Shown here: positions 1 to 64,000 of the stretch, in pieces
How the letters are laid out: each line of letters starts with the position of its first letter
How positions within the stretch are numbered: position 1 is the stretch's first letter
Notes under the pieces: generated by a model
Databases searched by the model: none
Seen by the model: the letters and a program-made list of their open reading frames with translations, nothing else
Told to the model about the DNA's origin: nothing
Program-made: the position numbers and the translations under genes
Source: an uncultured Methanosarcinales archaeon
GTDB taxonomy: Archaea; Nanobdellota; Nanobdellia; Woesearchaeales; DATGWN01
Direction of reading: 5' to 3'
Length of the DNA stretch: 64,000 nt
Assembly: GCA_964624275.1 (NCBI GenBank)
Contig: CAZUXP010000001.1
Span: 1,799-65,798 of the forward strand

Positions 1-378
1 ATTCGACTTGGTGCAAACGATGTTGTTGTTGGAATGGTAGTTGCAGACAATACGAAGACATTACTTTCAATTACTGAAAATGGATATGGAAAACGAACAC
101 AAATAGTTGATTATCGACTGACAAATCGAGGCGGGAAAGGAGTCATTAATATTCAATGCAGTGAGCGAAACGGAAATGTAGTATCTATTAAAGTTGTTGA
201 TGATGAAACAGGGTTACTCTTTATTTCAAAAAAAGGAATTACGATGCGTACTCGCGCAGATCAAATTTCAGTTATTGGGCGAAATACGCAAGGAGTTCGA
301 TTGATGCGTTTGAGCGAAGATGATTTTGTTGTTTCATGTGCAACAATTGTTATAACAGATGATGGTATAACAGAATGA
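1..378 (+). CDS. gyrA: DNA gyrase/topoisomerase IV subunit A, C-terminal fragment (5' end outside window)
   Basis: Frame 1 is open from position 1. GyrA C-terminal beta-pinwheel signature GYGKRT...YRLTNRGGKGV. Stop overlaps next gene start (ATGA). Confidence 0.6.
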   Translation: MRLGANDVVVGMVVADNTKTLLSITENGYGKRTQIVDYRLTNRGGKGVINIQCSERNGNVVSIKVVDDETGLLFISKKGITMRTRADQISVIGRNTQGVRLMRLSEDDFVVSCATIVITDDGITE

Positions 379-905
379 AATTTATCACAGGAAATAAAAA
401 CAAATTTTTTGAAATACGAAAATTAATTCCAAATGTTGAACAATTAGAATTAGATTTAGTTGAAATTCAAGAAAATGATGCTCAAAAAATAATTGAGTCT
501 AAACTTATTGAGGCAAAAAAATATTGTTCTGATAACTTTTTTATTGAAGATACTTCTCTTCATGTTGATTGTCTAAACGGTCTTCCAGGACCACTTATAA
601 AATGGTTTTTAGAAGCATTAACACAAGAGGGTTTATATGAATTGGTTGCAAAATATGACGATAATTCTGCAACTGCAAAAACCATCATTGGATTATGTTA
701 TAATGATGAGTTTTATTTTTTTGAAGGCGTGACGAAAGGTAATATTGTTTCTGCAAAAAAAACAGATTTTGGTTGGGATGGTATTTTTATGCCGAAAGGA
801 TCTACGCTTAGGTATAGTCAAATGACTGTTGATGAGAAAAATAAAATAAGTCATCGATATAAAGCAATACGAAAATTACAAGAGTTTTTGGCGTTACAGC
901 AGTAA
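375..905 (+). CDS. non-canonical purine NTP pyrophosphatase (Ham1/ITPase/RdgB family)
   Basis: N-terminal FITGNKNKFFE motif and overall Ham1 family pattern; 176 aa. Confidence 0.7.
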   Translation: MKFITGNKNKFFEIRKLIPNVEQLELDLVEIQENDAQKIIESKLIEAKKYCSDNFFIEDTSLHVDCLNGLPGPLIKWFLEALTQEGLYELVAKYDDNSATAKTIIGLCYNDEFYFFEGVTKGNIVSAKKTDFGWDGIFMPKGSTLRYSQMTVDEKNKISHRYKAIRKLQEFLALQQ

Positions 906-1847
906 TACTATACTCAATCCAATAACACAACCAAAAAATATCGGTGGCATTGCCGGATAAAATGTGTTTTTCTTACCGAATACAAATAACGCACTCATTG
1001 CAAGTGTTGCACAGATTGCAATTATGATTCCACCATAAATAAGTCCAGTAAATTTCATAACTGCGCCTGCAAATAATAGGGGAAATGCAATATCTCCTCC
1101 TCCTATAATAACATTTGATGTTGTCTCATATGGTTTGTGTGGTGCTGGATCAACAAGTTTTTTTGGACGTCCGCGTTTTCGTAACGGTATTGGTACATTT
1201 TTAGAGACTATTCTGTGTCCGATTTGGGATTTGACCCAAAGACCAGCCATCATTTTAGAATTCATTGATGATTGTGCCAAAGTTACCATGTGTTTTGAAA
1301 CAAATACCATATAAAAATCATATATTGCAATAAGTAATAACAATACGATCGCCGAATAAATATTAATGATGGGAACTAATATTGCGGCAAGTCCTCCGTA
1401 CATACAAACTTCGGTTATATTATGAACGTGTTGGTTTGAACGATAAATCTTCAAAAACCCGAGTATAATTGCTAATATAACTGTAGTTATAATTGCAATA
1501 GTTTGGGAAGGAATCAGTTTTTGTACAAACGGATAAAATGCAAATGAAAGTGTAAGTGCAACACTGAGTAAAAACCACGATCTCCATATAAATATACGTC
1601 CAAATTTGATGAGGATGAATATGAGTCCAGTAGCAATAAGTATGGCAACAAAAATCGGTATAAATGTGAATGTTTCATCATCAACAGTTGGTGGGGCGAT
1701 GATATATGAGTCGTTTTTTAAAGCTGTGTCACCAGTAATTGAAGTTTGTTCAAAATCAATATATTGTGTTAAAATGAGTATTCCAATGATTTGTGCTAAG
1801 AAAAATAAGAGAATGATTTTAGTAATAGTTGGCATTGAATGTTTCAT
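894..1847 (-). CDS. presenilin/signal-peptide-peptidase-like intramembrane aspartyl protease (A22 family)
   Basis: Polytopic membrane protein with YD motif (AIYDFY), GxGD motif (IGGGDIAFP) and PAL-like motif (YPAMPP) in the canonical order. Confidence 0.65.
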   Translation of the reverse strand: MKHSMPTITKIILLFFLAQIIGILILTQYIDFEQTSITGDTALKNDSYIIAPPTVDDETFTFIPIFVAILIATGLIFILIKFGRIFIWRSWFLLSVALTLSFAFYPFVQKLIPSQTIAIITTVILAIILGFLKIYRSNQHVHNITEVCMYGGLAAILVPIINIYSAIVLLLLIAIYDFYMVFVSKHMVTLAQSSMNSKMMAGLWVKSQIGHRIVSKNVPIPLRKRGRPKKLVDPAPHKPYETTSNVIIGGGDIAFPLLFAGAVMKFTGLIYGGIIIAICATLAMSALFVFGKKNTFYPAMPPIFFGCVIGLSIVLLL

Positions 1848-1950
1848 AAGTGATTAAATACATTTTAGCTTTTTAAATACTTGGGTTTTTTGATGTAAAT
1901 AGTTTAATTGAATTAGAAAATTTTTTAAAGACAGTTACATATAAAATTGT

Positions 1951-2136
1951 ATGGCTTTTAGACCAATGTCAGATTCGTTATTTCTTACCGCAATTATAGG
2001 GTTGTTAGTAGTAGGTATATCAACGATGTATGGAAGAATACCATTATCTTGGGGATTTACGCTTATTTTATTAGCTTTTATTTTTATTATCGCTTCTTTT
2101 GTTTCAATAACACCCCAAGAAAAAGAGTTAAACTAG
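1951..2136 (+). CDS. small membrane protein, hypothetical
   Basis: 61 aa with two hydrophobic helices; abuts the next ORF. Confidence 0.35.
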   Translation: MAFRPMSDSLFLTAIIGLLVVGISTMYGRIPLSWGFTLILLAFIFIIASFVSITPQEKELN

Positions 2137-2442
2137 GTGAAAAATATGAATACAATAAAAACAGTTGGAATACAGGATTTGCCGCAAAATTTTAAAGAAC
2201 GAATAAATCAACGCATTGATCATTATTCGGTAGTTTTTCAAACAAAAATTGGTTCATTTGACGAATTAAGTGTCTCAAATAAAATTATTCATAAAAAAGA
2301 CGAGGATGGCAACCCAATTTATGAAATTAATGTGAATTTAATTAGTGGTTCAATTGTGCATCATGCGCATGCAGAAGAATATGATCCGGTTGATGCGGTA
2401 AATATTGCATTAGAAACTGTTGCACAAACAATAAGTAAATAG
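2137..2442 (+). CDS. ribosome hibernation/ribosome-associated inhibitor-like protein (RaiA/HPF/YfiA family)
   Basis: 101 aa. C-terminal pattern ...ISGSIVHHAHAEEYDPVDAVNIALETVAQTISK resembles the HPF core (..A.A.H.D.Y.AID.A.D.L.RQL.K). Confidence 0.45.
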   Translation: MKNMNTIKTVGIQDLPQNFKERINQRIDHYSVVFQTKIGSFDELSVSNKIIHKKDEDGNPIYEINVNLISGSIVHHAHAEEYDPVDAVNIALETVAQTISK

Positions 2443-2444
2443 GT

Positions 2445-2711
2445 TTATGTAATTGTTATAAGCTCGTCACCGCCACCATGATAAAAGTAGAGTTTGATTG
2501 GTTTTTGATGTGTTGGCGCGAGTAATTTTTTTATTTTGTGTAGTTGTTTTCTTGCTTTAATCATTCGAAAACTACATTTAACTTCATATATGTCAATTGT
2601 ATTAGGTCGTTCTATGAGTAAATCTATTTCTGCAACAAGACGATTTTTAGACGAATAAATCAAGATGTTTCGCTGTATTTGAGATGTATTTGTGTTGAGT
2701 CTTTGCACCAA
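2445..2711 (-). CDS. small PD-(D/E)XK nuclease-like protein (YraN/UPF0102-like), hypothetical
   Basis: Core motif EIDLLI...IYEVKC matches the (E)ID...E-x-K restriction-endonuclease-like signature; 88 aa. Confidence 0.35.
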   Translation of the reverse strand: MVQRLNTNTSQIQRNILIYSSKNRLVAEIDLLIERPNTIDIYEVKCSFRMIKARKQLHKIKKLLAPTHQKPIKLYFYHGGGDELITIT

Positions 2712-2867
2712 TGACTCTATGTGTTGGTCGTGTTTGAGGATTCTGGCTACCTCTGTGGCAAAAAACTAATAGTATGTTATTGGTACTTATGGTATATAAA
2801 CATTTATATGGTAGAATACTAAAATACTTACGATTGGATAAAAATAAAAAAGAACAGAAAAAGGTGA

Positions 2868-3344
2868 TTACTCTTTCTGTGATGTTGCAGTTTTTTTCGT
2901 TGCTTTTTTTGTAGAAGTCTTTTTTGTTGCTGTCTTTTTCACAGTAGATTCTTCGGTTTTTGCATATTCAGCTTTTGCTGTAACTGCTTGCTTTTCTTCA
3001 ACAACTTCTGCTGGTTTGGCATCTTCTTTTTTAATTGGTTTATTTCCAATCTTTGCAACTTTTGATTCTGTTTCTGCTTTTGGAGCTTCTTCGCCGAATA
3101 ATCGAATTGATACGACACCTTTGTCATCTTTAACTGCGTTAATTTTTACGCGTAAGATTGGATTAGTCATACCATTTTGCCAAATATGTTCGTTAAGTTT
3201 TTCACTTAATGAAAATTCAGTACATTTCATATGTTTTTTGACAAAATCTCCTAAAACGCGAATGGCTTTTTTTGCTCGTCTGTTTCGAGGCGCTCGTAAT
3301 GTCCCTTGTCGAAGCGAAACTGTATAAATTCTTTCAATAGTCAT
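2868..3344 (-). CDS. rpl31e: 50S ribosomal protein L31e with lysine-rich C-terminal extension
   Basis: N-terminal ERIYTVSLRQGTLRAPRNRRAKKAIRVL is typical of L31e. Followed by a KTATKK low-complexity tail. Confidence 0.75.
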   Translation of the reverse strand: MTIERIYTVSLRQGTLRAPRNRRAKKAIRVLGDFVKKHMKCTEFSLSEKLNEHIWQNGMTNPILRVKINAVKDDKGVVSIRLFGEEAPKAETESKVAKIGNKPIKKEDAKPAEVVEEKQAVTAKAEYAKTEESTVKKTATKKTSTKKATKKTATSQKE

Positions 3345-3354
3345 GATATGTCAC

Positions 3355-3528
3355 CTAAATTTTTGTTTTTGTACGTCTCCAGTTTCGTTTAATGGTTGTA
3401 TGTCGTCCAGGATGTACTCGTCGACCTTTTCCATAAATTTTTAATACAGTCCAAAATGGAGCCCATCTCGTCATTTTACCCAATTTTATTAATCGGATTT
3501 TTTTACTGTGATGTTTATTTGTTGCCAT
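3355..3528 (-). CDS. rpl39e: 50S ribosomal protein L39e (57 aa; not in supplied ORF track)
   Basis: Manual translation of the minus strand gives MATNKHHSKKIRLIKLGKMTRWAPFWTVLKIYGKGRRVHPGRHTTIKRNWRRTKTKI. This matches the L39e consensus (MARNKPLGKKLRLAKA..NRRVP.WV..KT.R.V...KRRHWRRTKLK). It sits in the conserved position next to rpl31e. Confidence 0.7.
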   Translation of the reverse strand: MATNKHHSKKIRLIKLGKMTRWAPFWTVLKIYGKGRRVHPGRHTTIKRNWRRTKTKI

Positions 3529-3961
3529 CTTCTTGTACCTTTGGGACTTTTCCTGCTGATAAGTCTAAGAGTTTTTGGCCTTGCGGAGTAATTGTTCGTC
3601 CTTTTCGATTTCCAATCATACTTTGTTTGATAAGACCTGCTGCTTCAAGTTGCTGTAATGATTTACGTGCAACGCTTCCAGATCCAAGTTGAAATCGTGA
3701 TTTTTTATAGCCACGTCGTTGTTTTCCACCATATTTAATTCTGAGCTTATTTGTTCCTACTGGTCCAATTTCTGCAATAGTACGTAAAATTGCAGCACAA
3801 CGGATAAACCACCAATCGGGGTTAGCTGGTTGGCGCTCTTTATGAATTCCTGTTTTTGCAAATGCAGTCCAAACAGGCGGTGTTATTTTTTCGTTTTGTT
3901 TGAGTTCCTTACTTACTTCCTCTATTAAAGGTGTAGGCGGAACATCTCTATATGTTACCAT
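3515..3961 (-). CDS. rps19e: 30S ribosomal protein S19e
   Basis: VYRDVPPTPLIEEVSKEL...PPVWTAFAKTGIHKERQP...WWFIRCAAILR matches the S19e family. Confidence 0.75.
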   Translation of the reverse strand: MVTYRDVPPTPLIEEVSKELKQNEKITPPVWTAFAKTGIHKERQPANPDWWFIRCAAILRTIAEIGPVGTNKLRIKYGGKQRRGYKKSRFQLGSGSVARKSLQQLEAAGLIKQSMIGNRKGRTITPQGQKLLDLSAGKVPKVQEDGNK

Positions 3962-4133
3962 TTGTGTTTTCCCTCCATTCTTTTGTGCTTTCGCACGGGT
4001 TGGGCTTAGTTATAAGCCAGAGTACAATGAAGAAAACGTGTTTTATTTATAAATGTGATGGATTAGTTGGCTGTACGACCAATAACTGCTAAAAACACTA
4101 ATTTTAAATATAAATACGTATTTACATATTTTT

Positions 4134-4370
4134 ATGGTTTCGATAACAATTGGTGTGGATGAACAAACAAGAAAACGTATGAAACGATTTCCCGAGATGA
4201 ATTGGTCTGGTTTTATTCGCAAAACAATTCAAGAAAAAACAAAAGAATTGACGTTAAAAGAAGAATTACTTGCAAAATTACAGAAAGATTCATTTACAGA
4301 AGATATCAAAACGGGGAGGGATGTAAACACGTCTGTTGCGCAAAGATTGAAAAAGGAGAAATTATTGTGA
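4134..4370 (+). CDS. ribbon-helix-helix (CopG/VapB-like) antitoxin
   Basis: N-terminal beta-strand ITIGVDEQTRKRMKRF then helices. Stop overlaps the GTG start of the downstream PIN gene (TTGTGA). Confidence 0.5.
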   Translation: MVSITIGVDEQTRKRMKRFPEMNWSGFIRKTIQEKTKELTLKEELLAKLQKDSFTEDIKTGRDVNTSVAQRLKKEKLL

Positions 4371-4765
4371 AAATAATTGCGGATGCAAATATTCTGTTTT
4401 CTCTTGTAAAAAAAGGGAGTGCGACTGAAATTCTGGTGAAAAACCAAGGATTAAAACTCATTTCAGTTGATTTTGTCTTAGAAGAATTAGAAAATCACAC
4501 AGAAGTTCTTTTAAAAAAAAGCGGTTTTCAGTCTTTTAATGAAGTACAGACTTTCTTACAGAAACATGTTGTTTTTGTGAAAGCATCGGCTTTGAAAAAA
4601 GAATTACGCGAAGTTGCAAATCTTGTTTCAGATGAAACTGATTTGATTTATTTTGCACTTGCAAAAAAATATAATTTTGTTATATGGTCTAATGATAAAC
4701 ATTTCAAAGAACAAGACGTATTTGAGGTTTTGACTACAAAAGAGTTGATTGAAGTTTTATTATAG
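4367..4765 (+). CDS. PIN-domain nuclease (VapC-like toxin)
   Basis: Probable GTG start at 4367 (VKIIADANILFS). Conserved acidic positions of the PIN fold (D in IADAN, E in LEELENH, D in SNDKHF). The ORF track's longer 4202 start is in-frame but overlaps the antitoxin. Confidence 0.55.
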   Translation: MKIIADANILFSLVKKGSATEILVKNQGLKLISVDFVLEELENHTEVLLKKSGFQSFNEVQTFLQKHVVFVKASALKKELREVANLVSDETDLIYFALAKKYNFVIWSNDKHFKEQDVFEVLTTKELIEVLL

Positions 4766-4779
4766 GTTAAATTTATCAT

Positions 4780-5172
4780 TTATTTCAATCGCCATTCAAA
4801 CCATTCCACACGTTTATCTAAGATTGCGTCTTTAAGGTGTTTTTCTTGTGAAGATAGCGATGATTTTCCTGTTTTTACTTCAACAAATACAACCTTTTGG
4901 ATGTGTTTTTCATCCAAGCCTTCAAACACTAAAAAATCAAATGGTTTACCAATAAATCGACATTCAGATGATTTAAATGGAAAGTCTGGAAAATAAGGGG
5001 CAAGTTGTTCGCTTATTTGTCCGCCAATGATTGAACGTGAACTTTTGAGTCGTTTTGGTAAAATTTTCTTTTCCCATTTTTTATTTTGCTGATATATTCC
5101 AACAAGTTTTCCCACACTGTATGCGATGATACCAATAATAATTATTCCAACAATTATAGTTATGATTTCCAT
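4780..5172 (-). CDS. membrane-anchored PD-(D/E)XK nuclease (NERD/Hjc-like)
   Basis: N-terminal TM helix, then G...E...PFDFLVFEG...VVFVEVKTGK, i.e. the D...E-x-K nuclease core as in Hjc/NERD domains. Confidence 0.45.
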   Translation of the reverse strand: MEIITIIVGIIIIGIIAYSVGKLVGIYQQNKKWEKKILPKRLKSSRSIIGGQISEQLAPYFPDFPFKSSECRFIGKPFDFLVFEGLDEKHIQKVVFVEVKTGKSSLSSQEKHLKDAILDKRVEWFEWRLK

Positions 5173-5207
5173 AAGTATGCGGATATACCATCAAATATTT
5201 AAAGTAT

Positions 5208-6179
5208 GTGTACTTGCATAAATATATGCTTCAAATACCGTATGAAAAATTACTTGAAATAATTCAAGAAAAGTCCGATTTATCAAAAGATGAAATAACT
5301 AAACGAGTTTCACAAAAATTAGATGAATTTTCTGGTTTAATATCTCAAGAAGGTGCGCTTCATGTTGTAGCACATGATTTGGGTGTTTCATTAGTTAATC
5401 AAATAAATGAACCGTTTAAAATCGATCAAATAAGCGAAAATACGAGAGGAATTAATCTTAAAGCAAAAATTATCAAAAAATATCATATTTCAACTTTTCA
5501 ACGAGAGGGATCTGAAGGAAAAGTTGGTTCAATTTTAGTTGGAGATGATACTGGTGTCATGCGAATTACATTTTGGCATGACCAAACTACAATTTTAGAT
5601 GAACTTGAAGAAAACTCCGTGTATCAATTTGAAGGGTTAACATCAAAAGAAAATCAAGGTCGAGTCGAGTTGACGTATTCACAATCTTGCAATCATACCA
5701 AACTTGATGAAGAATTAGAAGTTGTGCAAAAACAACCTCAAACACAAAATGCTTCAAAAAAGAAAATTGCAGAAGTCAAAGAATCAGATTTTGCACGTTT
5801 TGTCGGAGTTATTGTACAAGTACTAAAACCAACAATTTATATTGTTGATTTACAAACACAGAAACGTGTTCGAATTCAATTCTCTGAATTTGATGAAACA
5901 AAACATCGTTTTGCGGCTGTTTGTAATATTTTACTCGATGATGGAACTGAAGTTATTCGATGTGCCTGTTTTGATGATGTTTGTGAAGCAGTATTTCAAA
6001 CTAAAGTACCAGAGTTAGCAGAACACAGAGATAATGAAACATTCTTTGAAGAAAAAAAGGTTGACATTGTTGGATCAATTGTTGAGCTTCAAGGTCGTAT
6101 CACCAAAAACGATTTATATGATCGGTTAGAATGTATTGCATCTACTGTTACATTAAATCCTGATCCGAATTCTTTGTGA
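5208..6179 (+). CDS. rpa: replication protein A (RPA) ssDNA-binding protein with OB folds
   Basis: Euryarchaeal-type RPA N-terminus (...GLISQEGALHVVAHDLGV) and OB-fold signature SILVGDDTGVMRITFWHDQT. A second OB region lies downstream. Confidence 0.7.
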   Translation: MYLHKYMLQIPYEKLLEIIQEKSDLSKDEITKRVSQKLDEFSGLISQEGALHVVAHDLGVSLVNQINEPFKIDQISENTRGINLKAKIIKKYHISTFQREGSEGKVGSILVGDDTGVMRITFWHDQTTILDELEENSVYQFEGLTSKENQGRVELTYSQSCNHTKLDEELEVVQKQPQTQNASKKKIAEVKESDFARFVGVIVQVLKPTIYIVDLQTQKRVRIQFSEFDETKHRFAAVCNILLDDGTEVIRCACFDDVCEAVFQTKVPELAEHRDNETFFEEKKVDIVGSIVELQGRITKNDLYDRLECIASTVTLNPDPNSL

Positions 6180-6244
6180 TTTCACAATATTTTATTTTCA
6201 CAATCAACTAAACGCTTATAAATTCAAACGATTTATTCATATTA

Positions 6245-6955
6245 ATGACACTTGGCAGAGAAAAGTTTAAAGTATACGGAGATGTATTTGATGCATTTAC
6301 AATTCAAACACTCCATAAATTAGAATCACAAGGGCATATTAGTGAATTAGAGAGTTCTTTGTCTATGGGTAAAGAAGCGCACATTTTTTTAGCAAGACGA
6401 AAAGACGGTATGAAAGTTATTGTTAAGATATATCGTTTACAAAACGCATTTTTTAATAAAATGTATTCGTATATTCGAACTGATCCAAGATATGCTCATT
6501 TAAAAGGAAGAAAACGACAAATTATTTTTCATTGGGTTAGTCGTGAGTTTCGAAACTTGCTTAAAGCTCGTGAAGCAGGTGCTCGAGTTCCAACGCCATA
6601 TACATCACTTCATAATGTCATTGTAATGGAATATATCGGCGATGAAAAAATCGCGTTACAACTTAAAGATTCTCATATTGATGATTTTGAAAGTTTTTTT
6701 GATGATTTAGTAAATCAGTTGCATATTCTTTATAAAAAGGCAAAACTTGTTCATGGTGATTTATCGCAATTTAACATTTTATGTTTAAACCAAAAACCAG
6801 TTTTAATTGATATGAGCCAAACAACGCAAATTGATGACCCAAATGCGCATGAGTATTTTAAACGTGATATGAGTAATTTATTGACTATCGCAAAACGTTT
6901 TGGTCTTGAAAAGACGTTTGAAGACTTAGAAGATAGTATTACAACGTCTGAGTGA
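6245..6955 (+). CDS. rio1: RIO-type serine/threonine protein kinase
   Basis: RIO family signatures: ...SMGKEAHIF...VKIYR..., catalytic LVHGDLSQFNIL, metal-binding IDMSQT. Confidence 0.7.
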   Translation: MTLGREKFKVYGDVFDAFTIQTLHKLESQGHISELESSLSMGKEAHIFLARRKDGMKVIVKIYRLQNAFFNKMYSYIRTDPRYAHLKGRKRQIIFHWVSREFRNLLKAREAGARVPTPYTSLHNVIVMEYIGDEKIALQLKDSHIDDFESFFDDLVNQLHILYKKAKLVHGDLSQFNILCLNQKPVLIDMSQTTQIDDPNAHEYFKRDMSNLLTIAKRFGLEKTFEDLEDSITTSE

Positions 6956-6984
6956 AATGTTTTGAGAATAATTTTTGACAAAAA

Positions 6985-6998
6985 GATTTATATATACA
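6985..6998 (+). promoter_or_regulatory. putative archaeal TATA box/BRE upstream of pilin-like gene
   Basis: tttatatatacat preceded by A-rich BRE-like sequence, about 60 nt upstream of the 7059 start; AT-rich genome lowers specificity. Confidence 0.25.
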
Positions 6999-7058
6999 TA
7001 AAGGGCAGAAGTTACTTTGTGATACACAAACATTCAAACTTCTTTTCATTCGAGGTGT

Positions 7059-8408
7059 GTGAATATGCACACTAAAAAAGCACAAACAGCAACCGAATAT
7101 TTAGTTATTACTGCTGTTGTTATTATTATCGCTTTAATTGTTGTTGGTGTTTTAGGAGGTATTCCTGGTCTTGGTGGTAATATTTCTGAGCAAGAAATTC
7201 GTTTAAAACTCCAAATTCAAGACATTGGAGTGACTGATTATGTTTCTGATTCTTTGAATACTCGGTTATGGCTGACGAATAATAAACAACAAAATGTTCG
7301 AATTGAAGGTATAACTGTAAATGGCAAGAAATGTTCAATTCGCTCGGTAATATTACGAGCTGGTCAAAACCAGCAAGTTGATTGCTGGGGTGTGAAGAAT
7401 TATGACACTTCTGAGTTTAGATTTCCAATAACTATAACGTATTCAGATGTTCAAACTGGTGTATCGTTTACGATAAATGATACTTCAGTTCCACTGGTTG
7501 GAACTGGTCTGGGTGGTACTCGGTTACATACTGGTCAGCAGACTTGTTATGTTGATAATTCAGATACAGAGCAAGATTGTTCAAATGCTGCTGCAGAAGG
7601 TCAAGATGGAAATGTTGATGGAGTTGCGAAATCCTATTCTGATCAAGGAGATAATGTTTTATTAGATGATCATACTGGATTATATTGGACAACAAATGAG
7701 TCTACAAGTATCACTAGAGTTTCTGCTATTTCATATTGTGATGGACTGACACAAGGAGGACATTCTGATTGGAGATTACCTAATAATTTAGAACTTAATA
7801 TTGTGTTGAATAATGATGATGCAACAAATCTTACGCCATCACAATCTTGGGCAACTGGAGATTATTGGTCGACAACAACACAAAGTGTTGGTGCTACCAC
7901 GTATTATTGGAGATTGGTATTACAACCTGGAGTTTTTTATTTTTCACGAGAAAGTTCAGACTCTGCTCAAAACGCAGTTTGCGTAAGAGGAGAAGTCTCA
8001 AGTATTTCATTATCTGACATAGATAAGAATTTTGTGGAGAATGGAGATGGCACAGTTACTGATAGTAACATGGGTATTATTTGGGAAAAAGAATTAAGCA
8101 ATACTAGTACATTAGATTGGCAACAAGCAATTGATCATTGTGAAGCCTTAACAAAAGCAGGATTTTCAGATTGGAGATTACCAACTGTTAATGAAGGATC
8201 AGGGTTAATTGATTATGGTTCAGATAATGCGAGTAATTATTATCCGGATGTGTTTAATTCACCGGGATACTACGATTTATGGACAGGAACTTCTGTATTA
8301 GTTATTGATTATGCTTATACTGTACTTTTAGATGAAGGGCGAGTTAATGTCGATGATAAGAGCTTGTCTCATAACAATCATGCTCGTTGCGTACGTGACC
8401 ACAACTAA
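7059..8408 (+). CDS. type IV pilin-like (class III signal peptide) secreted protein with two DUF1566/Lcl C-terminal (C-type-lectin-fold) domains
   Basis: N-terminus MHTKKA|QTATEYLVITAVVIIIALIVVGVL is an archaeal prepilin-type signal. Two repeats of GL(Y/I)W...W..A...C..LT..G.SDWRLP(T/N)..EL, the second ending ...ARCVRDHN, as in DUF1566. Confidence 0.6.
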   Translation: MNMHTKKAQTATEYLVITAVVIIIALIVVGVLGGIPGLGGNISEQEIRLKLQIQDIGVTDYVSDSLNTRLWLTNNKQQNVRIEGITVNGKKCSIRSVILRAGQNQQVDCWGVKNYDTSEFRFPITITYSDVQTGVSFTINDTSVPLVGTGLGGTRLHTGQQTCYVDNSDTEQDCSNAAAEGQDGNVDGVAKSYSDQGDNVLLDDHTGLYWTTNESTSITRVSAISYCDGLTQGGHSDWRLPNNLELNIVLNNDDATNLTPSQSWATGDYWSTTTQSVGATTYYWRLVLQPGVFYFSRESSDSAQNAVCVRGEVSSISLSDIDKNFVENGDGTVTDSNMGIIWEKELSNTSTLDWQQAIDHCEALTKAGFSDWRLPTVNEGSGLIDYGSDNASNYYPDVFNSPGYYDLWTGTSVLVIDYAYTVLLDEGRVNVDDKSLSHNNHARCVRDHN

Positions 8409-8485
8409 TTGAAATAATTTTTATTTTATCTCACTAGACAACCACTCAAAAAGAATTTATAAATAATTGTAACTTACCTATTATT

Positions 8486-9313
8486 ATGAATGAAAAAGGC
8501 AGATTAATAGTATTTGAAGACAAAAAAATCAGGAGAATCTGGTTTAATGAAGAATGGTATTTTTCTGTTGTTGATGTTGTTGCAGTTTTAACTGAAAGTC
8601 CTACACCCAGACAATATTGGGGAAAAGTCAAAGATAGGGAATTTGTCCAACTTCAACTGTCCCCGATTTGGGTACGGTTGAAATTATTTGCAGAAGATGG
8701 AAAATTAAGGGAAACTGATTGTGCTAATACAAAATCTCTCTTTAGAATTATTCAATCGCTTCCAAGTAAAAAAGCAGAACCTTTCAAACAATGGCTTGCA
8801 CAAGTTGGGTATGAAAGAATTCAAGAAATTGAAAATCCTGAATTAGGTCAAAATCGAATTAAAGAATACTACGAACTCAAAGGCTATCCTAGAGATTGGA
8901 TTGATAAAAGACTCAGGGGAATTGCGGTTAGATAGGAACTAACTGAAGAATGGAAAAACAGACAAATCAAGACCAAACAAGAATTTTCCATTCTTACGAA
9001 TGAAATCAGTAAAGCTACTTTTGGCAAAACTGTAGGAGAATATAAAGAATTTAAACAGTTGCAAAAGAAGAATGAAAATTTAAGAGATCATATGACTGAC
9101 TGGGAGCTTATTTTAACCATGATTGGTGAGAAAGCGACGACAGATATTACAAAAGAAGTCGATTCTCAAGGTTTTAAAGAATGCAAAGATTCTGCAAATA
9201 TTGGCGGGAATATAGCAAAAAGAACAAGAGAGGATATAGAGCGAAATTTAAAAAAAAGTGTTATTTCTAAAAATAATTACCTTTCTCAAAAAAATGATAC
9301 AAAATTGAAATAA
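8486..9313 (+). pseudogene. dinD: DinD/Bro-N-like DNA-damage-inducible protein D homologue interrupted by a single in-frame TAG at 8933-8935
   Basis: ORFs 8486..8935 and 9059..9313 are in the same frame. No other stop lies between 8936 and 9313. The combined 275-codon product matches E. coli DinD (274 aa) in length and sequence (DHMTDWELILTMIGEKATTD vs DHMGSTELAANLFRATQTE). Confidence 0.55.
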
Positions 9314-9389
9314 TTTAATCTTATTCCTAAACCACTAATTCATACCCAAATTCATTAACTTTAAAAAAAGAAACGTATTCTATATAAAT

Positions 9390-10001
9390 ATGACTAATCA
9401 ATCGCCTCCGCAATCAGATAGTATAGATGTTCGTGCAGATATTCGTATTCCAAAAGCGCGAATCGCAGTGTTAATTGGTTCTCAAGGAGAAATTAAAAAA
9501 AAAATTGAAGAAGAAACACATTCAAAACTTGAGATTGATTCTCAAGAAGGTGATGTTGGAATTCAATCAAATGATGGTATTAATTGCTTTTTAGCAAAAG
9601 ATATTGTTCGTGCAATTGGTCGTGGCTTTAATCCAGAATTAGCACTTTTATTAATAAAACCTGAATATACATTAGAAGTTATTGATTTATCAGATGGTTT
9701 TAAATCTAAAAACGCAATGATGCGTGTCAAAGGACGTGTTATTGGTTCAAAAGGAAAAACACGAAATGTTATTGAAAAAACAATGCAAGTTCATGTTTCA
9801 GTATTTGGAAAAACAATTAGTCTAATTGGTGAAGTAGAACGGGTATTAAGTTCAAAGCAAGCAATTGAAATGATTATTGATGGATCTCCGCATTCGTCAG
9901 TCTATAAATGGCTTGAAAAAAAAGAAAAAGCGTTTGCTCAACAAGAAATGCTTGGTCAAACAGTTCAAGTTAAAGACGAGTTTAAAAAGTATATGGAATA
10001 A
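9390..10001 (+). CDS. KH-domain RNA-binding protein (archaeal Dim2/Pno1-like, two KH domains)
   Basis: RIPKARIAVLIGSQGEIKKKIEEET and a second GxxG-type KH region (VIGSKGKTRNVIEKT). Confidence 0.6.
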   Translation: MTNQSPPQSDSIDVRADIRIPKARIAVLIGSQGEIKKKIEEETHSKLEIDSQEGDVGIQSNDGINCFLAKDIVRAIGRGFNPELALLLIKPEYTLEVIDLSDGFKSKNAMMRVKGRVIGSKGKTRNVIEKTMQVHVSVFGKTISLIGEVERVLSSKQAIEMIIDGSPHSSVYKWLEKKEKAFAQQEMLGQTVQVKDEFKKYME

Positions 10002-10036
10002 TATATTTTTTAAAGAAGAAATTTTCTGTATAAATT

Positions 10037-10861
10037 ATGCATATATTTACAAAAAAAACTTTATCTTGGTATAAAAATTATGGACGCGTACTTCCTTGGC
10101 GTCAAACAACAGATTCGTATAAAATACTTGTTTCAGAATTCATGTTACAACAAACACAAGTTTTGCGTGTTATTCCAAAATATGAAGCATTCCTCGAACA
10201 ATTTCCAACAGTGACGGATTTAGCAAATGCTTCATTATCAGATGTATTATCGTTATGGGTTGGTTTGGGATATAATCGTCGGGCAAAATATCTTTATAAT
10301 GCTGCAAAAGATATCGTACAAAAATATAACAGAAATATTCCTGATTCTGTTGATGAACTTCAAAAGATTCAAGGTATTGGACCATATGTTGCAGGTGCGA
10401 TATGTGCGTTTGCATATAATAAACCTGTAATAGTTATTGATGCAAATATAACGCGAGTATATAATCGAGTATTTGGTTTAGATAAAAAAGAAATACCTGA
10501 TAAAATATTACAAACACTTCCACAAAAAAAGGCTCGTGATTTTTACAACGCATTAATGGATATTGGTTCACAGTACTACAAATCAACAAGTGACTATACG
10601 ACATATCCATACAAAGATTTTTGTTGCTGGTTTAACGGAAAACAAATACCTGCTCTTAAAACATACAAACAGTCTCAATTTACTGATTCAAATCGGTATT
10701 ATCGAGGGCAAATATTAAAACAATTAGTTGAACATAAAATTTTGGATTTTAACCAGATTCAAAATGATGCTGATTCTGAAAAATATTTAAGTGCTGTTTC
10801 TCAGCTTGTCGATGAAGGTCTTATCATACATGATTCTCAAAAGATTTATTTAAAAAAATAA
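10037..10861 (+). CDS. HhH-GPD DNA glycosylase, MutY/adenine glycosylase-like
   Basis: LPWRQTTDSYKILVSEFMLQQTQV (MutY N-terminal signature) and HhH-GPD motif LQKIQGIGPYVAGAICAFAY with catalytic-region Asp; no obvious 4Fe-4S Cys cluster. Confidence 0.6.
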   Translation: MHIFTKKTLSWYKNYGRVLPWRQTTDSYKILVSEFMLQQTQVLRVIPKYEAFLEQFPTVTDLANASLSDVLSLWVGLGYNRRAKYLYNAAKDIVQKYNRNIPDSVDELQKIQGIGPYVAGAICAFAYNKPVIVIDANITRVYNRVFGLDKKEIPDKILQTLPQKKARDFYNALMDIGSQYYKSTSDYTTYPYKDFCCWFNGKQIPALKTYKQSQFTDSNRYYRGQILKQLVEHKILDFNQIQNDADSEKYLSAVSQLVDEGLIIHDSQKIYLKK

Positions 10862-10863
10862 TA

Positions 10864-11301
10864 TTATTGTATTTCATCTCGAAATGATTGACCAATATCG
10901 TGCAATGGTATAATTGAATTTTTTTTGATTTTTCCAATACCAATAATAGAATCATTATAACTGACTCGAACAATTGGTTGTTTTGATTGACTACGTATAT
11001 TTAAAACAGTTTTTTGATAAACGAAAAACTGTGCTTGTTTTTGGTCAACACTAATAATAGGTATCGTATTCATATATTTTTCATAAAATACAGTAGTTGG
11101 TATAAATGTTTTTTTCACAATTTTGCCAAGACATAAACCTGCGTACTGTGGTTGAAATTTAGATAAATATTTTGTATATTTTTTTGGTACTAAAAATACA
11201 CGATTAAAAATTCGAATAAGCAAACCCGTTGGTTTTGAAATGCTATATTTTTTACAAAAATTGTCAAATATTTCTAAACTAGACAAGAATTTCAACCTCA
11301 A
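10864..11301 (-). CDS. Nip7-like PUA-domain ribosome biogenesis protein (UPF0113)
   Basis: Pattern ...AGLCLGKIVKKTFIPT... and C-terminal PUA-like ...VSYNDSIIGIGKI as in archaeal Nip7 homologues. Confidence 0.45.
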   Translation of the reverse strand: MRLKFLSSLEIFDNFCKKYSISKPTGLLIRIFNRVFLVPKKYTKYLSKFQPQYAGLCLGKIVKKTFIPTTVFYEKYMNTIPIISVDQKQAQFFVYQKTVLNIRSQSKQPIVRVSYNDSIIGIGKIKKNSIIPLHDIGQSFRDEIQ

Positions 11302-12196
11302 TTTGTAGATATCTGTAAATATGTTTTTTTATGAGAGTAAGTTCTTCATCTAAGCGAAGTTGTGCAATTTGTGCGTTAATATTTCGCATTTGGCTTTCAA
11401 TAACAGATATTTTTTTGTCTTGTGTTTCTTTACGTGCATATAAATCTTTGAGTTCAAGTTCATAATAAGCTGGTTGAAAAGCTGACTCCCCTTTTTTTTT
11501 GCGTTCTTGTTCGATTTTATATTTTGGATCTTGTAGAATGTGTGTTATTTTTGTTTTATATTTATGTAAAATTATTTGTTGTTCATCTATTTGTTGAAGC
11601 ACAATAGATTTTTTTTCTTCAAGTTTTTTTTCCTCATTTTGTTTTTGAAAATATGTTTGTAATTGTTTTTTAAGTGCGTGATATTGTTCGACTTTTTTAT
11701 CATCGATTATCTGGTTATACTGTGTGATATTTTGTTTAATTTTATCTAAAATATGGGTGATTTGCGAATAACTTGTTTTAAAATATTTAAACAATACATG
11801 CTCGACTTGCTTTTTTCTTTGTAAAATATCATCCATTTTTTCACTTAAAATTGTGTAAATTTCTTCTAATTCAGAAAAAGTACTTGATTGTGTTTCAGTT
11901 TGAATATTGGAAAAAAAATCTTGAATTGATTGAATAAATCTTTGGCGATAGTCCAAAACAAGTTTTTTGATGTGATCTTTTGGTTCACTAAATTCTTGTT
12001 GTTGTAATAGATGAATTTTTTCATCAAGTTCTTTTTTATATGTTTTAATTGATTTATAATTTGTTTGTAATTGTAAGAGAATTGGCTCTAAATCGGATTT
12101 AAACTGCAAATCAACCCATTTTGAAAGTTTTTCTAATCGAACAGTTGCTTTGTCGATTTTTGTTTCCTTTCTAAACCATTTTTTGAAAAATATCAT
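11279..12196 (-). CDS. coiled-coil protein, hypothetical
   Basis: 305 aa, K/E/Q-rich heptad-like sequence throughout; no recognisable catalytic motif. Confidence 0.4.
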   Translation of the reverse strand: MIFFKKWFRKETKIDKATVRLEKLSKWVDLQFKSDLEPILLQLQTNYKSIKTYKKELDEKIHLLQQQEFSEPKDHIKKLVLDYRQRFIQSIQDFFSNIQTETQSSTFSELEEIYTILSEKMDDILQRKKQVEHVLFKYFKTSYSQITHILDKIKQNITQYNQIIDDKKVEQYHALKKQLQTYFQKQNEEKKLEEKKSIVLQQIDEQQIILHKYKTKITHILQDPKYKIEQERKKKGESAFQPAYYELELKDLYARKETQDKKISVIESQMRNINAQIAQLRLDEELTLIKKHIYRYLQIEVEILV

Positions 12197-12231
12197 ACGT
12201 TCTATAAGTTATTATTACTTTAAAAATGTTC

Positions 12232-12723
12232 TTATGGTAATCGGTTTAATTCACGATAAAACAAGTTTTGAGAAATATCATCTTGTTCTGTTTTTTGTTG
12301 CGTGGCTGGTTTTTGTTGTTTTGTTTCACCAATAATAACAGAATCTTTAATTTTTTGTGCAATTTGTTCAAACTCACTTTGATCTATTTGTTTTGGTTCC
12401 CATAAAAAATTCAGGCCGTCATTTTCAAACCTTGCAATAATTTCAAATAAAACATTCTTTGATCCAGAGTTAGGTCCATCTCGAATTAAAATATTTGTAC
12501 CTGGTGATTGTAATTCTTCAAAAAGAATACTTGCGCAAACATTTGCCATCTCACAATACTGCACAAATTCTTCTGCGTTAATTTCATCTACACTTTGATA
12601 TATATTTTTTGGTTCTAAAATAATGTGACCTTCACTAAGTGGTTCTTGTGGAAAATATATCGTACAAAAATCATTTTCAAATATAGGTTCACTCATTGTA
12701 TGCCTCTTTGAGTTTTTTTGCAA
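12232..12723 (-). CDS. HIT-family (histidine triad-like) protein
   Basis: HIT-like fold signature around ...EGHIILEPK...; 163 aa. Confidence 0.45.
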   Translation of the reverse strand: MQKNSKRHTMSEPIFENDFCTIYFPQEPLSEGHIILEPKNIYQSVDEINAEEFVQYCEMANVCASILFEELQSPGTNILIRDGPNSGSKNVLFEIIARFENDGLNFLWEPKQIDQSEFEQIAQKIKDSVIIGETKQQKPATQQKTEQDDISQNLFYRELNRLP

Positions 12724-13588
12724 GTGTTAAAATATCTACACCTGAAAATATTTTTTCTAATTCCGGTTCAACCTTAATCTTTTCGATAAATGCTAGTGGT
12801 TCATGAATAAGTAAGTTTCGTAATTTTTCGTCTGTTTCAAGTTTCGTTGCAATTTCTTTTTTTTGTTCAGCACTAATAGATGTTTGAGAATCTGTCTTTG
12901 CAGTTTGCATTTCTTGCTTGTTAAGTTGTTCAGATAGCGCAAAAACATCAATACCTTCAAATAACTTTTGAAGTTCTGGCTCTTCTTTAATAACTTGAGA
13001 AAATTGTTCGGGTTTTGTCCTAAGTAATTCTTGTATTTGTGGATTATTATGAATATATGTTAAGAGTTTATCTTTATTTTCCTGTGTACTTTTTTGTTGC
13101 TGTTGTGGTTGTGTTTGTGAAAAGAAAATTTGTGCGAATCTATTTTTGAGTTTTTGCGTATTTTGTGCAATTTTTTCTTTTGAAATTGGAGTTGTTGGTT
13201 TTTGTTGTTCAAATACAAGTGAATCTCCTTTTTCTCTGGGAATACAATGAATTAACACATGGGGTGCTTGTTGACCAGCAATACCTCCATTTGCAATAAA
13301 TAACACTGAAGAATCAACAACGGATGCTTTTTTGACTCCTTTTGTTATATATTTGAGTTTGGTGAAAAGTTCAAGACGTGTTGGTTTTGGTACAAGTGGT
13401 AATAAAGGATAGTGTTCAGTTGGAAGAACTAACGTGTGGCCTTTTGCTGCAGGATGAATATCAAGTATTGCAAGAACAGTTTCATCTTTATAGATTTTGT
13501 GAGAAGGAATTTCATTTTGAATAATTTTGCAAAAAATACATTGTTCTTTTTGTTTTTGCAGTGCCTCTTGCATAGATTCATCACTCAT
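12689..13588 (-). CDS. HIT-family hydrolase with long C-terminal repeat-containing extension
   Basis: QCIFCKIIQNEIPSHKIYKDETVLAILDIHPAAKGHTLVLP...HVLIHCIP (histidine triad region). C-terminus carries two copies of an EPELxK(L/I)FxG(I/V)D(V/I)xxLxxxL motif. Confidence 0.55.
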   Translation of the reverse strand: MSDESMQEALQKQKEQCIFCKIIQNEIPSHKIYKDETVLAILDIHPAAKGHTLVLPTEHYPLLPLVPKPTRLELFTKLKYITKGVKKASVVDSSVLFIANGGIAGQQAPHVLIHCIPREKGDSLVFEQQKPTTPISKEKIAQNTQKLKNRFAQIFFSQTQPQQQQKSTQENKDKLLTYIHNNPQIQELLRTKPEQFSQVIKEEPELQKLFEGIDVFALSEQLNKQEMQTAKTDSQTSISAEQKKEIATKLETDEKLRNLLIHEPLAFIEKIKVEPELEKIFSGVDILTLAKKLKEAYNE

Positions 13589-13679
13589 AAGGACGTATGA
13601 ATGTTTTTTCTTTAAAAAATCTCTTATTTTTTGTTTTTTGTAACAAAATTTATATAGATTTACATACAGAGATGTATGT

Positions 13680-14492
13680 ATGGAGTCAAAACTTGTTTTT
13701 TTAGGTACTGCGGGAGATTCAATTACGAGTGGAAAACAAAATCGCGCGTCTGGTGGTATTTTAATTCGATATGATGATTTACAATTAATAATTAATCCAG
13801 GTCCCGGAACTCTTGTTCGTGCAAAACAATATGGTGTAAATTTACGCGAAACAACCGCAATACTTGTTTCTCAGAATACACTTTTAGATGCAAACGATGT
13901 AAATGCTACTGTTGATGCAATGACAAATGGTGGTTTAGATCAAAAGGGTATTTTAATTTGTTCGCGAAGTACTATTGATGGGAATTCGCAATTTTATCCT
14001 GCCATATCTCGATTTCACGCATCTTGTTTGGATAGAATCATTCCATTAAATATTGGCGATAAAGTTGGTTTAGAAACAGTTGAAGTAATTCCAACAAAAA
14101 CAAGTATTGATGCAAAAGATTCACTCGGATTTCAAATAGTAACACCACGTTTTACAATTTCATACATAGGTGATACACGATATGAGCGTCGCGTTGCGGA
14201 TTGTCACAAAGAATCAGACATAGTTATCGTTAACATTCCGACAAAAACTAAATCTGAACAAGCAAATACTACAGATGTTGCTGACGCAGTAAAATTCATG
14301 AAACACATTCAACCTCGTTTAGCGATTGTAACGCGATTAGGAGTGAAATTAACTGAAACACAAGTATTAGATTTAGTTCGAACAATTCAAAAAGAAACAA
14401 GAGTTCAGACAATGGCGGCAAAAGATGGACTTTTGATTAATCCAATTACGTATTCTGCAATAGTTCGACAACAAAAACTTTTTTCTCAATAA
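13680..14492 (+). CDS. metallo-beta-lactamase fold hydrolase
   Basis: N-terminal LVFLGTAGDS...GGILIRYDDLQLIINPGPG pattern typical of MBL-fold enzymes. Confidence 0.5.
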   Translation: MESKLVFLGTAGDSITSGKQNRASGGILIRYDDLQLIINPGPGTLVRAKQYGVNLRETTAILVSQNTLLDANDVNATVDAMTNGGLDQKGILICSRSTIDGNSQFYPAISRFHASCLDRIIPLNIGDKVGLETVEVIPTKTSIDAKDSLGFQIVTPRFTISYIGDTRYERRVADCHKESDIVIVNIPTKTKSEQANTTDVADAVKFMKHIQPRLAIVTRLGVKLTETQVLDLVRTIQKETRVQTMAAKDGLLINPITYSAIVRQQKLFSQ

Positions 14493-14499
14493 TTTGATT

Positions 14500-14730
14500 C
14501 TTTTACACAGCTTCATCCAAAAATAACGTAATGAGGAAAAATACGCACGCAAATTTTACTCAAGAGTTTCGCTATGAACAATTACAAAAATTCAGTTGCA
14601 GACAATCGTTGGAAAGTTACGTCTTCCAACGGTGTTGAACAATATAATTGTTCAACAATCACTGAATTTTCTGACTTTATTGTAAGGTGCGTATCTTCTC
14701 TAAAATTATTTTTTGGATGAAGCCCTTTCA
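14500..14730. ncRNA. candidate structured noncoding element: nested multi-helix rod (unknown family)
   Basis: In a 276-bp gap. A 14-bp closing helix gcttcatccaaaaa (14511-14524) pairs with tttttggatgaagc (14712-14725). Inner helices acgcac/gtgcgt and aattcagt/actgaatt. Two terminal hairpins cgttggaa-9nt-ttccaacg and tgttgaacaat-ata-attgttcaaca. Confidence 0.4.
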
Positions 14731-14768
14731 CACGTAAAGTTTTTAAATATAAACACCAAAAAACTACT

Positions 14769-15686
14769 GTGGCTGTCGATCAACGTTTAATAGAGTATAT
14801 TTCCCAAAATCTTAATAGTGGATATGATCAGAATTCAATAGTTCAAGCTTTATTATCATCAGGTTATTCTCAAAAACAAATTAATGCTGCCTTTGATTAT
14901 TTGTATGCACAAAGTCATTATGGTTCGCAACCAAGATCACAATATATTCGAGGAGGATATACTGCAAAATCATTTTTTACATCGCCCTTATTTATTATTG
15001 TTGCAATAATTGGTATTAGTATTATTGGAATACTCTTGTTTTTATTATTTTCATTAAATCAGTCTAGTGAAGAATTCGAGATATCTCCATCTCCAAATCA
15101 ACAAATTCCAACAACTCCACCTTCGCAAACACCAAGAGACGATGTAGAGATTGATGATGTATCGCCACTTCCTGAAAATGAATCAGCGCAACAAAATAAT
15201 GAGACTGATTCAGTATCACCAACAACTCCTACTCAAACAAATCGGCCGACTCAAACACAGACTTCAACGGGACTTGAATCAACAAATCCAACAAGAGCTG
15301 AAATTGATAGAACAGTAAATCAAATAGCAGGTTCTCAGCCAGAACGTGCAATTGGACTTTGTGAACAAATTTCAACATCAAGTGGTCGTTCATCGTGTTA
15401 CACAAGAGTTGCTGTTGCCTCAAAAATAGCAACATATTGCGAAAAAATTGATGATATTTATCCAAAAGATCAATGTTATATGCAGTTTGCTATTGAAGAA
15501 ATTGGATCTATTCAGACAATTTGTCCAAATATTCATGATAAATTTATGCAACGAAGTTGCACATTGTTATATCAGAGTGCAAGCGGTGCACGTTCTCAAG
15601 AGACTGTTATTGAACCACCGCTTTCACAAGATAGTGATGTTGAAAACAGAACTGTTTCAGATGAAGATCCATTTATTATAGAGTAA
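14769..15686 (+). CDS. membrane protein with N-terminal UBA-like motif, P/T/Q-rich linker and Cys-rich C-terminal domain; GTG start
   Basis: TM helix at about residues 75-100, low-complexity PTTPPSQTP linker, 10 Cys in the C-terminal third. Confidence 0.45.
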   Translation: MAVDQRLIEYISQNLNSGYDQNSIVQALLSSGYSQKQINAAFDYLYAQSHYGSQPRSQYIRGGYTAKSFFTSPLFIIVAIIGISIIGILLFLLFSLNQSSEEFEISPSPNQQIPTTPPSQTPRDDVEIDDVSPLPENESAQQNNETDSVSPTTPTQTNRPTQTQTSTGLESTNPTRAEIDRTVNQIAGSQPERAIGLCEQISTSSGRSSCYTRVAVASKIATYCEKIDDIYPKDQCYMQFAIEEIGSIQTICPNIHDKFMQRSCTLLYQSASGARSQETVIEPPLSQDSDVENRTVSDEDPFIIE

Positions 15687-15696
15687 TTATTCAATT

Positions 15697-17805
15697 TTAT
15701 CGAACAATCCCATCTTCTAAGTCAACAACAATACTTTCGTCTTTTGCTTTAAGTTGCACATCATAGGCAAGAACGCGTTTTTGTGCTATTGTTAAAGGAA
15801 TTTTCAAAAATTCTTGTATTGTTATTGGTTTTTGAGAAGTCTTCATTCCTTCAACTGTTACTGGCGTGGAAGGTTTCGCAAATTTTGTGAAAATAACTTT
15901 TAACTTTTTGTTTGAATCTTCACCCGCTAAAAGCATACCTTCACTGACCTCGCCTCGTAATTTTGCAGGTTGCAAGTTGCATACAATAATAACTGATTTA
16001 CCAATTAATTCTTCAGGCGAATAGTGTTTTTTTAATCCTGATATTATTTGTCGCATTTCACCATTGCCCATATCTACTTTTTCAATGTAAAGTGAGTCTG
16101 CATTTGGGTGGTCTTTAACTTCTAAAATTTTTCCAACACGTAAATCTAATGGAAATATTTGTTCTTCAGTTTTTTCTTTGAATCGTTCGCGAAGTTCAGT
16201 TGTTTTTTCATCAGTTATTTTCTCAAGTAATACGTTTGGCGTTTTTGTGCGTATACCTTTTGCACAATGATCTTGTCTTAATTCAGTCCAATTTTTTGGT
16301 TCTATTCCAATTTGTGAAAATACATTTTTTGCAGTTTGTGGTATAACAGGTGCGATTAATATTGTTACATCAATCAATCCATTCACAAGATTTGCAATCG
16401 CATTTTTTGCCTTTTCTTTTGAATTTTTAATCGTTTCCCAAGGTTTTTGTTCCTGAAAATATTGATTAAGTTTTTTTGAAGCAGCCATCGTTAATTTTAA
16501 GGCATCTTTGAGTTTAATTTGTTCATATGCGGTTGTGACTGCTTGTACATCATCAGTTAATTCTAATTCGTTTTGTGTTATCTTTGGAACATTATTGTCA
16601 AAGAATCGTTGAACGAATGTTAAAGTTCGGTTAACCAAATTCGCATAATTTGCAATAAGTTCAGTATTAATTTTTTGTGAAAAACCGTTCCAATCAAAAA
16701 CAGTGTCTTCTTGTTCAGGTCTAATTGCAGCAATATAGTACCGATACATATCCGCACATAAACCTGAGTCCTTTGCGCCATCCCCGAATATTCCACTTCC
16801 TCTTGATTTTGAAAATTTGCCGTCAGCATAATTAAGGTATTCGTTTACCGAAATAGTATCCATTAACGTGTACGGTTGCTTTGTACCAAGTAAAAATGAG
16901 GGGAAAAGTATTGTGTGAAAAGAAGTATTATCTTTTCCCATGAATTGAACTAATCGAACATTTTTATCATCAAACCACCAGTCTTTCCAATCTTTTCGCG
17001 CTTTTTTTGTTATTGAAATATACCCAATTGGTGCATCAAACCAAGAATAAAATACTTTATCTTTCATATCAGGAACTGAAATTCCCCATTTTAAGTCGCG
17101 AGTAATACATCGTTCACGTAATTGTTCTTTGAGCCATCCTTGAGTTATTTTTTGCGCATTTTCTGACCATAAATGTTGTTTTTTCTCAATCCAATTTGTA
17201 AGCAATGGTTTAATTTCTGCTAAATCAATGTATGCATGTTCAGTTTCTTTGAGGATTGGTTGCGTTTTTGAAATTGTTGAGATAGGATTAAGAAGTTCTT
17301 CTGGTTCTAGTAATTTACCACAATTATCACATTGATCACCTTTTGCATCCGTATATTTACAATATGGGCATGTTCCTTTAATAAAACGATCCGCAAGATA
17401 TCTTTTTGCAGATATATCATAGAATTGTTTTGTTTTTTTTGTTAAAATAAAATCATTTTCTTTGAGTTTTATATATATATCAGTTGAAATTTCGTGGTTT
17501 TCAACATCAGAAGTTCTTCCAAAACAATCAAATTCAAATTCAAACCAATCGTAAATTTCTTTATGTATTTTAAAATACTTGTCAGTAATTTCTTTAGGCG
17601 TTACGCCTTCTTCAATTGCTTTTACTTCACTTGTTGTTCCGTGTTCATCAGTTCCTAAGACTGAGATTACATTTTTTTGTTGAGATCGTAAATAACGCGT
17701 ATATATATCCGCACTTAAAATACAAACCATATTTCCTAAGTGTGGAACATTATTAACATAGGGAAGTGCACTTGTTACAAGTATTTTGTTATGACTCATT
17801 ATCAT
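15697..17805 (-). CDS. metG: methionyl-tRNA synthetase with C-terminal tRNA-binding (EMAP/Trbp111-like) domain
   Basis: HIGH-region LVTSALPYVNNVPHLGNMV, KMSKS-region FSKSRGSG, zinc knuckle CPYC...CDNCG, C-terminal OB tRNA-binding domain. Confidence 0.85.
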   Translation of the reverse strand: MIMSHNKILVTSALPYVNNVPHLGNMVCILSADIYTRYLRSQQKNVISVLGTDEHGTTSEVKAIEEGVTPKEITDKYFKIHKEIYDWFEFEFDCFGRTSDVENHEISTDIYIKLKENDFILTKKTKQFYDISAKRYLADRFIKGTCPYCKYTDAKGDQCDNCGKLLEPEELLNPISTISKTQPILKETEHAYIDLAEIKPLLTNWIEKKQHLWSENAQKITQGWLKEQLRERCITRDLKWGISVPDMKDKVFYSWFDAPIGYISITKKARKDWKDWWFDDKNVRLVQFMGKDNTSFHTILFPSFLLGTKQPYTLMDTISVNEYLNYADGKFSKSRGSGIFGDGAKDSGLCADMYRYYIAAIRPEQEDTVFDWNGFSQKINTELIANYANLVNRTLTFVQRFFDNNVPKITQNELELTDDVQAVTTAYEQIKLKDALKLTMAASKKLNQYFQEQKPWETIKNSKEKAKNAIANLVNGLIDVTILIAPVIPQTAKNVFSQIGIEPKNWTELRQDHCAKGIRTKTPNVLLEKITDEKTTELRERFKEKTEEQIFPLDLRVGKILEVKDHPNADSLYIEKVDMGNGEMRQIISGLKKHYSPEELIGKSVIIVCNLQPAKLRGEVSEGMLLAGEDSNKKLKVIFTKFAKPSTPVTVEGMKTSQKPITIQEFLKIPLTIAQKRVLAYDVQLKAKDESIVVDLEDGIVR

Positions 17806-17892
17806 ATTATGGGGTAAAGTTTAGCTTATAAAACTTACGCAACGTAGGTCATCTTTTCATAAAAACAATATTTTATTCAATTTATGACGTAA

Positions 17893-17906
17893 TATATTTA
17901 AACCCA
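17893..17906 (+). promoter_or_regulatory. putative TATA box for 17925 gene (divergent from metG)
   Basis: aatatatttaaacc about 25-30 nt upstream of the ATG at 17925. Confidence 0.2.
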
Positions 17907-17924
17907 AAGTGTTTAAGTAAGTTT

Positions 17925-18749
17925 ATGATTAAAGATTATATGTCTGATAAAATAAAAAAAGAGGTTTCACAGCAGTTAGATCCGTTTCAAATAAGCTTTG
18001 ATAATGTCGCACATGATGTCTTAAAATTAGATGCATTAGCTCGAGAAAATCGTTCTTTGATGGAACAATGGAATAATTATTTTATGCAATCTATTAAAAA
18101 ACTTCAAAGTGATGTTGAAAAAATAAAAAAACCACAAGGAAATTTAGAAATACTTGATACGTTTGAAGAAAAAATAACTGAGATAACGGAAGCTCAAACT
18201 CGTTTATCATCTGTTTTACAAAATCAACAAAAATCAATGGATGGATTAAAAGATGATGTTACTCAATTACAAAAGAATCTTGGGTCTTATCAATCAATGC
18301 AAAATAAATATACGCATTCAGTTCTTGATGAAGTCAAAACACTAAAATCTCAAATAACAATTATTCAACAAAAAACGCTTTCTCAAACAACAATATCCCA
18401 TCAACATCATCAACAACCACGTCATGTTGTCGTACAAAAAACTACTTCAAAAAAAATACCGCGTAAAATTACACCTCAAAATATTATTCATGAATTATCC
18501 GCTGCAGAGCAAGCAGTACTTTATATTTTCGTTTCAAAAAATAGACCATTAAGTGTCAAGGAAGTTTCAGCGCATTATGGTCGTACAGAATCAACCGTTC
18601 GAAATATCATTAATCGACTCAAAAAACGCCAAATTCCACTTCTTGTTACAAAAGGTGCAAAAGGAATTATTTTGCATGATTTACAAAAAACATTTCGGAA
18701 AAATTTACTTGCAAAATCCGATGTTATCAAAAAACTTGAACGTATATAA
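17925..18749 (+). CDS. coiled-coil protein with C-terminal winged-helix DNA-binding domain, hypothetical regulator
   Basis: Long coiled-coil, Q/H-rich linker, C-terminal LSVKEVSAHYGRTESTVRNIINRLKKRQIPLLVTKGAKGIILH resembles a wHTH. Confidence 0.4.
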   Translation: MIKDYMSDKIKKEVSQQLDPFQISFDNVAHDVLKLDALARENRSLMEQWNNYFMQSIKKLQSDVEKIKKPQGNLEILDTFEEKITEITEAQTRLSSVLQNQQKSMDGLKDDVTQLQKNLGSYQSMQNKYTHSVLDEVKTLKSQITIIQQKTLSQTTISHQHHQQPRHVVVQKTTSKKIPRKITPQNIIHELSAAEQAVLYIFVSKNRPLSVKEVSAHYGRTESTVRNIINRLKKRQIPLLVTKGAKGIILHDLQKTFRKNLLAKSDVIKKLERI

Positions 18750-18751
18750 TA

Positions 18752-19231
18752 TTATAATTCAATTTTTGCAAGTTGACTGTAAAGCTCAATAAATCCATTT
18801 TTGTCAAGATTAATTCCCGCATCAACAATAGTTTTTGCTAACAAGGCGATGTCTTCTTTTTGTGTTTTAATACTATATGGTTTTTCTAACACAGTTTGAA
18901 GATTTTTGAGTGTATATTGACAAACAAATCCGTCATTTACTCTAAATACAACTGGTTTTTTAGTTTTGCTATTAATGATTTTCTGTGTTTTTGTACTATA
19001 CATATAATCAGAGTTGTAGAAATAAAATCCTTTTTGAGTGAATCCGAGTTGTGTAAAAAAGTCTTGAATTATTGTTTGTGGTTGTGTGTGTTGAATTGAT
19101 ACTTGTTGTGTATGCTCAATAATTTTTCCTAAATATTTTACGACTTTTTGAGTCGTTTTTTGTTTTTTCCAAACACTTTTAACTAAATATGCATAAGAGT
19201 TCGTTGAAATCTTTTTAATTCGAATAAACAT
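18752..19231 (-). CDS. hypothetical protein
   Basis: 159 aa ORF, no recognised motif. Confidence 0.35.
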   Translation of the reverse strand: MFIRIKKISTNSYAYLVKSVWKKQKTTQKVVKYLGKIIEHTQQVSIQHTQPQTIIQDFFTQLGFTQKGFYFYNSDYMYSTKTQKIINSKTKKPVVFRVNDGFVCQYTLKNLQTVLEKPYSIKTQKEDIALLAKTIVDAGINLDKNGFIELYSQLAKIEL

Positions 19232-19293
19232 GTTTATGTAAAGATAAATGCATACTTAAATGTTGTGATTCATATTATACTACTGCAAAAAAA

Positions 19294-19956
19294 TTATAGA
19301 AAGTCTAATTGACTTTCTTCTGCAAATGGATTTTCGATTTTTTGTGAACCAAATCGTGTGAAATAATAACATCGTATATTAATAACATCTTCCATTCCAT
19401 CAAATCCAAGCATTGAAATCAATTCTTTTATAATTGTTTTTTCTTGAGTTTTATAACTGTCGTGTATAATAAAGTCAATATCTACTTCGTCATATGTTCG
19501 AACAAGAGCAAAATTAATAAGTGAATCTTTATTCACACCAAATTTCCATTTTTCAACATTGTACTCTTTAAAGTCTCGTTCGATTCGAACAGATATTTTT
19601 CGACTTTTCTCAATCATTAATTTTCGAATATCACTCTGTGTCGGCTGACGTTCTTTTTGCAATGTTTGAATGATTTGTTTCATCTTATCGTATGTTGATG
19701 CTTCAAATTCTTCCGTATGGTTGATACCATTCGGACTATAATACGATCTATATATAATCCAACCGTCTTCAGTCTTTCGTGATTCTATTCTGACATTCAA
19801 ACTACTTTTGTTGTTCTCAAAGCATACGAAGTCTTTTTCAGAAACTGTTTGTACCCATCCCATAATAGAAGGGTAGTTTTGTTTTCTTTTAAAGTTTTTG
19901 GATTTTAGACGTTTCTGTTCAATTATCTCAAATATCCAATAGTTCATTAAAAACAA
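19294..19956 (-). CDS. hypothetical protein
   Basis: 220 aa ORF, no recognised motif. Confidence 0.35.
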   Translation of the reverse strand: MFLMNYWIFEIIEQKRLKSKNFKRKQNYPSIMGWVQTVSEKDFVCFENNKSSLNVRIESRKTEDGWIIYRSYYSPNGINHTEEFEASTYDKMKQIIQTLQKERQPTQSDIRKLMIEKSRKISVRIERDFKEYNVEKWKFGVNKDSLINFALVRTYDEVDIDFIIHDSYKTQEKTIIKELISMLGFDGMEDVINIRCYYFTRFGSQKIENPFAEESQLDFL

Positions 19957-19992
19957 AATTATTTATAAAGAATATATTCTTTTACTTTTCTT

Positions 19993-21684
19993 ATGGGGAG
20001 TAATTACAAAGAATTAGACTCGCAAATGGTTCAAGCGTATTATAATCGTCCCGAAATTATTAAGCAAATTGTAATTCTTTCGCAGAATAAAGAAGTTGTT
20101 GCTTCATTTGATGGTACGAGTTATGCAAAAAGACCTGATATTATTCAGTATGAATCGGATGTGAAAGAACTTATAAAACGTGGAGCGACGTCATTTCATG
20201 CGTCTGAGGAACTCTGGGATGATCCACTTTCTATTCAAACAGGGATGTCACAAAAAGAACTTAGCTCACTTCGAAAAGGTTGGGATTTATTACTTGATAT
20301 TGATTGCCCTTATTTACCTTATTCGCAAATCGCGGCCGATATGGTTATCCAAGCACTTTACGCAAATGGTTTAAAAGATGTAACATGTAAGTTTTCGGGT
20401 AATCACGGTTTTCATATCGGAGTGGTATTTGAAGCATTTCCAAAAGAATTTAATAGTGAATTAACAAAGAACCAATTTCCACTTTTACCGAAAATAATTG
20501 CAGAATATATCATGTATCTTATTGAAAAGCCGTTGCGTGAAAAATTATTGGAGTCTGAATCATCTCATGTTGATTCAATAAAAGTAATTGCACAAAAATG
20601 CGGGTTACAAAAAAATGATATCGTACAAAATGATCAATTAAATGTTTATTCAATCGTTGAGATAGATACGATTTTGTTAACGTCACGTCACTTATATCGA
20701 CAAGCATACTCATTAAATGAAAAAAGTGGTCTTGTATCACTTCCTATAAATCCTAAAAAAGTTCTTTCATTTAAACCAGAAATCGCAAAACCACAAAGTT
20801 GTCCGATATCTCGCTATGGATTTTTACAACGAACAAACATTGATTCATCCCAAAGTATTGTGCTTTTAACAAATGCGTATGACTTTTATTCAAAAAAAGA
20901 ATCCGAAAAAGAAAAACGTAATTTTGCAAAATCACGTTCTAAACAAGCATATGAAGAATTTTTAGAAAAAATACCCGAACATTGTTTTCCTCCCGAAATA
21001 CGTCAATTACTCGGACCATTACCGGATGGGAAAAAAAGAGCGTTATTTATCTTGGTTTATTTTCTTCGTTCATGTCGATATTCAAACGATGAAATAATTC
21101 AAATGATGTATGACTGGAATAAGAAACATCCAGAACCACTTCGAGATGCGTATATGCAAGGTCAGATGAGTCATTTTTTACGCGAAAAACGCAAATTATT
21201 ACCACCTAATTTTGAGACTGGAATATATTCTGATATTTTACGAAAACCAGTACAAAAAGAAAGTCTTCGTTATAAAAATCCAGTAATGTATGCTGAAGTG
21301 ATGTATAAAAATCAATCTCCTAAAAAGACTCGGATTAAAACATTTGTGAGTTGTGTGTTTGCAAAAGATGATTCAATACTTGTCACAAAAAATAAAGAGG
21401 GGTTATATACACTTATATCTCAACCATTGAAAAAAGACGATATTCCAAAAGAAGTGTTAGAAGTTTATTTGCAAAAGAAAAGTTTACTTTTTCGACCGAA
21501 ATTCCTTATAACATATCATTTTACGTATAATAATCATTCTTATAAAAATTTCATGTTTCAAGTTATAGTAAAAGAATTTATTGTGGTTGAAAACTCAGAA
21601 TGGGTTTTGAAAAAAGAAATTACAATGGAAAATTCCACACCTGATGTTTTGTTTTATGTGCAAGATTTTTACCAAATTTCATAA
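19993..21684 (+). CDS. priS: DNA primase small catalytic subunit PriS with C-terminal helical extension (PriS-PriL-CTD-like fusion as in Nanoarchaeota)
   Basis: Catalytic motifs WDLLLDIDCPY (DxD) and FSGNHGFHIGV (SGxRGxH). 563 aa versus about 350 for a stand-alone PriS; no separate priL in the window. Confidence 0.65.
   Translation: MGSNYKELDSQMVQAYYNRPEIIKQIVILSQNKEVVASFDGTSYAKRPDIIQYESDVKELIKRGATSFHASEELWDDPLSIQTGMSQKELSSLRKGWDLLLDIDCPYLPYSQIAADMVIQALYANGLKDVTCKFSGNHGFHIGVVFEAFPKEFNSELTKNQFPLLPKIIAEYIMYLIEKPLREKLLESESSHVDSIKVIAQKCGLQKNDIVQNDQLNVYSIVEIDTILLTSRHLYRQAYSLNEKSGLVSLPINPKKVLSFKPEIAKPQSCPISRYGFLQRTNIDSSQSIVLLTNAYDFYSKKESEKEKRNFAKSRSKQAYEEFLEKIPEHCFPPEIRQLLGPLPDGKKRALFILVYFLRSCRYSNDEIIQMMYDWNKKHPEPLRDAYMQGQMSHFLREKRKLLPPNFETGIYSDILRKPVQKESLRYKNPVMYAEVMYKNQSPKKTRIKTFVSCVFAKDDSILVTKNKEGLYTLISQPLKKDDIPKEVLEVYLQKKSLLFRPKFLITYHFTYNNHSYKNFMFQVIVKEFIVVENSEWVLKKEITMENSTPDVLFYVQDFYQIS
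21643..21671 (+). repeat. left direct repeat (att-like), within priS 3' end
   Basis: Exact 29-bp match to 26220-26248. Confidence 0.7.
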
Positions 21685-21718
21685 GTTTTATAAATCGACG
21701 TCACAGACATCTTTTTGT

Positions 21719-23257
21719 ATGAATTTTAGATCACAAACGTCAACTGAATATTTAATTATCACTGCAGTTGTAATTGTTATTGCATTACTCGTTGTTTCAT
21801 TACTCAGCGATATTCCAAATATAGCGGGTGATATAAAAGCTGATGACGTTGTTTTAGCTACTCAAGTAATTGGAATATCTGAATATGTCATTACTGATGG
21901 TGGTATGCAATTAACGATCCGAAATAATGATGTATCATCAAAAACCATAGTTCAATTAAGCGTTGGAGATATAATTTGTAGTTCATCTGATATACCTATA
22001 ACATTACAGGTAGGGGTAAAAAAAACAATTACTTGTTCAAATATTCGCGATTCCGTTGTCAGTTCAAGTTTTACTGAACCAGTTGTTGCGGTTTATAAAG
22101 ATTTACAGACTGATTCAATCTTTATTCAAAAAGGAAATAATGTTGCGGTGAGTGGTCGCACTGCAAAATTTTCAGTTGAAAATTATATTCCAAGTATAGA
22201 TAAAAGTCAATCGACACTGTATCAAACAGGAAGTTGGACAAATATTAGCGATGAACCACGAAAATTTGTGTTTGAATCATATGATGATGCGATTTTTTTA
22301 TGTAAATATGGACATAAATCAAATATTAACTCTAAAACATTTTCTGAGTGTGATGGTGGAGATGGAAGTCAACCATTTGTTCATATTAAAATGGATAACG
22401 ATACAACCCATAGACCTGAAATAACTGCTCATGCAAAAGGAACGTATGTCTTAGAAGTCAAAGTGCAAAAAAGTGGTGTTGAATCAAAAATATTACGGCA
22501 TGAATTTTATATGTTTCCAATTAGAATGGAAGCATTATGCGTAAATCAGTTTGATAAAACAAATGCGGAATATTTTACTATTGCAAAACAATTTTTACGA
22601 CCAGAGGGTGTTTTTCCTGCAACAACTCAATTAGAAGCTCCATTTTTGAAAATCGATTTTTCAGATGGAACAATTGCTATTCCGATGACTTTTGGAAAAG
22701 AATTGAAATTTAATCCTGAGCGAAATTTAATTTTAATGAAACGAGTGTATGCAAAAGGTGGTGCTAGTATTGCAAGCGATGAAAACTGTCGATTATATGT
22801 TCCTTCAGCGGTTTGCAGAGACTTGTTTGAATACGGAGATGAATTATGTAAAGCTGATGGAGAAGATGAGTTTAATGGAGATTTTAGGTGTGCTGGATCT
22901 TGTCCAAGAGATGAAAGCGGGAGTTTCTATTATTATTTGCATTCTCCGACATACTGGAAACAGGATAGTAACTCATGTGATGCACTTGTATTTAATCGAG
23001 ACGGAAAAGGTGTTTGTATTCAAGGCGAAGAAGTTTTACGAGAAGTGTACAATGTAAAAGATATTTTTTATAAAAATTATATTTTCACAGACAAAATAAA
23101 AGAGTCCTTTATTGATATAAATACTGATTGTTCCGGCGAAATATTTGTTGACAATTGGGGTTATGAATATTGTCAAGCAATTGGAAATACTGTCGCAAAT
23201 TCAATTGAAGAAACATATGGGCTTAATATAATGAACCCTTTACAACTTCCTGAATGA
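21719..23257 (+). CDS. type IV pilin-like (class III signal peptide) Cys-rich secreted protein
   Basis: Probable start ATG 21719 (MNFRS|QTSTEYLIITAVVIVIALLVVSLL, prepilin-type signal). About 20 Cys in the mature region. The ORF track's 21644 start overlaps priS and is unlikely. Confidence 0.55.
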   Translation: MNFRSQTSTEYLIITAVVIVIALLVVSLLSDIPNIAGDIKADDVVLATQVIGISEYVITDGGMQLTIRNNDVSSKTIVQLSVGDIICSSSDIPITLQVGVKKTITCSNIRDSVVSSSFTEPVVAVYKDLQTDSIFIQKGNNVAVSGRTAKFSVENYIPSIDKSQSTLYQTGSWTNISDEPRKFVFESYDDAIFLCKYGHKSNINSKTFSECDGGDGSQPFVHIKMDNDTTHRPEITAHAKGTYVLEVKVQKSGVESKILRHEFYMFPIRMEALCVNQFDKTNAEYFTIAKQFLRPEGVFPATTQLEAPFLKIDFSDGTIAIPMTFGKELKFNPERNLILMKRVYAKGGASIASDENCRLYVPSAVCRDLFEYGDELCKADGEDEFNGDFRCAGSCPRDESGSFYYYLHSPTYWKQDSNSCDALVFNRDGKGVCIQGEEVLREVYNVKDIFYKNYIFTDKIKESFIDINTDCSGEIFVDNWGYEYCQAIGNTVANSIEETYGLNIMNPLQLPE

Positions 23258-23341
23258 ATAGAATAATTGTCGATTTGTTTTATATCTCGGTATAAAACAA
23301 TAATATGGTAGAGTCAATTACTCCAAATACCTATTCATTCA
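23251..23341 (+). ncRNA. nested inverted-repeat element immediately upstream of the RT gene (candidate RT-associated ncRNA or terminator)
   Basis: Outer 11-bp inverted repeat tgaatgaatag (23251-23261) / ctattcattca (23331-23341). Inner perfect 10-bp hairpin ttgttttata-tctcgg-tataaaacaa. Ends 6 nt before the RT start codon. Confidence 0.3.
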
Positions 23342-23347
23342 TTTTTT

Positions 23348-24511
23348 ATGGATATAAAAAAAAAACTAACAAAAATTGCAAAAAAAAAACGACGAAATAC
23401 TGAGAAGTCTCTTGTTTTGAAAATGAGGGAGAGTAACACATTTCAAAAAATATTTCACACAGAAATAAATACTGATTTTATTCTATCTCCAGTTATTTTA
23501 AAAGAAGCAATTATAGAAAGAAAAAAACGGATCATCGTACATTTACAGCCACAAGATCAACTCTATCATGCATATTTAGCAAAACTACTTATCAACTCAT
23601 ATTCTCATAAAAATCTCTATTCCTATACACCAAAAAAATCGTCATATGTTGCAGTTCAAAATTTTGCTAAATTCATTAGAAAGAATACGACAAAAAAAGG
23701 ATTGTATCTTTATTCATTTGATATAAAAAAATATACTGAGAACATTCCACTTCACTCAAAAAGTAAATTGTGGGATTACATTGAAAAATTAGCTTCAAAA
23801 AAAACAATGCTTGCAGTACAAAAATGTTTACGAATAGAAAATACAAATGGTTTTTGCTACTTTAAGGGTATTTTGTTTGGTTCTCCATTAGCACCTCCTA
23901 TTTATAATCTCTATGCAAAAGAAATAGACAAACTTTGTGAAAAGGCAGAATTTGCAATTCGGTATTGTGATGATTTATTGATTGCAACAAAAAATGAAGC
24001 TACATTATTTGCTTTACAAAAAGAAATTCAACAAAAACTTCAAGAATTAGAACTTTCAATAAAAACTGAAAAGGAACAATATGTTCATTTAATAAAAAGT
24101 GGATTTTCTAATTCAAAATGTAGAGGGGCTGAATATATTGACCATTTAGGTTTTCGAATATTTGCAAATGGAACAATTGGACTTCCTCAAAAAAAATTAC
24201 GATCACTTTATTCAGAATTAAAGCAGATTTTGATTCAGTCTAGAAAATTACTGCAAAAAAAATCGTTTGAATATGAATTGCAATTTTATATCTCTTCAAT
24301 TAACTCGTTTTTAACAGATTCGCAATTTCAACAGACATATGTAAGAACGCTTTTAGCTCAAGTAACAAGTCGAAGGCAATTACGAGATATTGATAGAACA
24401 ATTGCATCGTATATCTCGAGGACTTTGACAAAAAGTGATCTTAAAATACCTGCAATTGTGTTATATCAAAAAGGTCTTTTATCCGTTGTAGCTTTGAGGA
24501 ACAATAAATGA
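23348..24511 (+). CDS. reverse transcriptase (prokaryotic retroelement-type; no maturase or endonuclease domain)
   Basis: RT motifs in order: motif 1 ERKKRIIVHL.P.D, motif 2 YLYSFDIKKYTENIP, motif 4 GILFGSPLAPPIYNLY, motif 5 IRYCDDLLIA (YxDD), motif 6/7 HLGFRIF; about 110 aa thumb-like C-terminus. Confidence 0.8.
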   Translation: MDIKKKLTKIAKKKRRNTEKSLVLKMRESNTFQKIFHTEINTDFILSPVILKEAIIERKKRIIVHLQPQDQLYHAYLAKLLINSYSHKNLYSYTPKKSSYVAVQNFAKFIRKNTTKKGLYLYSFDIKKYTENIPLHSKSKLWDYIEKLASKKTMLAVQKCLRIENTNGFCYFKGILFGSPLAPPIYNLYAKEIDKLCEKAEFAIRYCDDLLIATKNEATLFALQKEIQQKLQELELSIKTEKEQYVHLIKSGFSNSKCRGAEYIDHLGFRIFANGTIGLPQKKLRSLYSELKQILIQSRKLLQKKSFEYELQFYISSINSFLTDSQFQQTYVRTLLAQVTSRRQLRDIDRTIASYISRTLTKSDLKIPAIVLYQKGLLSVVALRNNK

Positions 24512-26148
24512 ATTCAAAAGAATGGGTTGAAACAGAAAAACAAAAAGCGCAATCGTTTAAAAGGCTTTATAATCATATTTTGGGAAATTTTTATCCCTAT
24601 TTTTTTTATCGAATACGCTATAGTTTGCTGAGGTTTTCAACATCATATGTATTATTTTTAATCGAATTTTTTATATTACTTCAAACAGTATATGCTTCTT
24701 TTGCTATACCTTTTCTATTTGCAAGAATTGCTATTTCTGGAATCATTACATTTACATGGGGCTCAATTGAAGGTTTACGAGAAAAGTTACGAAAGAAAAG
24801 TATTAGTCTTGCAAATAGTTACATACAAAGAGTTATTTTTTCATATCGACTTATTGCGATACCGTTGTTAATTATAGGATTTTTTCTGTTATATTATGAT
24901 GTGAAAAATGTTATTGGAGTTTTAGCATTTTATCATATATATATTTTATACTTTCTGTTACTAGTTTTTATTGAGTTAGATTATAGTATTCATCAAACAA
25001 GTATTTTTGTGCATAAAAGAGTACACAAAAAAGTATGGCCATATATTGTAATTGACATTTTTGGTACAATGAGTTTGTTTATTGGGTATACAATTGTTGG
25101 TCCTTATGCTTTACCAGTTTCTCTAATTATACATCTTCTTCTAAAGTATATAGTTCATATGTACTACATAAAAAAAAATATGAGTGAATTGTATGGCAAT
25201 ATAGCTTCAAAAAAAAACCTTATCATTTTTCCATTCTCATCGTTATCTGTTGGTTTACTTCACGTTTCAGTTTTTTCGTTACCTTTTATGTATTTGTTTT
25301 CTTCAGGTTTTGCGAATCTTTCAAATACGTATATTATCGTTTCGCTGATTGCAACACCTCTTTTGAGTTTTTCTTTTTTCTGGAGCAAATTATTTTATTT
25401 TGATATCAAAAAGATGCAAAAAGACTGGTTTTTGCTCGGAATCAAAGAACTCTATAAAAAACTATTAGTATATGCAATTTTTATTGGACTTATTCTTTTA
25501 GGAATTAACACCGTAATTCAGTTTTTATATTTTGGAAGAATTGTTCTGTTCTTAGAATTTTCATTTCTTTTTATTTGTTCTTCACTTTTAGGAGTGCTTA
25601 TATTACGCCTCACTACTACGCAGAATATTTTTCAGAGATATGGTCTGATTATTTTATCTATATTTTCAATTGTCTTTTTTGCAGAATGGATACCATATAT
25701 CTTATTTTTGTTTTTTATTTTATTTTTTTTACCAAAAAAAGAATACAAGTATTCTCAAGGTCTTGTTCCTTTGAGTTATTTTGCAAAAAAACCTTCGTTT
25801 GTTTATCAAACAAGTAATCCTACAAAAGTCAAAGAGTTGTTTGTAAAAGAATCAATACCTTTTGCAAAATTTGGAAAGAAAACATTTGTTTCAAGAGAAC
25901 TTCCTTTCTCTTTTTTTCGAGGTTATTTAAAGAACAGCAGAAGACTTTTATCAAAGGATTTTGTTCAAAAAGGATTATTTTTTCAAAAAATTTCAAAAAA
26001 ATATATACTTGTAAAATCATTCGAAAAAGATATATTATATCAAGTACTATTAAAATATAAAAGAAGTAATAATCTTACTATTCAAAAAAATCAATATTAT
26101 GTGAAATGTTCAAAAGGTTTTATAGAAAATATATATGTGAAAAAATAA
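24508..26148 (+). CDS. polytopic membrane protein (at least 10 TM helices) with basic C-terminal soluble tail; translationally coupled to RT (ATGA overlap)
   Basis: 546-aa ORF, unlikely by chance in 25% GC DNA. Multiple 20-25 residue hydrophobic segments; Lys-rich C-terminal 150 aa. Confidence 0.5.
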   Translation: MNSKEWVETEKQKAQSFKRLYNHILGNFYPYFFYRIRYSLLRFSTSYVLFLIEFFILLQTVYASFAIPFLFARIAISGIITFTWGSIEGLREKLRKKSISLANSYIQRVIFSYRLIAIPLLIIGFFLLYYDVKNVIGVLAFYHIYILYFLLLVFIELDYSIHQTSIFVHKRVHKKVWPYIVIDIFGTMSLFIGYTIVGPYALPVSLIIHLLLKYIVHMYYIKKNMSELYGNIASKKNLIIFPFSSLSVGLLHVSVFSLPFMYLFSSGFANLSNTYIIVSLIATPLLSFSFFWSKLFYFDIKKMQKDWFLLGIKELYKKLLVYAIFIGLILLGINTVIQFLYFGRIVLFLEFSFLFICSSLLGVLILRLTTTQNIFQRYGLIILSIFSIVFFAEWIPYILFLFFILFFLPKKEYKYSQGLVPLSYFAKKPSFVYQTSNPTKVKELFVKESIPFAKFGKKTFVSRELPFSFFRGYLKNSRRLLSKDFVQKGLFFQKISKKYILVKSFEKDILYQVLLKYKRSNNLTIQKNQYYVKCSKGFIENIYVKK

Positions 26149-26219
26149 GATTTTTAACTCAACTTTTCAATTATCATTTAAACATAACAGAAATTTTTAA
26201 GACGGAAAACTCCAAATAT

Positions 26220-26248
26220 GATGTTTTGTTTTATGTGCAAGATTTTTA
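26220..26248 (+). repeat. right direct repeat (att-like) with orphan priS 3'-end fragment
   Basis: Exact 29-bp match to 21643-21671; in-frame translation reproduces the priS C-terminal residues followed by TAA. Confidence 0.7.
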
Positions 26249-26291
26249 AAACAATCGGAACACATTTAAATATCTTCCTAACCTCATATAT

Positions 26292-26870
26292 ATGTCACAA
26301 TTACTTGAAAAACCAACAGTTCCTTATTTGGATTTTGACTCAGATAGTTCTTTTTTTCATCTTTATGTTGTAGGATACATGAATAAAACTCAGGGTTTTC
26401 AAATTATTGCGTGTGAAAATGAAAATTTTCATGGGAATAAAATCACAAGTCCTTGGTATTTTATCGTTTCTCAACCAGATTTTTTATTAGCAGCAGTTGA
26501 CACGACTGAATCAACAATACATTTTGCACGAAATGGACTTTATGAATATGCGTACAAAAGTGTTTCTGATTCTTACATGACTGATTTTCGTTCTTATCCG
26601 CGTTCATTAGATCCTTGCGTATATGCAAGTGTTGTAAGAAAAGGTTTTGCAAAAACTATTTTGTCAAAAAGTAATTTGAAAAGTATTGATAGAGTAATGA
26701 GAAGTTCCATTCAAAATAATTCTTCAACAGAAATAACGTTTGAAGTTCTAAAAATTCATAAGGCGCTCGTAGATTCATTTCCAAATGATGTACTATCTGG
26801 ATATTTTCCAAGTTCCCACTTTTTACTTAAAAACGAACATCGTGATTTTACTATTAATGATTTGATCTGA
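26292..26870 (+). CDS. hypothetical protein
   Basis: 192 aa ORF downstream of the insertion; no recognised motif. Confidence 0.35.
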   Translation: MSQLLEKPTVPYLDFDSDSSFFHLYVVGYMNKTQGFQIIACENENFHGNKITSPWYFIVSQPDFLLAAVDTTESTIHFARNGLYEYAYKSVSDSYMTDFRSYPRSLDPCVYASVVRKGFAKTILSKSNLKSIDRVMRSSIQNNSSTEITFEVLKIHKALVDSFPNDVLSGYFPSSHFLLKNEHRDFTINDLI

Positions 26871-26948
26871 TTATGATTTTTTAAAGTCATACCACTGGAC
26901 AACTGCAGAAACGACATTTATAAATAGAATAAAGTCTTATACTCACAC

Positions 26949-29180
26949 ATGCAACTTGCAAAATCATTTCAACCCCGTATTTATCAAGAAACAATCACCG
27001 CACAGTGTGTAAATCAACATTCATTAGTTGTATTGCCAACAGGGCTTGGAAAAACTGCGATTTCACTCTTGGTTGCGTTATATAAACTCAGAAAATGTCC
27101 TGATAAAAAAATCCTCATTTTAGCGCCTACAAAACCTCTTGTGCATCAACATTTAAAATCTTTTATGGAACTTATTGAAAAACCAAATGACGTGGATTTT
27201 GCAGTATTTACGGGAGCAATAAAACCAGAAAAACGAAAAGAATTATTTGAAACAGCAAAAATTATTTTTAGCACACCGCAAGGATTAGAAAATGATATTC
27301 TTTCTTCAAGAATCTCATTAAAAGAGCTGTCATTAATTATTTTTGATGAAGCACATCGAGCCACAGGAGAATATAGTTATGTGTGGATTGCAAAACAATT
27401 TTTAAAACAATCACCGCAAGGAACAATCTTAGGATTAACCGCATCTCCTGGAACTGATAGAGAAACAATTCAAGAAATTAAAGATAATTTATATATTGAA
27501 CATATCGAATACCGTGAACAAACAGATTCTGACGTAAAACCATATATTAAAAAAACTCAAGTTATATTTGATGAACTTGATTTACCGTCAAGTATTTTAG
27601 AATTGCAAACAACCTTATTTAAGTGTTATGAATCGCGAGCAAAACAACTTCAGCAATACGGATATTTTCAATCAAAACCAATTAAATCGATTCAAAAAAA
27701 AGAATTATTGATGTTAACAGGAAGTTTACAAAAAAAGATTGCGCAGCAAGATTTTTCGCCTGAAGTTTTACAAGGGATATCACTCTCTGCACAAATACTT
27801 AAATTATCATATGCGCTTGAACTCTGTGAAACTCAAGGTGTTCCAAGCTTGTATCAATACATGCATAGTTTGGTAAAAGATGCTCAAGCTAAAAAATCAA
27901 AAGGTGTTGTTGCATTAAATCAGGATCCAACATTTCGATTTGCCTATATTAAAACAAAAGAGTTGTACGAGCAAGGAGTTACACACCCAAAATTGTCAAA
28001 ACTTCAAGATATTGTTTTAGAAACATTACAAAAAAAACCGGATGCAAAAATAATAATATTTAGTCAATATCGTGAAACGCTTTCTATGATCATTGAAACA
28101 CTTCAAATTCATAAACAAATTCGTGCATCATTATTTTTTGGCCAAGCAAAAAAAAAAGGTGTTGGAATGTCGCAAAAAGAACAACTACAAACAATTCAGG
28201 ATTTTAAAGATAGCATTCATAATGTATTATGTATGTCAAGTGTTGGCGAAGAAGGGCTTGATATTCCAAGTGTTGATATAGTTTTATTTTATGAACCAAT
28301 ACCAAGTGCAATTCGAACTATTCAAAGAAGAGGTCGAACAGGAAGACAAGACGAAGGGCTTGTTCGAGTATTATGTGCAAGAAATACTCGAGATATTGCG
28401 ATACGGTGGATTGCACAAAAAAAAGAAAAAAATATGTATTCAGTGTTAGAAGAGTTTACAAAACCAAAAAAAACAACATTATCACATTTTACAACTGCAA
28501 AAAAAGAAGTTGCACCTCTTTTAACTCTTTACGCAGATTCGCGAGAAAAAAAAAGCGGGGTGTTACGCAAACTTCATGATTTAGATATTCATATTCAAAG
28601 TCAAAAACTTCAAATAGGTGATTTTCAGCTATCAAAAGATGTTGTTGTTGAATTTAAACATGTCAAAGATTTTGTCGATTCTTTACTTGATAAACGATTA
28701 TTTCATCAAATTCAAGCATTAAAGCAAACAGTAAAAAAACCACTCATTATAATTCAAGGTGAAAAAAGTATTTACGGAGTTCGAAATATACATCCTAACG
28801 CAATAAACGGAATGCTTGCAACAATTACTGTATCATATCAAATACCAGTTTTATTTACTCGAAGCGATTCAGAAACTGCAAATTTACTTTACACAATTTT
28901 AAAACGTGAACAAGATCAATCTCAAAAACCATTTATCGCGCAAACAATACATAAACAACAAACAAAGAAAGCTCAATTAGAGCAAATTGTGTCTCAAATT
29001 CCAAACATTGGACCACTTGTCGCTCAAAAACTTCTCAATCATTTTGAATCATTACAAAATTTAAGTAATGCGTCTATTGAAGAAATATTGTCTATTCCAG
29101 GAATTGGAGAACAGCGCGCAACAGATATTTATACATTCTTTCGGATACGATATTTAGATCCAAATAATTTTTTGGAATAA
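26949..29180 (+). CDS. hef: Hef helicase-nuclease (archaeal FANCM/XPF homologue: SF2 helicase plus ERCC4 nuclease plus (HhH)2)
   Basis: Walker A VLPTGLGKT, DEAH box FDEAHRATG, helicase motif VI QRRGRTGRQ. C-terminal ERCC4-like region with GDFQLSKD...VEFK and HhH (IPGIGEQRATDIY). Confidence 0.8.
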   Translation: MQLAKSFQPRIYQETITAQCVNQHSLVVLPTGLGKTAISLLVALYKLRKCPDKKILILAPTKPLVHQHLKSFMELIEKPNDVDFAVFTGAIKPEKRKELFETAKIIFSTPQGLENDILSSRISLKELSLIIFDEAHRATGEYSYVWIAKQFLKQSPQGTILGLTASPGTDRETIQEIKDNLYIEHIEYREQTDSDVKPYIKKTQVIFDELDLPSSILELQTTLFKCYESRAKQLQQYGYFQSKPIKSIQKKELLMLTGSLQKKIAQQDFSPEVLQGISLSAQILKLSYALELCETQGVPSLYQYMHSLVKDAQAKKSKGVVALNQDPTFRFAYIKTKELYEQGVTHPKLSKLQDIVLETLQKKPDAKIIIFSQYRETLSMIIETLQIHKQIRASLFFGQAKKKGVGMSQKEQLQTIQDFKDSIHNVLCMSSVGEEGLDIPSVDIVLFYEPIPSAIRTIQRRGRTGRQDEGLVRVLCARNTRDIAIRWIAQKKEKNMYSVLEEFTKPKKTTLSHFTTAKKEVAPLLTLYADSREKKSGVLRKLHDLDIHIQSQKLQIGDFQLSKDVVVEFKHVKDFVDSLLDKRLFHQIQALKQTVKKPLIIIQGEKSIYGVRNIHPNAINGMLATITVSYQIPVLFTRSDSETANLLYTILKREQDQSQKPFIAQTIHKQQTKKAQLEQIVSQIPNIGPLVAQKLLNHFESLQNLSNASIEEILSIPGIGEQRATDIYTFFRIRYLDPNNFLE

Positions 29181-29348
29181 TAAAATGCAAATGTTTGAAA
29201 TTTTATGAATAATTAAAATACAACAAGAGTTAAATTATTATACTGAGCCTACGAAATCAATTTTTGTTGATATGTTATATCAAATGTATTATATTTTCGA
29301 ATTATTGTTGAGAAATGATAGTAGAAATAAGAATATTTATAAACAATT

Positions 29349-29825
29349 ATGTGGAATATTGTAGTATTATTACAAATACTTGAAAATATGACTCAAATAA
29401 ATACAAAAAAAAGTCAAATAACATTATTTTTGATTGTATTAGTTGCAATCTTTTTTGGAACAATTTTCGTTTTATACATATTTCAGTCTCACGCAGAAAA
29501 ATCGTTTGAAGACGAGCAAGTAAAACTAACAACACAAAGTTTATCAGATAATTCAGTTCAACTATTTTTATCAAGTTGTGTAGAAAAATCGGTGACACAA
29601 GCAATTCTCACGACGGGAGTTGCGAATTTAACTAAACTTAAACCTGATATCATAAACGAATTTTATGCTTGTTCAAGTCAAATTTTTCAAGAAAATCAGT
29701 TATATTTTTCTCAAAAAGATGAAATTAATTTTACGTTAACAAAAAAAAAACCGATATTCATTTTACGGTTGATAATATACATATTTCCGATTCACTATCT
29801 GGTGAATTTTATATCCAACGAATAA
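29349..29825 (+). CDS. N-terminal signal-anchor segment of a large secreted protein, separated from its continuation by an apparent frameshift at an A10 run
   Basis: TM helix ITLFLIVLVAIFFGTIFVLYIF. Frame ends at 29825, but the alternative frame is open from 29729 through 32350. Run of 10 A at 29741-29750. Confidence 0.45.
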   Translation: MWNIVVLLQILENMTQINTKKSQITLFLIVLVAIFFGTIFVLYIFQSHAEKSFEDEQVKLTTQSLSDNSVQLFLSSCVEKSVTQAILTTGVANLTKLKPDIINEFYACSSQIFQENQLYFSQKDEINFTLTKKKPIFILRLIIYIFPIHYLVNFISNE

Positions 29826-30364
29826 AAACATCATTTCCAACCTCAGAAATATATGATATACAATTAGAAGAACAACGAACATATAATACACCTGATAACA
29901 TTTTAAATATTATTATACCTGAAAATCTCACTGCGATAGATACGCGAAATAATTCGTTTCAGCCAATTGAACAAATTAAATTTCAAATAAAAAATAGTGA
30001 TTTTTTTAACCCGTTTCAAACGCATGCGCTTTTTAATATCGCATATGAGTTTTCACCAAAAGGTGCTCTTTTTGATCCACCACTCCAATTTCAATTTTCG
30101 CCAAAAAGCAATGCTATATTTGAAAATGTACCTCTGCAAGATATTTCAATTTCGTATTATGCAAATATAAATGGACTTCAAAAATGGGTTCCATATGATA
30201 CCATAATTGACGAAGAAAATCAAACTGTAACTGTTTTTATTGATCATTTTTCAACAATTGCAATAACATCAGAACAAAAACCTCATCAGTCAATAGATTA
30301 TACATATTACATAGATGGAAATGGTACGTTAAATGACCTTTCAAAAAATCATTATAATGATTGG

Positions 30365-32350
30365 ATGTATCTTGAACGTTCTATCCAAATACCTGAAAAT
30401 GTCACTGTACTTTCTGCAAATATTACGTATTCAGTTGATAATCATTTACGATTAGGGGTGAACTCAAATTTTAGTTTAAATTCAATGCATTTAACAAGCA
30501 ATAAAAAAGTATGCGGGGAGGGTTTGAGTCAATTTCATTTTGAAAATTCACAACTAAATTGTTCGCAAACACTTTCCCATTATTTTCTTCCAGATTCTGG
30601 TTTTTTAAGTGAAAACACAATCGATATTAGTGAACTACTTAGAGAAAACGCAAATATATTTGAATTTTATATACTTAATCCGGATGCACCTACACCTGGA
30701 GCATTTGCATATTGTATTCAAATTAAAACAAATGTATCTGAAGAATCAATTTGTTCAAATTCCCAAAACGATCGTGCCATTATAAATGGTGAAATAACAC
30801 AACCTACATTAATTGATGATTTTATAGGAACAGATCTTGCACCTGATTATGCAGTGATTAATGGTTCACAATATATCTGGAAACATTCTTTGCCTTATTG
30901 GCAACATGAATTACCTCAATCTGATAAAGGATATTATATTGCAAATAGTAATTCCGGATATTTGAATAGCGCATCGCTTAATTGTACTGTTGAATCTGTG
31001 AAACATCTTTGGGTACCAAGTGATAATATAACTGACGGCGAGTTTAAAGAACTAAATGATACCTCTATTTTCAAATTGGATTTAAACAGTGATGGTATTT
31101 GCGAAGCATTTGATATTATTGGTGATAGAAGGATTGATGCGTATGTTATTGGACAAACAAATCATACAATTAATGCATGGGATGTTATTTTATCAAATGG
31201 ACGACTTGACGCGTTTGATACGACTAAAGATGGATATCCGGATAATTTTGATTTTAATGATGATGGTCTAATGGATGCGTGGAGTGTATTAGATGGAAAA
31301 GATAAACATCCGCAAAAATGCATTAATGAATCTGAATCATTAGATGTTTGTGAATCTGAAAATGTACAATATGTGCCAGGTCAACCAAATATGTGGGACA
31401 CAGACAATGATACATCACCAGATGCATTTGATACAACAGGTGATGGAAAAATAAATTGTTATTCAACAAGACCTGACGGTGTTTGCAACATCTTTGATTT
31501 TAATTCAGATGGCATTATGGATGCTTGGAGTACGCGCGAAGATGGTCAAATTGATCAATGGGACACTACTGGTGATGGAAGAGCAGATAGATTTGATACT
31601 ACTGGTGATGGACTCCCAGATCATCCTCCTATAGTTGAACCCAGTAATGATGTAAATACACCTAGTACATATCAAACAGTTCGTAAATTTTTATGGAAAC
31701 CGATATCAGAAAATGATCAAAAGCTTGTTATTTTACATTCTCCGGGTGATCAGCCAGCAGTGATATATGATAAAGATGGAAATATTTTAGAAGAAGGAAG
31801 AAATCGTGGTAGCAGTAATGGTTACGATGAAACTGTTAGATTCAATAATCCAGGAAGATCTTATACTGAAGCCGCATATGTGAAGATGGGAGATAATTAT
31901 GCGTGCGATGTTACAGGGAGTAAAGCGGGAAGAATTGAAACTTGTATCCCGTACGTTGTTGAAACAGAACAAATTGGAGATGACAGTGAACAATTTTTCA
32001 AAGAATTACAATGGACTCGTTCTGATACAACAGGCCCAAATGCAAAAGTTACAAAAGAACTTAGATCTGCATACGCACAAAGCAAGCATATTCGTTTTAC
32101 AGCAGAAAGTATTGGTGATTGGCGAGGTAGAGGTGATTTACACGGTACTGCAAATATAGCAGTTAAACGAAATGGGGTGTGGAAAGGCGGTAAATTTGAT
32201 CATGTACGTCGTTCAACAACATGGCGTGATTCAAAAAATATCTGTGGTTATCAACCTGTTTGCCCTCGTGTTGGTGAAATTGTTCGATTTTGGCTTTTGA
32301 GTTATGACGGTCAACAAGCAACAAATTATTTGGAATTTGTATGGCGGTAA
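30365..32350 (+). CDS. large secreted protein with thrombospondin-type-3/dockerin-like Ca-binding DxDxDG repeats (frame open upstream to 29729; first ATG at 30365)
   Basis: Repeats such as DTTKDGYPDNFDFNDDGLMDAW, DTDNDTSPDAFDTTGDGKI, FDFNSDGIMDAW, DTTGDGRADRFDTTGDGLPD; no internal stops from 29729. Confidence 0.55.
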   Translation: MYLERSIQIPENVTVLSANITYSVDNHLRLGVNSNFSLNSMHLTSNKKVCGEGLSQFHFENSQLNCSQTLSHYFLPDSGFLSENTIDISELLRENANIFEFYILNPDAPTPGAFAYCIQIKTNVSEESICSNSQNDRAIINGEITQPTLIDDFIGTDLAPDYAVINGSQYIWKHSLPYWQHELPQSDKGYYIANSNSGYLNSASLNCTVESVKHLWVPSDNITDGEFKELNDTSIFKLDLNSDGICEAFDIIGDRRIDAYVIGQTNHTINAWDVILSNGRLDAFDTTKDGYPDNFDFNDDGLMDAWSVLDGKDKHPQKCINESESLDVCESENVQYVPGQPNMWDTDNDTSPDAFDTTGDGKINCYSTRPDGVCNIFDFNSDGIMDAWSTREDGQIDQWDTTGDGRADRFDTTGDGLPDHPPIVEPSNDVNTPSTYQTVRKFLWKPISENDQKLVILHSPGDQPAVIYDKDGNILEEGRNRGSSNGYDETVRFNNPGRSYTEAAYVKMGDNYACDVTGSKAGRIETCIPYVVETEQIGDDSEQFFKELQWTRSDTTGPNAKVTKELRSAYAQSKHIRFTAESIGDWRGRGDLHGTANIAVKRNGVWKGGKFDHVRRSTTWRDSKNICGYQPVCPRVGEIVRFWLLSYDGQQATNYLEFVWR

Positions 32351-32418
32351 ACTTAAATCATAGTTTACATTTTGTATTCCAACACATTTATATATTTTAA
32401 GCGAATTTACTCCACCAT

Positions 32419-33810
32419 ATGAAAACAATACATCTATCTAATACTCGAACAAAAAAAAAAGAAAAATTTATTCCAGTTATTGAAAATAAAGTCGGTTTGT
32501 ATTGTTGTGGACCAACAGTGTATCATTATGCTCATATTGGAAACATGCGTACTTACATCTTTGAAGATTTGCTTGTGAAAATGTTTCGATACTTCAAATA
32601 TGACGTTAAACATGTCATGAATATTACTGATGTAGGTCATTTATCAAGTGATGCAGATGAAGGTGAAGATAAATTAGAAATCGGTGCAAAACGAGAAGGT
32701 AAATCTGTTTGGGAAGTTGCAAAACAATATACAGATGCATTTTTTATGCATGCAGATAAACTCAATATTCAAAAGCCGACTATTACGTGTAATGCAACAG
32801 AACACATCAAACAACAAATAGAGATGATTCGTGCACTTGAACAAAAAGGGCATACATACATATCTCAAGGAAATGTTTTTTTTGATGTATCTACATATCC
32901 ACAATATGCAAATTTTGCGAAACTTCAGTTGGACCAACAACAAAAACATCGAGTAGATACGCATCAAGGCAAAAAACAACCACAGGATTTTGCGTTATGG
33001 TTTACTCGCTCAAAATTTGAAAATCATGCGATGCAATGGGAATCTCCGTGGGGAAGTGGGTATCCTGGTTGGCATATTGAATGTAGTGCAATGGCATATT
33101 ATTACCTTAAAGATCAGTTAGACATTCATTGTGGGGGAGTTGATCATATCAATGTCCATCATACAAATGAAATTGCACAAAGTGAATGTGCAACTGGTAA
33201 GAAATTTTTTAACTATTGGATGCATGGAGAATTTTTAATAGATGAAACTGGAAAGATGTCTAAATCAAAAGGAGAATTTTTGACCGTAACGCTCTTAGAA
33301 GAAAAAGGGTACGACCCACTCGCATATAGATATTTATGTTTACAAACACATTATAAAAAACAATTGACATTTAGTTGGAAATCATTAGAGTCTGCACATC
33401 AAAGTCTACAAAAATTACGTCAAAAAGCGTATGATTTACAAAAAAATAAAACTAACATTTTAGAAATTGAATCTCAATTTAAAGATGAATTTGAAGATGC
33501 TATTGCCGATGATTTAAACATTCCAAAAGCATTAGGTATACTTCATACAATGTTTGATTCAAATTTAACTGAAGCTGAAAAATTCGCTCACATACAAATC
33601 TTTGATTCGGTGTTTGGATTAGGACTACTTGATTGGAAACCCAACGACGTTGAAGTACCAGAAGATATTCAAAAACTTGTTGATGAACGTCAAATTGCTC
33701 GAGAACAAAAAGACTGGAAGAAGAGTGACGAATTACGTAATGAAATTGAAAAGTTAGGTTTTATTGTTAAAGATACAAAAGACGGATCAGTTTTGGAAAA
33801 AACCTACTAA
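32419..33810 (+). CDS. cysS: cysteinyl-tRNA synthetase
   Basis: CGPTVYHYAHIGNMRTY (HIGH region with Zn-binding Cys), KMSKSKGEF, class I fold length 463 aa. Confidence 0.85.
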   Translation: MKTIHLSNTRTKKKEKFIPVIENKVGLYCCGPTVYHYAHIGNMRTYIFEDLLVKMFRYFKYDVKHVMNITDVGHLSSDADEGEDKLEIGAKREGKSVWEVAKQYTDAFFMHADKLNIQKPTITCNATEHIKQQIEMIRALEQKGHTYISQGNVFFDVSTYPQYANFAKLQLDQQQKHRVDTHQGKKQPQDFALWFTRSKFENHAMQWESPWGSGYPGWHIECSAMAYYYLKDQLDIHCGGVDHINVHHTNEIAQSECATGKKFFNYWMHGEFLIDETGKMSKSKGEFLTVTLLEEKGYDPLAYRYLCLQTHYKKQLTFSWKSLESAHQSLQKLRQKAYDLQKNKTNILEIESQFKDEFEDAIADDLNIPKALGILHTMFDSNLTEAEKFAHIQIFDSVFGLGLLDWKPNDVEVPEDIQKLVDERQIAREQKDWKKSDELRNEIEKLGFIVKDTKDGSVLEKTY

Positions 33811-33856
33811 TTTCGTAATAATTACATTTTTAAAGATTAACGGAGTGTATTACTGT

Positions 33857-34135
33857 ATGAAATCCGCAAAAAAACAACAAAAAGTACATAGTACACTTAT
33901 ATTATCTATATCGGCGTTCATATTAGGACTTTTGAGTCAATCTTTTGGAACTATTCTTGCAATTATTGGCTTTGTAATAACAACTGTTTTTGTTATTGTT
34001 GCGATTCGATCAGTTAGAGATTTGATTAAAACTGATAAACAGAATGTATTAAACTTGATTATTTTTATTTTATGTTTAATTACCATATATATGATTGCAC
34101 GATTTGTCTCATATACTTTATTTACCATTTTTTAA
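33857..34135 (+). CDS. small membrane protein, hypothetical
   Basis: Start chosen at MKSAKKQQK (the ORF track's 33764 start overlaps cysS); two TM helices. Confidence 0.35.
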   Translation: MKSAKKQQKVHSTLILSISAFILGLLSQSFGTILAIIGFVITTVFVIVAIRSVRDLIKTDKQNVLNLIIFILCLITIYMIARFVSYTLFTIF

Positions 34136-34164
34136 GAAAAATTCAAAATAAAAAGATCGCGTAA

Positions 34165-34476
34165 TCATACGCGAAGAAATGGGATACTTAACGGGTATTT
34201 CCATAATTCTCCATTTGCTGCTTTTACTGCCGCAACAATACAGAAAATAAGATTTAATATTCCGATTAATGGTAATAATGCAAAGCCAATAATGAGAAAC
34301 ATTAATAAAAATGCAACTCCGTAATAAATTGTCGCACTTATTTGCCAATTTAAAGCTGTTTTTGCATGTTGTTGTGCCGTTGTATCCTTAATTGCTAATA
34401 GAACGATAAGCGGTCCTATTACCCACGTTAAAAGCCCTAATATATGGACGAGCAAATTAATTGTTTTATCTGCCAT
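34165..34476 (-). CDS. small membrane protein, hypothetical
   Basis: 103 aa with 3 predicted TM helices. Confidence 0.4.
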   Translation of the reverse strand: MADKTINLLVHILGLLTWVIGPLIVLLAIKDTTAQQHAKTALNWQISATIYYGVAFLLMFLIIGFALLPLIGILNLIFCIVAAVKAANGELWKYPLSIPFLRV

Positions 34477-34697
34477 ATGTAGATTTTAGATTAGTTTATT
34501 TATAAATTTATGCTTTGAAATACAGTGTCGGATAAATATAAAAGTCACATTACTTTGACGCTTAATCATATGAGAAGATGATTTATGAGAAATTCAATTA
34601 TTTTTTGTGCATGAAAAATCCTGTTTTTCTTTGCATACAATCCTCTCGTCGTGAAGTAAACAACTGTTTTAAAATCGCTGTAATGTAACTTTACAGA

Positions 34698-35237
34698 ATG
34701 GTGAATTATCTGACACAGCCTTTCAAAAACCCAACCTTTATATATGCAGAAAACAACTATATATACATGCCAACTTGCGAATTAACAGGAAAAGAATGTC
34801 CATACCTTGTTGAAGTTATTATAGAAGGTGTACAAATGAAAGTTGCACCTGAACAAGCAAAATATGGTAAACCTATTGAAAAAGAAATAAATAATTCGAT
34901 AAAAACACGAAAACCATTTTATCCACAGCAATCCCAAAAAACACAAATATATGAATTTATTCTTCCAAATGCAGGAACAGTCGTAAAACAAGCAAGAGAA
35001 AAATTAGGTTTACGTCAAATTGATCTTGCAAAAAAACTTCTGATTAAAGAATCAACAATACATCAAGTAGAGTCAGGTCACCTCAAACCAACTGTTGATG
35101 AAGCAAAAAAACTTGAAGAAGGTCTTGGTATTATCATTACTGCAAAAAAAACTCTCAAAAATGATGTTGAACTAGAACACACAAAAACTTCTAGTTTTAC
35201 AATAGGTGATATGATTAAAGATAAACGAACTAAATAA
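34698..35237 (+). CDS. HTH XRE-family protein, MBF1-like
   Basis: C-terminal VVKQAREKLGLRQIDLAKKLLIKESTIHQVESG matches the XRE/MBF1 HTH; N-terminal region has only a partial Zn-ribbon (CELTGKEC). Confidence 0.45.
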   Translation: MVNYLTQPFKNPTFIYAENNYIYMPTCELTGKECPYLVEVIIEGVQMKVAPEQAKYGKPIEKEINNSIKTRKPFYPQQSQKTQIYEFILPNAGTVVKQAREKLGLRQIDLAKKLLIKESTIHQVESGHLKPTVDEAKKLEEGLGIIITAKKTLKNDVELEHTKTSSFTIGDMIKDKRTK

Positions 35238-36288
35238 CTTGAGTTAATACAAGTTGTTTTTCTTTTATTAGTTGCAAATTGTCCAATTTTACCCCTATGA
35301 GTCTTATTCCACGATTCCATTGAATTTGCATTAGTAAATCAAAAATAATAGCTTGAAAAGTGTATTTATCATTTTGCGATAGTTTTAATGTATGAGAACG
35401 AGTAATAGTTTGAAAATTCGTATAACGTATTTTTAGTGTTACAGTTTTATATGAATTTTTTTGCAAATCATTATATGTCTTTTGAATGAGTTTTTGTAAA
35501 ATTTCAAGCAATTGATTTTTGGAATAACAATCAACATCAAATGTATGTTCTCTTGAATGAGATTTTTCAGGTTCTTTTTGCGGGATTGTACTTTTATCAA
35601 GTCCATTTGCGAGTTGCCAAATTTTAAAACCACTTTTGCCAAAATAATCAAGTATAAAAAAAGTATCTTTTTTTGCTAAATCGCCAATAGTTCGAATTCC
35701 TTTTTGCGTATAATTTTTGTAAGTCTTTTTGCCAATACCAGGTACTTTTTTAATTGAGAGTGGAGCTAAAAATTCTTTATTGTTATAGACTACAGTAACA
35801 CCATGGGGTTTTTGGTAATCAGATGCAATTTTTGAAACTTTTCGAGAAGATGATATGCCAACTGAACAAGTAAACCCCGTTTGTTCATATACTGTTTTTC
35901 GAATTAACTTTCCAATTTTCATCCAAGATGTTTTATCTGTGCATAAATGAGTAATATCCAAATATGCTTCATCAATTGAGACTTGATACATATGATGAGT
36001 GAATGTTTGTAAAACATTCATAACTTTTTTTGATTCTATACGATATAACGAATGAGAACTTTGAATAAAAATACCTTGTGGGCATAATTTAATTGCCTTT
36101 TTAAGAGGCATTGCTGAGTGAATACCAAATTGTCTTGCTTCATAACTAGCAGTACAAACAACACCTCGCAAAGATTCTTTTGTTCCACCAACAATGAGTG
36201 GTTTATTTTTTAGTTTTGGATTTTGTAAACATTCGCATGCGGCAAAAAAACAATCCATATCAACGTGTGCGATTATCTGTTTTTTCAT
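35230..36288 (-). CDS. dinB: Y-family DNA polymerase IV (DinB/Dbh)
   Basis: N-terminal HVDMDCFFAACE (catalytic Asp), ...NKPLIVGG..., little-finger domain; 352 aa. Confidence 0.8.
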   Translation of the reverse strand: MKKQIIAHVDMDCFFAACECLQNPKLKNKPLIVGGTKESLRGVVCTASYEARQFGIHSAMPLKKAIKLCPQGIFIQSSHSLYRIESKKVMNVLQTFTHHMYQVSIDEAYLDITHLCTDKTSWMKIGKLIRKTVYEQTGFTCSVGISSSRKVSKIASDYQKPHGVTVVYNNKEFLAPLSIKKVPGIGKKTYKNYTQKGIRTIGDLAKKDTFFILDYFGKSGFKIWQLANGLDKSTIPQKEPEKSHSREHTFDVDCYSKNQLLEILQKLIQKTYNDLQKNSYKTVTLKIRYTNFQTITRSHTLKLSQNDKYTFQAIIFDLLMQIQWNRGIRLIGVKLDNLQLIKEKQLVLTQVI

Positions 36289-37326
36289 AATGAGAAATTA
36301 TCAAAGTCATTTATAAATTCTTTAGGGGTATTTGTCCAGTGGTCGGACATTTTAACTGAAAATTTATATAGAGATGAAAAAATTATATTTGTAATGATAA
36401 TTGTAATTATAGTCGTGTTGGCATTATTTTTGAGTTTATTTTTATTAGTAAAATCTGCGGATTTATTTGTTGAAAAAAGTATTCAATTAGGAACATTTTT
36501 GAAACTGTCTCCATTTATGATTGGTTTTGTATTTGTTGCACTTGGAACCTCATTCCCTGAACTTGCAACATCGTTGAGTGCAGCATTTTCAGGCACAACT
36601 GAATTTGTTGTTGGTAATGTTATCGGATCAAATATTGCAAATATTGGTTTAGTATTAGCTCTGTCAATTATTTTTATTGAAAAATTACCTCTAACAAAAA
36701 ATGAGTTTTTTGAATATTCTTCATCTACAATATTTACGCTCATCATTTTAGGATTTATGTTTTTTGATAAAACAATTTCAGTAGTAGATGGCATTTTATT
36801 AGTCTGTATATTACCAGTTGTACTATATACTATGTGTAAAAAACATCCTGTACCAAAAATAACTCAAACAAGATTTACTCTTACGCAAAGTTTTATCTTA
36901 ATATTAAGTTCAATTGGAATTTATGTATTTGCTGAAAGCACAGTTAGATTATCCGTATTTTTAGTAGAACGTGTACCGTTTATTTCTGATACTTCTATAA
37001 TTGGATTGACAGTAGTTGCAATTGGAACATCGCTTCCTGAACTGTCAGTGTCAATATCAGCACTTCGAAAAAAAGAGTTCAAAGTGTTAATTGGTAATAT
37101 TTTAGGATCAAATATGTTAAATGTCTTTTTTGTAATGGGTTTGTCGGCTTTGATTACTCCATTAGTTGTTACAAATAGCGTGTTATTCATCGGATTTCCG
37201 ATATTATTTATAATAAGCATACTGCTGCTGTTTTTTATGTATAAAGGTAAACATTTGAGGCGATGGGAAGGTTTTGTTTTAGGTGGATTGTACATTACAT
37301 ATGTACTACTTTTATTTTTGAATTGA
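36265..37326 (+). CDS. Ca2+/Na+ antiporter (CaCA/YrbG family)
   Basis: Two alpha-repeat signatures GTSFPELATSLSA and GTSLPELSVSISA in a roughly 10-TM protein. Confidence 0.75.
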   Translation: MCDYLFFHNEKLSKSFINSLGVFVQWSDILTENLYRDEKIIFVMIIVIIVVLALFLSLFLLVKSADLFVEKSIQLGTFLKLSPFMIGFVFVALGTSFPELATSLSAAFSGTTEFVVGNVIGSNIANIGLVLALSIIFIEKLPLTKNEFFEYSSSTIFTLIILGFMFFDKTISVVDGILLVCILPVVLYTMCKKHPVPKITQTRFTLTQSFILILSSIGIYVFAESTVRLSVFLVERVPFISDTSIIGLTVVAIGTSLPELSVSISALRKKEFKVLIGNILGSNMLNVFFVMGLSALITPLVVTNSVLFIGFPILFIISILLLFFMYKGKHLRRWEGFVLGGLYITYVLLLFLN

Positions 37327-37611
37327 CTAAAATCAACACTTTGATATACTGCTCGTCTATTTGATGGATGGATGGGTGAAGCGAATGCATATTCAAAAGG
37401 AAAGAAAGTTTAGAGTCGAGCACTTTGTGCGAGCATGCCACCATATCTTTGAATGATGGTGCCCTGAACTTTTGACAAGTTTTATAAATAAAACTCGTTT
37501 TCACTATTGTATTCAAGAGATATGTTGGTTTTTCAAACGAATGTATACTGGCGAAAAAGAACAAAATTCTTTACGCTTTAACTTGAAAATATAGATAAAG
37601 GTATAATAAAA

Positions 37612-38067
37612 ATGGCACGAATGTACGGAAAATCAAAAGGAAAGAGCGGAAGTTCAAAACCTTTTGTAAAAGAAAATCCGAAATGGGTTTCCTATAAACC
37701 AACAGAAATAGAAGCGTTAGTTGCAAAATATGCAAAAGAAAAATTGACTGCAGCACAAATAGGAATTAAATTACGAGATATGTATGGTATTCCATCAGTA
37801 AAGGCTGCAACTCAAAAAACAATTACGCAGATCTTAGATGAGAAAAAATTAAGTAAGAATTTACCTCAAGATTTACTTGATGCAATTCAAAAATGGATTG
37901 ATGTATCAAAACATTACGAAAGTAATAAGCAAGATAAAACTGCGCTTCGTGGAATCCAGCTAGCACAATCACAAATTATGCGATTTGCAAAATATTACAA
38001 AAAAACAGGTCGAATTCAAAAAGATTGGAAGTTCATTCCAGCAAGAGCAGGTATGTATATCGAATAA
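37612..38067 (+). CDS. rps15: 30S ribosomal protein S15 (S13e)
   Basis: MARMYGKSKGKSGSSKP... N-terminus and conserved C-terminal region of S15P/S13e. Confidence 0.75.
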   Translation: MARMYGKSKGKSGSSKPFVKENPKWVSYKPTEIEALVAKYAKEKLTAAQIGIKLRDMYGIPSVKAATQKTITQILDEKKLSKNLPQDLLDAIQKWIDVSKHYESNKQDKTALRGIQLAQSQIMRFAKYYKKTGRIQKDWKFIPARAGMYIE

Positions 38068-38070
38068 GGT

Positions 38071-38571
38071 TTACAACCTTATTTTTTTTCTGACAAAATA
38101 TTCCTGACCATTTTCGGTCAGAATACTTTGTATTAGTTCTAATTCAGAAACGTTAATTTCTTTTTTAGGCAATTGAACTTTTTTGAATTGTTTAATTTCT
38201 TGTATAGTTAATTTTCGTTTTACACGCGCAACAGTGATATGAGGCTGAAATTTTCCAAAATGATATTTGTTTTTGAAGAGATTTTGAATTTTTTGTTGTA
38301 ATTCTTGAAGTTTTTTAGAATACTGAATTGGAATATACCAAACTTTCGAATTATTTTTTGAACCAAAATAGTCTAATTGAGACTTTGTTTTAAGCGTAAA
38401 AGGTTTTAAAAATTTTGTTTGAAGTTTTTGTTTAATATATACAAACTCTTCATTTGACACATCACCAAAAAACGCAAGTGTACAGTGGTAGTGTGATACT
38501 GATTTTATACTTAAAAGAGGTTTCATATCTATCTGTTCAAGATCAATTGGAATCGCAACAAAAATTCTCAT
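38071..38571 (-). CDS. ligT: RNA 2',3'-cyclic phosphodiesterase / 2'-5' RNA ligase (LigT, 2H family)
   Basis: Two H-x-T/S-x motifs: HCTLAF and HITVAR. Confidence 0.65.
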   Translation of the reverse strand: MRIFVAIPIDLEQIDMKPLLSIKSVSHYHCTLAFFGDVSNEEFVYIKQKLQTKFLKPFTLKTKSQLDYFGSKNNSKVWYIPIQYSKKLQELQQKIQNLFKNKYHFGKFQPHITVARVKRKLTIQEIKQFKKVQLPKKEINVSELELIQSILTENGQEYFVRKKIRL

Positions 38572-38953
38572 AAGTTTTATATAGTATATTTGGAATTTAA
38601 AATTCTATGGATTTTGATATATATAATAATTCAATTCGTTGTATTATGAAAGTAGGTGAATCTTTAGAATCAGATTTTAAACGTTTAGAAAATAGAATTA
38701 AACTACGACTAAAAAAAAGTTTTCAACTTATGTACTTTCAGACTCAAGAACAGAAAAAATCTGATGGTTCACGAGTTAAGAAAAGATATTATCTTCAAAA
38801 CAATAAAAGTAATTGGGGTGAATTACAAATTGTGTATTGGCCCGTAGCGAAGTTTCGCATGTTTTATATAAATATTATATCGTACGAACGAAACTATTCT
38901 GTAAAAGAAAAAAATGAAAGAAAAGCAAGGGATAACTTGCTTTTGAAATTACG

Positions 38954-39961
38954 TTAAAGTTTTGCAGGCTCTAAACGATCAGTTGTGACCATAAACGCAC
39001 ATTCTCCATCTGGCAAATTCGGACTATCTATGAGTTTTGCAACACGACAACCTTTTTTCCCTTTTCGCAAATACATTCGAAATGTACTTGAATGTGCTAC
39101 TATGTGACCACCTATAGCTGCTGTTGGATCTCCAAAGAATGAATCAGGTTTTGACATAACTTGATTTGTGACATACACACATAAATTATGTATATCTGAC
39201 AATCGACTCATCGTGTGCATATGTTTGTTTAATTTTTGCTGTCTTACTGAAAGTGTTCCACGTCCAACGAATTCGGCTCGAAAATGTGACGTTAATGAAT
39301 CTATAATAAGTAATTTAACATCTAATTCATCTTTTAACACTAGTTCTTCAACTTTTTCAACTAAAAGCATCTGATGGTCTGAATTATATGCTTTTGCAAC
39401 TTTAATCTGCTTTAAAACTTTTTCAGGATTTAAATCTGCTCCTTTTGCAAGTTCAATAATTCGTTCTGGACGAAATGTTCGTTCCGTATCGACATATACT
39501 GCGTATGAGTTAGGAAATTTTTTGAGCATTTGTACACAAAGTACATGTGCGATCTGAGTTTTTGAAGAACCAAACTCGCCAAAACATTCAACAATACTTC
39601 CAGTTTCAAAACCGCCACCAAGCATTGCATCAAATTCATCAACACCGGTTGAGATTTTCACAACACTTTTTCTTCGAACAAGAACATCATCACCTGTTTC
39701 AAAACCCATGTTCATGTTTTGTCTGCACCAATTAATCATTTTTCGTGCAACAGTTTCACTGATTCCTGCAGCTTCAACAAGTTCTCCTGGAGTTGCAACG
39801 GCAATACTTATTGGATCGTTAAATCCACAATCATTTAATTTGTCTGCGGTTGTTGCGCCAACTCCTGGAATATCAGTTAAATGTAACTTTTCTTTTTTTT
39901 CAATAGTTTGTTCTTCTTGTGTTTCAATTATTTCATCTGGTATTTGTATATCCGTAGTCAT
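38954..39961 (-). CDS. radA: DNA repair and recombination protein RadA
   Basis: N-terminal HhH (LTDIPGVGATTADKL), Walker A GEFGSSKTQ, Walker B LLIIDS, RadA/Rad51 length. Confidence 0.85.
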   Translation of the reverse strand: MTTDIQIPDEIIETQEEQTIEKKEKLHLTDIPGVGATTADKLNDCGFNDPISIAVATPGELVEAAGISETVARKMINWCRQNMNMGFETGDDVLVRRKSVVKISTGVDEFDAMLGGGFETGSIVECFGEFGSSKTQIAHVLCVQMLKKFPNSYAVYVDTERTFRPERIIELAKGADLNPEKVLKQIKVAKAYNSDHQMLLVEKVEELVLKDELDVKLLIIDSLTSHFRAEFVGRGTLSVRQQKLNKHMHTMSRLSDIHNLCVYVTNQVMSKPDSFFGDPTAAIGGHIVAHSSTFRMYLRKGKKGCRVAKLIDSPNLPDGECAFMVTTDRLEPAKL

Positions 39962-39977
39962 TTTAATTTACCTCTAT

Positions 39978-40235
39978 TTATGCGAGTTGTTCATCTGTAT
40001 TTGTCATTGCGAGATATTCATATGCTTTTTCAAGTACGAGCTGAGCTTTTGGTAAGTCACCCATTCGCATATTAGCCGAATTTTTCCATTCACCGCTTTT
40101 ATCCTTGTAAGCCCGTTGTAATGAAATTGAATGTAACGTTAACTGTTGACCATTAATTTCTCGTTGGTTAGACCATATCGTTGCACTAATGCCTCCTGCA
40201 TTAAATCTTTTTTCTATTAAATTTTTTTCATCCAT
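39978..40235 (-). CDS. small hypothetical protein, possibly PC4/YdbC-like ssDNA-binding
   Basis: 85 aa ORF immediately upstream of radA on the same strand; weak resemblance only. Confidence 0.3.
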   Translation of the reverse strand: MDEKNLIEKRFNAGGISATIWSNQREINGQQLTLHSISLQRAYKDKSGEWKNSANMRMGDLPKAQLVLEKAYEYLAMTNTDEQLA

Positions 40236-40328
40236 TCTTTAGACCTCTCTGTCTTTTTAGAAAATAGGATATTTAAGCTTGTTTAAATAGAAGAGGCGCA
40301 CAGTTGTCGAGTGTCCAGTGTAGAAAAA

Positions 40329-43300
40329 CTAGTCTTTTGATTGTTTTAGAATTATTTTCGTAATACTAATTGCAACAAATGTAATAATAAAAATAATTAA
40401 AAAAATATATAACCAATTAAACTGTGGTTCTTTTGCATATTCGATAAAAATTGTGTGCTTTGAAAGTGGATGAAAGACAGTAAGTGTTGTTATTGAATCT
40501 TCCTCTGCTAATTGATAACAAGGACCATTTACGATGTCGTAATAGAATATTTTTGATTTTTGCGGACATTCGATTATATTGTTCATATCAAATAATATAT
40601 TTTGTGGTTGTTGAGTAAAACCATTTATGGTTATTGTAGTATTTGAAATTTGTGTACTATAAAATGAATCTAACGTAATTTCAATAAGGTGGGATTCTTC
40701 TGATTCGTATTCAATTGTTTCAATTTCATTTGTAAAATCATTTTGAACACTTTCCACGCGCAATTGTGATGCAATTGAGATGATTGGTTCTTCAGTATTT
40801 TCATATAAATTTATACAATCAGGGTCTTGAGTAATACATTGCACTAATTCTCCATTTGGTTCTGCAAAATATTCTGGACAAACGCCGTCAGAAACTCCGC
40901 AATCATATTGTACTTCACAGATTTTTACTGCTGTTATATCAAGTCTTGGGTATTCGATAGGAACACATTGTTGTAAACTTTCATTCCAAACTTGATTTTC
41001 TGGACAAGTCACATCAACACATTGTTGTAAACTTTCATTCCAAACTTCATCATCCAAACAAATTACTTCTTCTTCAAGCTCACAAATTGAACCATTTAAG
41101 ATGAATCCTTCATCACAAGTATACTCACACGATGGTTCATCAACCGAACATTCTTGAACTAATGTAATAGTTCCACTATTTAATGGCTGAGATATACAAG
41201 AAGTCGCATTATTGGGAATTTCACCTGTACAAATTGGTTCTTGAACTATACACGAATCGTATTCATAAGAACCATTTAACTCACCATCAAAGCAAGTACG
41301 TTTTTGGGAGTTACAATTTTCACCAAAAAGAACTTGTTCGTTTTCGTATAGTATTATTGAATTATTATGTTCCAATATTTCACCATTTGGTAATGTACAA
41401 TATTGAAAATCATCTTCGGTACAACTATCAAATTCAAATGAACCACTTAGTGTTCCATTGTTACAAACTCGCAACTCACTATTGCATTGTTCACCGAGAG
41501 GTGGCGGTGATTCTTCATATAACAACCATTGTGTATTATGTCCTACAGTTGTACCATTAGGTAATTCACATGTTTCATATTCTTGTATACAACGATTATT
41601 TTCTGCATCAAAAACATGGTATTCAGGACAGTAATATTCACAATTTCTCTGTGGTGTACAACTTGATAAGTTATCAACAACTATTGCATAATTATTAGGG
41701 TTTACCCAATTCCAAAAACTCGGATTAATATTATCTCCTCCGCAAAGTGTTGCATCTGATGGAATATTTAAACAACTGCTTTCAAGACAAGAAGCTGAAG
41801 ATGGATCATAATGAGACCCTTGAGGACAGAGTGGTTCACAATTAATTTGAGTGAGATTTGACATTGCTTCTTGTAATGAAGAAACAACTGAGTTTATACC
41901 TTGCGAATATCCATAATCATTACCTCCAGTAGATGAAGAAGCAAGAGTATAAAATCCACAATAAGAACCACAACCATCATTAAAAGTATTGATTTGGATT
42001 GATTTTTCAAGTGCTTTATCAATAAAATGATTTGTAATTTCTGTTTTTTCAGAATCCGAACAAAAATCGCTTCCGCAAGGTCCTTCATCTGCTAATATGA
42101 ATTGTGTTTTTAATGAACCATCTCTCCACAAATTTGAAAAACTTCCACAATAACCTGCTAAAGCCCATGCTTCATTTTCATGATCATTACCCATCCCTTG
42201 AACTTTATAATAACTCGACGCTAGTGCATCACAGCCTAATTCAATAGTTTCATGAGTTATTGAAAGTCCATAATAATCTTGATATATTACACGAATCTCG
42301 GAAGAAACATCATAACCTTGGTTTTCTAAGTTTTCAATTACTATATTATACGCGTTTGCAATATCAAGTGAATTCAATTCATTTGAAAAACTACCTGATG
42401 TATCGACTAATAATTGTAGATCTATTTCATTAAAATTAACTGGCTCACAGTAACATGCGTTTTCATCGATTAAACCGTCCCCGTTATTATCAACTCCGTC
42501 ACAAATTTCAGGACCACCTATACCCCATATATTTGGATTAGAATCATCAATATCTTCGCCAATAGGAGATCGAATGAATCCATCAATATTATCCCCGCCA
42601 CAAAATTCAACTGGTTCTATTGAAGCATTATAATATCTATCATTATCATTATCTACATAAAACTCTTCAAAGGAATATTTTGTATCATTTGTATCATCAC
42701 AATCAACTCCGAAATACTCTGAAGCAAAGTTCCATTCATTTAACGGTTGTGGATTATCTCCTAAACAAATATTTAGGGTCTGTGAATCATCATAATAACC
42801 ATCACCGTCACTATCTCTATATAATCCATATGTACTATTTCCAGCTTTAGAATTCGTATCATCACAATCTAAACCTTTTGCATTAGATTCCAAAACAAGT
42901 CCTTGCGTTGAGTCTCCAACACAAAGTAAAACTGAATCATCACTATCATTATAAAATGAATCTCCATCAAGATCAGTATAATGTATTCCGAGTACATTTT
43001 TTCTTGTTGCATTCGTATCGTCACAATCAACTCCGAGATATTCTGAAGCAAAGTTCCATTCATTTAGCGGTTGTGGATTATCTCCTAAACAAATATTTAG
43101 GGTCTGTGAATCATTATAATAACCATCGCCGTCACCATCTTTATATAATCCGTAAGTATCATTTCCTGCTTTAGGATTCGTATCATCACAATCAGGACCC
43201 AAACTTAAGTAATCTCTTATGTAGTCTGTCGTTGATTCTCCTTCACAAAGATAAACTTCGCCTATTGAGTTATTATGAAAAAAATCATTATCGTTATCTA

Positions 43301-45014
43301 CATAAAATAAACCTTGCGATACATTCAATGAAGAATTCGTATCATCACAGTCAATACCGGAAGAACTGTACTGGGGAACAAGACTTTGTGTTGATTCCCC
43401 TACACAAACAGGTCTTAATGGTACGAGCGGATCATGATAGGTATCTTCGTCTTGATCTTGATAATATAATGAAGATAAACTCTCATTTCTAAGTGCAGTT
43501 GTATCATCACAGTCAATACTAATATACGTCGATCTAAAATCCCAATTTGTTAAATCAGTTGGTAATGTTTCGCCAGCACATGAGTTAATTTCACTTGACA
43601 AATCATAATATCCATCCCCGTCATTGTCTAAATATAACTTGTCATTTACCGTTGTTGCATATTCATTATTATCATTACAATCATATCCGTTATAACTCGT
43701 AGTCCACGATGAAAAATCATCTGGAACAGGATCACCATTACAAACATCAATCGGTTGAATTGAATTATTAATGTATCCATCACCATCACCGTCATAGTAA
43801 AGTCTTCCTGATGTGGCAAATTCGTTATTATCATCACAATCAACTCCTAGTTGTTGTGAACTGTTAATAAGTTTAGTATAATCAAGATCATCAGTATATT
43901 CGGAACAATACATGTATCCAATTGTTGAATTATAATAAAAATCTCCGTCATTATCGTAGTATTGATTGCGCGTGGCTAATGAACTCGTATCATCACAATC
44001 AACCCCTAGTTGTTGTGAATCGTTAATGAGTTTAGTATAATCAACACCTTGATATTTTTCACATGAGGTGAGTTGTCCTAGTGTGCTATTATAATAAAAA
44101 TCTCCGTCATTATCGTAGTATTGATTGTGCGTTGCTAATAAACTCGTATCATCACAATCAACCCCTAGTTGTTGTGAATCGTTAATGAGTTTAGTATAAT
44201 CAACACCTTGATATTTTTCACATGAGGTGAGTTGTCCTAGTGTGCTATTATAATAAAAATCTCCGTCATTATCGTAGTATTGATTGCGCGTTGCTAATGA
44301 ACTCGTATCATCACAATCAACTGTTGCTTCTTCAATCCAAGTAGGAGGAATTGCATCTTGGCAAAAATATCTTGGAATTATTGAATCATTATGATACCCA
44401 TCAGTATCGCCATCATAATATAATGGTCCAACTAACTCATCTTCATTACAATTTAATTTGAAGTAATCAGCTGAAAAATCAATACAAAATCCAAATAAAT
44501 TAAAACCATCACAATGATTATCAATTAATGATTCTGATGTCGTTGTTTCAATACAAAGTGAATTACTTGTAAAACCATTACAATTATCAATCTGCGCATT
44601 CTGAACAAGAGTTTTTTTTTCTATACAAAAACCATCAAATAATATTCCTTCACAGTGTGTATCTTGAGTCTCAGGATCGTTGACTGTCGATTCAACACAA
44701 AGATAATGTGAATTGAATCCATTACAAGGTGTGATAGTGTTCGCTTTTATTTGGACAGTATAATCGATACAAAAACCGTTCAAATTAGCTCCATCACAAG
44801 AAAATTCAAAATCAGAAGGATTATTCACTGTACTTTCAACACATAGATAACTTTCACTTAAAATTCCTGAGCAAATTTTATAATTAGGAATTTGAGAAAC
44901 TTCATAAGAGAAACAAATACTATCTTCTAAAAAACACTGTTCTTGAATTGCAAAAACGGGTGTTAATAGTACAATTGCTCCTATTAAGTAAAACAATAAT
45001 TTCATGAAACTCAT
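40329..45014 (-). CDS. giant (1561 aa) cell-surface protein with signal peptide, C-terminal TM anchor and many MopE-like putative metal-binding motif repeats
   Basis: N-terminal signal MSFMKLLFYLIGAIVLLTPVFA, C-terminal hydrophobic anchor. More than 15 repeats of the pattern DCDDTxxxAxxxxYYD(N/G)DGDGYY. Also CDGVDNNGDGLIDEN (PF11617-type motif). Confidence 0.7.
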   Translation of the reverse strand: MSFMKLLFYLIGAIVLLTPVFAIQEQCFLEDSICFSYEVSQIPNYKICSGILSESYLCVESTVNNPSDFEFSCDGANLNGFCIDYTVQIKANTITPCNGFNSHYLCVESTVNDPETQDTHCEGILFDGFCIEKKTLVQNAQIDNCNGFTSNSLCIETTTSESLIDNHCDGFNLFGFCIDFSADYFKLNCNEDELVGPLYYDGDTDGYHNDSIIPRYFCQDAIPPTWIEEATVDCDDTSSLATRNQYYDNDGDFYYNSTLGQLTSCEKYQGVDYTKLINDSQQLGVDCDDTSLLATHNQYYDNDGDFYYNSTLGQLTSCEKYQGVDYTKLINDSQQLGVDCDDTSSLATRNQYYDNDGDFYYNSTIGYMYCSEYTDDLDYTKLINSSQQLGVDCDDNNEFATSGRLYYDGDGDGYINNSIQPIDVCNGDPVPDDFSSWTTSYNGYDCNDNNEYATTVNDKLYLDNDGDGYYDLSSEINSCAGETLPTDLTNWDFRSTYISIDCDDTTALRNESLSSLYYQDQDEDTYHDPLVPLRPVCVGESTQSLVPQYSSSGIDCDDTNSSLNVSQGLFYVDNDNDFFHNNSIGEVYLCEGESTTDYIRDYLSLGPDCDDTNPKAGNDTYGLYKDGDGDGYYNDSQTLNICLGDNPQPLNEWNFASEYLGVDCDDTNATRKNVLGIHYTDLDGDSFYNDSDDSVLLCVGDSTQGLVLESNAKGLDCDDTNSKAGNSTYGLYRDSDGDGYYDDSQTLNICLGDNPQPLNEWNFASEYFGVDCDDTNDTKYSFEEFYVDNDNDRYYNASIEPVEFCGGDNIDGFIRSPIGEDIDDSNPNIWGIGGPEICDGVDNNGDGLIDENACYCEPVNFNEIDLQLLVDTSGSFSNELNSLDIANAYNIVIENLENQGYDVSSEIRVIYQDYYGLSITHETIELGCDALASSYYKVQGMGNDHENEAWALAGYCGSFSNLWRDGSLKTQFILADEGPCGSDFCSDSEKTEITNHFIDKALEKSIQINTFNDGCGSYCGFYTLASSSTGGNDYGYSQGINSVVSSLQEAMSNLTQINCEPLCPQGSHYDPSSASCLESSCLNIPSDATLCGGDNINPSFWNWVNPNNYAIVVDNLSSCTPQRNCEYYCPEYHVFDAENNRCIQEYETCELPNGTTVGHNTQWLLYEESPPPLGEQCNSELRVCNNGTLSGSFEFDSCTEDDFQYCTLPNGEILEHNNSIILYENEQVLFGENCNSQKRTCFDGELNGSYEYDSCIVQEPICTGEIPNNATSCISQPLNSGTITLVQECSVDEPSCEYTCDEGFILNGSICELEEEVICLDDEVWNESLQQCVDVTCPENQVWNESLQQCVPIEYPRLDITAVKICEVQYDCGVSDGVCPEYFAEPNGELVQCITQDPDCINLYENTEEPIISIASQLRVESVQNDFTNEIETIEYESEESHLIEITLDSFYSTQISNTTITINGFTQQPQNILFDMNNIIECPQKSKIFYYDIVNGPCYQLAEEDSITTLTVFHPLSKHTIFIEYAKEPQFNWLYIFLIIFIITFVAISITKIILKQSKD
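43931..44407 (-). repeat. three near-identical 159-bp tandem repeats inside the giant surface protein gene
   Basis: The unit beginning tataataaaaatctccgtcattatcgtagtattgattg recurs at 43931, 44090 and 44249 with only a few substitutions. Encodes DCDDTSSLATRNQYYDNDGDFYYNSTLGQLTSCEKYQGVDYTKLINDSQQLGV x3; divergent copies flank. Confidence 0.75.
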
Positions 45015-45547
45015 TGAATTTGTTCTAAATCAAAACAAACATTTTCTTCACCGCAGTTAGGTGTAACTGGTATATAATCATCATAACTGATATCTTCGCA
45101 ATCAGAATTTGAATAACTTGTTGCAGTCCTTTTATAATCAACTTCTAAATAATACTGTGCATTTCCGTAATATTGACAATCTGCAGCATGCAAATCCAAA
45201 CCTGATGAGTGATATCTAGGTGTGATATTCACGCGTAATGTGTATATTTCATTTGGATCTAAATCCACTAGAATAACACCTTGATCAGTATGATCTAAAT
45301 ATCTCCCACCATCTTGATTTACAATTGCATTTTGTGATGAATCAATTAATTGAAATGTAACCCTCCTATTAGAATGGCCTGTATCTAAACGAAATTCAGT
45401 ATTTACATCATCGTGAAGTAAACCGCCTCTTGCGGGCATCGTTATACTTTCGATATTGTAATGTATTTCAGTCATAAGTCCATGTACTTGAAACATACTT
45501 ATAATCAACAAAACAATCCATATTACTGTTATTTTTTTTAAAATCAT
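45011..45547 (-). CDS. small secreted protein, paralogue of 45560..46069
   Basis: Signal peptide, shared motifs (TEIxYxIxSIT...ARG, ITPNCG(E/D)...C(F/I)DL); overlaps giant gene start by 4 nt. Confidence 0.5.
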   Translation of the reverse strand: MILKKITVIWIVLLIISMFQVHGLMTEIHYNIESITMPARGGLLHDDVNTEFRLDTGHSNRRVTFQLIDSSQNAIVNQDGGRYLDHTDQGVILVDLDPNEIYTLRVNITPRYHSSGLDLHAADCQYYGNAQYYLEVDYKRTATSYSNSDCEDISYDDYIPVTPNCGEENVCFDLEQIQ

Positions 45548-45559
45548 ATTTTTTCCCTC

Positions 45560-46069
45560 TTAACCTAAATCAATACAAAAATCATCACCACAATTTGGTG
45601 TTATAAATAATTCATCTAATCCAGTATCACCCATACATCCTACATCTTGCCAATTGTCACTACTACTATTATAAACTCTTTGTGTGATAATATAAGGGTG
45701 TTGGTCATTTCCCCCTACCAACTCACAATTACCAGTATATATTGAATTTCCGCTTTTTGTATCTGGAATCATTCGTAAACGTACTGAATATTCTGAAATA
45801 CTTTCTGACTCAAAATATATTGAACCTGCAGTTTGAAAATTAATTGTATTTTCCATAGGAATTGATGTTAAAATTGTTTGGGATGAGTTTATAACCTCAA
45901 CATAAATTTGATCTGCTTCTAATTCAAATTCAATACTTGCATTATTTGCAAAATTTAAACCTCTTGCAGAATGTGTAATGCTATCAATTGAATACGTAAT
46001 TTCTGTTAATGTTGCAAATGAACTTACGCTTACGAGTACAAATAAAAGGATGAATATTTGGAGTTTCAT
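45560..46069 (-). CDS. small secreted protein, paralogue of 45011..45547
   Basis: Signal peptide MKLQIFILLFVLVSVSSFA; shared conserved C-terminal ITPNCGDDFCIDLG. Confidence 0.5.
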   Translation of the reverse strand: MKLQIFILLFVLVSVSSFATLTEITYSIDSITHSARGLNFANNASIEFELEADQIYVEVINSSQTILTSIPMENTINFQTAGSIYFESESISEYSVRLRMIPDTKSGNSIYTGNCELVGGNDQHPYIITQRVYNSSSDNWQDVGCMGDTGLDELFITPNCGDDFCIDLG

Positions 46070-46518
46070 TTCACTCCTCCTGAGACAGATATGGTTCTGA
46101 GTAAAAATAAAATATTTTGAGTGTTTTCGTCATATACTAAAACGAGCCTATCTTTGCTTAATGTATCACTTACTTCGACATATTTTGTACTTGAAGTTAA
46201 ATCAAGTGTATCGAAAAATTGAATTCTTCCTGCAAATGTTGTTTCTTCCCAAGATTTTTTTAATTCTTTATAGTCTGCAGGTGTTAAATGAGTATAAATT
46301 TCTATAGTTGGCTCAAAATTCATATTATTTTCTAAGAACTCTTGATAATCTGAATCGTTTTCTAACGCCATAAAAAATTCTGTTTTTTGTGAATTACTTA
46401 TTGTTAATTGAGTATCATCAGTGTTTGTTACTGAATCGGATGTATTAGTACATCCGACCATGAAAAAAATTATAGTGACTACGGACAATAAGATTATAAT
46501 TTTTTGTTTTAAAATCAT
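46066..46518 (-). CDS. small secreted/lipoprotein-like protein, first gene of surface operon
   Basis: Signal sequence ending ...FFMVGC (lipobox-like Cys); 4-nt overlap with downstream gene. Confidence 0.45.
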   Translation of the reverse strand: MILKQKIIILLSVVTIIFFMVGCTNTSDSVTNTDDTQLTISNSQKTEFFMALENDSDYQEFLENNMNFEPTIEIYTHLTPADYKELKKSWEETTFAGRIQFFDTLDLTSSTKYVEVSDTLSKDRLVLVYDENTQNILFLLRTISVSGGVK

Positions 46519-46763
46519 ACCTGTTTTTTCGCATATATTATTTATAAAGTTATCGATAAAATTGGCTACGTAGAAATTCTCGCAATAATATGAATTAATG
46601 CTTAAATAAAGTATATTGACTTAATTTGAAAATAAAACATTTTCGAAGTTCTGTTAAATTAATCTGTAATTCATGTAAGTACATAAAAGATTAAAGAGAG
46701 TTTATATATCGTGTTTTCAGACAAAAATCAAAAAACTATTAAAAGAATGACATTATTTGTTTT

Positions 46764-49214
46764 ATGATAATGACTGAAATACCAACAAATTACAATTCAC
46801 AAGAAGAAGAGCATAAGATTCAAACATTCTGGGAAAAAAACGGAGTTTTTACATTTAATCCAGATACAATAAAACCAATTTTTTCTATTGATACTCCGCC
46901 ACCAACACTTTCAGGAAAGATGCACGTTGGTCATGCTGCATCGTTTACGCAACAAGATATCATAGCACGATATAAACGGATGAAAGGTTTTGAAGTTTTT
47001 TATCCATTTGGAACTGATGATAATGGTCTTCCCACAATAAAACTTGTTCAAAAAGAAAAGAAATTAAATTTACATGCGTTGTCGCGTGAAGAAGAAATTA
47101 CACATTGTAAGGATTATGTTGAAACCGAACTTCCTCGATTTATTCAAGATTGGAAAGATATTGGGATGAGTTGTGATTTTAATATTACATACTCAACAAT
47201 TGATGATAATTCAAGACGTATTGCGCAAAAAACATTTTTAGATTTGGCAAAACAAAATCGAGTTTATCAAAAAGAAGCACCAATATTATGGGATACAAAA
47301 TTTCAATCTGCAATTGCGCAAGCAGAACTCGAAGATATTGAAAAAACAACATTGTTTAATGATATTGTTTTTCAAACTCAAAATGGTGAAGAACTCGTTA
47401 TAGCAACAACACGACCTGAATTATTAGGTGCATGTGTTGCAATTTTTGCACATCCTGATGATAAGCGCTATCAACATTTGTTTGGAAAACATGCATTGAG
47501 TCCGTTATATAACGCAAAAGTTCCAATTTTACCTGATGAAAAAGCAGATCCGCAAAAAGGAACGGGGATTGTGATGTGTTGTACATTTGGTGATCAAACT
47601 GATATTGAATGGTACAAAAAACATAATCTTCCGCTTATTATGGTTATTAATCCTGATGGAAAGATGAATGAACGGGCTGGTAAGTATGTTGGTTTAAAAA
47701 TTGACGATGCACGAAAACAAATTATTGAAGATTTAAAAAAAGCAAATTTACTTAAAAATCAAAAAGAAATTTCTCATACAGTAAATGTAGGTGAGCGAAG
47801 CGGAGTTGCAGTTGAAATTATCCATTCAAAGCAATGGTACGTAAAATACTTGGATAAGCGTGAAGACTTTTTACAATCAAGTGAAAAATTAAATTGGAAC
47901 CCGCATTTTATGAAACATCGTCTTGATAACTGGATTAAAGGTCTGAATTGGGATTGGTCGATTAGTCGTCAACGAAGTTATGGTATTCCAATACCGGTTT
48001 GGTATGATGAAACAGGAAAAATATATTATGCGGATGAAACACAATTACCTGTTGATCCAACTAAGGATAGACCATTAAGTGCACCAGAAGGTGTAACGTT
48101 GATTCCGGAAACTGATGTTTTTGATACGTGGTTTACATCGGCAAGTACGCCATTTTTAGCTACTGACTCATTTAAAGATAAACCTGTGTATAAAAAATTA
48201 TTTCCGATGAGTATGCGTCCACAGGCTCACGATATTATTAACTTTTGGTTATTTTATACGATGGCAAAAACCCGACTCTTACACGGTGTAAATCCGTGGG
48301 AAGATGCAATTATTTCAGGTTTTGTTTTAGATCCAAAAGGAAATAAAATGGCAAAATCAAAAGGAAATGTTGTATCCCCGCAAGTGATGATACAAAAACA
48401 TTCTGCTGACGCACTACGGTTTTGGGCAGGAAGTACAAAACTTGGGGAAGATTCGCCATTTTTAGAAGCGGAGTTACTAAATGCAAAAAAATTATTGAAT
48501 AAATTATGGAATGCAACCAAATTTTCACATTTACATTTAACTGATTTCACTGGTAAAAAACCTCTCGAATTCGAAATACTTGATCAGTGGATTATAGCAA
48601 AAACAAACACGCTTATTGATAAAACGACACAGAGTCTTGAAAATTACGAATATGCAAAAGCCAAATATGATATTGAACGTTTTTTTTGGCATGACTTTTG
48701 TGATAATTACTTAGAAATTGTCAAGGATAGATTATACAAGCCAGAAATTTATGGCGAGTCGGCAAGAAAAAGTGGACAATACACGATTCATTTTGTATGT
48801 ACGACTCTTATAAAATTATTTGCACCCTTTATTCCATATATAACAGAAAAATTATATCAAATATTCTTTAAAGAAGAACGAAGTAGTGTTCATCTCTGTG
48901 ATTGGCCAATACCTTTAGATGTTAATTTTGGTAATGATATTATGCAAAAAGGTGATATCGTTGTTGAATATATTGCACGGGTTCGGAGACAGAAATCAGA
49001 TGATGCAAAATCATTAAAGACGGCAATTAAATCTTTAACAGTTCATACAAATGATGAGTACAAATCAATATTTATAAATGCTCGTATGGATATCATTGGT
49101 ACGACAAAAACAGAAAAATTTGATGTCAAGATTCATACCGAGGATGATTCAATTACAAAATCAGGATTTTTGTGGACTGGTGAATCGTTAAAATACATCG
49201 AAGAAGAAAAATAA
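46764..49214 (+). CDS. valS: valyl-tRNA synthetase
   Basis: Class I signatures PPPTLSGKMHVGHA (HIGH) and KMAKSKGNVV (KMSKS); 816 aa with ValRS-type editing-domain region. Confidence 0.7.
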   Translation: MIMTEIPTNYNSQEEEHKIQTFWEKNGVFTFNPDTIKPIFSIDTPPPTLSGKMHVGHAASFTQQDIIARYKRMKGFEVFYPFGTDDNGLPTIKLVQKEKKLNLHALSREEEITHCKDYVETELPRFIQDWKDIGMSCDFNITYSTIDDNSRRIAQKTFLDLAKQNRVYQKEAPILWDTKFQSAIAQAELEDIEKTTLFNDIVFQTQNGEELVIATTRPELLGACVAIFAHPDDKRYQHLFGKHALSPLYNAKVPILPDEKADPQKGTGIVMCCTFGDQTDIEWYKKHNLPLIMVINPDGKMNERAGKYVGLKIDDARKQIIEDLKKANLLKNQKEISHTVNVGERSGVAVEIIHSKQWYVKYLDKREDFLQSSEKLNWNPHFMKHRLDNWIKGLNWDWSISRQRSYGIPIPVWYDETGKIYYADETQLPVDPTKDRPLSAPEGVTLIPETDVFDTWFTSASTPFLATDSFKDKPVYKKLFPMSMRPQAHDIINFWLFYTMAKTRLLHGVNPWEDAIISGFVLDPKGNKMAKSKGNVVSPQVMIQKHSADALRFWAGSTKLGEDSPFLEAELLNAKKLLNKLWNATKFSHLHLTDFTGKKPLEFEILDQWIIAKTNTLIDKTTQSLENYEYAKAKYDIERFFWHDFCDNYLEIVKDRLYKPEIYGESARKSGQYTIHFVCTTLIKLFAPFIPYITEKLYQIFFKEERSSVHLCDWPIPLDVNFGNDIMQKGDIVVEYIARVRRQKSDDAKSLKTAIKSLTVHTNDEYKSIFINARMDIIGTTKTEKFDVKIHTEDDSITKSGFLWTGESLKYIEEEK

Positions 49215-49218
49215 TTCG

Positions 49219-49878
49219 TTAATGTTGTTCAGCCCAACTCCAATATGAGTTTTCGCCAATAATAATATGATCAACAAGAGGGATACCAACTAAGTCTCCA
49301 ACTTGTTCAAGTCGTTTTGTTATATCTAAATCAGCAGTTGATGGTTGTGAATTACCTGAAGGGTGGTTGTGTAGTATAATGATGGAGTGTGCGAGATGTT
49401 TAATTGCGCGAAAATAAATTTCGCGTGGGTGAATTGTGATTGCATCCTGTGTTCCACTAAATAACACTTCTTGATCAATTATTTCTAATTGTGTGTTTAA
49501 AAAAACAACAAGAAATTCTTCTCTGTATGATTGCGTAAAAAAGTCGTTATAAAGCGTATAAATCGTTTTTGCGCTTGTAATTTTTTCTTTTTTATATATT
49601 GTTTTTTTCCGACGTTTTGCAAATTCAAACAGTGCTAGAATCTGGCTTGCTTTTGCAATACCAATACCTTGAATGTTGAGTAATTGTTCAAGTGTGACTG
49701 AATGTTGTTCTTGTTGAAGAAGCTTTAAGACTTGTTGTGCAAGACTAAAGACATCATAACGTCGGTTACCACTTTTTAATATAATGGAGAGTAGCTCGAT
49801 ATCGGATAATACGCCAATACCTTCATTTATCATTCTTTCGCGTGGTTTTTGCGAATGGGGAAGTTCTCGCAATTGCAT
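49219..49878 (-). CDS. radC: RadC-like JAB/MPN-domain protein (UPF0758)
   Basis: JAMM motif HNHPSGNSQPSTADLDITKRL and N-terminal HhH-like region. Confidence 0.7.
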   Translation of the reverse strand: MQLRELPHSQKPRERMINEGIGVLSDIELLSIILKSGNRRYDVFSLAQQVLKLLQQEQHSVTLEQLLNIQGIGIAKASQILALFEFAKRRKKTIYKKEKITSAKTIYTLYNDFFTQSYREEFLVVFLNTQLEIIDQEVLFSGTQDAITIHPREIYFRAIKHLAHSIIILHNHPSGNSQPSTADLDITKRLEQVGDLVGIPLVDHIIIGENSYWSWAEQH

Positions 49879-50106
49879 AATAAAAAGATTGGAGTATTGT
49901 TATAAATACATTTTCATTATATTTCTGAGTTTTTTTCATATATTTCGATGTTTTTTCATCCAATACATTGTTTGGAAAGAAAAATTAGATGTTGATTTAC
50001 AAAAACTTTATAAACAGCTTGAATTTCCTCAATAAAATCAACACGACACCTGCACAAAAAAGAAATTGTGTAGATCGGACAAACCTTGCTTAGATTAGGA
50101 TAATAT

Positions 50107-50155
50107 GTGAGCCTGCAAAGAAGGATTCCTTCAGGAATAGGTTCTTCTAGCTCAC
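50107..50155 (+). promoter_or_regulatory. GC-rich structured leader element upstream of the L3 ribosomal-protein operon
   Basis: gtgagc...gctcac closing stem enclosing agaag-(ttcc ttca ggaa)-tagg tt-cttct; locally about 45% GC in a 30% GC genome; 55 nt upstream of rpl3. Confidence 0.3.
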
Positions 50156-50211
50156 TGAATTTCTAATAGTATGTAGTTGTCGAGTAGAATATAGTGTTAA
50201 AATAATATAAA

Positions 50212-51198
50212 ATGGCGAAATCAAGAAATCCAAGACATGGAAGTATGCAGTTCTGGCCAAGAGTTAGAGCTAGTTGTGAGACTGCTCGTATTCGTGCATG
50301 GTCAAATACTGATTCAGGTTTACTTGGCTTTGCAGGATACAAAGTTGGTATGACTCAAGTACAATTTGTGGATCCTCAAAAGCAATCTTTAACAAAAGGT
50401 CAAGTAGTCAGTGAGCCAGTTACAATCATAGAGTGTCCGCCAGTATTAGTTATTGGAGTTCGTGTGTACACACAGTCAGATGATTCTCGATTAGTTGTTT
50501 CACATCAAATTAATGCATCAAAATTACCTCTCAGTGTTCGAAAAAGACTTGTTGTTTCAAAAAAAGAAGTAAAACAAGATTTTGATTCGCTTGACGTATC
50601 GAAAATTTCAGACGTTCGGTTATTAGTTGCAACGCAACCGAATTTAGCGGGTTTTGGGAAAAAAACTTCGGATATTTTCGAATTAGCAATTGGTGGTTCA
50701 GTTGAATCACAATTAACGTTTGCAAAAGAAAAACTTGGTCAAACGATTTCAATAACTGATGTGTTTTCATCTGGTGATTTAGTTGATTCTCATTCTGTGA
50801 GTAAAGGAAAAGGGTATCAAGGTCCTGTGAAGCGATTTGGTGTTTCTTTACGTCAAAAAAAATCAGAAAAAACAAAACGTGGTCCTGGTTCGCTTGGTCC
50901 TTGGAAAGGTCAAGGTCACATAATGTATCGTATTGCGATGGCTGGAAAAATGGGTTATCATTTACGAACAGATTATAATAAGCGAATCGAATTAATATCG
51001 GATGACGTAACAAAAGTCAACGCGAAAAGTGGGTTTTCTCATTATGGTTTAGTTAAAACGTCTTACATGTTAGTTCGAGGTAGTGTGAGTGGTCCGAAAA
51101 AACGACTTATTACACTGACAAAAGCGATTCGCCCAAATAATAAGTATGCAATTGGCGAAATAGATATTAATTATATTAGTACAGAATCACAAAATTAA
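50212..51198 (+). CDS. rpl3: 50S ribosomal protein L3
   Basis: MAKSRNPRHGSMQFWPRVRA... archaeal L3 N-terminus; operon position. Confidence 0.85.
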   Translation: MAKSRNPRHGSMQFWPRVRASCETARIRAWSNTDSGLLGFAGYKVGMTQVQFVDPQKQSLTKGQVVSEPVTIIECPPVLVIGVRVYTQSDDSRLVVSHQINASKLPLSVRKRLVVSKKEVKQDFDSLDVSKISDVRLLVATQPNLAGFGKKTSDIFELAIGGSVESQLTFAKEKLGQTISITDVFSSGDLVDSHSVSKGKGYQGPVKRFGVSLRQKKSEKTKRGPGSLGPWKGQGHIMYRIAMAGKMGYHLRTDYNKRIELISDDVTKVNAKSGFSHYGLVKTSYMLVRGSVSGPKKRLITLTKAIRPNNKYAIGEIDINYISTESQN

Positions 51199-51209
51199 GG
51201 TTAAAGATA

Positions 51210-52016
51210 ATGAATGTAAAAATACGAGATTTGCAAAATACTGAAAAAGGATCAATGGCTGTACCTGTACAGTTTTTAGAACCTGTTCGAGAGGATTTAA
51301 TTCGTCGGGCAGTATTAGTTATTCAAGCAAACACTCGTCAATCATATGGTGCAAGTCCTGAAGCTGGAAAACGTCATAGTGCTGAAGTTTCAAGACGTCG
51401 TCGAAAATATCGGGGAAGTTATGGAAAAGGTATATCTCGTGTTCCGCGAAAAATCTTGGCTGCAAATGGTTCGCAAATTCACTGGGTTGGTGCAGTAGCT
51501 CCAGGAACAGTTGGTGGTCGTCGAGCTCACCCTCCAAAATCAGAAAAAATTTGGTCATTAAGGATAAATGATTCTGAACGTCGAAAAGCAATTCGAAGTG
51601 CATTATCGGCAACAATGGATGTAAAAATTGTTACAAATCGAGGTCATATAGTACCAAAAACTTATCCTTTTATTTTATCAAAAGAATTTGAATCAGTTTC
51701 AAAAACAAGTGAATTTCAAAAAGCATTAGAAACTATTGGGCTTAGTGGTGAATTAGTTCGATCACAACGCAAATCAATTCGTGCTGGTAAAGGTACTATG
51801 CGGGGTCGAAAATATAAAAAAACAGTAGGACCGTTAGTAGTTGTTTCGGGTGAATGTGATGCGTTAAAATCAGCTCGAAATATTCCAGGTATTGAAGTTG
51901 TCAGTGTTTCAAATTTAAATGCGCAAAAATTAGCACCTGGTACGCAACCTGGGCGAGTAACCTTATATACAGAATTAGCATTACAAAAAATGGCTGAATT
52001 AAAATTATTTGAGTAG
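51210..52016 (+). CDS. rpl4: 50S ribosomal protein L4 (L1e)
   Basis: Operon position after L3; L4 family similarity. Confidence 0.8.
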   Translation: MNVKIRDLQNTEKGSMAVPVQFLEPVREDLIRRAVLVIQANTRQSYGASPEAGKRHSAEVSRRRRKYRGSYGKGISRVPRKILAANGSQIHWVGAVAPGTVGGRRAHPPKSEKIWSLRINDSERRKAIRSALSATMDVKIVTNRGHIVPKTYPFILSKEFESVSKTSEFQKALETIGLSGELVRSQRKSIRAGKGTMRGRKYKKTVGPLVVVSGECDALKSARNIPGIEVVSVSNLNAQKLAPGTQPGRVTLYTELALQKMAELKLFE

Positions 52017-52275
52017 GAAGATGAATAAAATAATAAAATATGCAATTTCAAATGAGAAATCGATTCGATTAATGGAATCCGAGAATTCCTTGGTGTTTGT
52101 AGTAGATTCAAAAGCACGAAAGCCAGAGATAAAATCGGCATTAGAATCAATATTTTCAGTTAAAATTGAGTCCATTCGAACATTACATGCTCGTAATGGA
52201 ACAAAACGCGCATATGTGCGATTTAGTATTGACAATCCTGCGATAGATATTGCGACAGATTTAGGATTAATTTAA
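52009..52275 (+). CDS. rpl23: 50S ribosomal protein L23
   Basis: 88 aa, position between L4 and L2, L23 family similarity. Confidence 0.8.
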   Translation: MSRKMNKIIKYAISNEKSIRLMESENSLVFVVDSKARKPEIKSALESIFSVKIESIRTLHARNGTKRAYVRFSIDNPAIDIATDLGLI

Positions 52276-52309
52276 AGTATATTTAAGATAACAAAATAGG
52301 TATGGGAAA

Positions 52310-53026
52310 ATGGGAAAACGAATAATTGCGCAGCGGCGAGGAGCTGGAACGAGTAGATACCGTGCACATAGTTTTAAATTCAAAGGTGAAGCATTGCATC
52401 CTCCAGTTTCAGAAGACGTTCAGTCTGCAACAATTATTGATTTCGTTTCTTGTGCGGCTCATACTGCTCCACTTGCTCAAATTCGATTTGAAAATGGTGT
52501 GACGCAATTTATGTTAGCTTGTGAAGGTTTAACTGTTGGGGATACACTTCAAGTTGGTCCAAGTGTTCCGATTAAAGAAGGAAATACATTGCCATTAACA
52601 CAAATTCCTGAAGGAACATTGGTTTATAATATCGAGGCACAACCGGGAGATGGTGGTAAATTTGTTCGCGCATCCGGTACATTTGCAAGAGTGGTTTCAA
52701 AAGTTGGAAATGGTGTTGTATTACGACTTCCATCCAAAGTTATGAAAACATTTCATAGTAGCTGTCGAGCAACTATTGGTGTTTTAGCAGGCGGTGGTCG
52801 AGTTGAAAAACCGATTTTAAAAGCTGGTATTGCGCATTATAAGCATAAAGCTCGAAATCATTTATATCCAAAAGTAAGTGCGTCAGCGATGAACGCTGTA
52901 GATCACCCGTATGGGAATAAGCGAACATCAAGAAAGTCAAAAGCGATGCCTGTTTCAAGACATGCGCCTCCGGGTCGTAAAGTTGGTATGGTTGCTGCAA
53001 GACGAACTGGTCGTAAGAAGAAATAA
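52310..53026 (+). CDS. rpl2: 50S ribosomal protein L2
   Basis: Conserved ...HPYGNKRTSRKSKAMPVSRHAPPGRKVG... L2 C-terminal signature. Confidence 0.85.
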   Translation: MGKRIIAQRRGAGTSRYRAHSFKFKGEALHPPVSEDVQSATIIDFVSCAAHTAPLAQIRFENGVTQFMLACEGLTVGDTLQVGPSVPIKEGNTLPLTQIPEGTLVYNIEAQPGDGGKFVRASGTFARVVSKVGNGVVLRLPSKVMKTFHSSCRATIGVLAGGGRVEKPILKAGIAHYKHKARNHLYPKVSASAMNAVDHPYGNKRTSRKSKAMPVSRHAPPGRKVGMVAARRTGRKKK

Positions 53027-53046
53027 ATAATGGAGATTTAAATACT

Positions 53047-53427
53047 ATGGCAAAAAAAATATTCAAATTCAGAGGAATGACAACAGAGGAGTTGCAAAAG
53101 CTCTCGTTGAATGACTTACTTCCACATTTAACTTCAGACGTTCGTCGAAAAGTAAAACGAGGTTTTACTGAACAAGAACAAAAATTACTCAAAAAACTTG
53201 AAACAAAGTCGGTTGTAAAAACACATTGTCGAGATATGGTTGTTTTGCCAAGTATGATTCAAAAAACAATCAAATTAGCAAAAGGAAATAGTTTTGAAGA
53301 TGTGATTGTTCAACCAGAAATGATAGGTCATAGATTAGGTGAGTTTGTATTCACGCGTAAACGAGTAGTGCACGGTGGTGCGGGTGTTGGAGCTTCAAAA
53401 TCATCGAGTAATCAAGGCAGAAAATAA
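53047..53427 (+). CDS. rps19: 30S ribosomal protein S19
   Basis: S19 family similarity, operon position. Confidence 0.8.
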   Translation: MAKKIFKFRGMTTEELQKLSLNDLLPHLTSDVRRKVKRGFTEQEQKLLKKLETKSVVKTHCRDMVVLPSMIQKTIKLAKGNSFEDVIVQPEMIGHRLGEFVFTRKRVVHGGAGVGASKSSSNQGRK

Positions 53428-53450
53428 AATTAACATAATAGGTACACGAA

Positions 53451-54086
53451 ATGACATATAAATATGCAACGCAAGATTTGAATGTTCGAACTGCAAAAGC
53501 TGTATTGCTTTTACAAAACGTATCTTCAAAGCAATCAATTGAAGTGGCTTCTTTTATTCGAGGTCGTTCAACAAAGTATGCTTTAGCTGTGTTGGCAAGT
53601 GTTGCAAAAAAAGAAATGGTGGTTCCATATAAACGTTTCACAAATGGTGCGGGGCATAAAAAAGGATCGCTTGGTCCTGGTAAATTTCCATTAAAAACTA
53701 TAGCGGTTTTTGAAAAAGCTGTTAAACTCGCAATCGCAAATGCTGCAGATAAAGCTTTAAACACGGATTCATTAAAAATTTCGAGTATTGTCGTGAATCG
53801 TGGACCAAAAACACCAAGATATGGTAGAAATCGGGGTCGAACTGCAAAAGTAACACACATTGAAATAGTTGTAATGGAAGTTGAAGAAGAACAAAAATCT
53901 TCAAAAAAACCAGTTACAGTTCAAAAAGAACCAAGAGTAAAACCGAAAGTTGAATCTGAATCAAAAACAGAATTAAACTCCGATTCAAAAGTCGAATTAA
54001 AAGAATCAACTCAAAATAAAGCATCAGAATCGCAGCCTGCAAAAAAAGCAGAGTCAAATAAACCATTGGAGAAAACAGTACAATGA
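53451..54086 (+). CDS. rpl22: 50S ribosomal protein L22 with K/E-rich C-terminal extension
   Basis: L22 core (1-150) followed by about 60-aa low-complexity tail. Confidence 0.8.
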   Translation: MTYKYATQDLNVRTAKAVLLLQNVSSKQSIEVASFIRGRSTKYALAVLASVAKKEMVVPYKRFTNGAGHKKGSLGPGKFPLKTIAVFEKAVKLAIANAADKALNTDSLKISSIVVNRGPKTPRYGRNRGRTAKVTHIEIVVMEVEEEQKSSKKPVTVQKEPRVKPKVESESKTELNSDSKVELKESTQNKASESQPAKKAESNKPLEKTVQ

Positions 54087-54964
54087 TTGAACGAAATATA
54101 GTGAATGAAAAACTGCAAGAGTATTTAGTTGAAGAATTTATTCGAGATACATTAAGTCGAGTTGGACATTCACATACAGAATTACAGAAAACACCGGTTG
54201 GTGAGAAAATAGTTATTCATGCTTCAAGACCGGGATTAATTGTTGGTGCAAAAGGTTCCAACATTAAAAAACTAACAAAAGTTTTGAAAACAAAATTTAA
54301 ATTAGAAAATCCTGTTATTGAAATTTCGGAAATTAAAAAACCTGAGTTAGATGCAAGTCTTGTTGCAGAAAACATTGCATTTTTACTTGAACGATTTGGT
54401 TCGCAACGATTTAAGGGTGTGGGTTACAGTTCAATGGATTCAGCAATCAAAGCTGGTGCAAAAGGTATTGAAATATTAATTTCGGGTAAATTACCTGCAT
54501 CGCGTGCAAGAACATGGCGATTTTATATGGGCTACTTAAAAAAATGTGGTGATCTTGCTATAAATGGTGTAGATACTGCATATATTCAAGCAAAATTAAA
54601 AACAGGTGTTGTAGGAATTCAAGTACGAATTATGCCTCCTGATTTAGTTCTTCCAGACGCAGTAACTTTGTTACAAACAGAAGTTGGTGATGTCGAAGAA
54701 GGTCCTTCAAAAGATATTGAAGTTGATGCAAAAAAAGAAGCAAAAGAAGTTGAATCAAAAATTACAGAAGCAGTTACTGAGTCTGTAGATGAAAAGGTTG
54801 AGTCTGAAACTAAACTTGCTTCAAAAAAGACAAAAAAGGTTGCAAAGAAAAAAACAACAAAAAAAACAACTGACAAATCTGTAGAAGTTGTTAAAGAAAA
54901 ATCTGCAAAAACTGCAGAAAAAGAAGAATCAACATCAGAAAAGTTAGTTGAGGAGTCCAAATGA
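54083..54964 (+). CDS. rps3: 30S ribosomal protein S3 with K-rich C-terminal extension
   Basis: KH domain and S3 C-terminal domain followed by ...KKTKKVAKKKTTKKTTDK... tail. Confidence 0.85.
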   Translation: MIERNIVNEKLQEYLVEEFIRDTLSRVGHSHTELQKTPVGEKIVIHASRPGLIVGAKGSNIKKLTKVLKTKFKLENPVIEISEIKKPELDASLVAENIAFLLERFGSQRFKGVGYSSMDSAIKAGAKGIEILISGKLPASRARTWRFYMGYLKKCGDLAINGVDTAYIQAKLKTGVVGIQVRIMPPDLVLPDAVTLLQTEVGDVEEGPSKDIEVDAKKEAKEVESKITEAVTESVDEKVESETKLASKKTKKVAKKKTTKKTTDKSVEVVKEKSAKTAEKEESTSEKLVEESK

Positions 54965-55164
54965 AATTTAAACAGATGGCGGATTTAGAAAACGATCAGT
55001 TACAAAAAAAACTATTGGAGTTTCAAAAAGAATTAATGAAATTACAAGGTTCGGCCGCATCCGGTGCATCACCAAAAAATCCTGGTCAAATTAAACAATT
55101 TAAAAAATCAATCGCGCGTGTCTTAACGGCACTAAAACAGCGCGGAGTACGAGTGAATGGATGA
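54961..55164 (+). CDS. rpl29: 50S ribosomal protein L29
   Basis: 67 aa, L29 family similarity, operon position. Confidence 0.75.
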   Translation: MKFKQMADLENDQLQKKLLEFQKELMKLQGSAASGASPKNPGQIKQFKKSIARVLTALKQRGVRVNG

Positions 55165-55477
55165 ACTATTTGATAAGTTTGGATTGCCTAAAGAATTAAA
55201 TATTGGCGATACAATCGCAAAAGAAAACCAAAAAATCGAAGTGTTTACGACAAAAAAAAAGTTTGGGAAAAAATACACATTAGTTGAAGGTTTGGATATA
55301 AAATCTTTAGATGTAAAAGATATTACCAAAAAACTTAAAGCGAAATTTGCTTGTGGTGGGACATTTAAAGATGGTGTTGTTGAACTGCAAGGGGATCATA
55401 CTCAAAATATAAAAAAAGCAATGGAGGGTTTGGGATTTCAACCTGAATCAATTGAAATTAAAGGAATGAAACGATGA
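55157..55477 (+). CDS. translation initiation factor SUI1 (aIF1)
   Basis: SUI1 fold signature ...KFACGGTFKDGVVELQGDH...; typical archaeal position between L29 and S17. Confidence 0.7.
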   Translation: MDELFDKFGLPKELNIGDTIAKENQKIEVFTTKKKFGKKYTLVEGLDIKSLDVKDITKKLKAKFACGGTFKDGVVELQGDHTQNIKKAMEGLGFQPESIEIKGMKR

Positions 55478-55818
55478 CAACAAAAAAATCAATTGGATAT
55501 GGTGTAAAAACGCCAAAATTTGAAGAACAACCTGATAAGAATTGCCCATTCACAGGTTCACTTCGTGTGCGAGGTAATATAATGGTTGGTACTGTTGTGA
55601 GTGCATTAGCGCCATTAACTGCTACAGTTCAAATTGAGCGACAGGTTTTTGTGCCAAAATATAAACGATATAAAAAAAAATTATCCAAAATTCACGTTCA
55701 TAACCCAACATCAATACAAGCTGAACAAGGAGATGTTGTTGAGTTTATTGGTTGTCGACCTTTGAGTAAAACAAAGAGTGCGGTCATCATAAATATAGTT
55801 ACAAAAAAATCAGAATAA
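55474..55818 (+). CDS. rps17: 30S ribosomal protein S17
   Basis: S17 family similarity and operon position. Confidence 0.8.
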   Translation: MTTKKSIGYGVKTPKFEEQPDKNCPFTGSLRVRGNIMVGTVVSALAPLTATVQIERQVFVPKYKRYKKKLSKIHVHNPTSIQAEQGDVVEFIGCRPLSKTKSAVIINIVTKKSE

Positions 55819-55831
55819 TTGGTGAAATAAT

Positions 55832-56233
55832 ATGAAAGGAATGAAAGCGTCAGTAACACGAGCATTACCAGTTGGGGCACGAATGCAAACTTGCGATAAT
55901 AGTGGTGCGAAAGTTGTTGAAATAATTGGTGTAAAAAGCATTAAAACTCGAAAAGGACGTGTTGCATCAGCTGGCGTAGGTGATTTAGTAATGGTATCCG
56001 TTATAAGTGGGCGACCTGATATGCGAAATAAAGTAGTTCCTGCAGTAGTTGTTCGTCAGAAGAAAGAGTATCGAAGACCTAATGGGATGCGAGTTAAATT
56101 TGAAGATAATAGTGTTGTTGTATTAAAGGATGAAAAAGGAAATCCGAAGGGAACAATATTCAAAGGACCAGTTGCAAAAGAAGCTGTTGAGAGATGGGGA
56201 GCGGTTGGAAAAGTTGCAAACATTGTATTATGA
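55832..56233 (+). CDS. rpl14: 50S ribosomal protein L14
   Basis: ...MQTCDNSGAKVVEIIGV... L14 signature. Confidence 0.85.
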   Translation: MKGMKASVTRALPVGARMQTCDNSGAKVVEIIGVKSIKTRKGRVASAGVGDLVMVSVISGRPDMRNKVVPAVVVRQKKEYRRPNGMRVKFEDNSVVVLKDEKGNPKGTIFKGPVAKEAVERWGAVGKVANIVL

Positions 56234-56242
56234 GGAATAAAA

Positions 56243-56635
56243 ATGGTATCACAATTATTTAGTAAAAGTTGGAAAAAAAGTTCACAAGTGAGCAAACAAC
56301 GAAAATATGCATATAATGCTCCAGATCATATTCGAGGTTCATTTTTACATGCGAGCCTTTCACCAGAATTGCGAAAAAAACATGCAAAACGTTCGATTCG
56401 TGTACGAAAAGGTGACAAAGTAAAAGTAATGGTAGGTCAACATAAGGGTAAAATTGGTGTTGTAGATAAAGTTGATGTTGCAACATCAAAAATATATATT
56501 CAAAAAGTTGAAGGTGTTAAAAAAGATGGCTCCAAATATTTATATCCAATTCATGCTTCAAATATTCAAATTTTAGATTTGGTGTTAAAAGACAAAAAAC
56601 GCGAAATAGCATTAAAACGAGGAAAATCAGAATGA
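56243..56635 (+). CDS. rpl24: 50S ribosomal protein L24 (KOW domain)
   Basis: KOW motif VRKGDKVKVMVGQHKGKIGVV. Confidence 0.8.
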   Translation: MVSQLFSKSWKKSSQVSKQRKYAYNAPDHIRGSFLHASLSPELRKKHAKRSIRVRKGDKVKVMVGQHKGKIGVVDKVDVATSKIYIQKVEGVKKDGSKYLYPIHASNIQILDLVLKDKKREIALKRGKSE

Positions 56636-57327
56636 CTAAAAATCACTTAAAAAGAATCGCAACTCCAAGAACTTGGCCAATATTGCGTAAGTTGAGTACA
56701 TTTGTGGCTCGACCAAAATCGGGGAAAAATCAAGAGTTGAGTTTACCTTTGGCCTTTGTTTGTAAGGAAGTGTTAGGTGTATGTCAAACAACTCGCCAAG
56801 TCAAAGTGTTATTGACAAATGGTCAGATTCAAGTTGATGGGAAACTTCAAAAAAGTCATAGATTTCCTGTGGGATTATTTGACGTTATAACTTTTGTTGA
56901 TGATAAAAAATCATTTAGAGTTGGTTTAGGTAAAAATGGGAAATTAACAGCATTTGAAATACCACAAAAACAAAAAGATAGTATGTTAGTAAAAGTATTA
57001 TCAAAACAAATTATACAAAAAGATGTATTTCAATTATCGATGTTAAATGGTCGTTCATTGCGTATTAATGCAAAAGAAGCAAAACCAATTTCAGTTGGTG
57101 ATTCGTTAGTACTTGATGCAAATCAAAAAATTACCAAACATATTTCGCTTCAAAAAGGAAATATGGTTAAATTTATTGGTGGTCGACATATTGGTTCAAT
57201 TGGTGTTGTAGAATCCACACAAGATCAAAAAATCACTGTAATTTTAAATGAAGTTCCAACTGAAACACTTAAAAAATATGCGTTTGTTGTTGGAGAAAAA
57301 ACTCCCGAATTACAAATAAGTGCATAA
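56632..57327 (+). CDS. rps4e: 30S ribosomal protein S4e
   Basis: MTKNHLKRIATPRTWPI... S4e N-terminus, S4 and KOW domains. Confidence 0.85.
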   Translation: MTKNHLKRIATPRTWPILRKLSTFVARPKSGKNQELSLPLAFVCKEVLGVCQTTRQVKVLLTNGQIQVDGKLQKSHRFPVGLFDVITFVDDKKSFRVGLGKNGKLTAFEIPQKQKDSMLVKVLSKQIIQKDVFQLSMLNGRSLRINAKEAKPISVGDSLVLDANQKITKHISLQKGNMVKFIGGRHIGSIGVVESTQDQKITVILNEVPTETLKKYAFVVGEKTPELQISA

Positions 57328-57329
57328 GA

Positions 57330-57887
57330 ATGAGTAGAAAAATGGCAGAAACAAAAAATATAATGCGAGAACTAAAAATTGAAAAAGTTACATTAAATTG
57401 TGGCTGTGGGACAGATCATGCATTATTAGAAAAATCATTGAAACTTTTAAAATTAATCACAGGTAAAACTGCGGTTCGAACAAAGTCAAAAGTTCGACTT
57501 GCAAGTTGGGGTTTACGAAAAGGACTTCCTATTGGTGCTAAAATAACAGTTCGTGGTGCTGAAGCAGAAAATCTTGTAAAAAGATTTGTTGAAGCAAAAG
57601 ACAATCAAATAGCGCTTTCCTGTTTTGATTCACGAGGAAATTTATCATTTGGAATATCCGAATGTATTGATATTCCTGGAATAGAATATACTCCGGAAAT
57701 AGGAATTATTGGGTTGCAAATTTCAATCACATTTCAAAAACCAGGTTTGCGTGTCAAACAGAGAAAATTTAAACCAGGACACATTCCGCAACGACATTTA
57801 GTGTCGCAAGAAGATGTAATTACATTTATGAAAAAACAGTACAACGTGACTGTTGTTGTAAAAGAAGACGAGGACGATGAAGAATGA
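57330..57887 (+). CDS. rpl5: 50S ribosomal protein L5
   Basis: L5 family similarity, operon position. Confidence 0.8.
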   Translation: MSRKMAETKNIMRELKIEKVTLNCGCGTDHALLEKSLKLLKLITGKTAVRTKSKVRLASWGLRKGLPIGAKITVRGAEAENLVKRFVEAKDNQIALSCFDSRGNLSFGISECIDIPGIEYTPEIGIIGLQISITFQKPGLRVKQRKFKPGHIPQRHLVSQEDVITFMKKQYNVTVVVKEDEDDEE

Positions 57888-58114
57888 CTGCATCCTATTA
57901 TAAGAAAGTGTTTAAACAACTTCGTGCAAAACCGACGAAATTAAAAAAATTCGTAAAACACAGTTCACCGACAGAGAGAAGTTGTGGGAAAAATTTACGA
58001 CGATGTAAATTAACAGGAAGAGTAGGTGGTCACATCAGCAAATACAATTTAGGTTTGTGTAGGCAATCATTTAGACAGGTTGCAACAAAAATCGGGTTTA
58101 AAAAATATAATTAG
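57884..58114 (+). CDS. rps14: 30S ribosomal protein S14 (type Z)
   Basis: ...CGKNLRRCKLTGRVGGHISKYNLGLCRQSFRQVATKIGFKKY matches archaeal S14. Confidence 0.8.
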   Translation: MTASYYKKVFKQLRAKPTKLKKFVKHSSPTERSCGKNLRRCKLTGRVGGHISKYNLGLCRQSFRQVATKIGFKKYN

Positions 58115-58123
58115 GTGTAAAAT

Positions 58124-58516
58124 ATGGTATTAAATGATCCTTTAGCGGCAATGCTTTCAAAGATTCAAAACGCAAATCTTGTGAATAAGCAAGAAGTAGT
58201 AATAAAACCAGTGTCAAAGTTCATGTTATTAGTACTTGATATGTTTAAAGAATATGAGTATATTCGTGCATATGATGTGATTGAAGATGGTCGCGGTAGT
58301 CATGTAAAAATAACGGGGTTTGAACAAATTAATAAATGTGGTGCGATAAAACCAAGATATAGTTTTTCAGTTGCAGATTCGGTTTCCGTAGAACAGAATT
58401 ATTTACCATCAAAAGGGTTTGGAATTATTATTGTAACAACTTCAAAAGGATTAATGACCATTCAAAAAGCTCAGCAAGAAAAAGTTGGAGGAAAACTTGT
58501 TGCATATTGTTATTAA
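58124..58516 (+). CDS. rps8: 30S ribosomal protein S8
   Basis: MVLNDPLAAMLSKIQNA... S8 N-terminus. Confidence 0.85.
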   Translation: MVLNDPLAAMLSKIQNANLVNKQEVVIKPVSKFMLLVLDMFKEYEYIRAYDVIEDGRGSHVKITGFEQINKCGAIKPRYSFSVADSVSVEQNYLPSKGFGIIIVTTSKGLMTIQKAQQEKVGGKLVAYCY

Positions 58517-58541
58517 TATGCATTTAGTTTAATATTATACT

Positions 58542-59093
58542 ATGAAAATTGAATTATACGAAGAGAAAATACCAGTACTTGAAGGAGTAGAAGTTTCGTA
58601 TCAAAAAGGAATTTTTACTGCAAAAGGTTCAACTGGTGAAGTATCAAAAAAAATGATTAACTCACGTATAGATGTATTCGTAGAAAATTCACAAATAATA
58701 TTACGTTCAAAAAATGCAACACGAAAAGAAAAAATGAATATTAATACATTTCGAGCACACATTAATAATTGTATGATTGGTGCAAAAGAAGGATTTGCAT
58801 ACGAATTAAAAATTTGTTCAGGTCACTTTCCGATGAGTGCAAGTGTGAAAAATGAAGTATTTGAACTTAAAAATTTTTTAGGCGAAAATACGCCAAGACG
58901 ATTAAATTTAAAAAGTGGTGCTAAAGTCACTATTAATGGAGACGTTATTACGGTCGAATCAGTGAATAAAGAATTAGCAGGTCAAGTAGCTGCTGATTTA
59001 GAACAATTAACGCGAATTACGGATTTTGATCGCCGTATATTCCAAGATGGAATTTATATAACAAAAAAAGCAGGTAAAGTTTTACTTGCTTAG
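58542..59093 (+). CDS. rpl6: 50S ribosomal protein L6
   Basis: L6 family two-domain similarity, operon position. Confidence 0.8.
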   Translation: MKIELYEEKIPVLEGVEVSYQKGIFTAKGSTGEVSKKMINSRIDVFVENSQIILRSKNATRKEKMNINTFRAHINNCMIGAKEGFAYELKICSGHFPMSASVKNEVFELKNFLGENTPRRLNLKSGAKVTINGDVITVESVNKELAGQVAADLEQLTRITDFDRRIFQDGIYITKKAGKVLLA

Positions 59094-59715
59094 TGTGAAG
59101 AAAATGGTTGAAGAATTATTAAAAATAAAAAAATCAGTAAAAGAATCACGTCCTCGATTTATACGAAGTGGTGCAACACATATAAAACGTGTTTCTCGCT
59201 CGGGTTATCGAAAACCAAAAGGAGTTCATAACAAAGTAGGAAATAATAAAAAAGGGCATCGAACGACAATCAAAACTGGTTTTGGTTATCCAAAGAAAGT
59301 TCGAGGATTAACTGAAGATGGATTAACAATAGTTACGGTATCTTCACTTCAAACAATTAAATCACTCGATTCAAAAAAAATAATCATTGTTTTAGCAAGT
59401 TCGTTGGGTATGAAAAAACGAATTGCGCTGTTAGAATTAGTGAAAGAACAAAAACTTCGAGTACAAGGAGTTAAAGATATCAATCAATACATTCAATTAT
59501 GTAAAGATTCAGTACAAAAACGAAAGGTAGAACAATCCAAAAAGGAAAAAGTTCGTTCACAGAAAAAAGATGAAGCAGTAAGAGCAAAAGCTGGGAAAAA
59601 AGGAAAAGCAGATAGTGCTAACAAATCAGAAACTGTAACTGAAGATACAAAAGTAGATAAGCAATCAACAGAGAAAAAAGAGCAAGATAAAACGCTCATT
59701 TCCAAAAATCAATAA
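59086..59715 (+). CDS. rpl32e: 50S ribosomal protein L32e with K/E-rich C-terminal extension
   Basis: L32e core (...RFIRSGATHIKRVSRSGYRKPKG...) plus 80-aa charged tail. Confidence 0.8.
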   Translation: MLSVKKMVEELLKIKKSVKESRPRFIRSGATHIKRVSRSGYRKPKGVHNKVGNNKKGHRTTIKTGFGYPKKVRGLTEDGLTIVTVSSLQTIKSLDSKKIIIVLASSLGMKKRIALLELVKEQKLRVQGVKDINQYIQLCKDSVQKRKVEQSKKEKVRSQKKDEAVRAKAGKKGKADSANKSETVTEDTKVDKQSTEKKEQDKTLISKNQ

Positions 59716-59726
59716 GGAGTAAAAAA

Positions 59727-60182
59727 ATGGATTTAAAAGTTCAAAAAAGAATAGCCGCAGACGTACTTAAATGTGCTCAGAAAAATATAGTATTTGATAC
59801 GTCGAAATTGTCAACAATTAAAGAAGCATTGACAAAGGCAGATATTCGTGATTTAATTAATAGTAATGTTATAACAAAAAAACAATTACCTTCGCAATCT
59901 CGTAGTAGAGCACGAAAAATTACGACTCAAAAAAGTAAAGGGGTACAAAAAGGTGCGGGTTCTCGTCGAGCAAAAACAAAAATTCGTTCAAAATTACATG
60001 AAAAATGGTTGAATAAAGTTCGATTAGAGCGTTCATTCATAAAACAATTACGTGAAAATAAAAAAATCACACCGAATACATATCGAAATACGTATTTGAA
60101 AGTAAAAGGGAATTTTTTTCGAAATCGACGACATATTAAATTATATTTAGAAGAAGAAAAATTATTTGTAACGGAGAAATAA
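59727..60182 (+). CDS. rpl19e: 50S ribosomal protein L19e
   Basis: MDLKVQKRIAADVLKCAQKNIVFD L19e N-terminus. Confidence 0.85.
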   Translation: MDLKVQKRIAADVLKCAQKNIVFDTSKLSTIKEALTKADIRDLINSNVITKKQLPSQSRSRARKITTQKSKGVQKGAGSRRAKTKIRSKLHEKWLNKVRLERSFIKQLRENKKITPNTYRNTYLKVKGNFFRNRRHIKLYLEEEKLFVTEK

Positions 60183-60183
60183 A

Positions 60184-60759
60184 ATGGCAAAAAATAGCAA
60201 TTACACAATGAAATTTCGGCGACGTCGAGAAGGTAAAACAAACTATAATCGTAGATTAAGATTGTTAGTTTCGAGAAAACCTCGGTTAGTTGTTCGAAAG
60301 ACACTTAAAGGAACAGTTGCGCAAATTGTAACGTATAGTCCTGACGGTGATAAAATACTCTTTACTGCTCAATCAAATGAGTTACAAAAATATGGTTTAT
60401 CTGTTGTAAATGGTAATGTTCCAACAGCTTATTTAACAGGATTACTTTTAGCAAAAAAAGCAAAATCGTGTAAAGACGAAATTATTGTTGATTTTGGTGT
60501 ACGATATTTAACTCCAAAATCTCGTTTATTTGCAGTTGTAAAAGGTGCGATTGAAGGCGGTTTACAAGTGATTGCATCAAAAGATTCATTTCCTGGAGAT
60601 GAACGCGCAATAGGGCAACATATTCAAGATTATGCGATTTCTTTGAAAGATGATACACAAGCATATCAAAAACAATTTAGTGCATATTTGCAAAAAAAAG
60701 TAGATCCACAAAAAATAACTGAATTATATACGAAAGTTAAAGATTCATTACAAAAATAA
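60184..60759 (+). CDS. rpl18: 50S ribosomal protein L18 (L5e)
   Basis: ...RRRREGKTNYNRRLRLLVS... L18 signature. Confidence 0.85.
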   Translation: MAKNSNYTMKFRRRREGKTNYNRRLRLLVSRKPRLVVRKTLKGTVAQIVTYSPDGDKILFTAQSNELQKYGLSVVNGNVPTAYLTGLLLAKKAKSCKDEIIVDFGVRYLTPKSRLFAVVKGAIEGGLQVIASKDSFPGDERAIGQHIQDYAISLKDDTQAYQKQFSAYLQKKVDPQKITELYTKVKDSLQK

Positions 60760-60774
60760 ATATAATGTGATAGA

Positions 60775-61554
60775 ATGGTACAGAAAAGACAAAATCGACG
60801 ATCAAAACAAGAAAATTCCGAAGTTGCGATTACTCGATCATTAAATGAATGGGTTCCAAAAACAGAATTGGGAAAAAAAGTATTTTCAGGTGAAGTAACG
60901 GATTTACATCAAATTTTTGAAAATGGTACTCGAATTATGGAGAGCCAGATTGTTGAAAAACTCGTACCGAATCTTGTCGACGATTTGTTATTTGTAGGTC
61001 AGGCTAAAGGAAAATTTGGTGGTGGTCAACGAAGAGCATTTAAACAAACTCAGAAAAAAACAAAAGAAGGGAATAAACCATCTTTTACAACATATGCCGC
61101 TGTTGGAAATAAAAATGGTTTTGTCGGTTTGGGTATGGGTAAATCAAAAGAAACAATTCCTGCAAGAGAAAAAGCAATTCGAAATGCAAAATTGCAGATG
61201 ATTACAGTTTTACGAGGAAGTGGAAGTTGGCAATCAAGTGTAATTGAGCAAAATTCAATCCCATTTAAAGTTTCAGGAAAATGTGGTTCAGTTGAAGTTA
61301 CATTAATACCTGCTCCAAAAGGTACAGGTTTAATTATAGAAAAAGAGTGTGGGAAAATTTTAGCATTAGCAGGTATTCATGATGTTTGGTCAAAAATATC
61401 AGGTAAAACGAAAACAAAAATTAATGTTGTAAAAGCTTGTTTTGAAGCGTTGAAAAATTTAAGTAAAATGAAAGTAACTTCTGCTCAGAAAAAAGCATTA
61501 GGTATTGAACTTCAAAAAGTGTATACTGTTGAAGAAATTGAGCAAGAATCATAA
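60775..61554 (+). CDS. rps5: 30S ribosomal protein S5
   Basis: S5 dsRBD and C-terminal domain similarity. Confidence 0.85.
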   Translation: MVQKRQNRRSKQENSEVAITRSLNEWVPKTELGKKVFSGEVTDLHQIFENGTRIMESQIVEKLVPNLVDDLLFVGQAKGKFGGGQRRAFKQTQKKTKEGNKPSFTTYAAVGNKNGFVGLGMGKSKETIPAREKAIRNAKLQMITVLRGSGSWQSSVIEQNSIPFKVSGKCGSVEVTLIPAPKGTGLIIEKECGKILALAGIHDVWSKISGKTKTKINVVKACFEALKNLSKMKVTSAQKKALGIELQKVYTVEEIEQES

Positions 61555-61569
61555 GATGAGTGAATAGAA

Positions 61570-61941
61570 ATGACGAAAACAGAGAACACACAAAAATTAG
61601 CAATAATACGAGTCCGAGGTAATACGGGTGTGAGAAAAACAATTAGTGATACATTAGATATGTTACGATTAAAAAATCAGCATAACTGCGTTATTGTTGA
61701 TGCAACACCTTCAATCATAGGAATGATTAAAAAAGTACAACATTTTGTAACATACGGCCCAGTGACTGATGAAACAATTGCGCTATTGGATAAACGAGGA
61801 AAAAAAAATGAAATTTATACTTTATCACCACCTGTAAAAGGTTTTGAGAGAAAAGGAATTAAAATTCCATTTTCAAAAGGTGGCGCTTTAGGTAATCGAG
61901 GCGATAACATTAATGAATTAATAAAACGGATGATAGCATGA
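61570..61941 (+). CDS. rpl30: 50S ribosomal protein L30
   Basis: LAIIRVRGNTGVRKTISDTLDMLRLKN L30 signature. Confidence 0.8.
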   Translation: MTKTENTQKLAIIRVRGNTGVRKTISDTLDMLRLKNQHNCVIVDATPSIIGMIKKVQHFVTYGPVTDETIALLDKRGKKNEIYTLSPPVKGFERKGIKIPFSKGGALGNRGDNINELIKRMIA

Positions 61942-62405
61942 CTGTAAACAAACGAAAAAAATTAAGTAGACAGCGAGGAAGCTGGACTCATGGTGGCGGA
62001 GAAAAGAAAAAACGCCGAGGAGCAGGTCATCGTGGTGGTCGTGGTAATGCAGGAACTGGTAAACGGGGAGATGTAAAAAAACCATCCATTCAAGCTAATA
62101 CAAACTATTTTGGAAAATATGGATTTAAATCAATAAAGTCACCAAAAAAATCTGTGAATATCTCTTATATTGATACGCATATTGCATATTTTGTTTCAAA
62201 TAAATTTGCGCAAAAAAGTGCAAAAAGATATACGGTTGATTTATCAAAAGCAGGTATTGAAAAATTATTGGGTTCAGGTACTGTTTCCCAAATTTTTGAT
62301 ATAACGGTAAGTCAAGCTTCAGAAAAAGCAATTCAAAAAATTGAAAAAGTTGGTGGAAGTGTAAAAATTCTTGCACCAAAGTCAACAGATGAATCTGAAG
62401 TGTAA
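61938..62405 (+). CDS. rpl15: 50S ribosomal protein L15
   Basis: Gly/Arg-rich N-terminus RGAGHRGGRGNAGTGKRG typical of L15. Confidence 0.8.
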   Translation: MTVNKRKKLSRQRGSWTHGGGEKKKRRGAGHRGGRGNAGTGKRGDVKKPSIQANTNYFGKYGFKSIKSPKKSVNISYIDTHIAYFVSNKFAQKSAKRYTVDLSKAGIEKLLGSGTVSQIFDITVSQASEKAIQKIEKVGGSVKILAPKSTDESEV

Positions 62406-62460
62406 TTCCTTTTCAAATGTATAAACTTTATAAATTCGAAAAAGAGATTTTGGTGTTATT

Positions 62461-63849
62461 ATGTCAAAGCTAGATACAATTTTAAAATATATTCCGCAAG
62501 TTGAATCACCAACACAAAAAAAACTTGCATTTGGAACAAAAGCTAAATGGACTATTATTGCGCTTCTGTCTTATTTTATTTTAAAAAATATTCCCGTTTA
62601 CGGAGCAAGTGAATCATTCTTAGCACAATTTGATGCGTTAGCAGTTATATTAGGTGCAGAATTTGGTTCATTAGTATCTTTAGGTATCGGACCACTTGTA
62701 ACAGCTTCGATTATGATGCAATTATTAAATGGTTCAGGTTTATTAAAATTTGATACATCAACTGAACATGGAAAAGCGCGGTTTCAAGGCGTCACAAAAT
62801 TAGTTGCATTAGTATTAATATTTGTAGAATCTTTTGTCTTTGTTATATTAGGTGGTATAACTCCAGAACCTAGTCTGGCTCCCGCACTGTATAATACTCT
62901 ACAGAATCTTATTATATTTCAATTAATCTTGGGTGGATTAATTATCCTCTTTTTAGATGATTTAGTCGGAAAATGGGGATTTGGTTCTGGTATTAGCTTA
63001 TTTATCGCAGCCGGTGTTTCGGAAAATCTAATCAAACAGGCATTTTCATGGTTTACAAATCCTGACAACCCTGATTATGTAACAGGTGCGGTTTGGCGTA
63101 CATTTCAATCATTTGCAAATCAAGATGTTACCGCTGGATTACTTGCAATAGGTGCAATAATGGCAACAATACTTGTCTTTGGTCTTGTTGTATATGTACA
63201 GTCCATGAAAGTTGAAATACCGCTCTCTTTTGGAAAAGTGAGAGGATACGGTATGCGATGGCCATTAAATTTCTTATATACGTCAAATATCCCAGTTATC
63301 TTAATTGCGGCATTACTTGCAAACATTCAGTTTATGAGTGTGATGCTCCAAAATCGATTTCCAAATATAAATGTGCAAACATTTACTCAGTGGTTTGTTG
63401 CTCCAAATCAAGGAACCGGTGGATTAGTTGGTGCAATAATTAATCAAGGTTCTTTAAACATTGGAAGTACACTATATTTACAAGCAATTACGTATTCACT
63501 TATTTTAATGGGTGGTTCAATGGTATTTGCATACTTTTGGATGCAGACATCAGGAATGGACCCAAAATCACAAGCAAAACAAATTATGTCTTCTGGTCTT
63601 CAAATTCCTGGATTTAGAAAAGATCCAAGAATCATGGAACACGTATTGACTCGATACATCACACCATTAACAATTATGGGTGGTTTAGCAGTTGGATTTT
63701 TAGCGTCACTAGCTGATTTAAGTGGTGCGCTTACAAGTGGAACTGGTATTTTATTAGCCGTAATGATTATTTACAAACTCTATGAAGAGATTGCAAAACA
63801 ACATATGGATGACATGAATCCGGGTATTCGAAAGTTTATGGGTAAATAA
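62461..63849 (+). CDS. secY: preprotein translocase subunit SecY/Sec61-alpha
   Basis: 10-TM protein at the canonical end of the r-protein operon; SecY family similarity. Confidence 0.85.
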   Translation: MSKLDTILKYIPQVESPTQKKLAFGTKAKWTIIALLSYFILKNIPVYGASESFLAQFDALAVILGAEFGSLVSLGIGPLVTASIMMQLLNGSGLLKFDTSTEHGKARFQGVTKLVALVLIFVESFVFVILGGITPEPSLAPALYNTLQNLIIFQLILGGLIILFLDDLVGKWGFGSGISLFIAAGVSENLIKQAFSWFTNPDNPDYVTGAVWRTFQSFANQDVTAGLLAIGAIMATILVFGLVVYVQSMKVEIPLSFGKVRGYGMRWPLNFLYTSNIPVILIAALLANIQFMSVMLQNRFPNINVQTFTQWFVAPNQGTGGLVGAIINQGSLNIGSTLYLQAITYSLILMGGSMVFAYFWMQTSGMDPKSQAKQIMSSGLQIPGFRKDPRIMEHVLTRYITPLTIMGGLAVGFLASLADLSGALTSGTGILLAVMIIYKLYEEIAKQHMDDMNPGIRKFMGK

Positions 63850-63850
63850 A

Positions 63851-64000
63851 ATGGTTTTTGAAAATATTTTAAGCATATTTAGCCCAATTTTTTATCCATT
63901 ATTTTCTATGAATGTGTTTGTTGGTTTAATTATTACAAGCATTTTAGTTGCATTATTAATGACACTTTCGCACAAATATTTTACTGACCAACATGTCTTA
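63851..64000 (+). CDS. membrane protein, 5' fragment (continues beyond window)
   Basis: ATG at 63851 followed by hydrophobic open frame to the window end. Confidence 0.3.
   Translation, partial: MVFENILSIFSPIFYPLFSMNVFVGLIITSILVALLMTLSHKYFTDQHVL

Follow-up and report, generated by a model that had tools for sequence, protein, structure and literature searches.

A reverse transcriptase cassette bracketed by att-like direct repeats at the 3′ end of an archaeal primase gene

The region described here lies within a 64-kb stretch of DNA, hereafter the window, in which a pilin-like surface protein, a structured RNA, a stand-alone reverse transcriptase (RT) and a polytopic membrane protein are encoded side by side downstream of a primase gene. 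Each border of this module carries one copy of a direct repeat. The features are, in order:

19993..21684, + strand: fused PriS-PriL DNA primase, 563 aa (Pfam DNA_primase_lrg and DNA_primase_S)
about 21310-21684, + strand: lineage-specific C-terminal extension of the primase, ~120 aa, common only to the relative L002
21620..21671, + strand: left copy of the repeat (attL-like), made up of a diverged 23-nt arm and the exact core 21643-21671, encoding the last primase residues before YQIS and the stop codon
21686..21695, + strand: TATA-box-like TTTTATAAAT, 15 nt 3′ of the repeat, a putative promoter for the pilin-like gene
21719..23257, + strand: pilin-like, Cys-rich secreted or surface protein, 512 aa, with a class III signal peptide (N-terminus MNFRSQTSTEYLIITAVVIV, weak Class_IIIsignal match)
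23251..23341, probably + strand, judging from conserved U-G pairs and co-orientation: conserved structured non-coding RNA (alignment of three loci, RNAalifold)
23348..24511, + strand: stand-alone RT, 387 aa, YCDD catalytic motif, UG26-like (Pfam RVT_1, 6e-21)
24508..26148, + strand: polytopic membrane protein, 546 aa, ~10 hydrophobic helices and a soluble C-terminal part, its start overlapping the RT stop by 4 nt
26106..26249, + strand: putative 47-aa ORF ending in the right repeat (…TENSKYDVLFYVQDF and stop), called as a gene in a Logan assembly
26197..26248, + strand: right repeat copy (attR-like), diverged arm plus exact core 26220-26248, within the 143-nt spacer before the next gene
26264..26273, + strand: TATA-box-like ATTTAAATAT, at 15-17 nt 3′ of the repeat, a putative promoter for the 192-aa gene
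26292..26870, + strand: ORF of 192 aa, the first gene outside the bracketed unit
26949-29180: Hef helicase/nuclease gene, after the 192-aa gene

The 29-nt core of the repeat, GATGTTTTGTTTTATGTGCAAGATTTTTA, is identical at 21643-21671 and 26220-26248, on the + strand in both cases. The copies are spaced 4.6 kb apart and bracket a cassette of about 4.5 kb, 15 nt 5′ of the TATA box of the pilin-like gene on one side and 49 nt 3′ of the stop codon of the membrane protein gene on the other. Similarity extends upstream to a total of 52 nt at 87% identity (21620-21671 versus 26197-26248) and ends abruptly at 21671/26248. The seven mismatches are confined to the 5′ 23 nt, leaving the 3′ 29 nt free of them (P = 0.0018 for a uniform distribution of mismatches). 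The imperfect arm still matches at 16 of 23 positions, a level reached or exceeded in 9e-5 of trials with random 23-mer pairs from the window, and the 29-mer match arose in 0 of 100 shuffles of the sequence; chance does not explain the repeat. Read in frame, the left copy gives …MENSTPDVLFYVQDF followed by YQIS and stop, and the right copy …TENSKYDVLFYVQDF and stop. The repeat is not an assembly artefact, because an independent Logan assembly (L001, from SRR11308339) is identical over 8741 nt covering both copies; in addition, assembly k-mers are longer than a 29-nt repeat. We also rejected a dispersed regulatory motif, given that the window holds no third copy of the 29-mer at up to three mismatches and no sub-motif of it elsewhere.

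The primase itself has 2258 homologues, mostly from Woesearchaeota and Nanoarchaeota. The best non-self matches span only about 77% of the query, and the homologues have K/E-rich tails without the C-terminal extension. Only L002 shares this extension, at 44.5% identity. It has no Pfam match at E≤10, and a Nudix-like nature is a guess; predicted structures are of low confidence both for the extension (pLDDT 37) and for the membrane protein (pLDDT 40). We considered and rejected the remnant of a second Nudix-like gene downstream, since the space in question is occupied by the conserved C terminus of the membrane protein gene. The 47-aa ORF that ends in the right repeat has no relatives in a collection of 15 billion proteins.

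Among the cassette proteins, the pilin-like protein has a single N-terminal hydrophobic segment, and homologues are encoded 5′ of the RT in L002 (59% identity), L003 (31%) and L004 (27%). The TATA-box-like sequence upstream of it is kept in L002 and L003 according to the alignment. The RT is an RT-only protein with no fused extra domain. Its top match in PADLOC is RT_UG26, at 69.5 bits versus 68.6 for the generic RT model, in a full-length alignment of RT residues 8-366 with positions 22-370 of the 398 in the model; the relatives of the RT score 63-124 bits against RT_UG26. An exhaustive search retrieved 700 relatives with E<1e-3, and the stricter limit of E<1e-30 left 29. In PHROGs, the RT matched a generic reverse-transcriptase family only, and the other cargo proteins had no match. 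The membrane protein likewise has no family in Pfam or PADLOC. Its homologues are encoded directly 3′ of the RT in L003, L004, L008 and L009 (blastp 1e-11 to 1e-117), and partners of similar size occupy that position in L011 and L012.

The structured RNA is closed by an 11-bp stem (23251-23261 / 23331-23341), which overlaps the stop codon of the pilin-like gene and ends 6 nt before the start codon of the RT, and it contains an inner hairpin at about 23275-23300. RNAalifold on the three-locus alignment yielded 26 pairs, of which 12 show compensatory changes, versus one to three compensatory pairs in slid controls. Of the cells, 94.7% are paired, a value that none of 500 shuffles attained. The fold has a z of -3.8, the equivalent RNA of L004 (316 nt) a z of -13.7; folding energy does not discriminate between the strands. 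No Rfam family matched. The hairpin has the 10-nt stretch TTTGTTTTAT in common with the 29-mer, which we judged to be a chance link, since the window contains this 10-mer six times and L002 does not conserve it.

The module is also present in other genomes. In L002, the nearest available relative, whose proteins are 55-63% identical to those of the window, the order is again primase, pilin-like protein, RT and membrane protein, with a homologous junction (xQxS-stop plus TATA box). The two loci have diverged to a similar degree in the primase (55-63%), the pilin-like protein (59%) and the RT (58%), and the L002 counterpart of the 29-mer differs at at least 10 of 29 positions. Two further Woesearchaeota carry the module in other contexts, adjoining Peptidase_U32 in L003 and RNase HII and a DDE transposase in L004. 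In bacteria, the RT-membrane protein core adjoins an IS (L008), an integrase and Fic (L009/L010), a gene of unlabelled function (L011) or Wza/Wzc-like genes (L012). The module is missing from the more distant primase loci L005-L007, as is the C-terminal extension; these primases are 41-47% identical over the compared PriL region (residues 275-440), and their downstream synteny also differs. Upstream synteny with the window is kept in L007 (MetRS, 159-aa and 220-aa genes). No att-like repeats flank the module in L004, and a 116-nt flanking repeat in L003 was rejected as an att pair because it reflects evenly diverged paralogy of pilin N termini.

With respect to membership in a mobile element, the direct repeats at both borders, with a 29-nt exact core in a 52-nt repeat, are what would be expected of attL and attR in an integrative element. 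The composition is not distinct: GC3 z values of the cassette genes (-0.18, -0.30 and 0.01 relative to 52 window genes) equal the host mean. Searches of all cargo proteins against Pfam, PADLOC, NCBIfam and PHROGs identified no integrase or recombinase; genes for an integrase, a transposase or a nuclease are lacking from the module, screening of 20 window genes likewise revealed none, and the cassette borders leave no space for split integrase fragments. The initial annotation had described the exact repeats, the imperfect similarity upstream of them, the in-frame resemblance of the right copy to the primase C terminus, the three cargo proteins and the lack of a recognisable integrase, and our results bear out each of these observations. 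It had also proposed to look for an empty site or excision junctions and to compare the cargo with mobile-element data. No empty-site primase or circle-junction ORF is present in the collection of 15 billion proteins, RT-profile scans of genome, metagenome and viral contigs gave no matches, viral contigs lack the 29-mer, and phage and plasmid records contain no match to the RT.

Known classes of RT-bearing elements were considered in turn. A group II intron was rejected (TIGR04416 at 69.3 bits versus a cutoff of 300), and Rfam gave no match to an intron RNA (domains V/VI) within 21500-26400, whether the gathering threshold or a limit of E≤1 was applied. A retron RT was rejected as well (NF038233 at 33.7 bits versus a cutoff of 235; PADLOC retron models at E about 1e-6 to 1e-7), and the upstream RNA with its closing stem and compensatory changes is retron-like in form only. 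An RT-only protein of 387 aa preceded by a covarying RNA has two traits of class 2 UG/Abi RTs. As for a diversity-generating retroelement (DGR), a sensitive self-comparison found only the 52-nt pair and no other near-repeat within 24 kb, and we rejected this class on the lack of a template/variable repeat pair, the wrong RT motif and the best-matching models, which were UG26, generic RT and group II. That the repeats were made by the encoded RT, as a DGR template/variable pair or as a target-site duplication of retrotransposition, is effectively refuted: although about 80% of the RTs of DPANN archaea belong to DGRs (PMC8632793) and one copy lies, like a variable region, at a gene 3′ end, TR/VR pairs are far longer than this repeat, only three of the seven mismatches (T/C, C/A, A/G and similar) have A in one copy, RT motif 4 is FGSPLAP rather than the DGR-type SQ, DGR and group II models did not match at threshold, and a target-site duplication would lack the 30%-diverged arms.

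What, then, produced the repeats? Our favored answer, held tentatively and with slightly less than even confidence, is that they are the att-like scar of a Campbell-type insertion, in which a non-autonomous, defence-like RT cassette became part of the chromosome at the primase 3′ end. The locus looks like an old recombination scar, not like an active self-mobile retroelement. Entry of the 4.5-kb cassette would have created a junction on either side, each now marked by one copy of the repeat. The incoming DNA would have borne a short look-alike of the primase end, and recombination, either site-specific or of a short-homology Campbell type, would have occurred within the 29 nt common to both molecules. 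The left copy would therefore retain the host arm, completed by cassette sequence (YQIS and stop, then the promoter of the cassette). In the right copy, the arm would be foreign (…TENSKY), and behind it would come the gene end that the primase had originally (F and stop) and the promoter of the next gene. An exact core next to diverged arms is the pattern left by att-like or Campbell-type recombination and supports this account, and the finding of a discrete module in varied gene contexts, its RT-membrane protein core lying beside transposase or integrase genes in bacteria, would also count for insertion, as would its absence from the more distant primase loci. The 3′-distal part of a protein-coding gene is a known target of archaeal integrated elements, and att sites in Crenarchaeota measure 29-69 bp (PMC6563490). 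Against a recent or self-driven insertion stand the matching primase-to-module junction in L002, the native GC3, the lack of an integrase, the lack of an empty-site or circle-junction product and an RT that is of neither DGR, group II intron nor retron type; the modules without att-like repeats in L003 and L004 count against the scar reading as such. The cassette may have been at the site since before the L002 lineage split off, or may have returned to the same site. If the insertion dates back to the split of the window and L002 lineages, a match of 29/29 in non-coding DNA is difficult to explain except by a further, recent event; on this account the perfect core would imply recent recombination between the copies, by re-integration, exchange with a sister strain or short-patch conversion.

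A rather unlikely but serious alternative is that the pilin-RNA-RT-membrane cluster is a resident, vertically inherited neighbour of the primase, and that the downstream copy arose by local duplication or short-patch gene conversion, for example as a by-product of repair, with no mobility involved. The shared order and homologous junction in L002, together with the equal divergence of host and cassette proteins, would fit simple vertical inheritance of this kind, as would the native codon-position composition, the missing recombinase, the module copies without a flanking repeat and the absence of hypothetical excision products from the protein collection. However, a resident cluster leaves unexplained why the duplicate sits exactly at the far border of the module and why 30%-diverged arms lie beside a perfect core; moreover, the module is plainly transferable over evolutionary time, as judged from its other contexts (L003, L004, L008, L009, L011 and L012), and it is absent beside the primase in L005-L007.

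We consider it improbable that the cassette is a currently active, site-specific integrative element that depends on a recombinase in trans, with repeated strand exchange keeping the core identical. Such activity would account for the perfect core between diverged arms and for the presence of the cassette at this very site in both known members of the clade, and the repeat length lies within the archaeal att range (PMC6563490). Neither the element nor the 20 screened window genes encode an integrase, however, and native composition, the want of any circular or empty junction product on record and the absence of the 29-mer and the RT from the viral, phage and plasmid data also speak against it. 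More improbable still is a shared functional cis element or peptide, that is, an upstream promoter element, an oligo-T terminator or a DVLFYVQDF C-terminal motif of the primase and the 47-aa protein. Both copies do end 15-17 nt 5′ of a TATA-like box, the core contains T-runs, and a gene finder called the 47-aa ORF that ends in the right copy. Yet selection on function would not be expected to keep all synonymous and non-T positions identical, the 64 kb contain no further copy or sub-motif, the L002 counterpart has diverged, and the 47-aa ORF is without relatives.

Returning to the scar of an inserted cassette, the module would be non-autonomous, and its RT would have had no part in forming the repeat. 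Its action would most likely be DRT- or retron-like, with the RT being templated or primed by the RNA encoded upstream of it, and with the membrane protein and the variable upstream partner serving as effector or sensor. The initial annotation had proposed site-specific integration into the primase 3′ end, which the repeats and module borders favor and the L002 junction and native GC3 disfavor. It had also named related genomes with the same gene order and no empty-site variant as evidence against insertion, and L002, with the same order and junction, goes half of this way. Its description of an RT-bearing mobile element, in the sense of a retroelement, gives way to a conserved RT, ncRNA and membrane-protein system with no detectable role of the RT in the repeat. 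The assertion that such an element is without precedent holds for the combination, but 3′-end targeting itself is known (PMC6563490).

From comparison of these loci, the RT, RNA and membrane protein point to a conserved system common to bacteria and archaea, with a large, Cys-rich surface protein added in the archaeal form. None of the PADLOC, NCBIfam, Pfam and Rfam libraries contains this unit as a defined system, and the unit may be more novel than the repeat. Non-DGR RTs are rare in DPANN archaea. If recombination does take place at the repeats, they would illustrate the movement of accessory cassettes, possibly for defence, in tiny symbiont genomes without obvious integrases, with a core replication gene as the landing pad; if they are not, the finding shrinks to an odd 52-nt duplication beside a resident cluster. 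The joint reading is a long shot: an undescribed RT system of structured RNA, RT and polytopic membrane protein would move in one Woesearchaeota clade as an integrase-less cassette that recombines specifically with the primase 3′ end and rewrites the C-terminal tail of the primase. As part of this reading, the upstream partner may be exchangeable, a pilin-like surface protein of DPANN archaea being replaced in bacteria by PLD, Fic or Wzc-like proteins.

Among known systems, DPANN DGRs resemble the locus in placing an RT beside a surface-protein gene in a DPANN genome, but the present locus lacks a TR/VR pair, its mismatches are not specific to adenine, and its RT motif is not of the DGR type. 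Retrons share the order RNA-RT-effector, an RNA closed by a long terminal stem like a1/a2 and a membrane protein directly 3′ of the RT; they differ in that the RT here, at 34 bits, falls far below the retron cutoff of 235, and in that retron effectors, with 2 TM segments, are much smaller than the membrane partner found here. Archaeal iMGEs, for example those of Thaumarchaeota (PMC6563490), likewise have direct repeats around a multi-gene accessory segment, target a gene 3′ end whose reading frame is restored by element sequence, and have repeats in a length range that includes those found here (29 nt exact, 52 nt imperfect). In contrast, these iMGEs carry their own integrase or casposase and have been verified against empty sites, whereas the present locus combines native composition and the same junction in a sister lineage with no recombinase or empty site found. 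A further likeness is to class 2 UG/Abi RTs (UG2/DRT2, UG28/DRT9, UG27 and UG26), which commonly occur with 5′ ncRNAs (PMC9226505). Both are stand-alone RTs of ~400 aa with no extra domains, a structured RNA immediately 5′ on the same strand, adjacent accessory or effector genes and relatives near mobile-element genes, and RT_UG26 is the best PADLOC model for the RT described here. At only 69 bits, near the generic RT models, this score does not establish membership in UG26, for which a defence prediction is itself inconclusive (PMC9226505). Some UG26 systems have a Vsr-like endonuclease as partner, whereas the constant partner here is a large membrane protein of ~10 helices, to which the archaeal form adds a pilin-like surface protein.

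The main new facts to emerge from this analysis are a covarying structured RNA and the recognition of the cargo between the two repeat copies as a conserved system of reverse transcriptase (RT), RNA and membrane protein, present in bacteria as well as archaea. None of the PADLOC, NCBIfam, Pfam and Rfam libraries defines this system. The initial annotation had listed a Cys-rich prepilin-type protein, an RT and a polytopic membrane protein as cargo, and all three genes do lie between the copies; the RNA had been missed. The features of the cassette, and of an ORF at its right border, are as follows.

21719-23257: pilin-like Cys-rich protein, 512 aa, carrying an archaeal signal sequence of class III (pilin type)
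23251-23341: structured RNA, between the pilin-like gene and the RT gene (counterparts: L002 2431-2528, L003 6522-6604, L004 5685-6000)
23348-24511: reverse transcriptase, 387 aa (RVT_1, 6e-21, Pfam)
24508-26148: membrane protein, 546 aa, about 10 hydrophobic helices and a soluble C-terminal part
26106-26249: 47-aa ORF, overlapping the membrane-gene end and ending with the right repeat copy; a predicted gene in the Logan assembly

An 11-bp stem closes the RNA around a 12-bp hairpin. The 5' arm of the stem lies over the stop codon of the pilin gene, and 6 nt separate the end of the 3' arm from the RT start. In a three-locus alignment, compensatory changes were observed in 12 of 26 predicted pairs and 94.7% of cells were paired, values reached by 0 of 500 shuffles; slid controls gave only 1-3 compensatory pairs. 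No Rfam family matches this RNA. Folding energy differs little between the strands; from conserved U-G pairs and from co-orientation with the RT we infer that the RNA is probably encoded on the same strand as the RT. Downstream, the start of the membrane-protein gene overlaps the RT stop by 4 nt; structure prediction for its product was unusable (pLDDT 40).

Based on comparison with model libraries, the RT is only weakly classified. The best PADLOC model, RT_UG26, scored 69.5 bits over the full length, about equal to the generic RT model, and the NCBIfam models for group II RT/maturase (69 bits, cutoff 300), retron (34 bits, cutoff 235) and Drt3a (far under cutoff) were not reached. The closest solved structures are remote (Cas6-RT-Cas1 at 1e-7). 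The usual RT type of DPANN archaea, the DGR (PMC8632793), is excluded: there is no TR/VR pair, the repeat mismatches are not adenine-specific and RT motif 4 is of the GSP type. A word-index search returned a single relative, P0122 (58%), and an exhaustive HMMER search returned 700 proteins at E<1e-3, 29 of them at E<1e-30. These relatives are mostly 430-450 aa long and likewise weakly UG26-like; two named ones belong to a Legionellales bacterium and to a Woesearchaeota archaeon.

The module recurs at other archaeal loci. The closest relative locus, L002 (ENA, 3.9 kb), carries a primase C terminus, pilin-like gene, RNA, RT and membrane-gene start in the order of the window. L003 (Logan) has all three genes and the RNA beside a divergently oriented Peptidase_U32, followed by a second pilin-like gene; L003 5059-5174 and 9470-9585, considered as an att site, are 84% identical over 116 nt with evenly spread differences, which reflects pilin paralogy. 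In L004 (Woesearchaeota GCA_047602825.1), a pilin-like gene, an RNA (316 nt, GC-rich, with a closing stem, z = -13.7), an RT and a 622-aa membrane protein adjoin RNase HII and a DDE transposase; this copy of the module is not bracketed by repeats. Converging on the membrane-gene end of L004 (9158-9457, - strand) is a 99-aa gene with, by eye, a D...E-x-K-like motif (...EADIVARIDNEIHFYEVKC...) that may recall small PD-(D/E)xK nucleases. The four archaeal pilin-like proteins are mutually homologous. The window itself contains a second pilin-like gene (7059-8408) with an Lcl_C domain (Pfam 1e-36), the signal-peptide DNA of which (7081-7145) is 81.5% identical to that of the module gene (21732-21796).

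Among the further RT loci, only L008 has a named source (Legionellales bacterium, MAG); at these loci the RT is followed by a large partner.

L008, L009/L010 and L012, ~6001-7338: RT, with a downstream partner of 660-717 aa
L011, 4761-6074: RT, with a downstream partner of 660-717 aa

The downstream partner is homologous to the window membrane protein in L003, L004, L008 and L009 (blastp 1e-11 to 1e-117) and is assigned by size and position in L011 and L012. RT and 660-717-aa partner are a conserved pair that is not defined as a system in the libraries searched. The gene upstream of the RT is PLD-like in L008, with an IS in between, Fic in L009/L010, where an integrase is adjacent, of unknown type in L011, and one of a set of Wza/Wzc-like export genes in L012 (Wzc-like denoting a polysaccharide co-polymerase). 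Since the upstream genes change across loci, the cargo is a conserved RT, RNA and membrane-protein system with an exchangeable upstream partner, and over evolutionary time it behaves like accessory DNA. Separately, a perfect 177-nt direct repeat (3688-3864 and 5684-5860) surrounds the DDE transposase gene just upstream of the homologous RT in L008; its first copy comprises the last 158 nt of the PLD-like gene plus 19 nt. Here too, an insertion is enclosed by a duplicated 3' end of the gene lying upstream.

The repeats themselves, which the initial annotation described as exact 29-bp direct copies duplicating the primase end, are confirmed in every detail: positions, coding and a second assembly agree. 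Two exact copies of the 29-mer GATGTTTTGTTTTATGTGCAAGATTTTTA are present in the 64-kb window (21643-21671 and 26220-26248, same strand), which has no third copy even allowing 3 mismatches; none of 100 shuffled sequences contained it. An independent Logan assembly of SRR11308339 equals the window over 8741 nt, including both copies. The left copy codes for the end of a 563-aa ORF (...MENSTPDVLFYVQDF, then YQIS*), and the right copy in frame reads ...TENSKYDVLFYVQDF*. A repeat search lengthens the pair to 52 nt at 87% identity (21620-21671 versus 26197-26248), and the upstream stretch matches at 16 of 23 positions, a level reached with a frequency of 9e-5 among random window 23-mers. This 23-nt arm holds all seven mismatches and the 29-nt core is free of them (P = 0.0018 under an even spread), and past 21671/26248 ungapped identity drops straight to background. 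Between the left copy and the TATA box of the pilin gene lie 15 nt, and 49 nt separate the membrane-gene stop from the start of the right copy.

Pfam identifies the 563-aa protein as a fused PriS-PriL primase, which has more than 2000 homologues, those with names being mostly from Woesearchaeota/Nanoarchaeota. The top non-self matches are ~50% identical and end at about residue 440; the last ~120 residues (21310-21684) form a lineage-specific C-terminal extension. Its counterpart in L002 (485-868) is 44.5% identical, and the extension was found only in the window and L002, both of which also have the RT module beside the primase; module and extension are both missing at the primase loci of L005-L007, which are more distant relatives. 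No Pfam family matches the extension at thresholds up to E<=10, and its single-sequence structure prediction was unusable (pLDDT 37); by eye it may be Nudix-like. The surrounding window is ordinary chromosome, with MetRS, CysRS, another class I aminoacyl-tRNA synthetase, Hef, a Y-family polymerase, RadA and ribosomal proteins. Two small genes (159 and 220 aa) lie divergently upstream of the primase (18752-19956); the pair is syntenic with the primase in L007 (5630-6823), and in L006 one of them has moved downstream of the primase (4312-4827).

The initial annotation proposed site-specific integration at the primase 3' end, and this stands in part. We tentatively favor, as the best fit to the anatomy, an insertion scar: recombination inside the shared ~29-nt core would have brought the cassette into the 3' end of the primase gene. 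The repeats hug the module, and recombination of the chromosomal site with a look-alike site on incoming DNA would yield copies that are identical in the core, their arms homologous yet diverged. Against this, the nearest primase relative, L002 (PriL part 63% identical versus 41-47% for others), has the same junction: its primase ends ...NTFLQES* (a GATTTACTGTATTATGTGAACACATTTTTA-like end), followed by the same TATA box and pilin gene. Divergence between window and L002 is near equal for primase (55%), pilin-like protein (59%) and RT (58% identity), module GC3 equals the host mean and, as the initial annotation had noted of integrases, profile searches of the module proteins and 20 flanking window genes found no recombinase, integrase or transposase. 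The L002 contig (ENA ERZ27301260, k141_1161516) stops 180 nt into the membrane gene, before the right junction.

L002 also supplies the gene order that was to count against insertion if relatives shared it and no empty-site variant existed. The empty site expected in related genomes was not found: L002 is occupied, and a hypothetical empty-site primase (559 aa) and a circle-junction ORF are absent from a 15-billion-protein collection, in which every window protein checked is a singleton. Upstream synteny of the L007 primase locus matches the window, but downstream synteny is not conserved among relatives, and therefore the empty site cannot be reconstructed. An insertion as old as the window/L002 split cannot by itself also account for a non-coding copy identical at 29/29 positions; a later event is needed, which would be re-integration, cassette replacement from a sister strain or short-patch conversion. 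Alternatively, both lineages would have acquired the cassette independently at the same site. Primase targeting by the cassette is possible.

A cluster resident at this locus, plus a small duplication or conversion event unrelated to it, agrees with the junction already present in L002, and we consider it a less probable but serious contender, set against the exact core and diverged arms. A currently active element mobilized in trans would suit identical copies but is improbable given that no recombinase was found in the module or flanking genes scanned. Still less probable is that the copies are a shared functional element or belong to the 47-aa ORF, which is a predicted gene with no relatives in the protein collection. 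That the RT made the repeat is very hard to credit, and no role of the RT in the repeat could be detected. RNA hairpin and 29-mer have a 10-nt stretch in common, yet this stretch is found at six places in the window and L002 does not conserve it.

In favor of the insertion scar, integrated elements of archaea are known to target the 3'-distal part of protein-coding genes, and crenarchaeal att sites measure 29-69 bp (PMC6563490). For the system itself, a cell-surface role rather than defence may be considered, because envelope proteins (Wzc-like, pilin-like and other) are encoded upstream in several loci. UG26 is a class 2 UG/Abi group, and 5' ncRNAs are present in several such groups (PMC9226505). 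If the module resembles class 2 UG/Abi systems and retrons in its working, the RT would bind the RNA encoded just upstream, as template or primer, and the translationally coupled membrane protein and variable upstream protein would act as effector or sensor.

Follow-up and report, generated by a model that had tools for sequence, protein, structure and literature searches.

A Reverse Transcriptase Cassette with a Folded RNA, a Membrane Protein, and an Exported Protein: Probable Archaeal Form of an Unnamed DRT-like System

Organization of the Locus

The window, as we call the whole stretch of 64,000 nucleotides that was analyzed, carries on an archaeal chromosome a compact cassette of about 4.5 kb in which the gene for a secreted Cys-rich protein (sec), a folded RNA of 91 nt, a reverse transcriptase (RT) gene, and the gene for a protein with ~10 transmembrane (TM) helices follow one another (Table 1). 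Most of this layout had been recognized in an initial annotation made from the sequence. The RT ORF is as it was called, with its RYCDD active site intact; a 4-nt ATGA overlap couples it to the membrane-protein gene; a hydropathy scan finds 10 TM segments in the partner that had been credited with at least 10 helices; and both arms and the inner hairpin of the nested element upstream of the RT lie where they had been placed. The description of the locus as a two-gene module has to be widened, however, because the secreted upstream protein is a conserved third gene, present in 3/3 archaeal and 29/79 bacterial loci. Class III signal peptides, Hef, and a primase in which PriS and PriL are fused support assignment of the host to the Archaea.

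The loci compared comprise 79 bacterial ones, retrieved with the RT subset sharing FYAR[YF]GDD and so a sample biased toward that motif, and three archaeal loci (the window, L001, and L003), which together with near-identical copies of L003 make up the archaeal clade. When collections of genomes, metagenomes, and viral contigs were scanned with the RT, no close relative turned up.

Table 1. Features of the cassette and its flanks in the window
Feature	Position	Strand	Basis or location
52-nt direct repeat, upstream copy	21620..21671	+	3' end of primase gene
Exported protein gene (sec), 512 aa	21719..23257	+	ORF and start called; pilin-type signal
Structured element, presumed ncRNA	23251..23341	+	Fold and three-locus covariation
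RT gene, 387 aa	23348..24511	+	Pfam RVT_1
Polytopic membrane protein gene, 546 aa	24508..26148	+	Hydropathy scan
52-nt direct repeat, downstream copy	26197..26248	+	Spacer between membrane-protein gene and next gene

The Reverse Transcriptase

The RT matches RVT_1 (E 6.4e-21, residues 57-270) and no other Pfam family, in agreement with the earlier description of a stand-alone enzyme that lacks a maturase, endonuclease, or Cas domain. None of its catalytic residues D125, D208, and D209 (RYCDD) varies among 50 relatives. Among PADLOC profiles the best is RT_UG26 (5.5e-20, 69.5 bits), on which residues 8-366 align to positions 22-370 of 398, but this score is about that of a generic RT profile (68.6 bits) and of the group II profile TIGR04416 (69.3 bits against a cut-off of 300), and it falls short of a strong UG26 match. 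The Drt9 profile follows at 2e-12, covering only part of the protein, and UG4 at 4.6e-11 over residues 8-290. All of the best profiles (UG26, Drt9/UG28, UG4, and UG18) belong to class 2 of the UG/Abi RTs, which consists of UG2, UG4, UG17, UG18, UG26, UG27, UG28, UG38, and UG39 (PMC9226505). When relatives are included, the family further matches the UG17, UG39, Drt2, and UG27 profiles, with Drt9 as its second-best named profile and a UG26 score that reaches only 2e-36 in the best relative. The family is broad: at least 150 relatives were found at 1e-44 to 1e-21, and clusters at 50% identity likewise number 150 or more. Bacterial members measure ~440 aa, which makes the archaeal RT a short one.

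An AF2 model of the RT (pLDDT 74) has a fingers-palm region and a helical C-terminal part. Foldseek returned DRT9 as the best match to this model (E 3e-13, TM 0.63 over the whole chain), all of the top six entries being DRT9 RT-ncRNA complexes, with GsI-IIC as the second-best structural match. In a profile search of the PDB, the portion after the palm aligned only with DRT9 and DRT2. Near the C-terminus, Tyr373 is kept throughout the archaeal clade and is frequent in the wider family; it is at most a candidate counterpart of the priming tyrosines of DRT9. Group II and CRISPR-RT profiles and structures score nearly as high as those of class 2. An origin among CRISPR-associated RTs was rejected, as those profiles match the RT core only, no cas genes occur among the Pfam-scanned ORFs around the locus, and the window has no Rfam match. 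The comparison with clade profiles that the initial annotation had called for places the RT outside the group II maturases, with no intron RNA. Together, the profile and fold matches point weakly to a distinct clade allied to the class 2 UG/Abi RTs and within no named group, the profile matches themselves being weak.

The RNA Elements

Between the genes for the exported protein and the RT, an 11-bp closing helix (P1) pairs tgaatgaatag (23251-23261) with ctattcattca (23331-23341). Its 5' arm runs over the final codons of the sec gene and their stop and is followed by the single-stranded segment AAUAAUUGUCGAU, the P2 hairpin (23275-23300; ttgttttata / tctcgg / tataaaacaa, loop UCUCGG), a small P3 hairpin (23311-23323), and the single-stranded segment CCAAAUAC, which directly precedes the P1 3' arm. 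That arm ends 6 nt before the RT ATG, a distance of 6-10 nt across the three archaeal loci. The element folds at -21.6 kcal/mol (z = -2.95), and only 1 of 200 shuffles folds as well. Homologues were located in L001 (2432-2526) and L003 (6523-6603). In the three-sequence alignment 95% of cells pair versus 37-49% in slid controls, and eight pairs are changed on both sides versus 1-2 in those controls, a count reached by none of 500 shuffles. P1 is retained in L001 and L003 with 3 compensatory pairs. Both scored helices, P1 and P2, thus persist in homologues, as the initial annotation had proposed to check; P3 is present in each of the three sequences, and covariation scoring covered P1 and P2 only. 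Conservation across the three loci extends to the loop (UYUMGG) and to the motifs AAUA..GUCG and CCAAAUAC, and a covariance model of the element (R1) finds exactly one copy per archaeal locus at 97-121 bits. No U tract outside the helices is common to all three archaeal RNAs. Judged by its fold and covariation, the 91-nt element is a conserved structure and a presumed ncRNA.

Many bacterial loci have a structured RNA of their own that ends just before the RT start. At least 24 of them have a hairpin, GAGAC-YGCG-GUCUU, at 50-180 nt before the RT; it is nearly invariant across phyla, as is usual for a site that a protein recognizes. When actinobacterial sequences are aligned, this hairpin is enclosed by a closing helix of 12 bp (29 pairs, 7 of them compensatory), and a covariance model for the bacterial RNA (R2) gives full-length matches in other phyla that end 2-23 nt before the RT start. 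Single-sequence folds of bacterial loci show closing helices of 10-19 bp that are unrelated in sequence, and from the end of the bacterial closing helices to the RT start there are 2-28 nt. For myxobacteria, upstream regions aligned with MAFFT and folded with RNAalifold gave the apical hairpin and nothing else, so the long-range helices of myxobacteria rest on single-sequence folds and on R2. Because R1 finds no bacterial element and R2 no archaeal one, the two sets of RNAs are alike in layout only and are not established homologues.

The Membrane and Exported Proteins

The 546-aa membrane protein has ~10 TM helices at residues ~40-410, followed by a soluble C-terminal tail of ~135 aa. The initial annotation had asked whether homologous pairs of RT and membrane protein co-occur elsewhere, and they do: a homologue adjoins the RT in 74/79 bacterial loci and in 3/3 archaeal loci, although the L001 copy is incomplete at a contig end. 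In L003 it is P0004, with 38% identity and in the same position. The ATGA overlap of RT stop and membrane-protein start also recurs in L001, L003, and most bacterial loci. Comparison of the archaeal and bacterial downstream proteins by hhalign gave a probability of 99.7% (E 3e-25, 365 columns), and an HMM of the bacterial proteins matches the 546-aa protein at 4e-32. No match to this protein was found in Pfam, NCBIfam, PADLOC, PHROGs, or the PDB. Its AF2 model, built from a 2-sequence alignment, is unusable (pLDDT 40).

The exported protein begins with a class III (type IV pilin-like) signal, MNFRSQTSTEYLIITAVVIVIALLV, after which comes a conserved Cys-rich domain of ~350 aa ending ...LQLPE; the exact 512-aa product is already in database records. 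In L001 (59% identity) and L003 (31%) a homologue occupies the position right before the RT gene, and the 29 bacterial loci mentioned above encode, ahead of the RT, proteins with the same domain (BLASTP to 1e-12), in which six Cys residues are invariant. These proteins vary in their N-terminal parts, and their C-terminal domain is conserved. Searches of Pfam, NCBIfam, PADLOC, PHROGs, and the PDB (the last by family profile) gave no match for sec. On homology and position, the exported protein is a conserved third protein component of the cassette. To our knowledge, no DRT, retron, or other described RT system has an exported protein partner.

Distribution and Genomic Context

About 80 bacterial genomes contain this combination of parts, so the system is real and widespread. 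Its hosts include Myxococcota, Bdellovibrionota, Legionellales, Rickettsiales, Chlamydiae, and DPANN-like archaea, so that a module first presented as an archaeal novelty turns out to belong to a large and mostly bacterial family. Nor does genomic context back the suggestion that it is defense-associated. In the window the neighbors of the cassette are a primase, Hef, and tRNA synthetases; only a handful of the 143 genes flanking the bacterial loci match PADLOC models, the commonest Pfam matches being housekeeping; and a search of 2.9 million viral contigs with the family pattern found no match. With flanking genes that are mostly housekeeping, a defense role is unproven. The cassette sits behind the primase gene in both the window and L001, and cassette and primase alike are 55-59% identical between the two. 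Having diverged as much as the primase and kept its position, the cassette looks like a stable host function and not a fast-moving defense gene, and a shared primase-side position at 55-59% protein identity argues against recent movement.

Comparison with Named Systems

In its general plan, a structured RNA with an RT and a partner protein, the cassette follows DRT and retron systems, as the initial annotation noted. UG2/DRT2 and UG28/DRT9 depend on an ncRNA upstream of their RT (PMC9226505), and in DRT9 it is scaffold and template both (PMC12483538). The present system resembles DRT9 (UG28; Salmonella SenDRT9, PDB 9nlv/9ioa/9vma) in having its ncRNA immediately upstream of an RT without extra enzymatic domains. 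However, the two RTs share only 17-18% sequence identity, and the DRT9 RT of ~490 aa works as RT and ncRNA alone with an occasional SLATT partner (PMC9226505), whereas here the 10-TM protein is near-obligatory and the exported protein frequent. DRT9 uses a universally conserved uridine tract (U4) as template and C-terminal priming tyrosines (PMC12483538), features without a demonstrated counterpart in the present system, and it is proven to be anti-phage, in contrast to the lack of a defense-island signal here.

Other class 2 groups share different traits. UG26 has 35 members, of which 9 are accompanied by a Vsr-like YcjD endonuclease (PMC9226505); its profile aligns end to end with our RT and is of similar size, but YcjD is missing here and a membrane or exported partner is unreported for UG26. 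UG4 is associated with fimbrial protein genes and shows no defense enrichment (PMC9226505). It is thus an RT of probably the same class linked, like ours, to genes for surface or pilus-type exported proteins without a defense-island signal, but its profile match is weaker than that of UG26 or Drt9, it is mainly plasmid-borne, and its partners are probably of different families. The order of RT gene then membrane-protein gene is also found in DRT1/UG1 and UG5-large (RT-nitrilase), whose RTs, unlike ours, are class 3, at least 1200 aa long, and nitrilase-fused, with a small TM partner that is only sometimes present and with no ncRNA known. Literature on UG26, higher UG numbers, DRT11, DPANN RTs, and pilin-linked RTs yielded no description of the present system.

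Proposed Working of the System

We read the cassette as the archaeal form of a conserved, unnamed, DRT-like RT-ncRNA system of four parts that include a membrane and an exported partner, and we put the probability of this reading at roughly 0.6. The proposed working follows the precedent of DRT2 and DRT9, in which the RNA upstream of the RT is scaffold and template. The RNA between the exported-protein and RT genes would fold into a closed three-helix structure, the RT would bind it through the conserved loop and the single-stranded motifs, and a DNA product would arise either because the RT copies a short stretch of the RNA or because it is primed on it. The membrane protein, almost always beside the RT, may act at the membrane, either alongside the RT-RNA complex or in a step after it, and the exported protein may have an extracellular or envelope-side function as a sensor or a target. 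As for biological purpose, a conflict or abortive-infection type response seems most probable, this being the weakest step of the proposal.

Alternative Readings

The nested hairpin might instead be only a cis-acting mRNA element, either a terminator or stabilizer at the 3' end of the exported-protein message or a mask over the ribosome-binding region of the RT that sets translation of the RT and membrane protein; the RT would then resemble class 1 UG/Abi enzymes, using other substrates or no template at all. The overlap of the 5' arm with the end of the exported-protein gene, the 3' arm that in each of the three loci stops shortly before the RT gene, and the similar placement of the bacterial closing helices are all in keeping with such a role, as are the six T that follow the 3' arm in the window. 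These T are not kept in L001 (tcattttc) or L003 (tctttact), however, and a plain terminator or occluding stem would have no need of a conserved hexaloop, single-stranded motifs, a second and third helix, or, in bacteria, an apical hairpin almost invariant across phyla. We consider a purely cis-acting element unlikely, and a cis-acting role and a template or scaffold role are not mutually exclusive. A retron would make of the same RNA a minimal msr-msd closed by a1/a2, with the RT priming from the 2'-OH of a G adjacent to the closing helix to form branched msDNA and the membrane protein as a restrained toxic effector. In favor of a retron are the inverted repeat that encloses hairpins right before the RT gene, the membrane partner coupled to the RT, and the conserved GUCG after the P1 5' arm (which in itself is no evidence of branching). 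The label retron-like fails for the RT, which neither profile nor fold places in the retron clade. PADLOC RT_II-A (4e-07) and RT_I-A (1e-06) head a range of weak matches down to 2e-03, as against 5.5e-20 for UG26, and NCBIfam retron_St85 scores 33.7 bits against a cut-off of 235. In the Foldseek list, retron RTs (1e-08) rank 19th or lower, after DRT9, group II, G2L4, DRT2, and DGR RTs. The motif-7 region of the RT reads HLGFRIF, like that of group II and UG RTs. Typical retron ncRNAs are longer than 91 nt, the present RNA being much smaller, and we know of no retron type with a pair of 10-TM and exported proteins. A retron is accordingly improbable.

Position downstream of exported-protein genes whose products vary at the N-terminus and are conserved at the C-terminus would also suit a DGR-like diversifier, in which the RT rewrites part of the surface protein encoded upstream, and the hosts include Legionellales and DPANN-like archaea, where DGRs are common (for DPANN archaea, PMC8632793). 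This idea is largely refuted and highly improbable. No template/variable repeat pair exists in 19000-29000 or within any homologous locus, in line with the initial annotation; the sole repeat, of 52 nt, has mismatches that are not adenine-specific; no Avd-like gene is present; DGR RTs are farther than DRT9 by fold; and the cassette of the L003 population is 99.95% identical across assemblies from different samples (2 mismatches in 4375 nt). The same repeat, with 87% identity, the last 29 nt identical, and 0 expected by chance, brackets the cassette and could mark a mobile retroelement inserted behind the primase gene, and the equal scores of the group II and UG26 profiles (69 bits) and the second place of GsI-IIC by structure could point to a decayed or ORF-only group II intron. 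Against an intron, there is no Rfam match at gathering score in the window and none at E<=1 in 21500-26500, the RT stays far under the 300-bit group II cut-off, and it has no maturase or endonuclease tail. Against mobility, the cassette carries two unrelated conserved genes, its primase-side position is common to L001, and the window holds neither a second cassette nor further copies of the repeat. We regard both origins as extremely improbable.

Implications

A bolder reading than the four-part DRT-like system preferred here, possible but on the doubtful side, is that of a new class of RT system at the cell envelope, serving contact with prey, host, or symbiont in place of an intracellular anti-phage device. 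Together with the exported Cys-rich protein, the co-translated 10-TM protein would handle a nucleic-acid product of the RT-RNA complex at the membrane or across it, and the predatory, intracellular, or episymbiotic hosts, housekeeping neighborhoods, and vertical stability would fit. Housekeeping context and vertical stability also suggest a possible non-defense role for a domesticated RT. Each characterized prokaryotic RT-ncRNA system (retrons, DRT2, DRT3, DRT9, and DRT10) has given unexpected chemistry. The RT clade described here is unnamed in profile libraries and in the searchable literature and apparently represents an undescribed system, with two partner families without known match, one of them exported. 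It spans Bacteria and the DPANN-like Archaea, in which UG/Abi-type RTs are reportedly rare. Being small, the archaeal version is convenient to express and dissect.

The reverse transcriptase cassette

The window holds an archaeal, miniaturised form of a widespread, unnamed system whose parts are a reverse transcriptase (RT), an RNA and a membrane protein, to which an exported protein is often added. The initial annotation had proposed a candidate retron-like or defence-associated RT that formed a two-gene module with a membrane protein and was preceded by a nested hairpin. That observation holds up and is of greater interest than was claimed, though of another kind, as the archaeal form of a widespread system. 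Both ORFs and their ATGA overlap are present where they had been placed, the nested-hairpin element exactly so; in place of the two-gene description, the cassette has three genes, and the RNA falls between the first and the second. The additional gene encodes an exported protein that is kept in 3/3 archaeal loci (59% and 31% identity to the window copy). The protein starts with RSQTSTEYLIITAVV, a signal of class III that resembles those of type IV pilins; its Pfam match is sub-threshold, and the motif recurs in L001 and L003, the two related archaeal loci. RVT_1 was the one Pfam match of note in the RT (E 6.4e-21, residues 57-270), and none of 50 aligned relatives departs from the catalytic aspartates D125, D208 and D209, the last two within RYCDD. 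By a hydropathy scan, the 546-aa protein has 10 membrane segments. Neither the membrane nor the exported partner had a match in Pfam, NCBIfam, PADLOC, PHROGs or the PDB.

Coordinates of features in the window and in related loci
Locus	Feature	Position	Strand	Detail
Window	Primase gene	19993-21684		563 aa, one chain; weak matches to small- and large-subunit primase domains
Window	Direct repeat, first copy	21620-21671		3' end of primase gene
Window	Exported-protein gene	21719-23257	+	512 aa; directly upstream of RT
Window	snoR77Y match	23157-23242	+	below gathering
Window	Outer arms of RNA element	23251-23261, 23331-23341	+	3' arm stops 6 nt short of RT ATG
Window	Inner hairpin	23275-23300	+	loop tctcgg
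Window	Further small hairpin	23311-23323	+
Window	RT ORF	23348-24511	+	387 aa
Window	Membrane-protein ORF	24508-26148	+	546 aa; ATGA common to its start and RT stop
Window	Direct repeat, second copy	26197-26248
Window	Hef-type helicase/ERCC4 nuclease gene	26949-29180
L003	Direct repeat copies	5000-5150, 9420-9570
L083	Direct repeat copies	7282-7397, 11693-11808		another contig of L003 population
L003	VRR-NUC and MNT-HEPN genes	550-1910		L083 2773-4133
L004	Hairpin	5088-5106		bacterial locus
L004	Prepilin-variant genes	5318-6004, 6004-7344, 7328-9364
L032	RNA copy just before RT	2888-3028		bacterial locus
L032	Second R2 match	8075-8206

Class of the reverse transcriptase

The RT proved to be neither retron-like, as first suggested, nor firmly group II. 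Among PADLOC profiles its best match was UG26 (5.5e-20, full length), followed by a generic RT (1.4e-19), a CRISPR-type RT (6e-16), Drt9 (2e-12) and UG4 (5e-11), with retron profiles at 4e-07 or worse. NCBIfam scores lay far below their cut-offs for group II (69 bits against 300), retron St85 (34 against 235) and Drt3a (31 against 200). When 50 family members were scanned, the named profiles that came up most often and scored best were UG26 (2e-36), Drt9 (5e-34), UG17, UG27, Drt2, UG4 and UG39, all class 2 UG/Abi groups (Mestre et al. 2022, PMC9226505). A family profile matched Cas6-RT-Cas1, GsI-IIC and DRT9 about equally among PDB sequences, and beyond the palm it aligns only with DRT9 and DRT2. 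The AF2 model of the RT (pLDDT 74, pTM 0.72) is nearest to DRT9 RT-ncRNA complexes (E 3e-13, TM 0.63), then to GsI-IIC, G2L4, DRT2 and a DGR RT, with retron RTs ranked lower. The profile scores and the fold ranking thus argue for a separate clade that is nearest class 2 UG/Abi and belongs to no named group.

A conserved RNA element in the archaeal loci

Folded as RNA, the window element reached -21.6 kcal/mol (z = -2.95), and the spacer 5' of the RT in L001 and L003 keeps its architecture with a different sequence. The covariation sought for these helices was found. In the three-way alignment, 95.2% of cells are paired for the two specified helices against 37-49% in slid controls, where partners were moved by 1-3 columns, and 8/21 pairs are altered on both sides against 1-2 in controls, a number reached by 0/500 shuffles. 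Across the three archaeal loci, the hexaloop (UCUCGG, UUUCGG, UUUAGG) and single-stranded AAUA..GUCG and CCAAAUAC-like stretches are kept, and each sequence has a third hairpin, small and GC-containing. A covariance model of the element (R1) found one copy per archaeal locus and no other match. Because of the pairing, the both-sided changes, the kept loop and single strands and the one copy per locus, we infer that the archaeal element is a structure under selection. The window has no tRNA match and no Rfam match at gathering score; a hit of 34.5 bits (gathering threshold 52, E 8e-4) to snoR77Y, a C/D-box snoRNA family of plants, falls within the last part of the exported-protein gene, directly ahead of the element, and is probably a composition artefact of AT-rich sequence.

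Relatives in archaea and bacteria

Close relatives of the cassette occur in only two other archaeal lineages. L001 (RT 58% identical) has the order primase, 510-aa protein, RT and start of the membrane protein; L003 (RT 48%, membrane protein 38%) has a 492-aa protein, RT and membrane protein in a neighborhood that differs from that of the window. An exhaustive HMMER search with the RT returned 700 matches, of which the best 150 (1e-44 to 1e-21) are about 430-450 aa long and align end to end at 25-30% identity; among the relatives, one carries a Legionellales annotation and another a Woesearchaeota one. The family as a whole numbers roughly 350 or more members. A bacterial sample was assembled from L004 and 78 loci retrieved via the common motif FYAR[YF]GDD, and family HMMs were run over all ORFs of the loci. 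By record title, the 78 hosts are mostly from predatory, intracellular or otherwise cell-associated lineages (Myxococcota/Polyangia, Bdellovibrionota, Legionellales, Coxiellaceae, Rickettsiales and Waddlia), with Gaiellales/Actinomycetes and others also represented, in a sample drawn by one peptide pattern and possibly biased by it.

The pairing of RT and membrane protein recurs, as the initial annotation had wished to see checked: a membrane-protein homologue adjoins the RT in 74/79 bacterial loci, nearly always immediately 3' and often with the same 4-nt overlap. Compared profile to profile, archaeal and bacterial membrane proteins match over 365 columns (probability 99.7%, E 3e-25). In 29 bacterial loci, the protein encoded 5' of the RT has a Cys-rich domain, about 350 aa long, in common with the archaeal 512-aa protein; pairwise E-values reach 1e-12 to 1e-15, six Cys are invariant and the ...LYLPD/E end is kept. 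Each of these bacterial proteins has a signal peptide, in which a lipobox-like Cys is common, and their N-terminal parts vary and can contain EGF repeats or Ig-like domains. The exported protein is replaced in four loci of alphaproteobacterial type by a prepilin-type protein (GFTLxE) that overlaps the RT start.

The bacterial loci have RNA of their own. At least 24 loci from several phyla have a near-invariant hairpin, GAGAC-YGCG-GUCUU, 50-180 nt 5' of the RT start. In L004, which has the prepilin variant, it reads GAGAC-CGCG-GUCUU and precedes the prepilin gene instead of separating that gene from the RT, so the RNA would come before a three-gene operon. The consensus fold of an actinobacterial alignment has 29 pairs, 7 of them compensatory: a closing helix of 12 bp surrounds two hairpins and a variable region, and a kept single strand stands just before the 3' arm. 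The covariance model built on this alignment (R2) gave full-length matches in loci of Bdellovibrionales and Myxococcota, with ends 2-23 nt short of the RT start; single-sequence folds there show closing helices of 10-19 bp and unrelated sequence. The 91-nt archaeal element shares this layout of closing helix, enclosed hairpins and kept single strand before the 3' arm; in both RNA types one enclosed hairpin has a conserved loop and the RNA end abuts the RT start. R1 had no match to the bacterial element and R2 none to the archaeal one, so the likeness is one of layout only. Neither RNA is in Rfam. Besides the copy expected just before the RT, L032 has a second full-length R2 match (E 2e-4), about 2 kb beyond the membrane-protein gene on its 3' side.

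Function

In plan the system is like DRT systems, its enzyme being closest to DRT9 and UG26. An upstream ncRNA is required in the class 2 UG/Abi systems UG2 and UG28 (PMC9226505), and the DRT9 ncRNA is both scaffold and template (PMC12483538). By these precedents, the upstream RNA would most likely be needed by the RT, as scaffold and template in the manner of DRT9. The proposed association with defence finds no support in the context: the window cassette has housekeeping neighbors, the family motif was not found in a viral collection, and the recurring PADLOC matches among 143 genes flanking the bacterial loci were only mad2/3/8, AriA, DrmC and TIR, each in 2-3 genes that are putative defence genes. 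Transporters and metabolic enzymes account for the commonest Pfam families in the flanking genes. Sequence, as far as it goes, excludes DGR-type diversification, since no TR/VR pair was found near the window cassette, as already noted in the initial annotation, or in any locus, and assemblies of the L003 population differ by 2 mismatches in 4375 nt. No description of the system was found in the searchable literature, which is no proof that none exists.

Genomic setting

The window is chromosomal and archaeal, and a DPANN host is plausible. Further flanking genes encode Met-, Cys- and another class I tRNA synthetase, and the primase has a C-terminal extension of about 110 aa without a match. 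In both the window and L001 the cassette stands behind the primase gene. This common position and the like divergence of primase (55% identity), exported protein (59%) and RT (58%) speak for a cassette that has long been resident and vertically inherited. A 52-nt direct repeat, unique in the window, brackets the three genes; its copies are 87% identical, with the last 29 nt identical, and the second, if translated, would yield the C-terminal peptide of the primase, ..DVLFYVQDF*. A TATA-like box lies about 15-20 nt 3' of each copy. The perfect 29-mer is unexpected because the cassette position is old, being common to L001 at 55-59% protein identity. A direct repeat with another sequence flanks the L003 cassette too. 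Its copies, about 116-130 nt long and 84-85% identical, take in the TATA box and the stretch encoding the class III signal peptide, once for the exported-protein gene and once for the next downstream gene; every contig of the L003 population stops at this repeat. Among the archaeal loci, the only defence-like neighborhood hint is at L003, where a VRR-NUC nuclease gene and a nucleotidyltransferase/HepT (MNT-HEPN type) pair precede the cassette by 3-4 kb.
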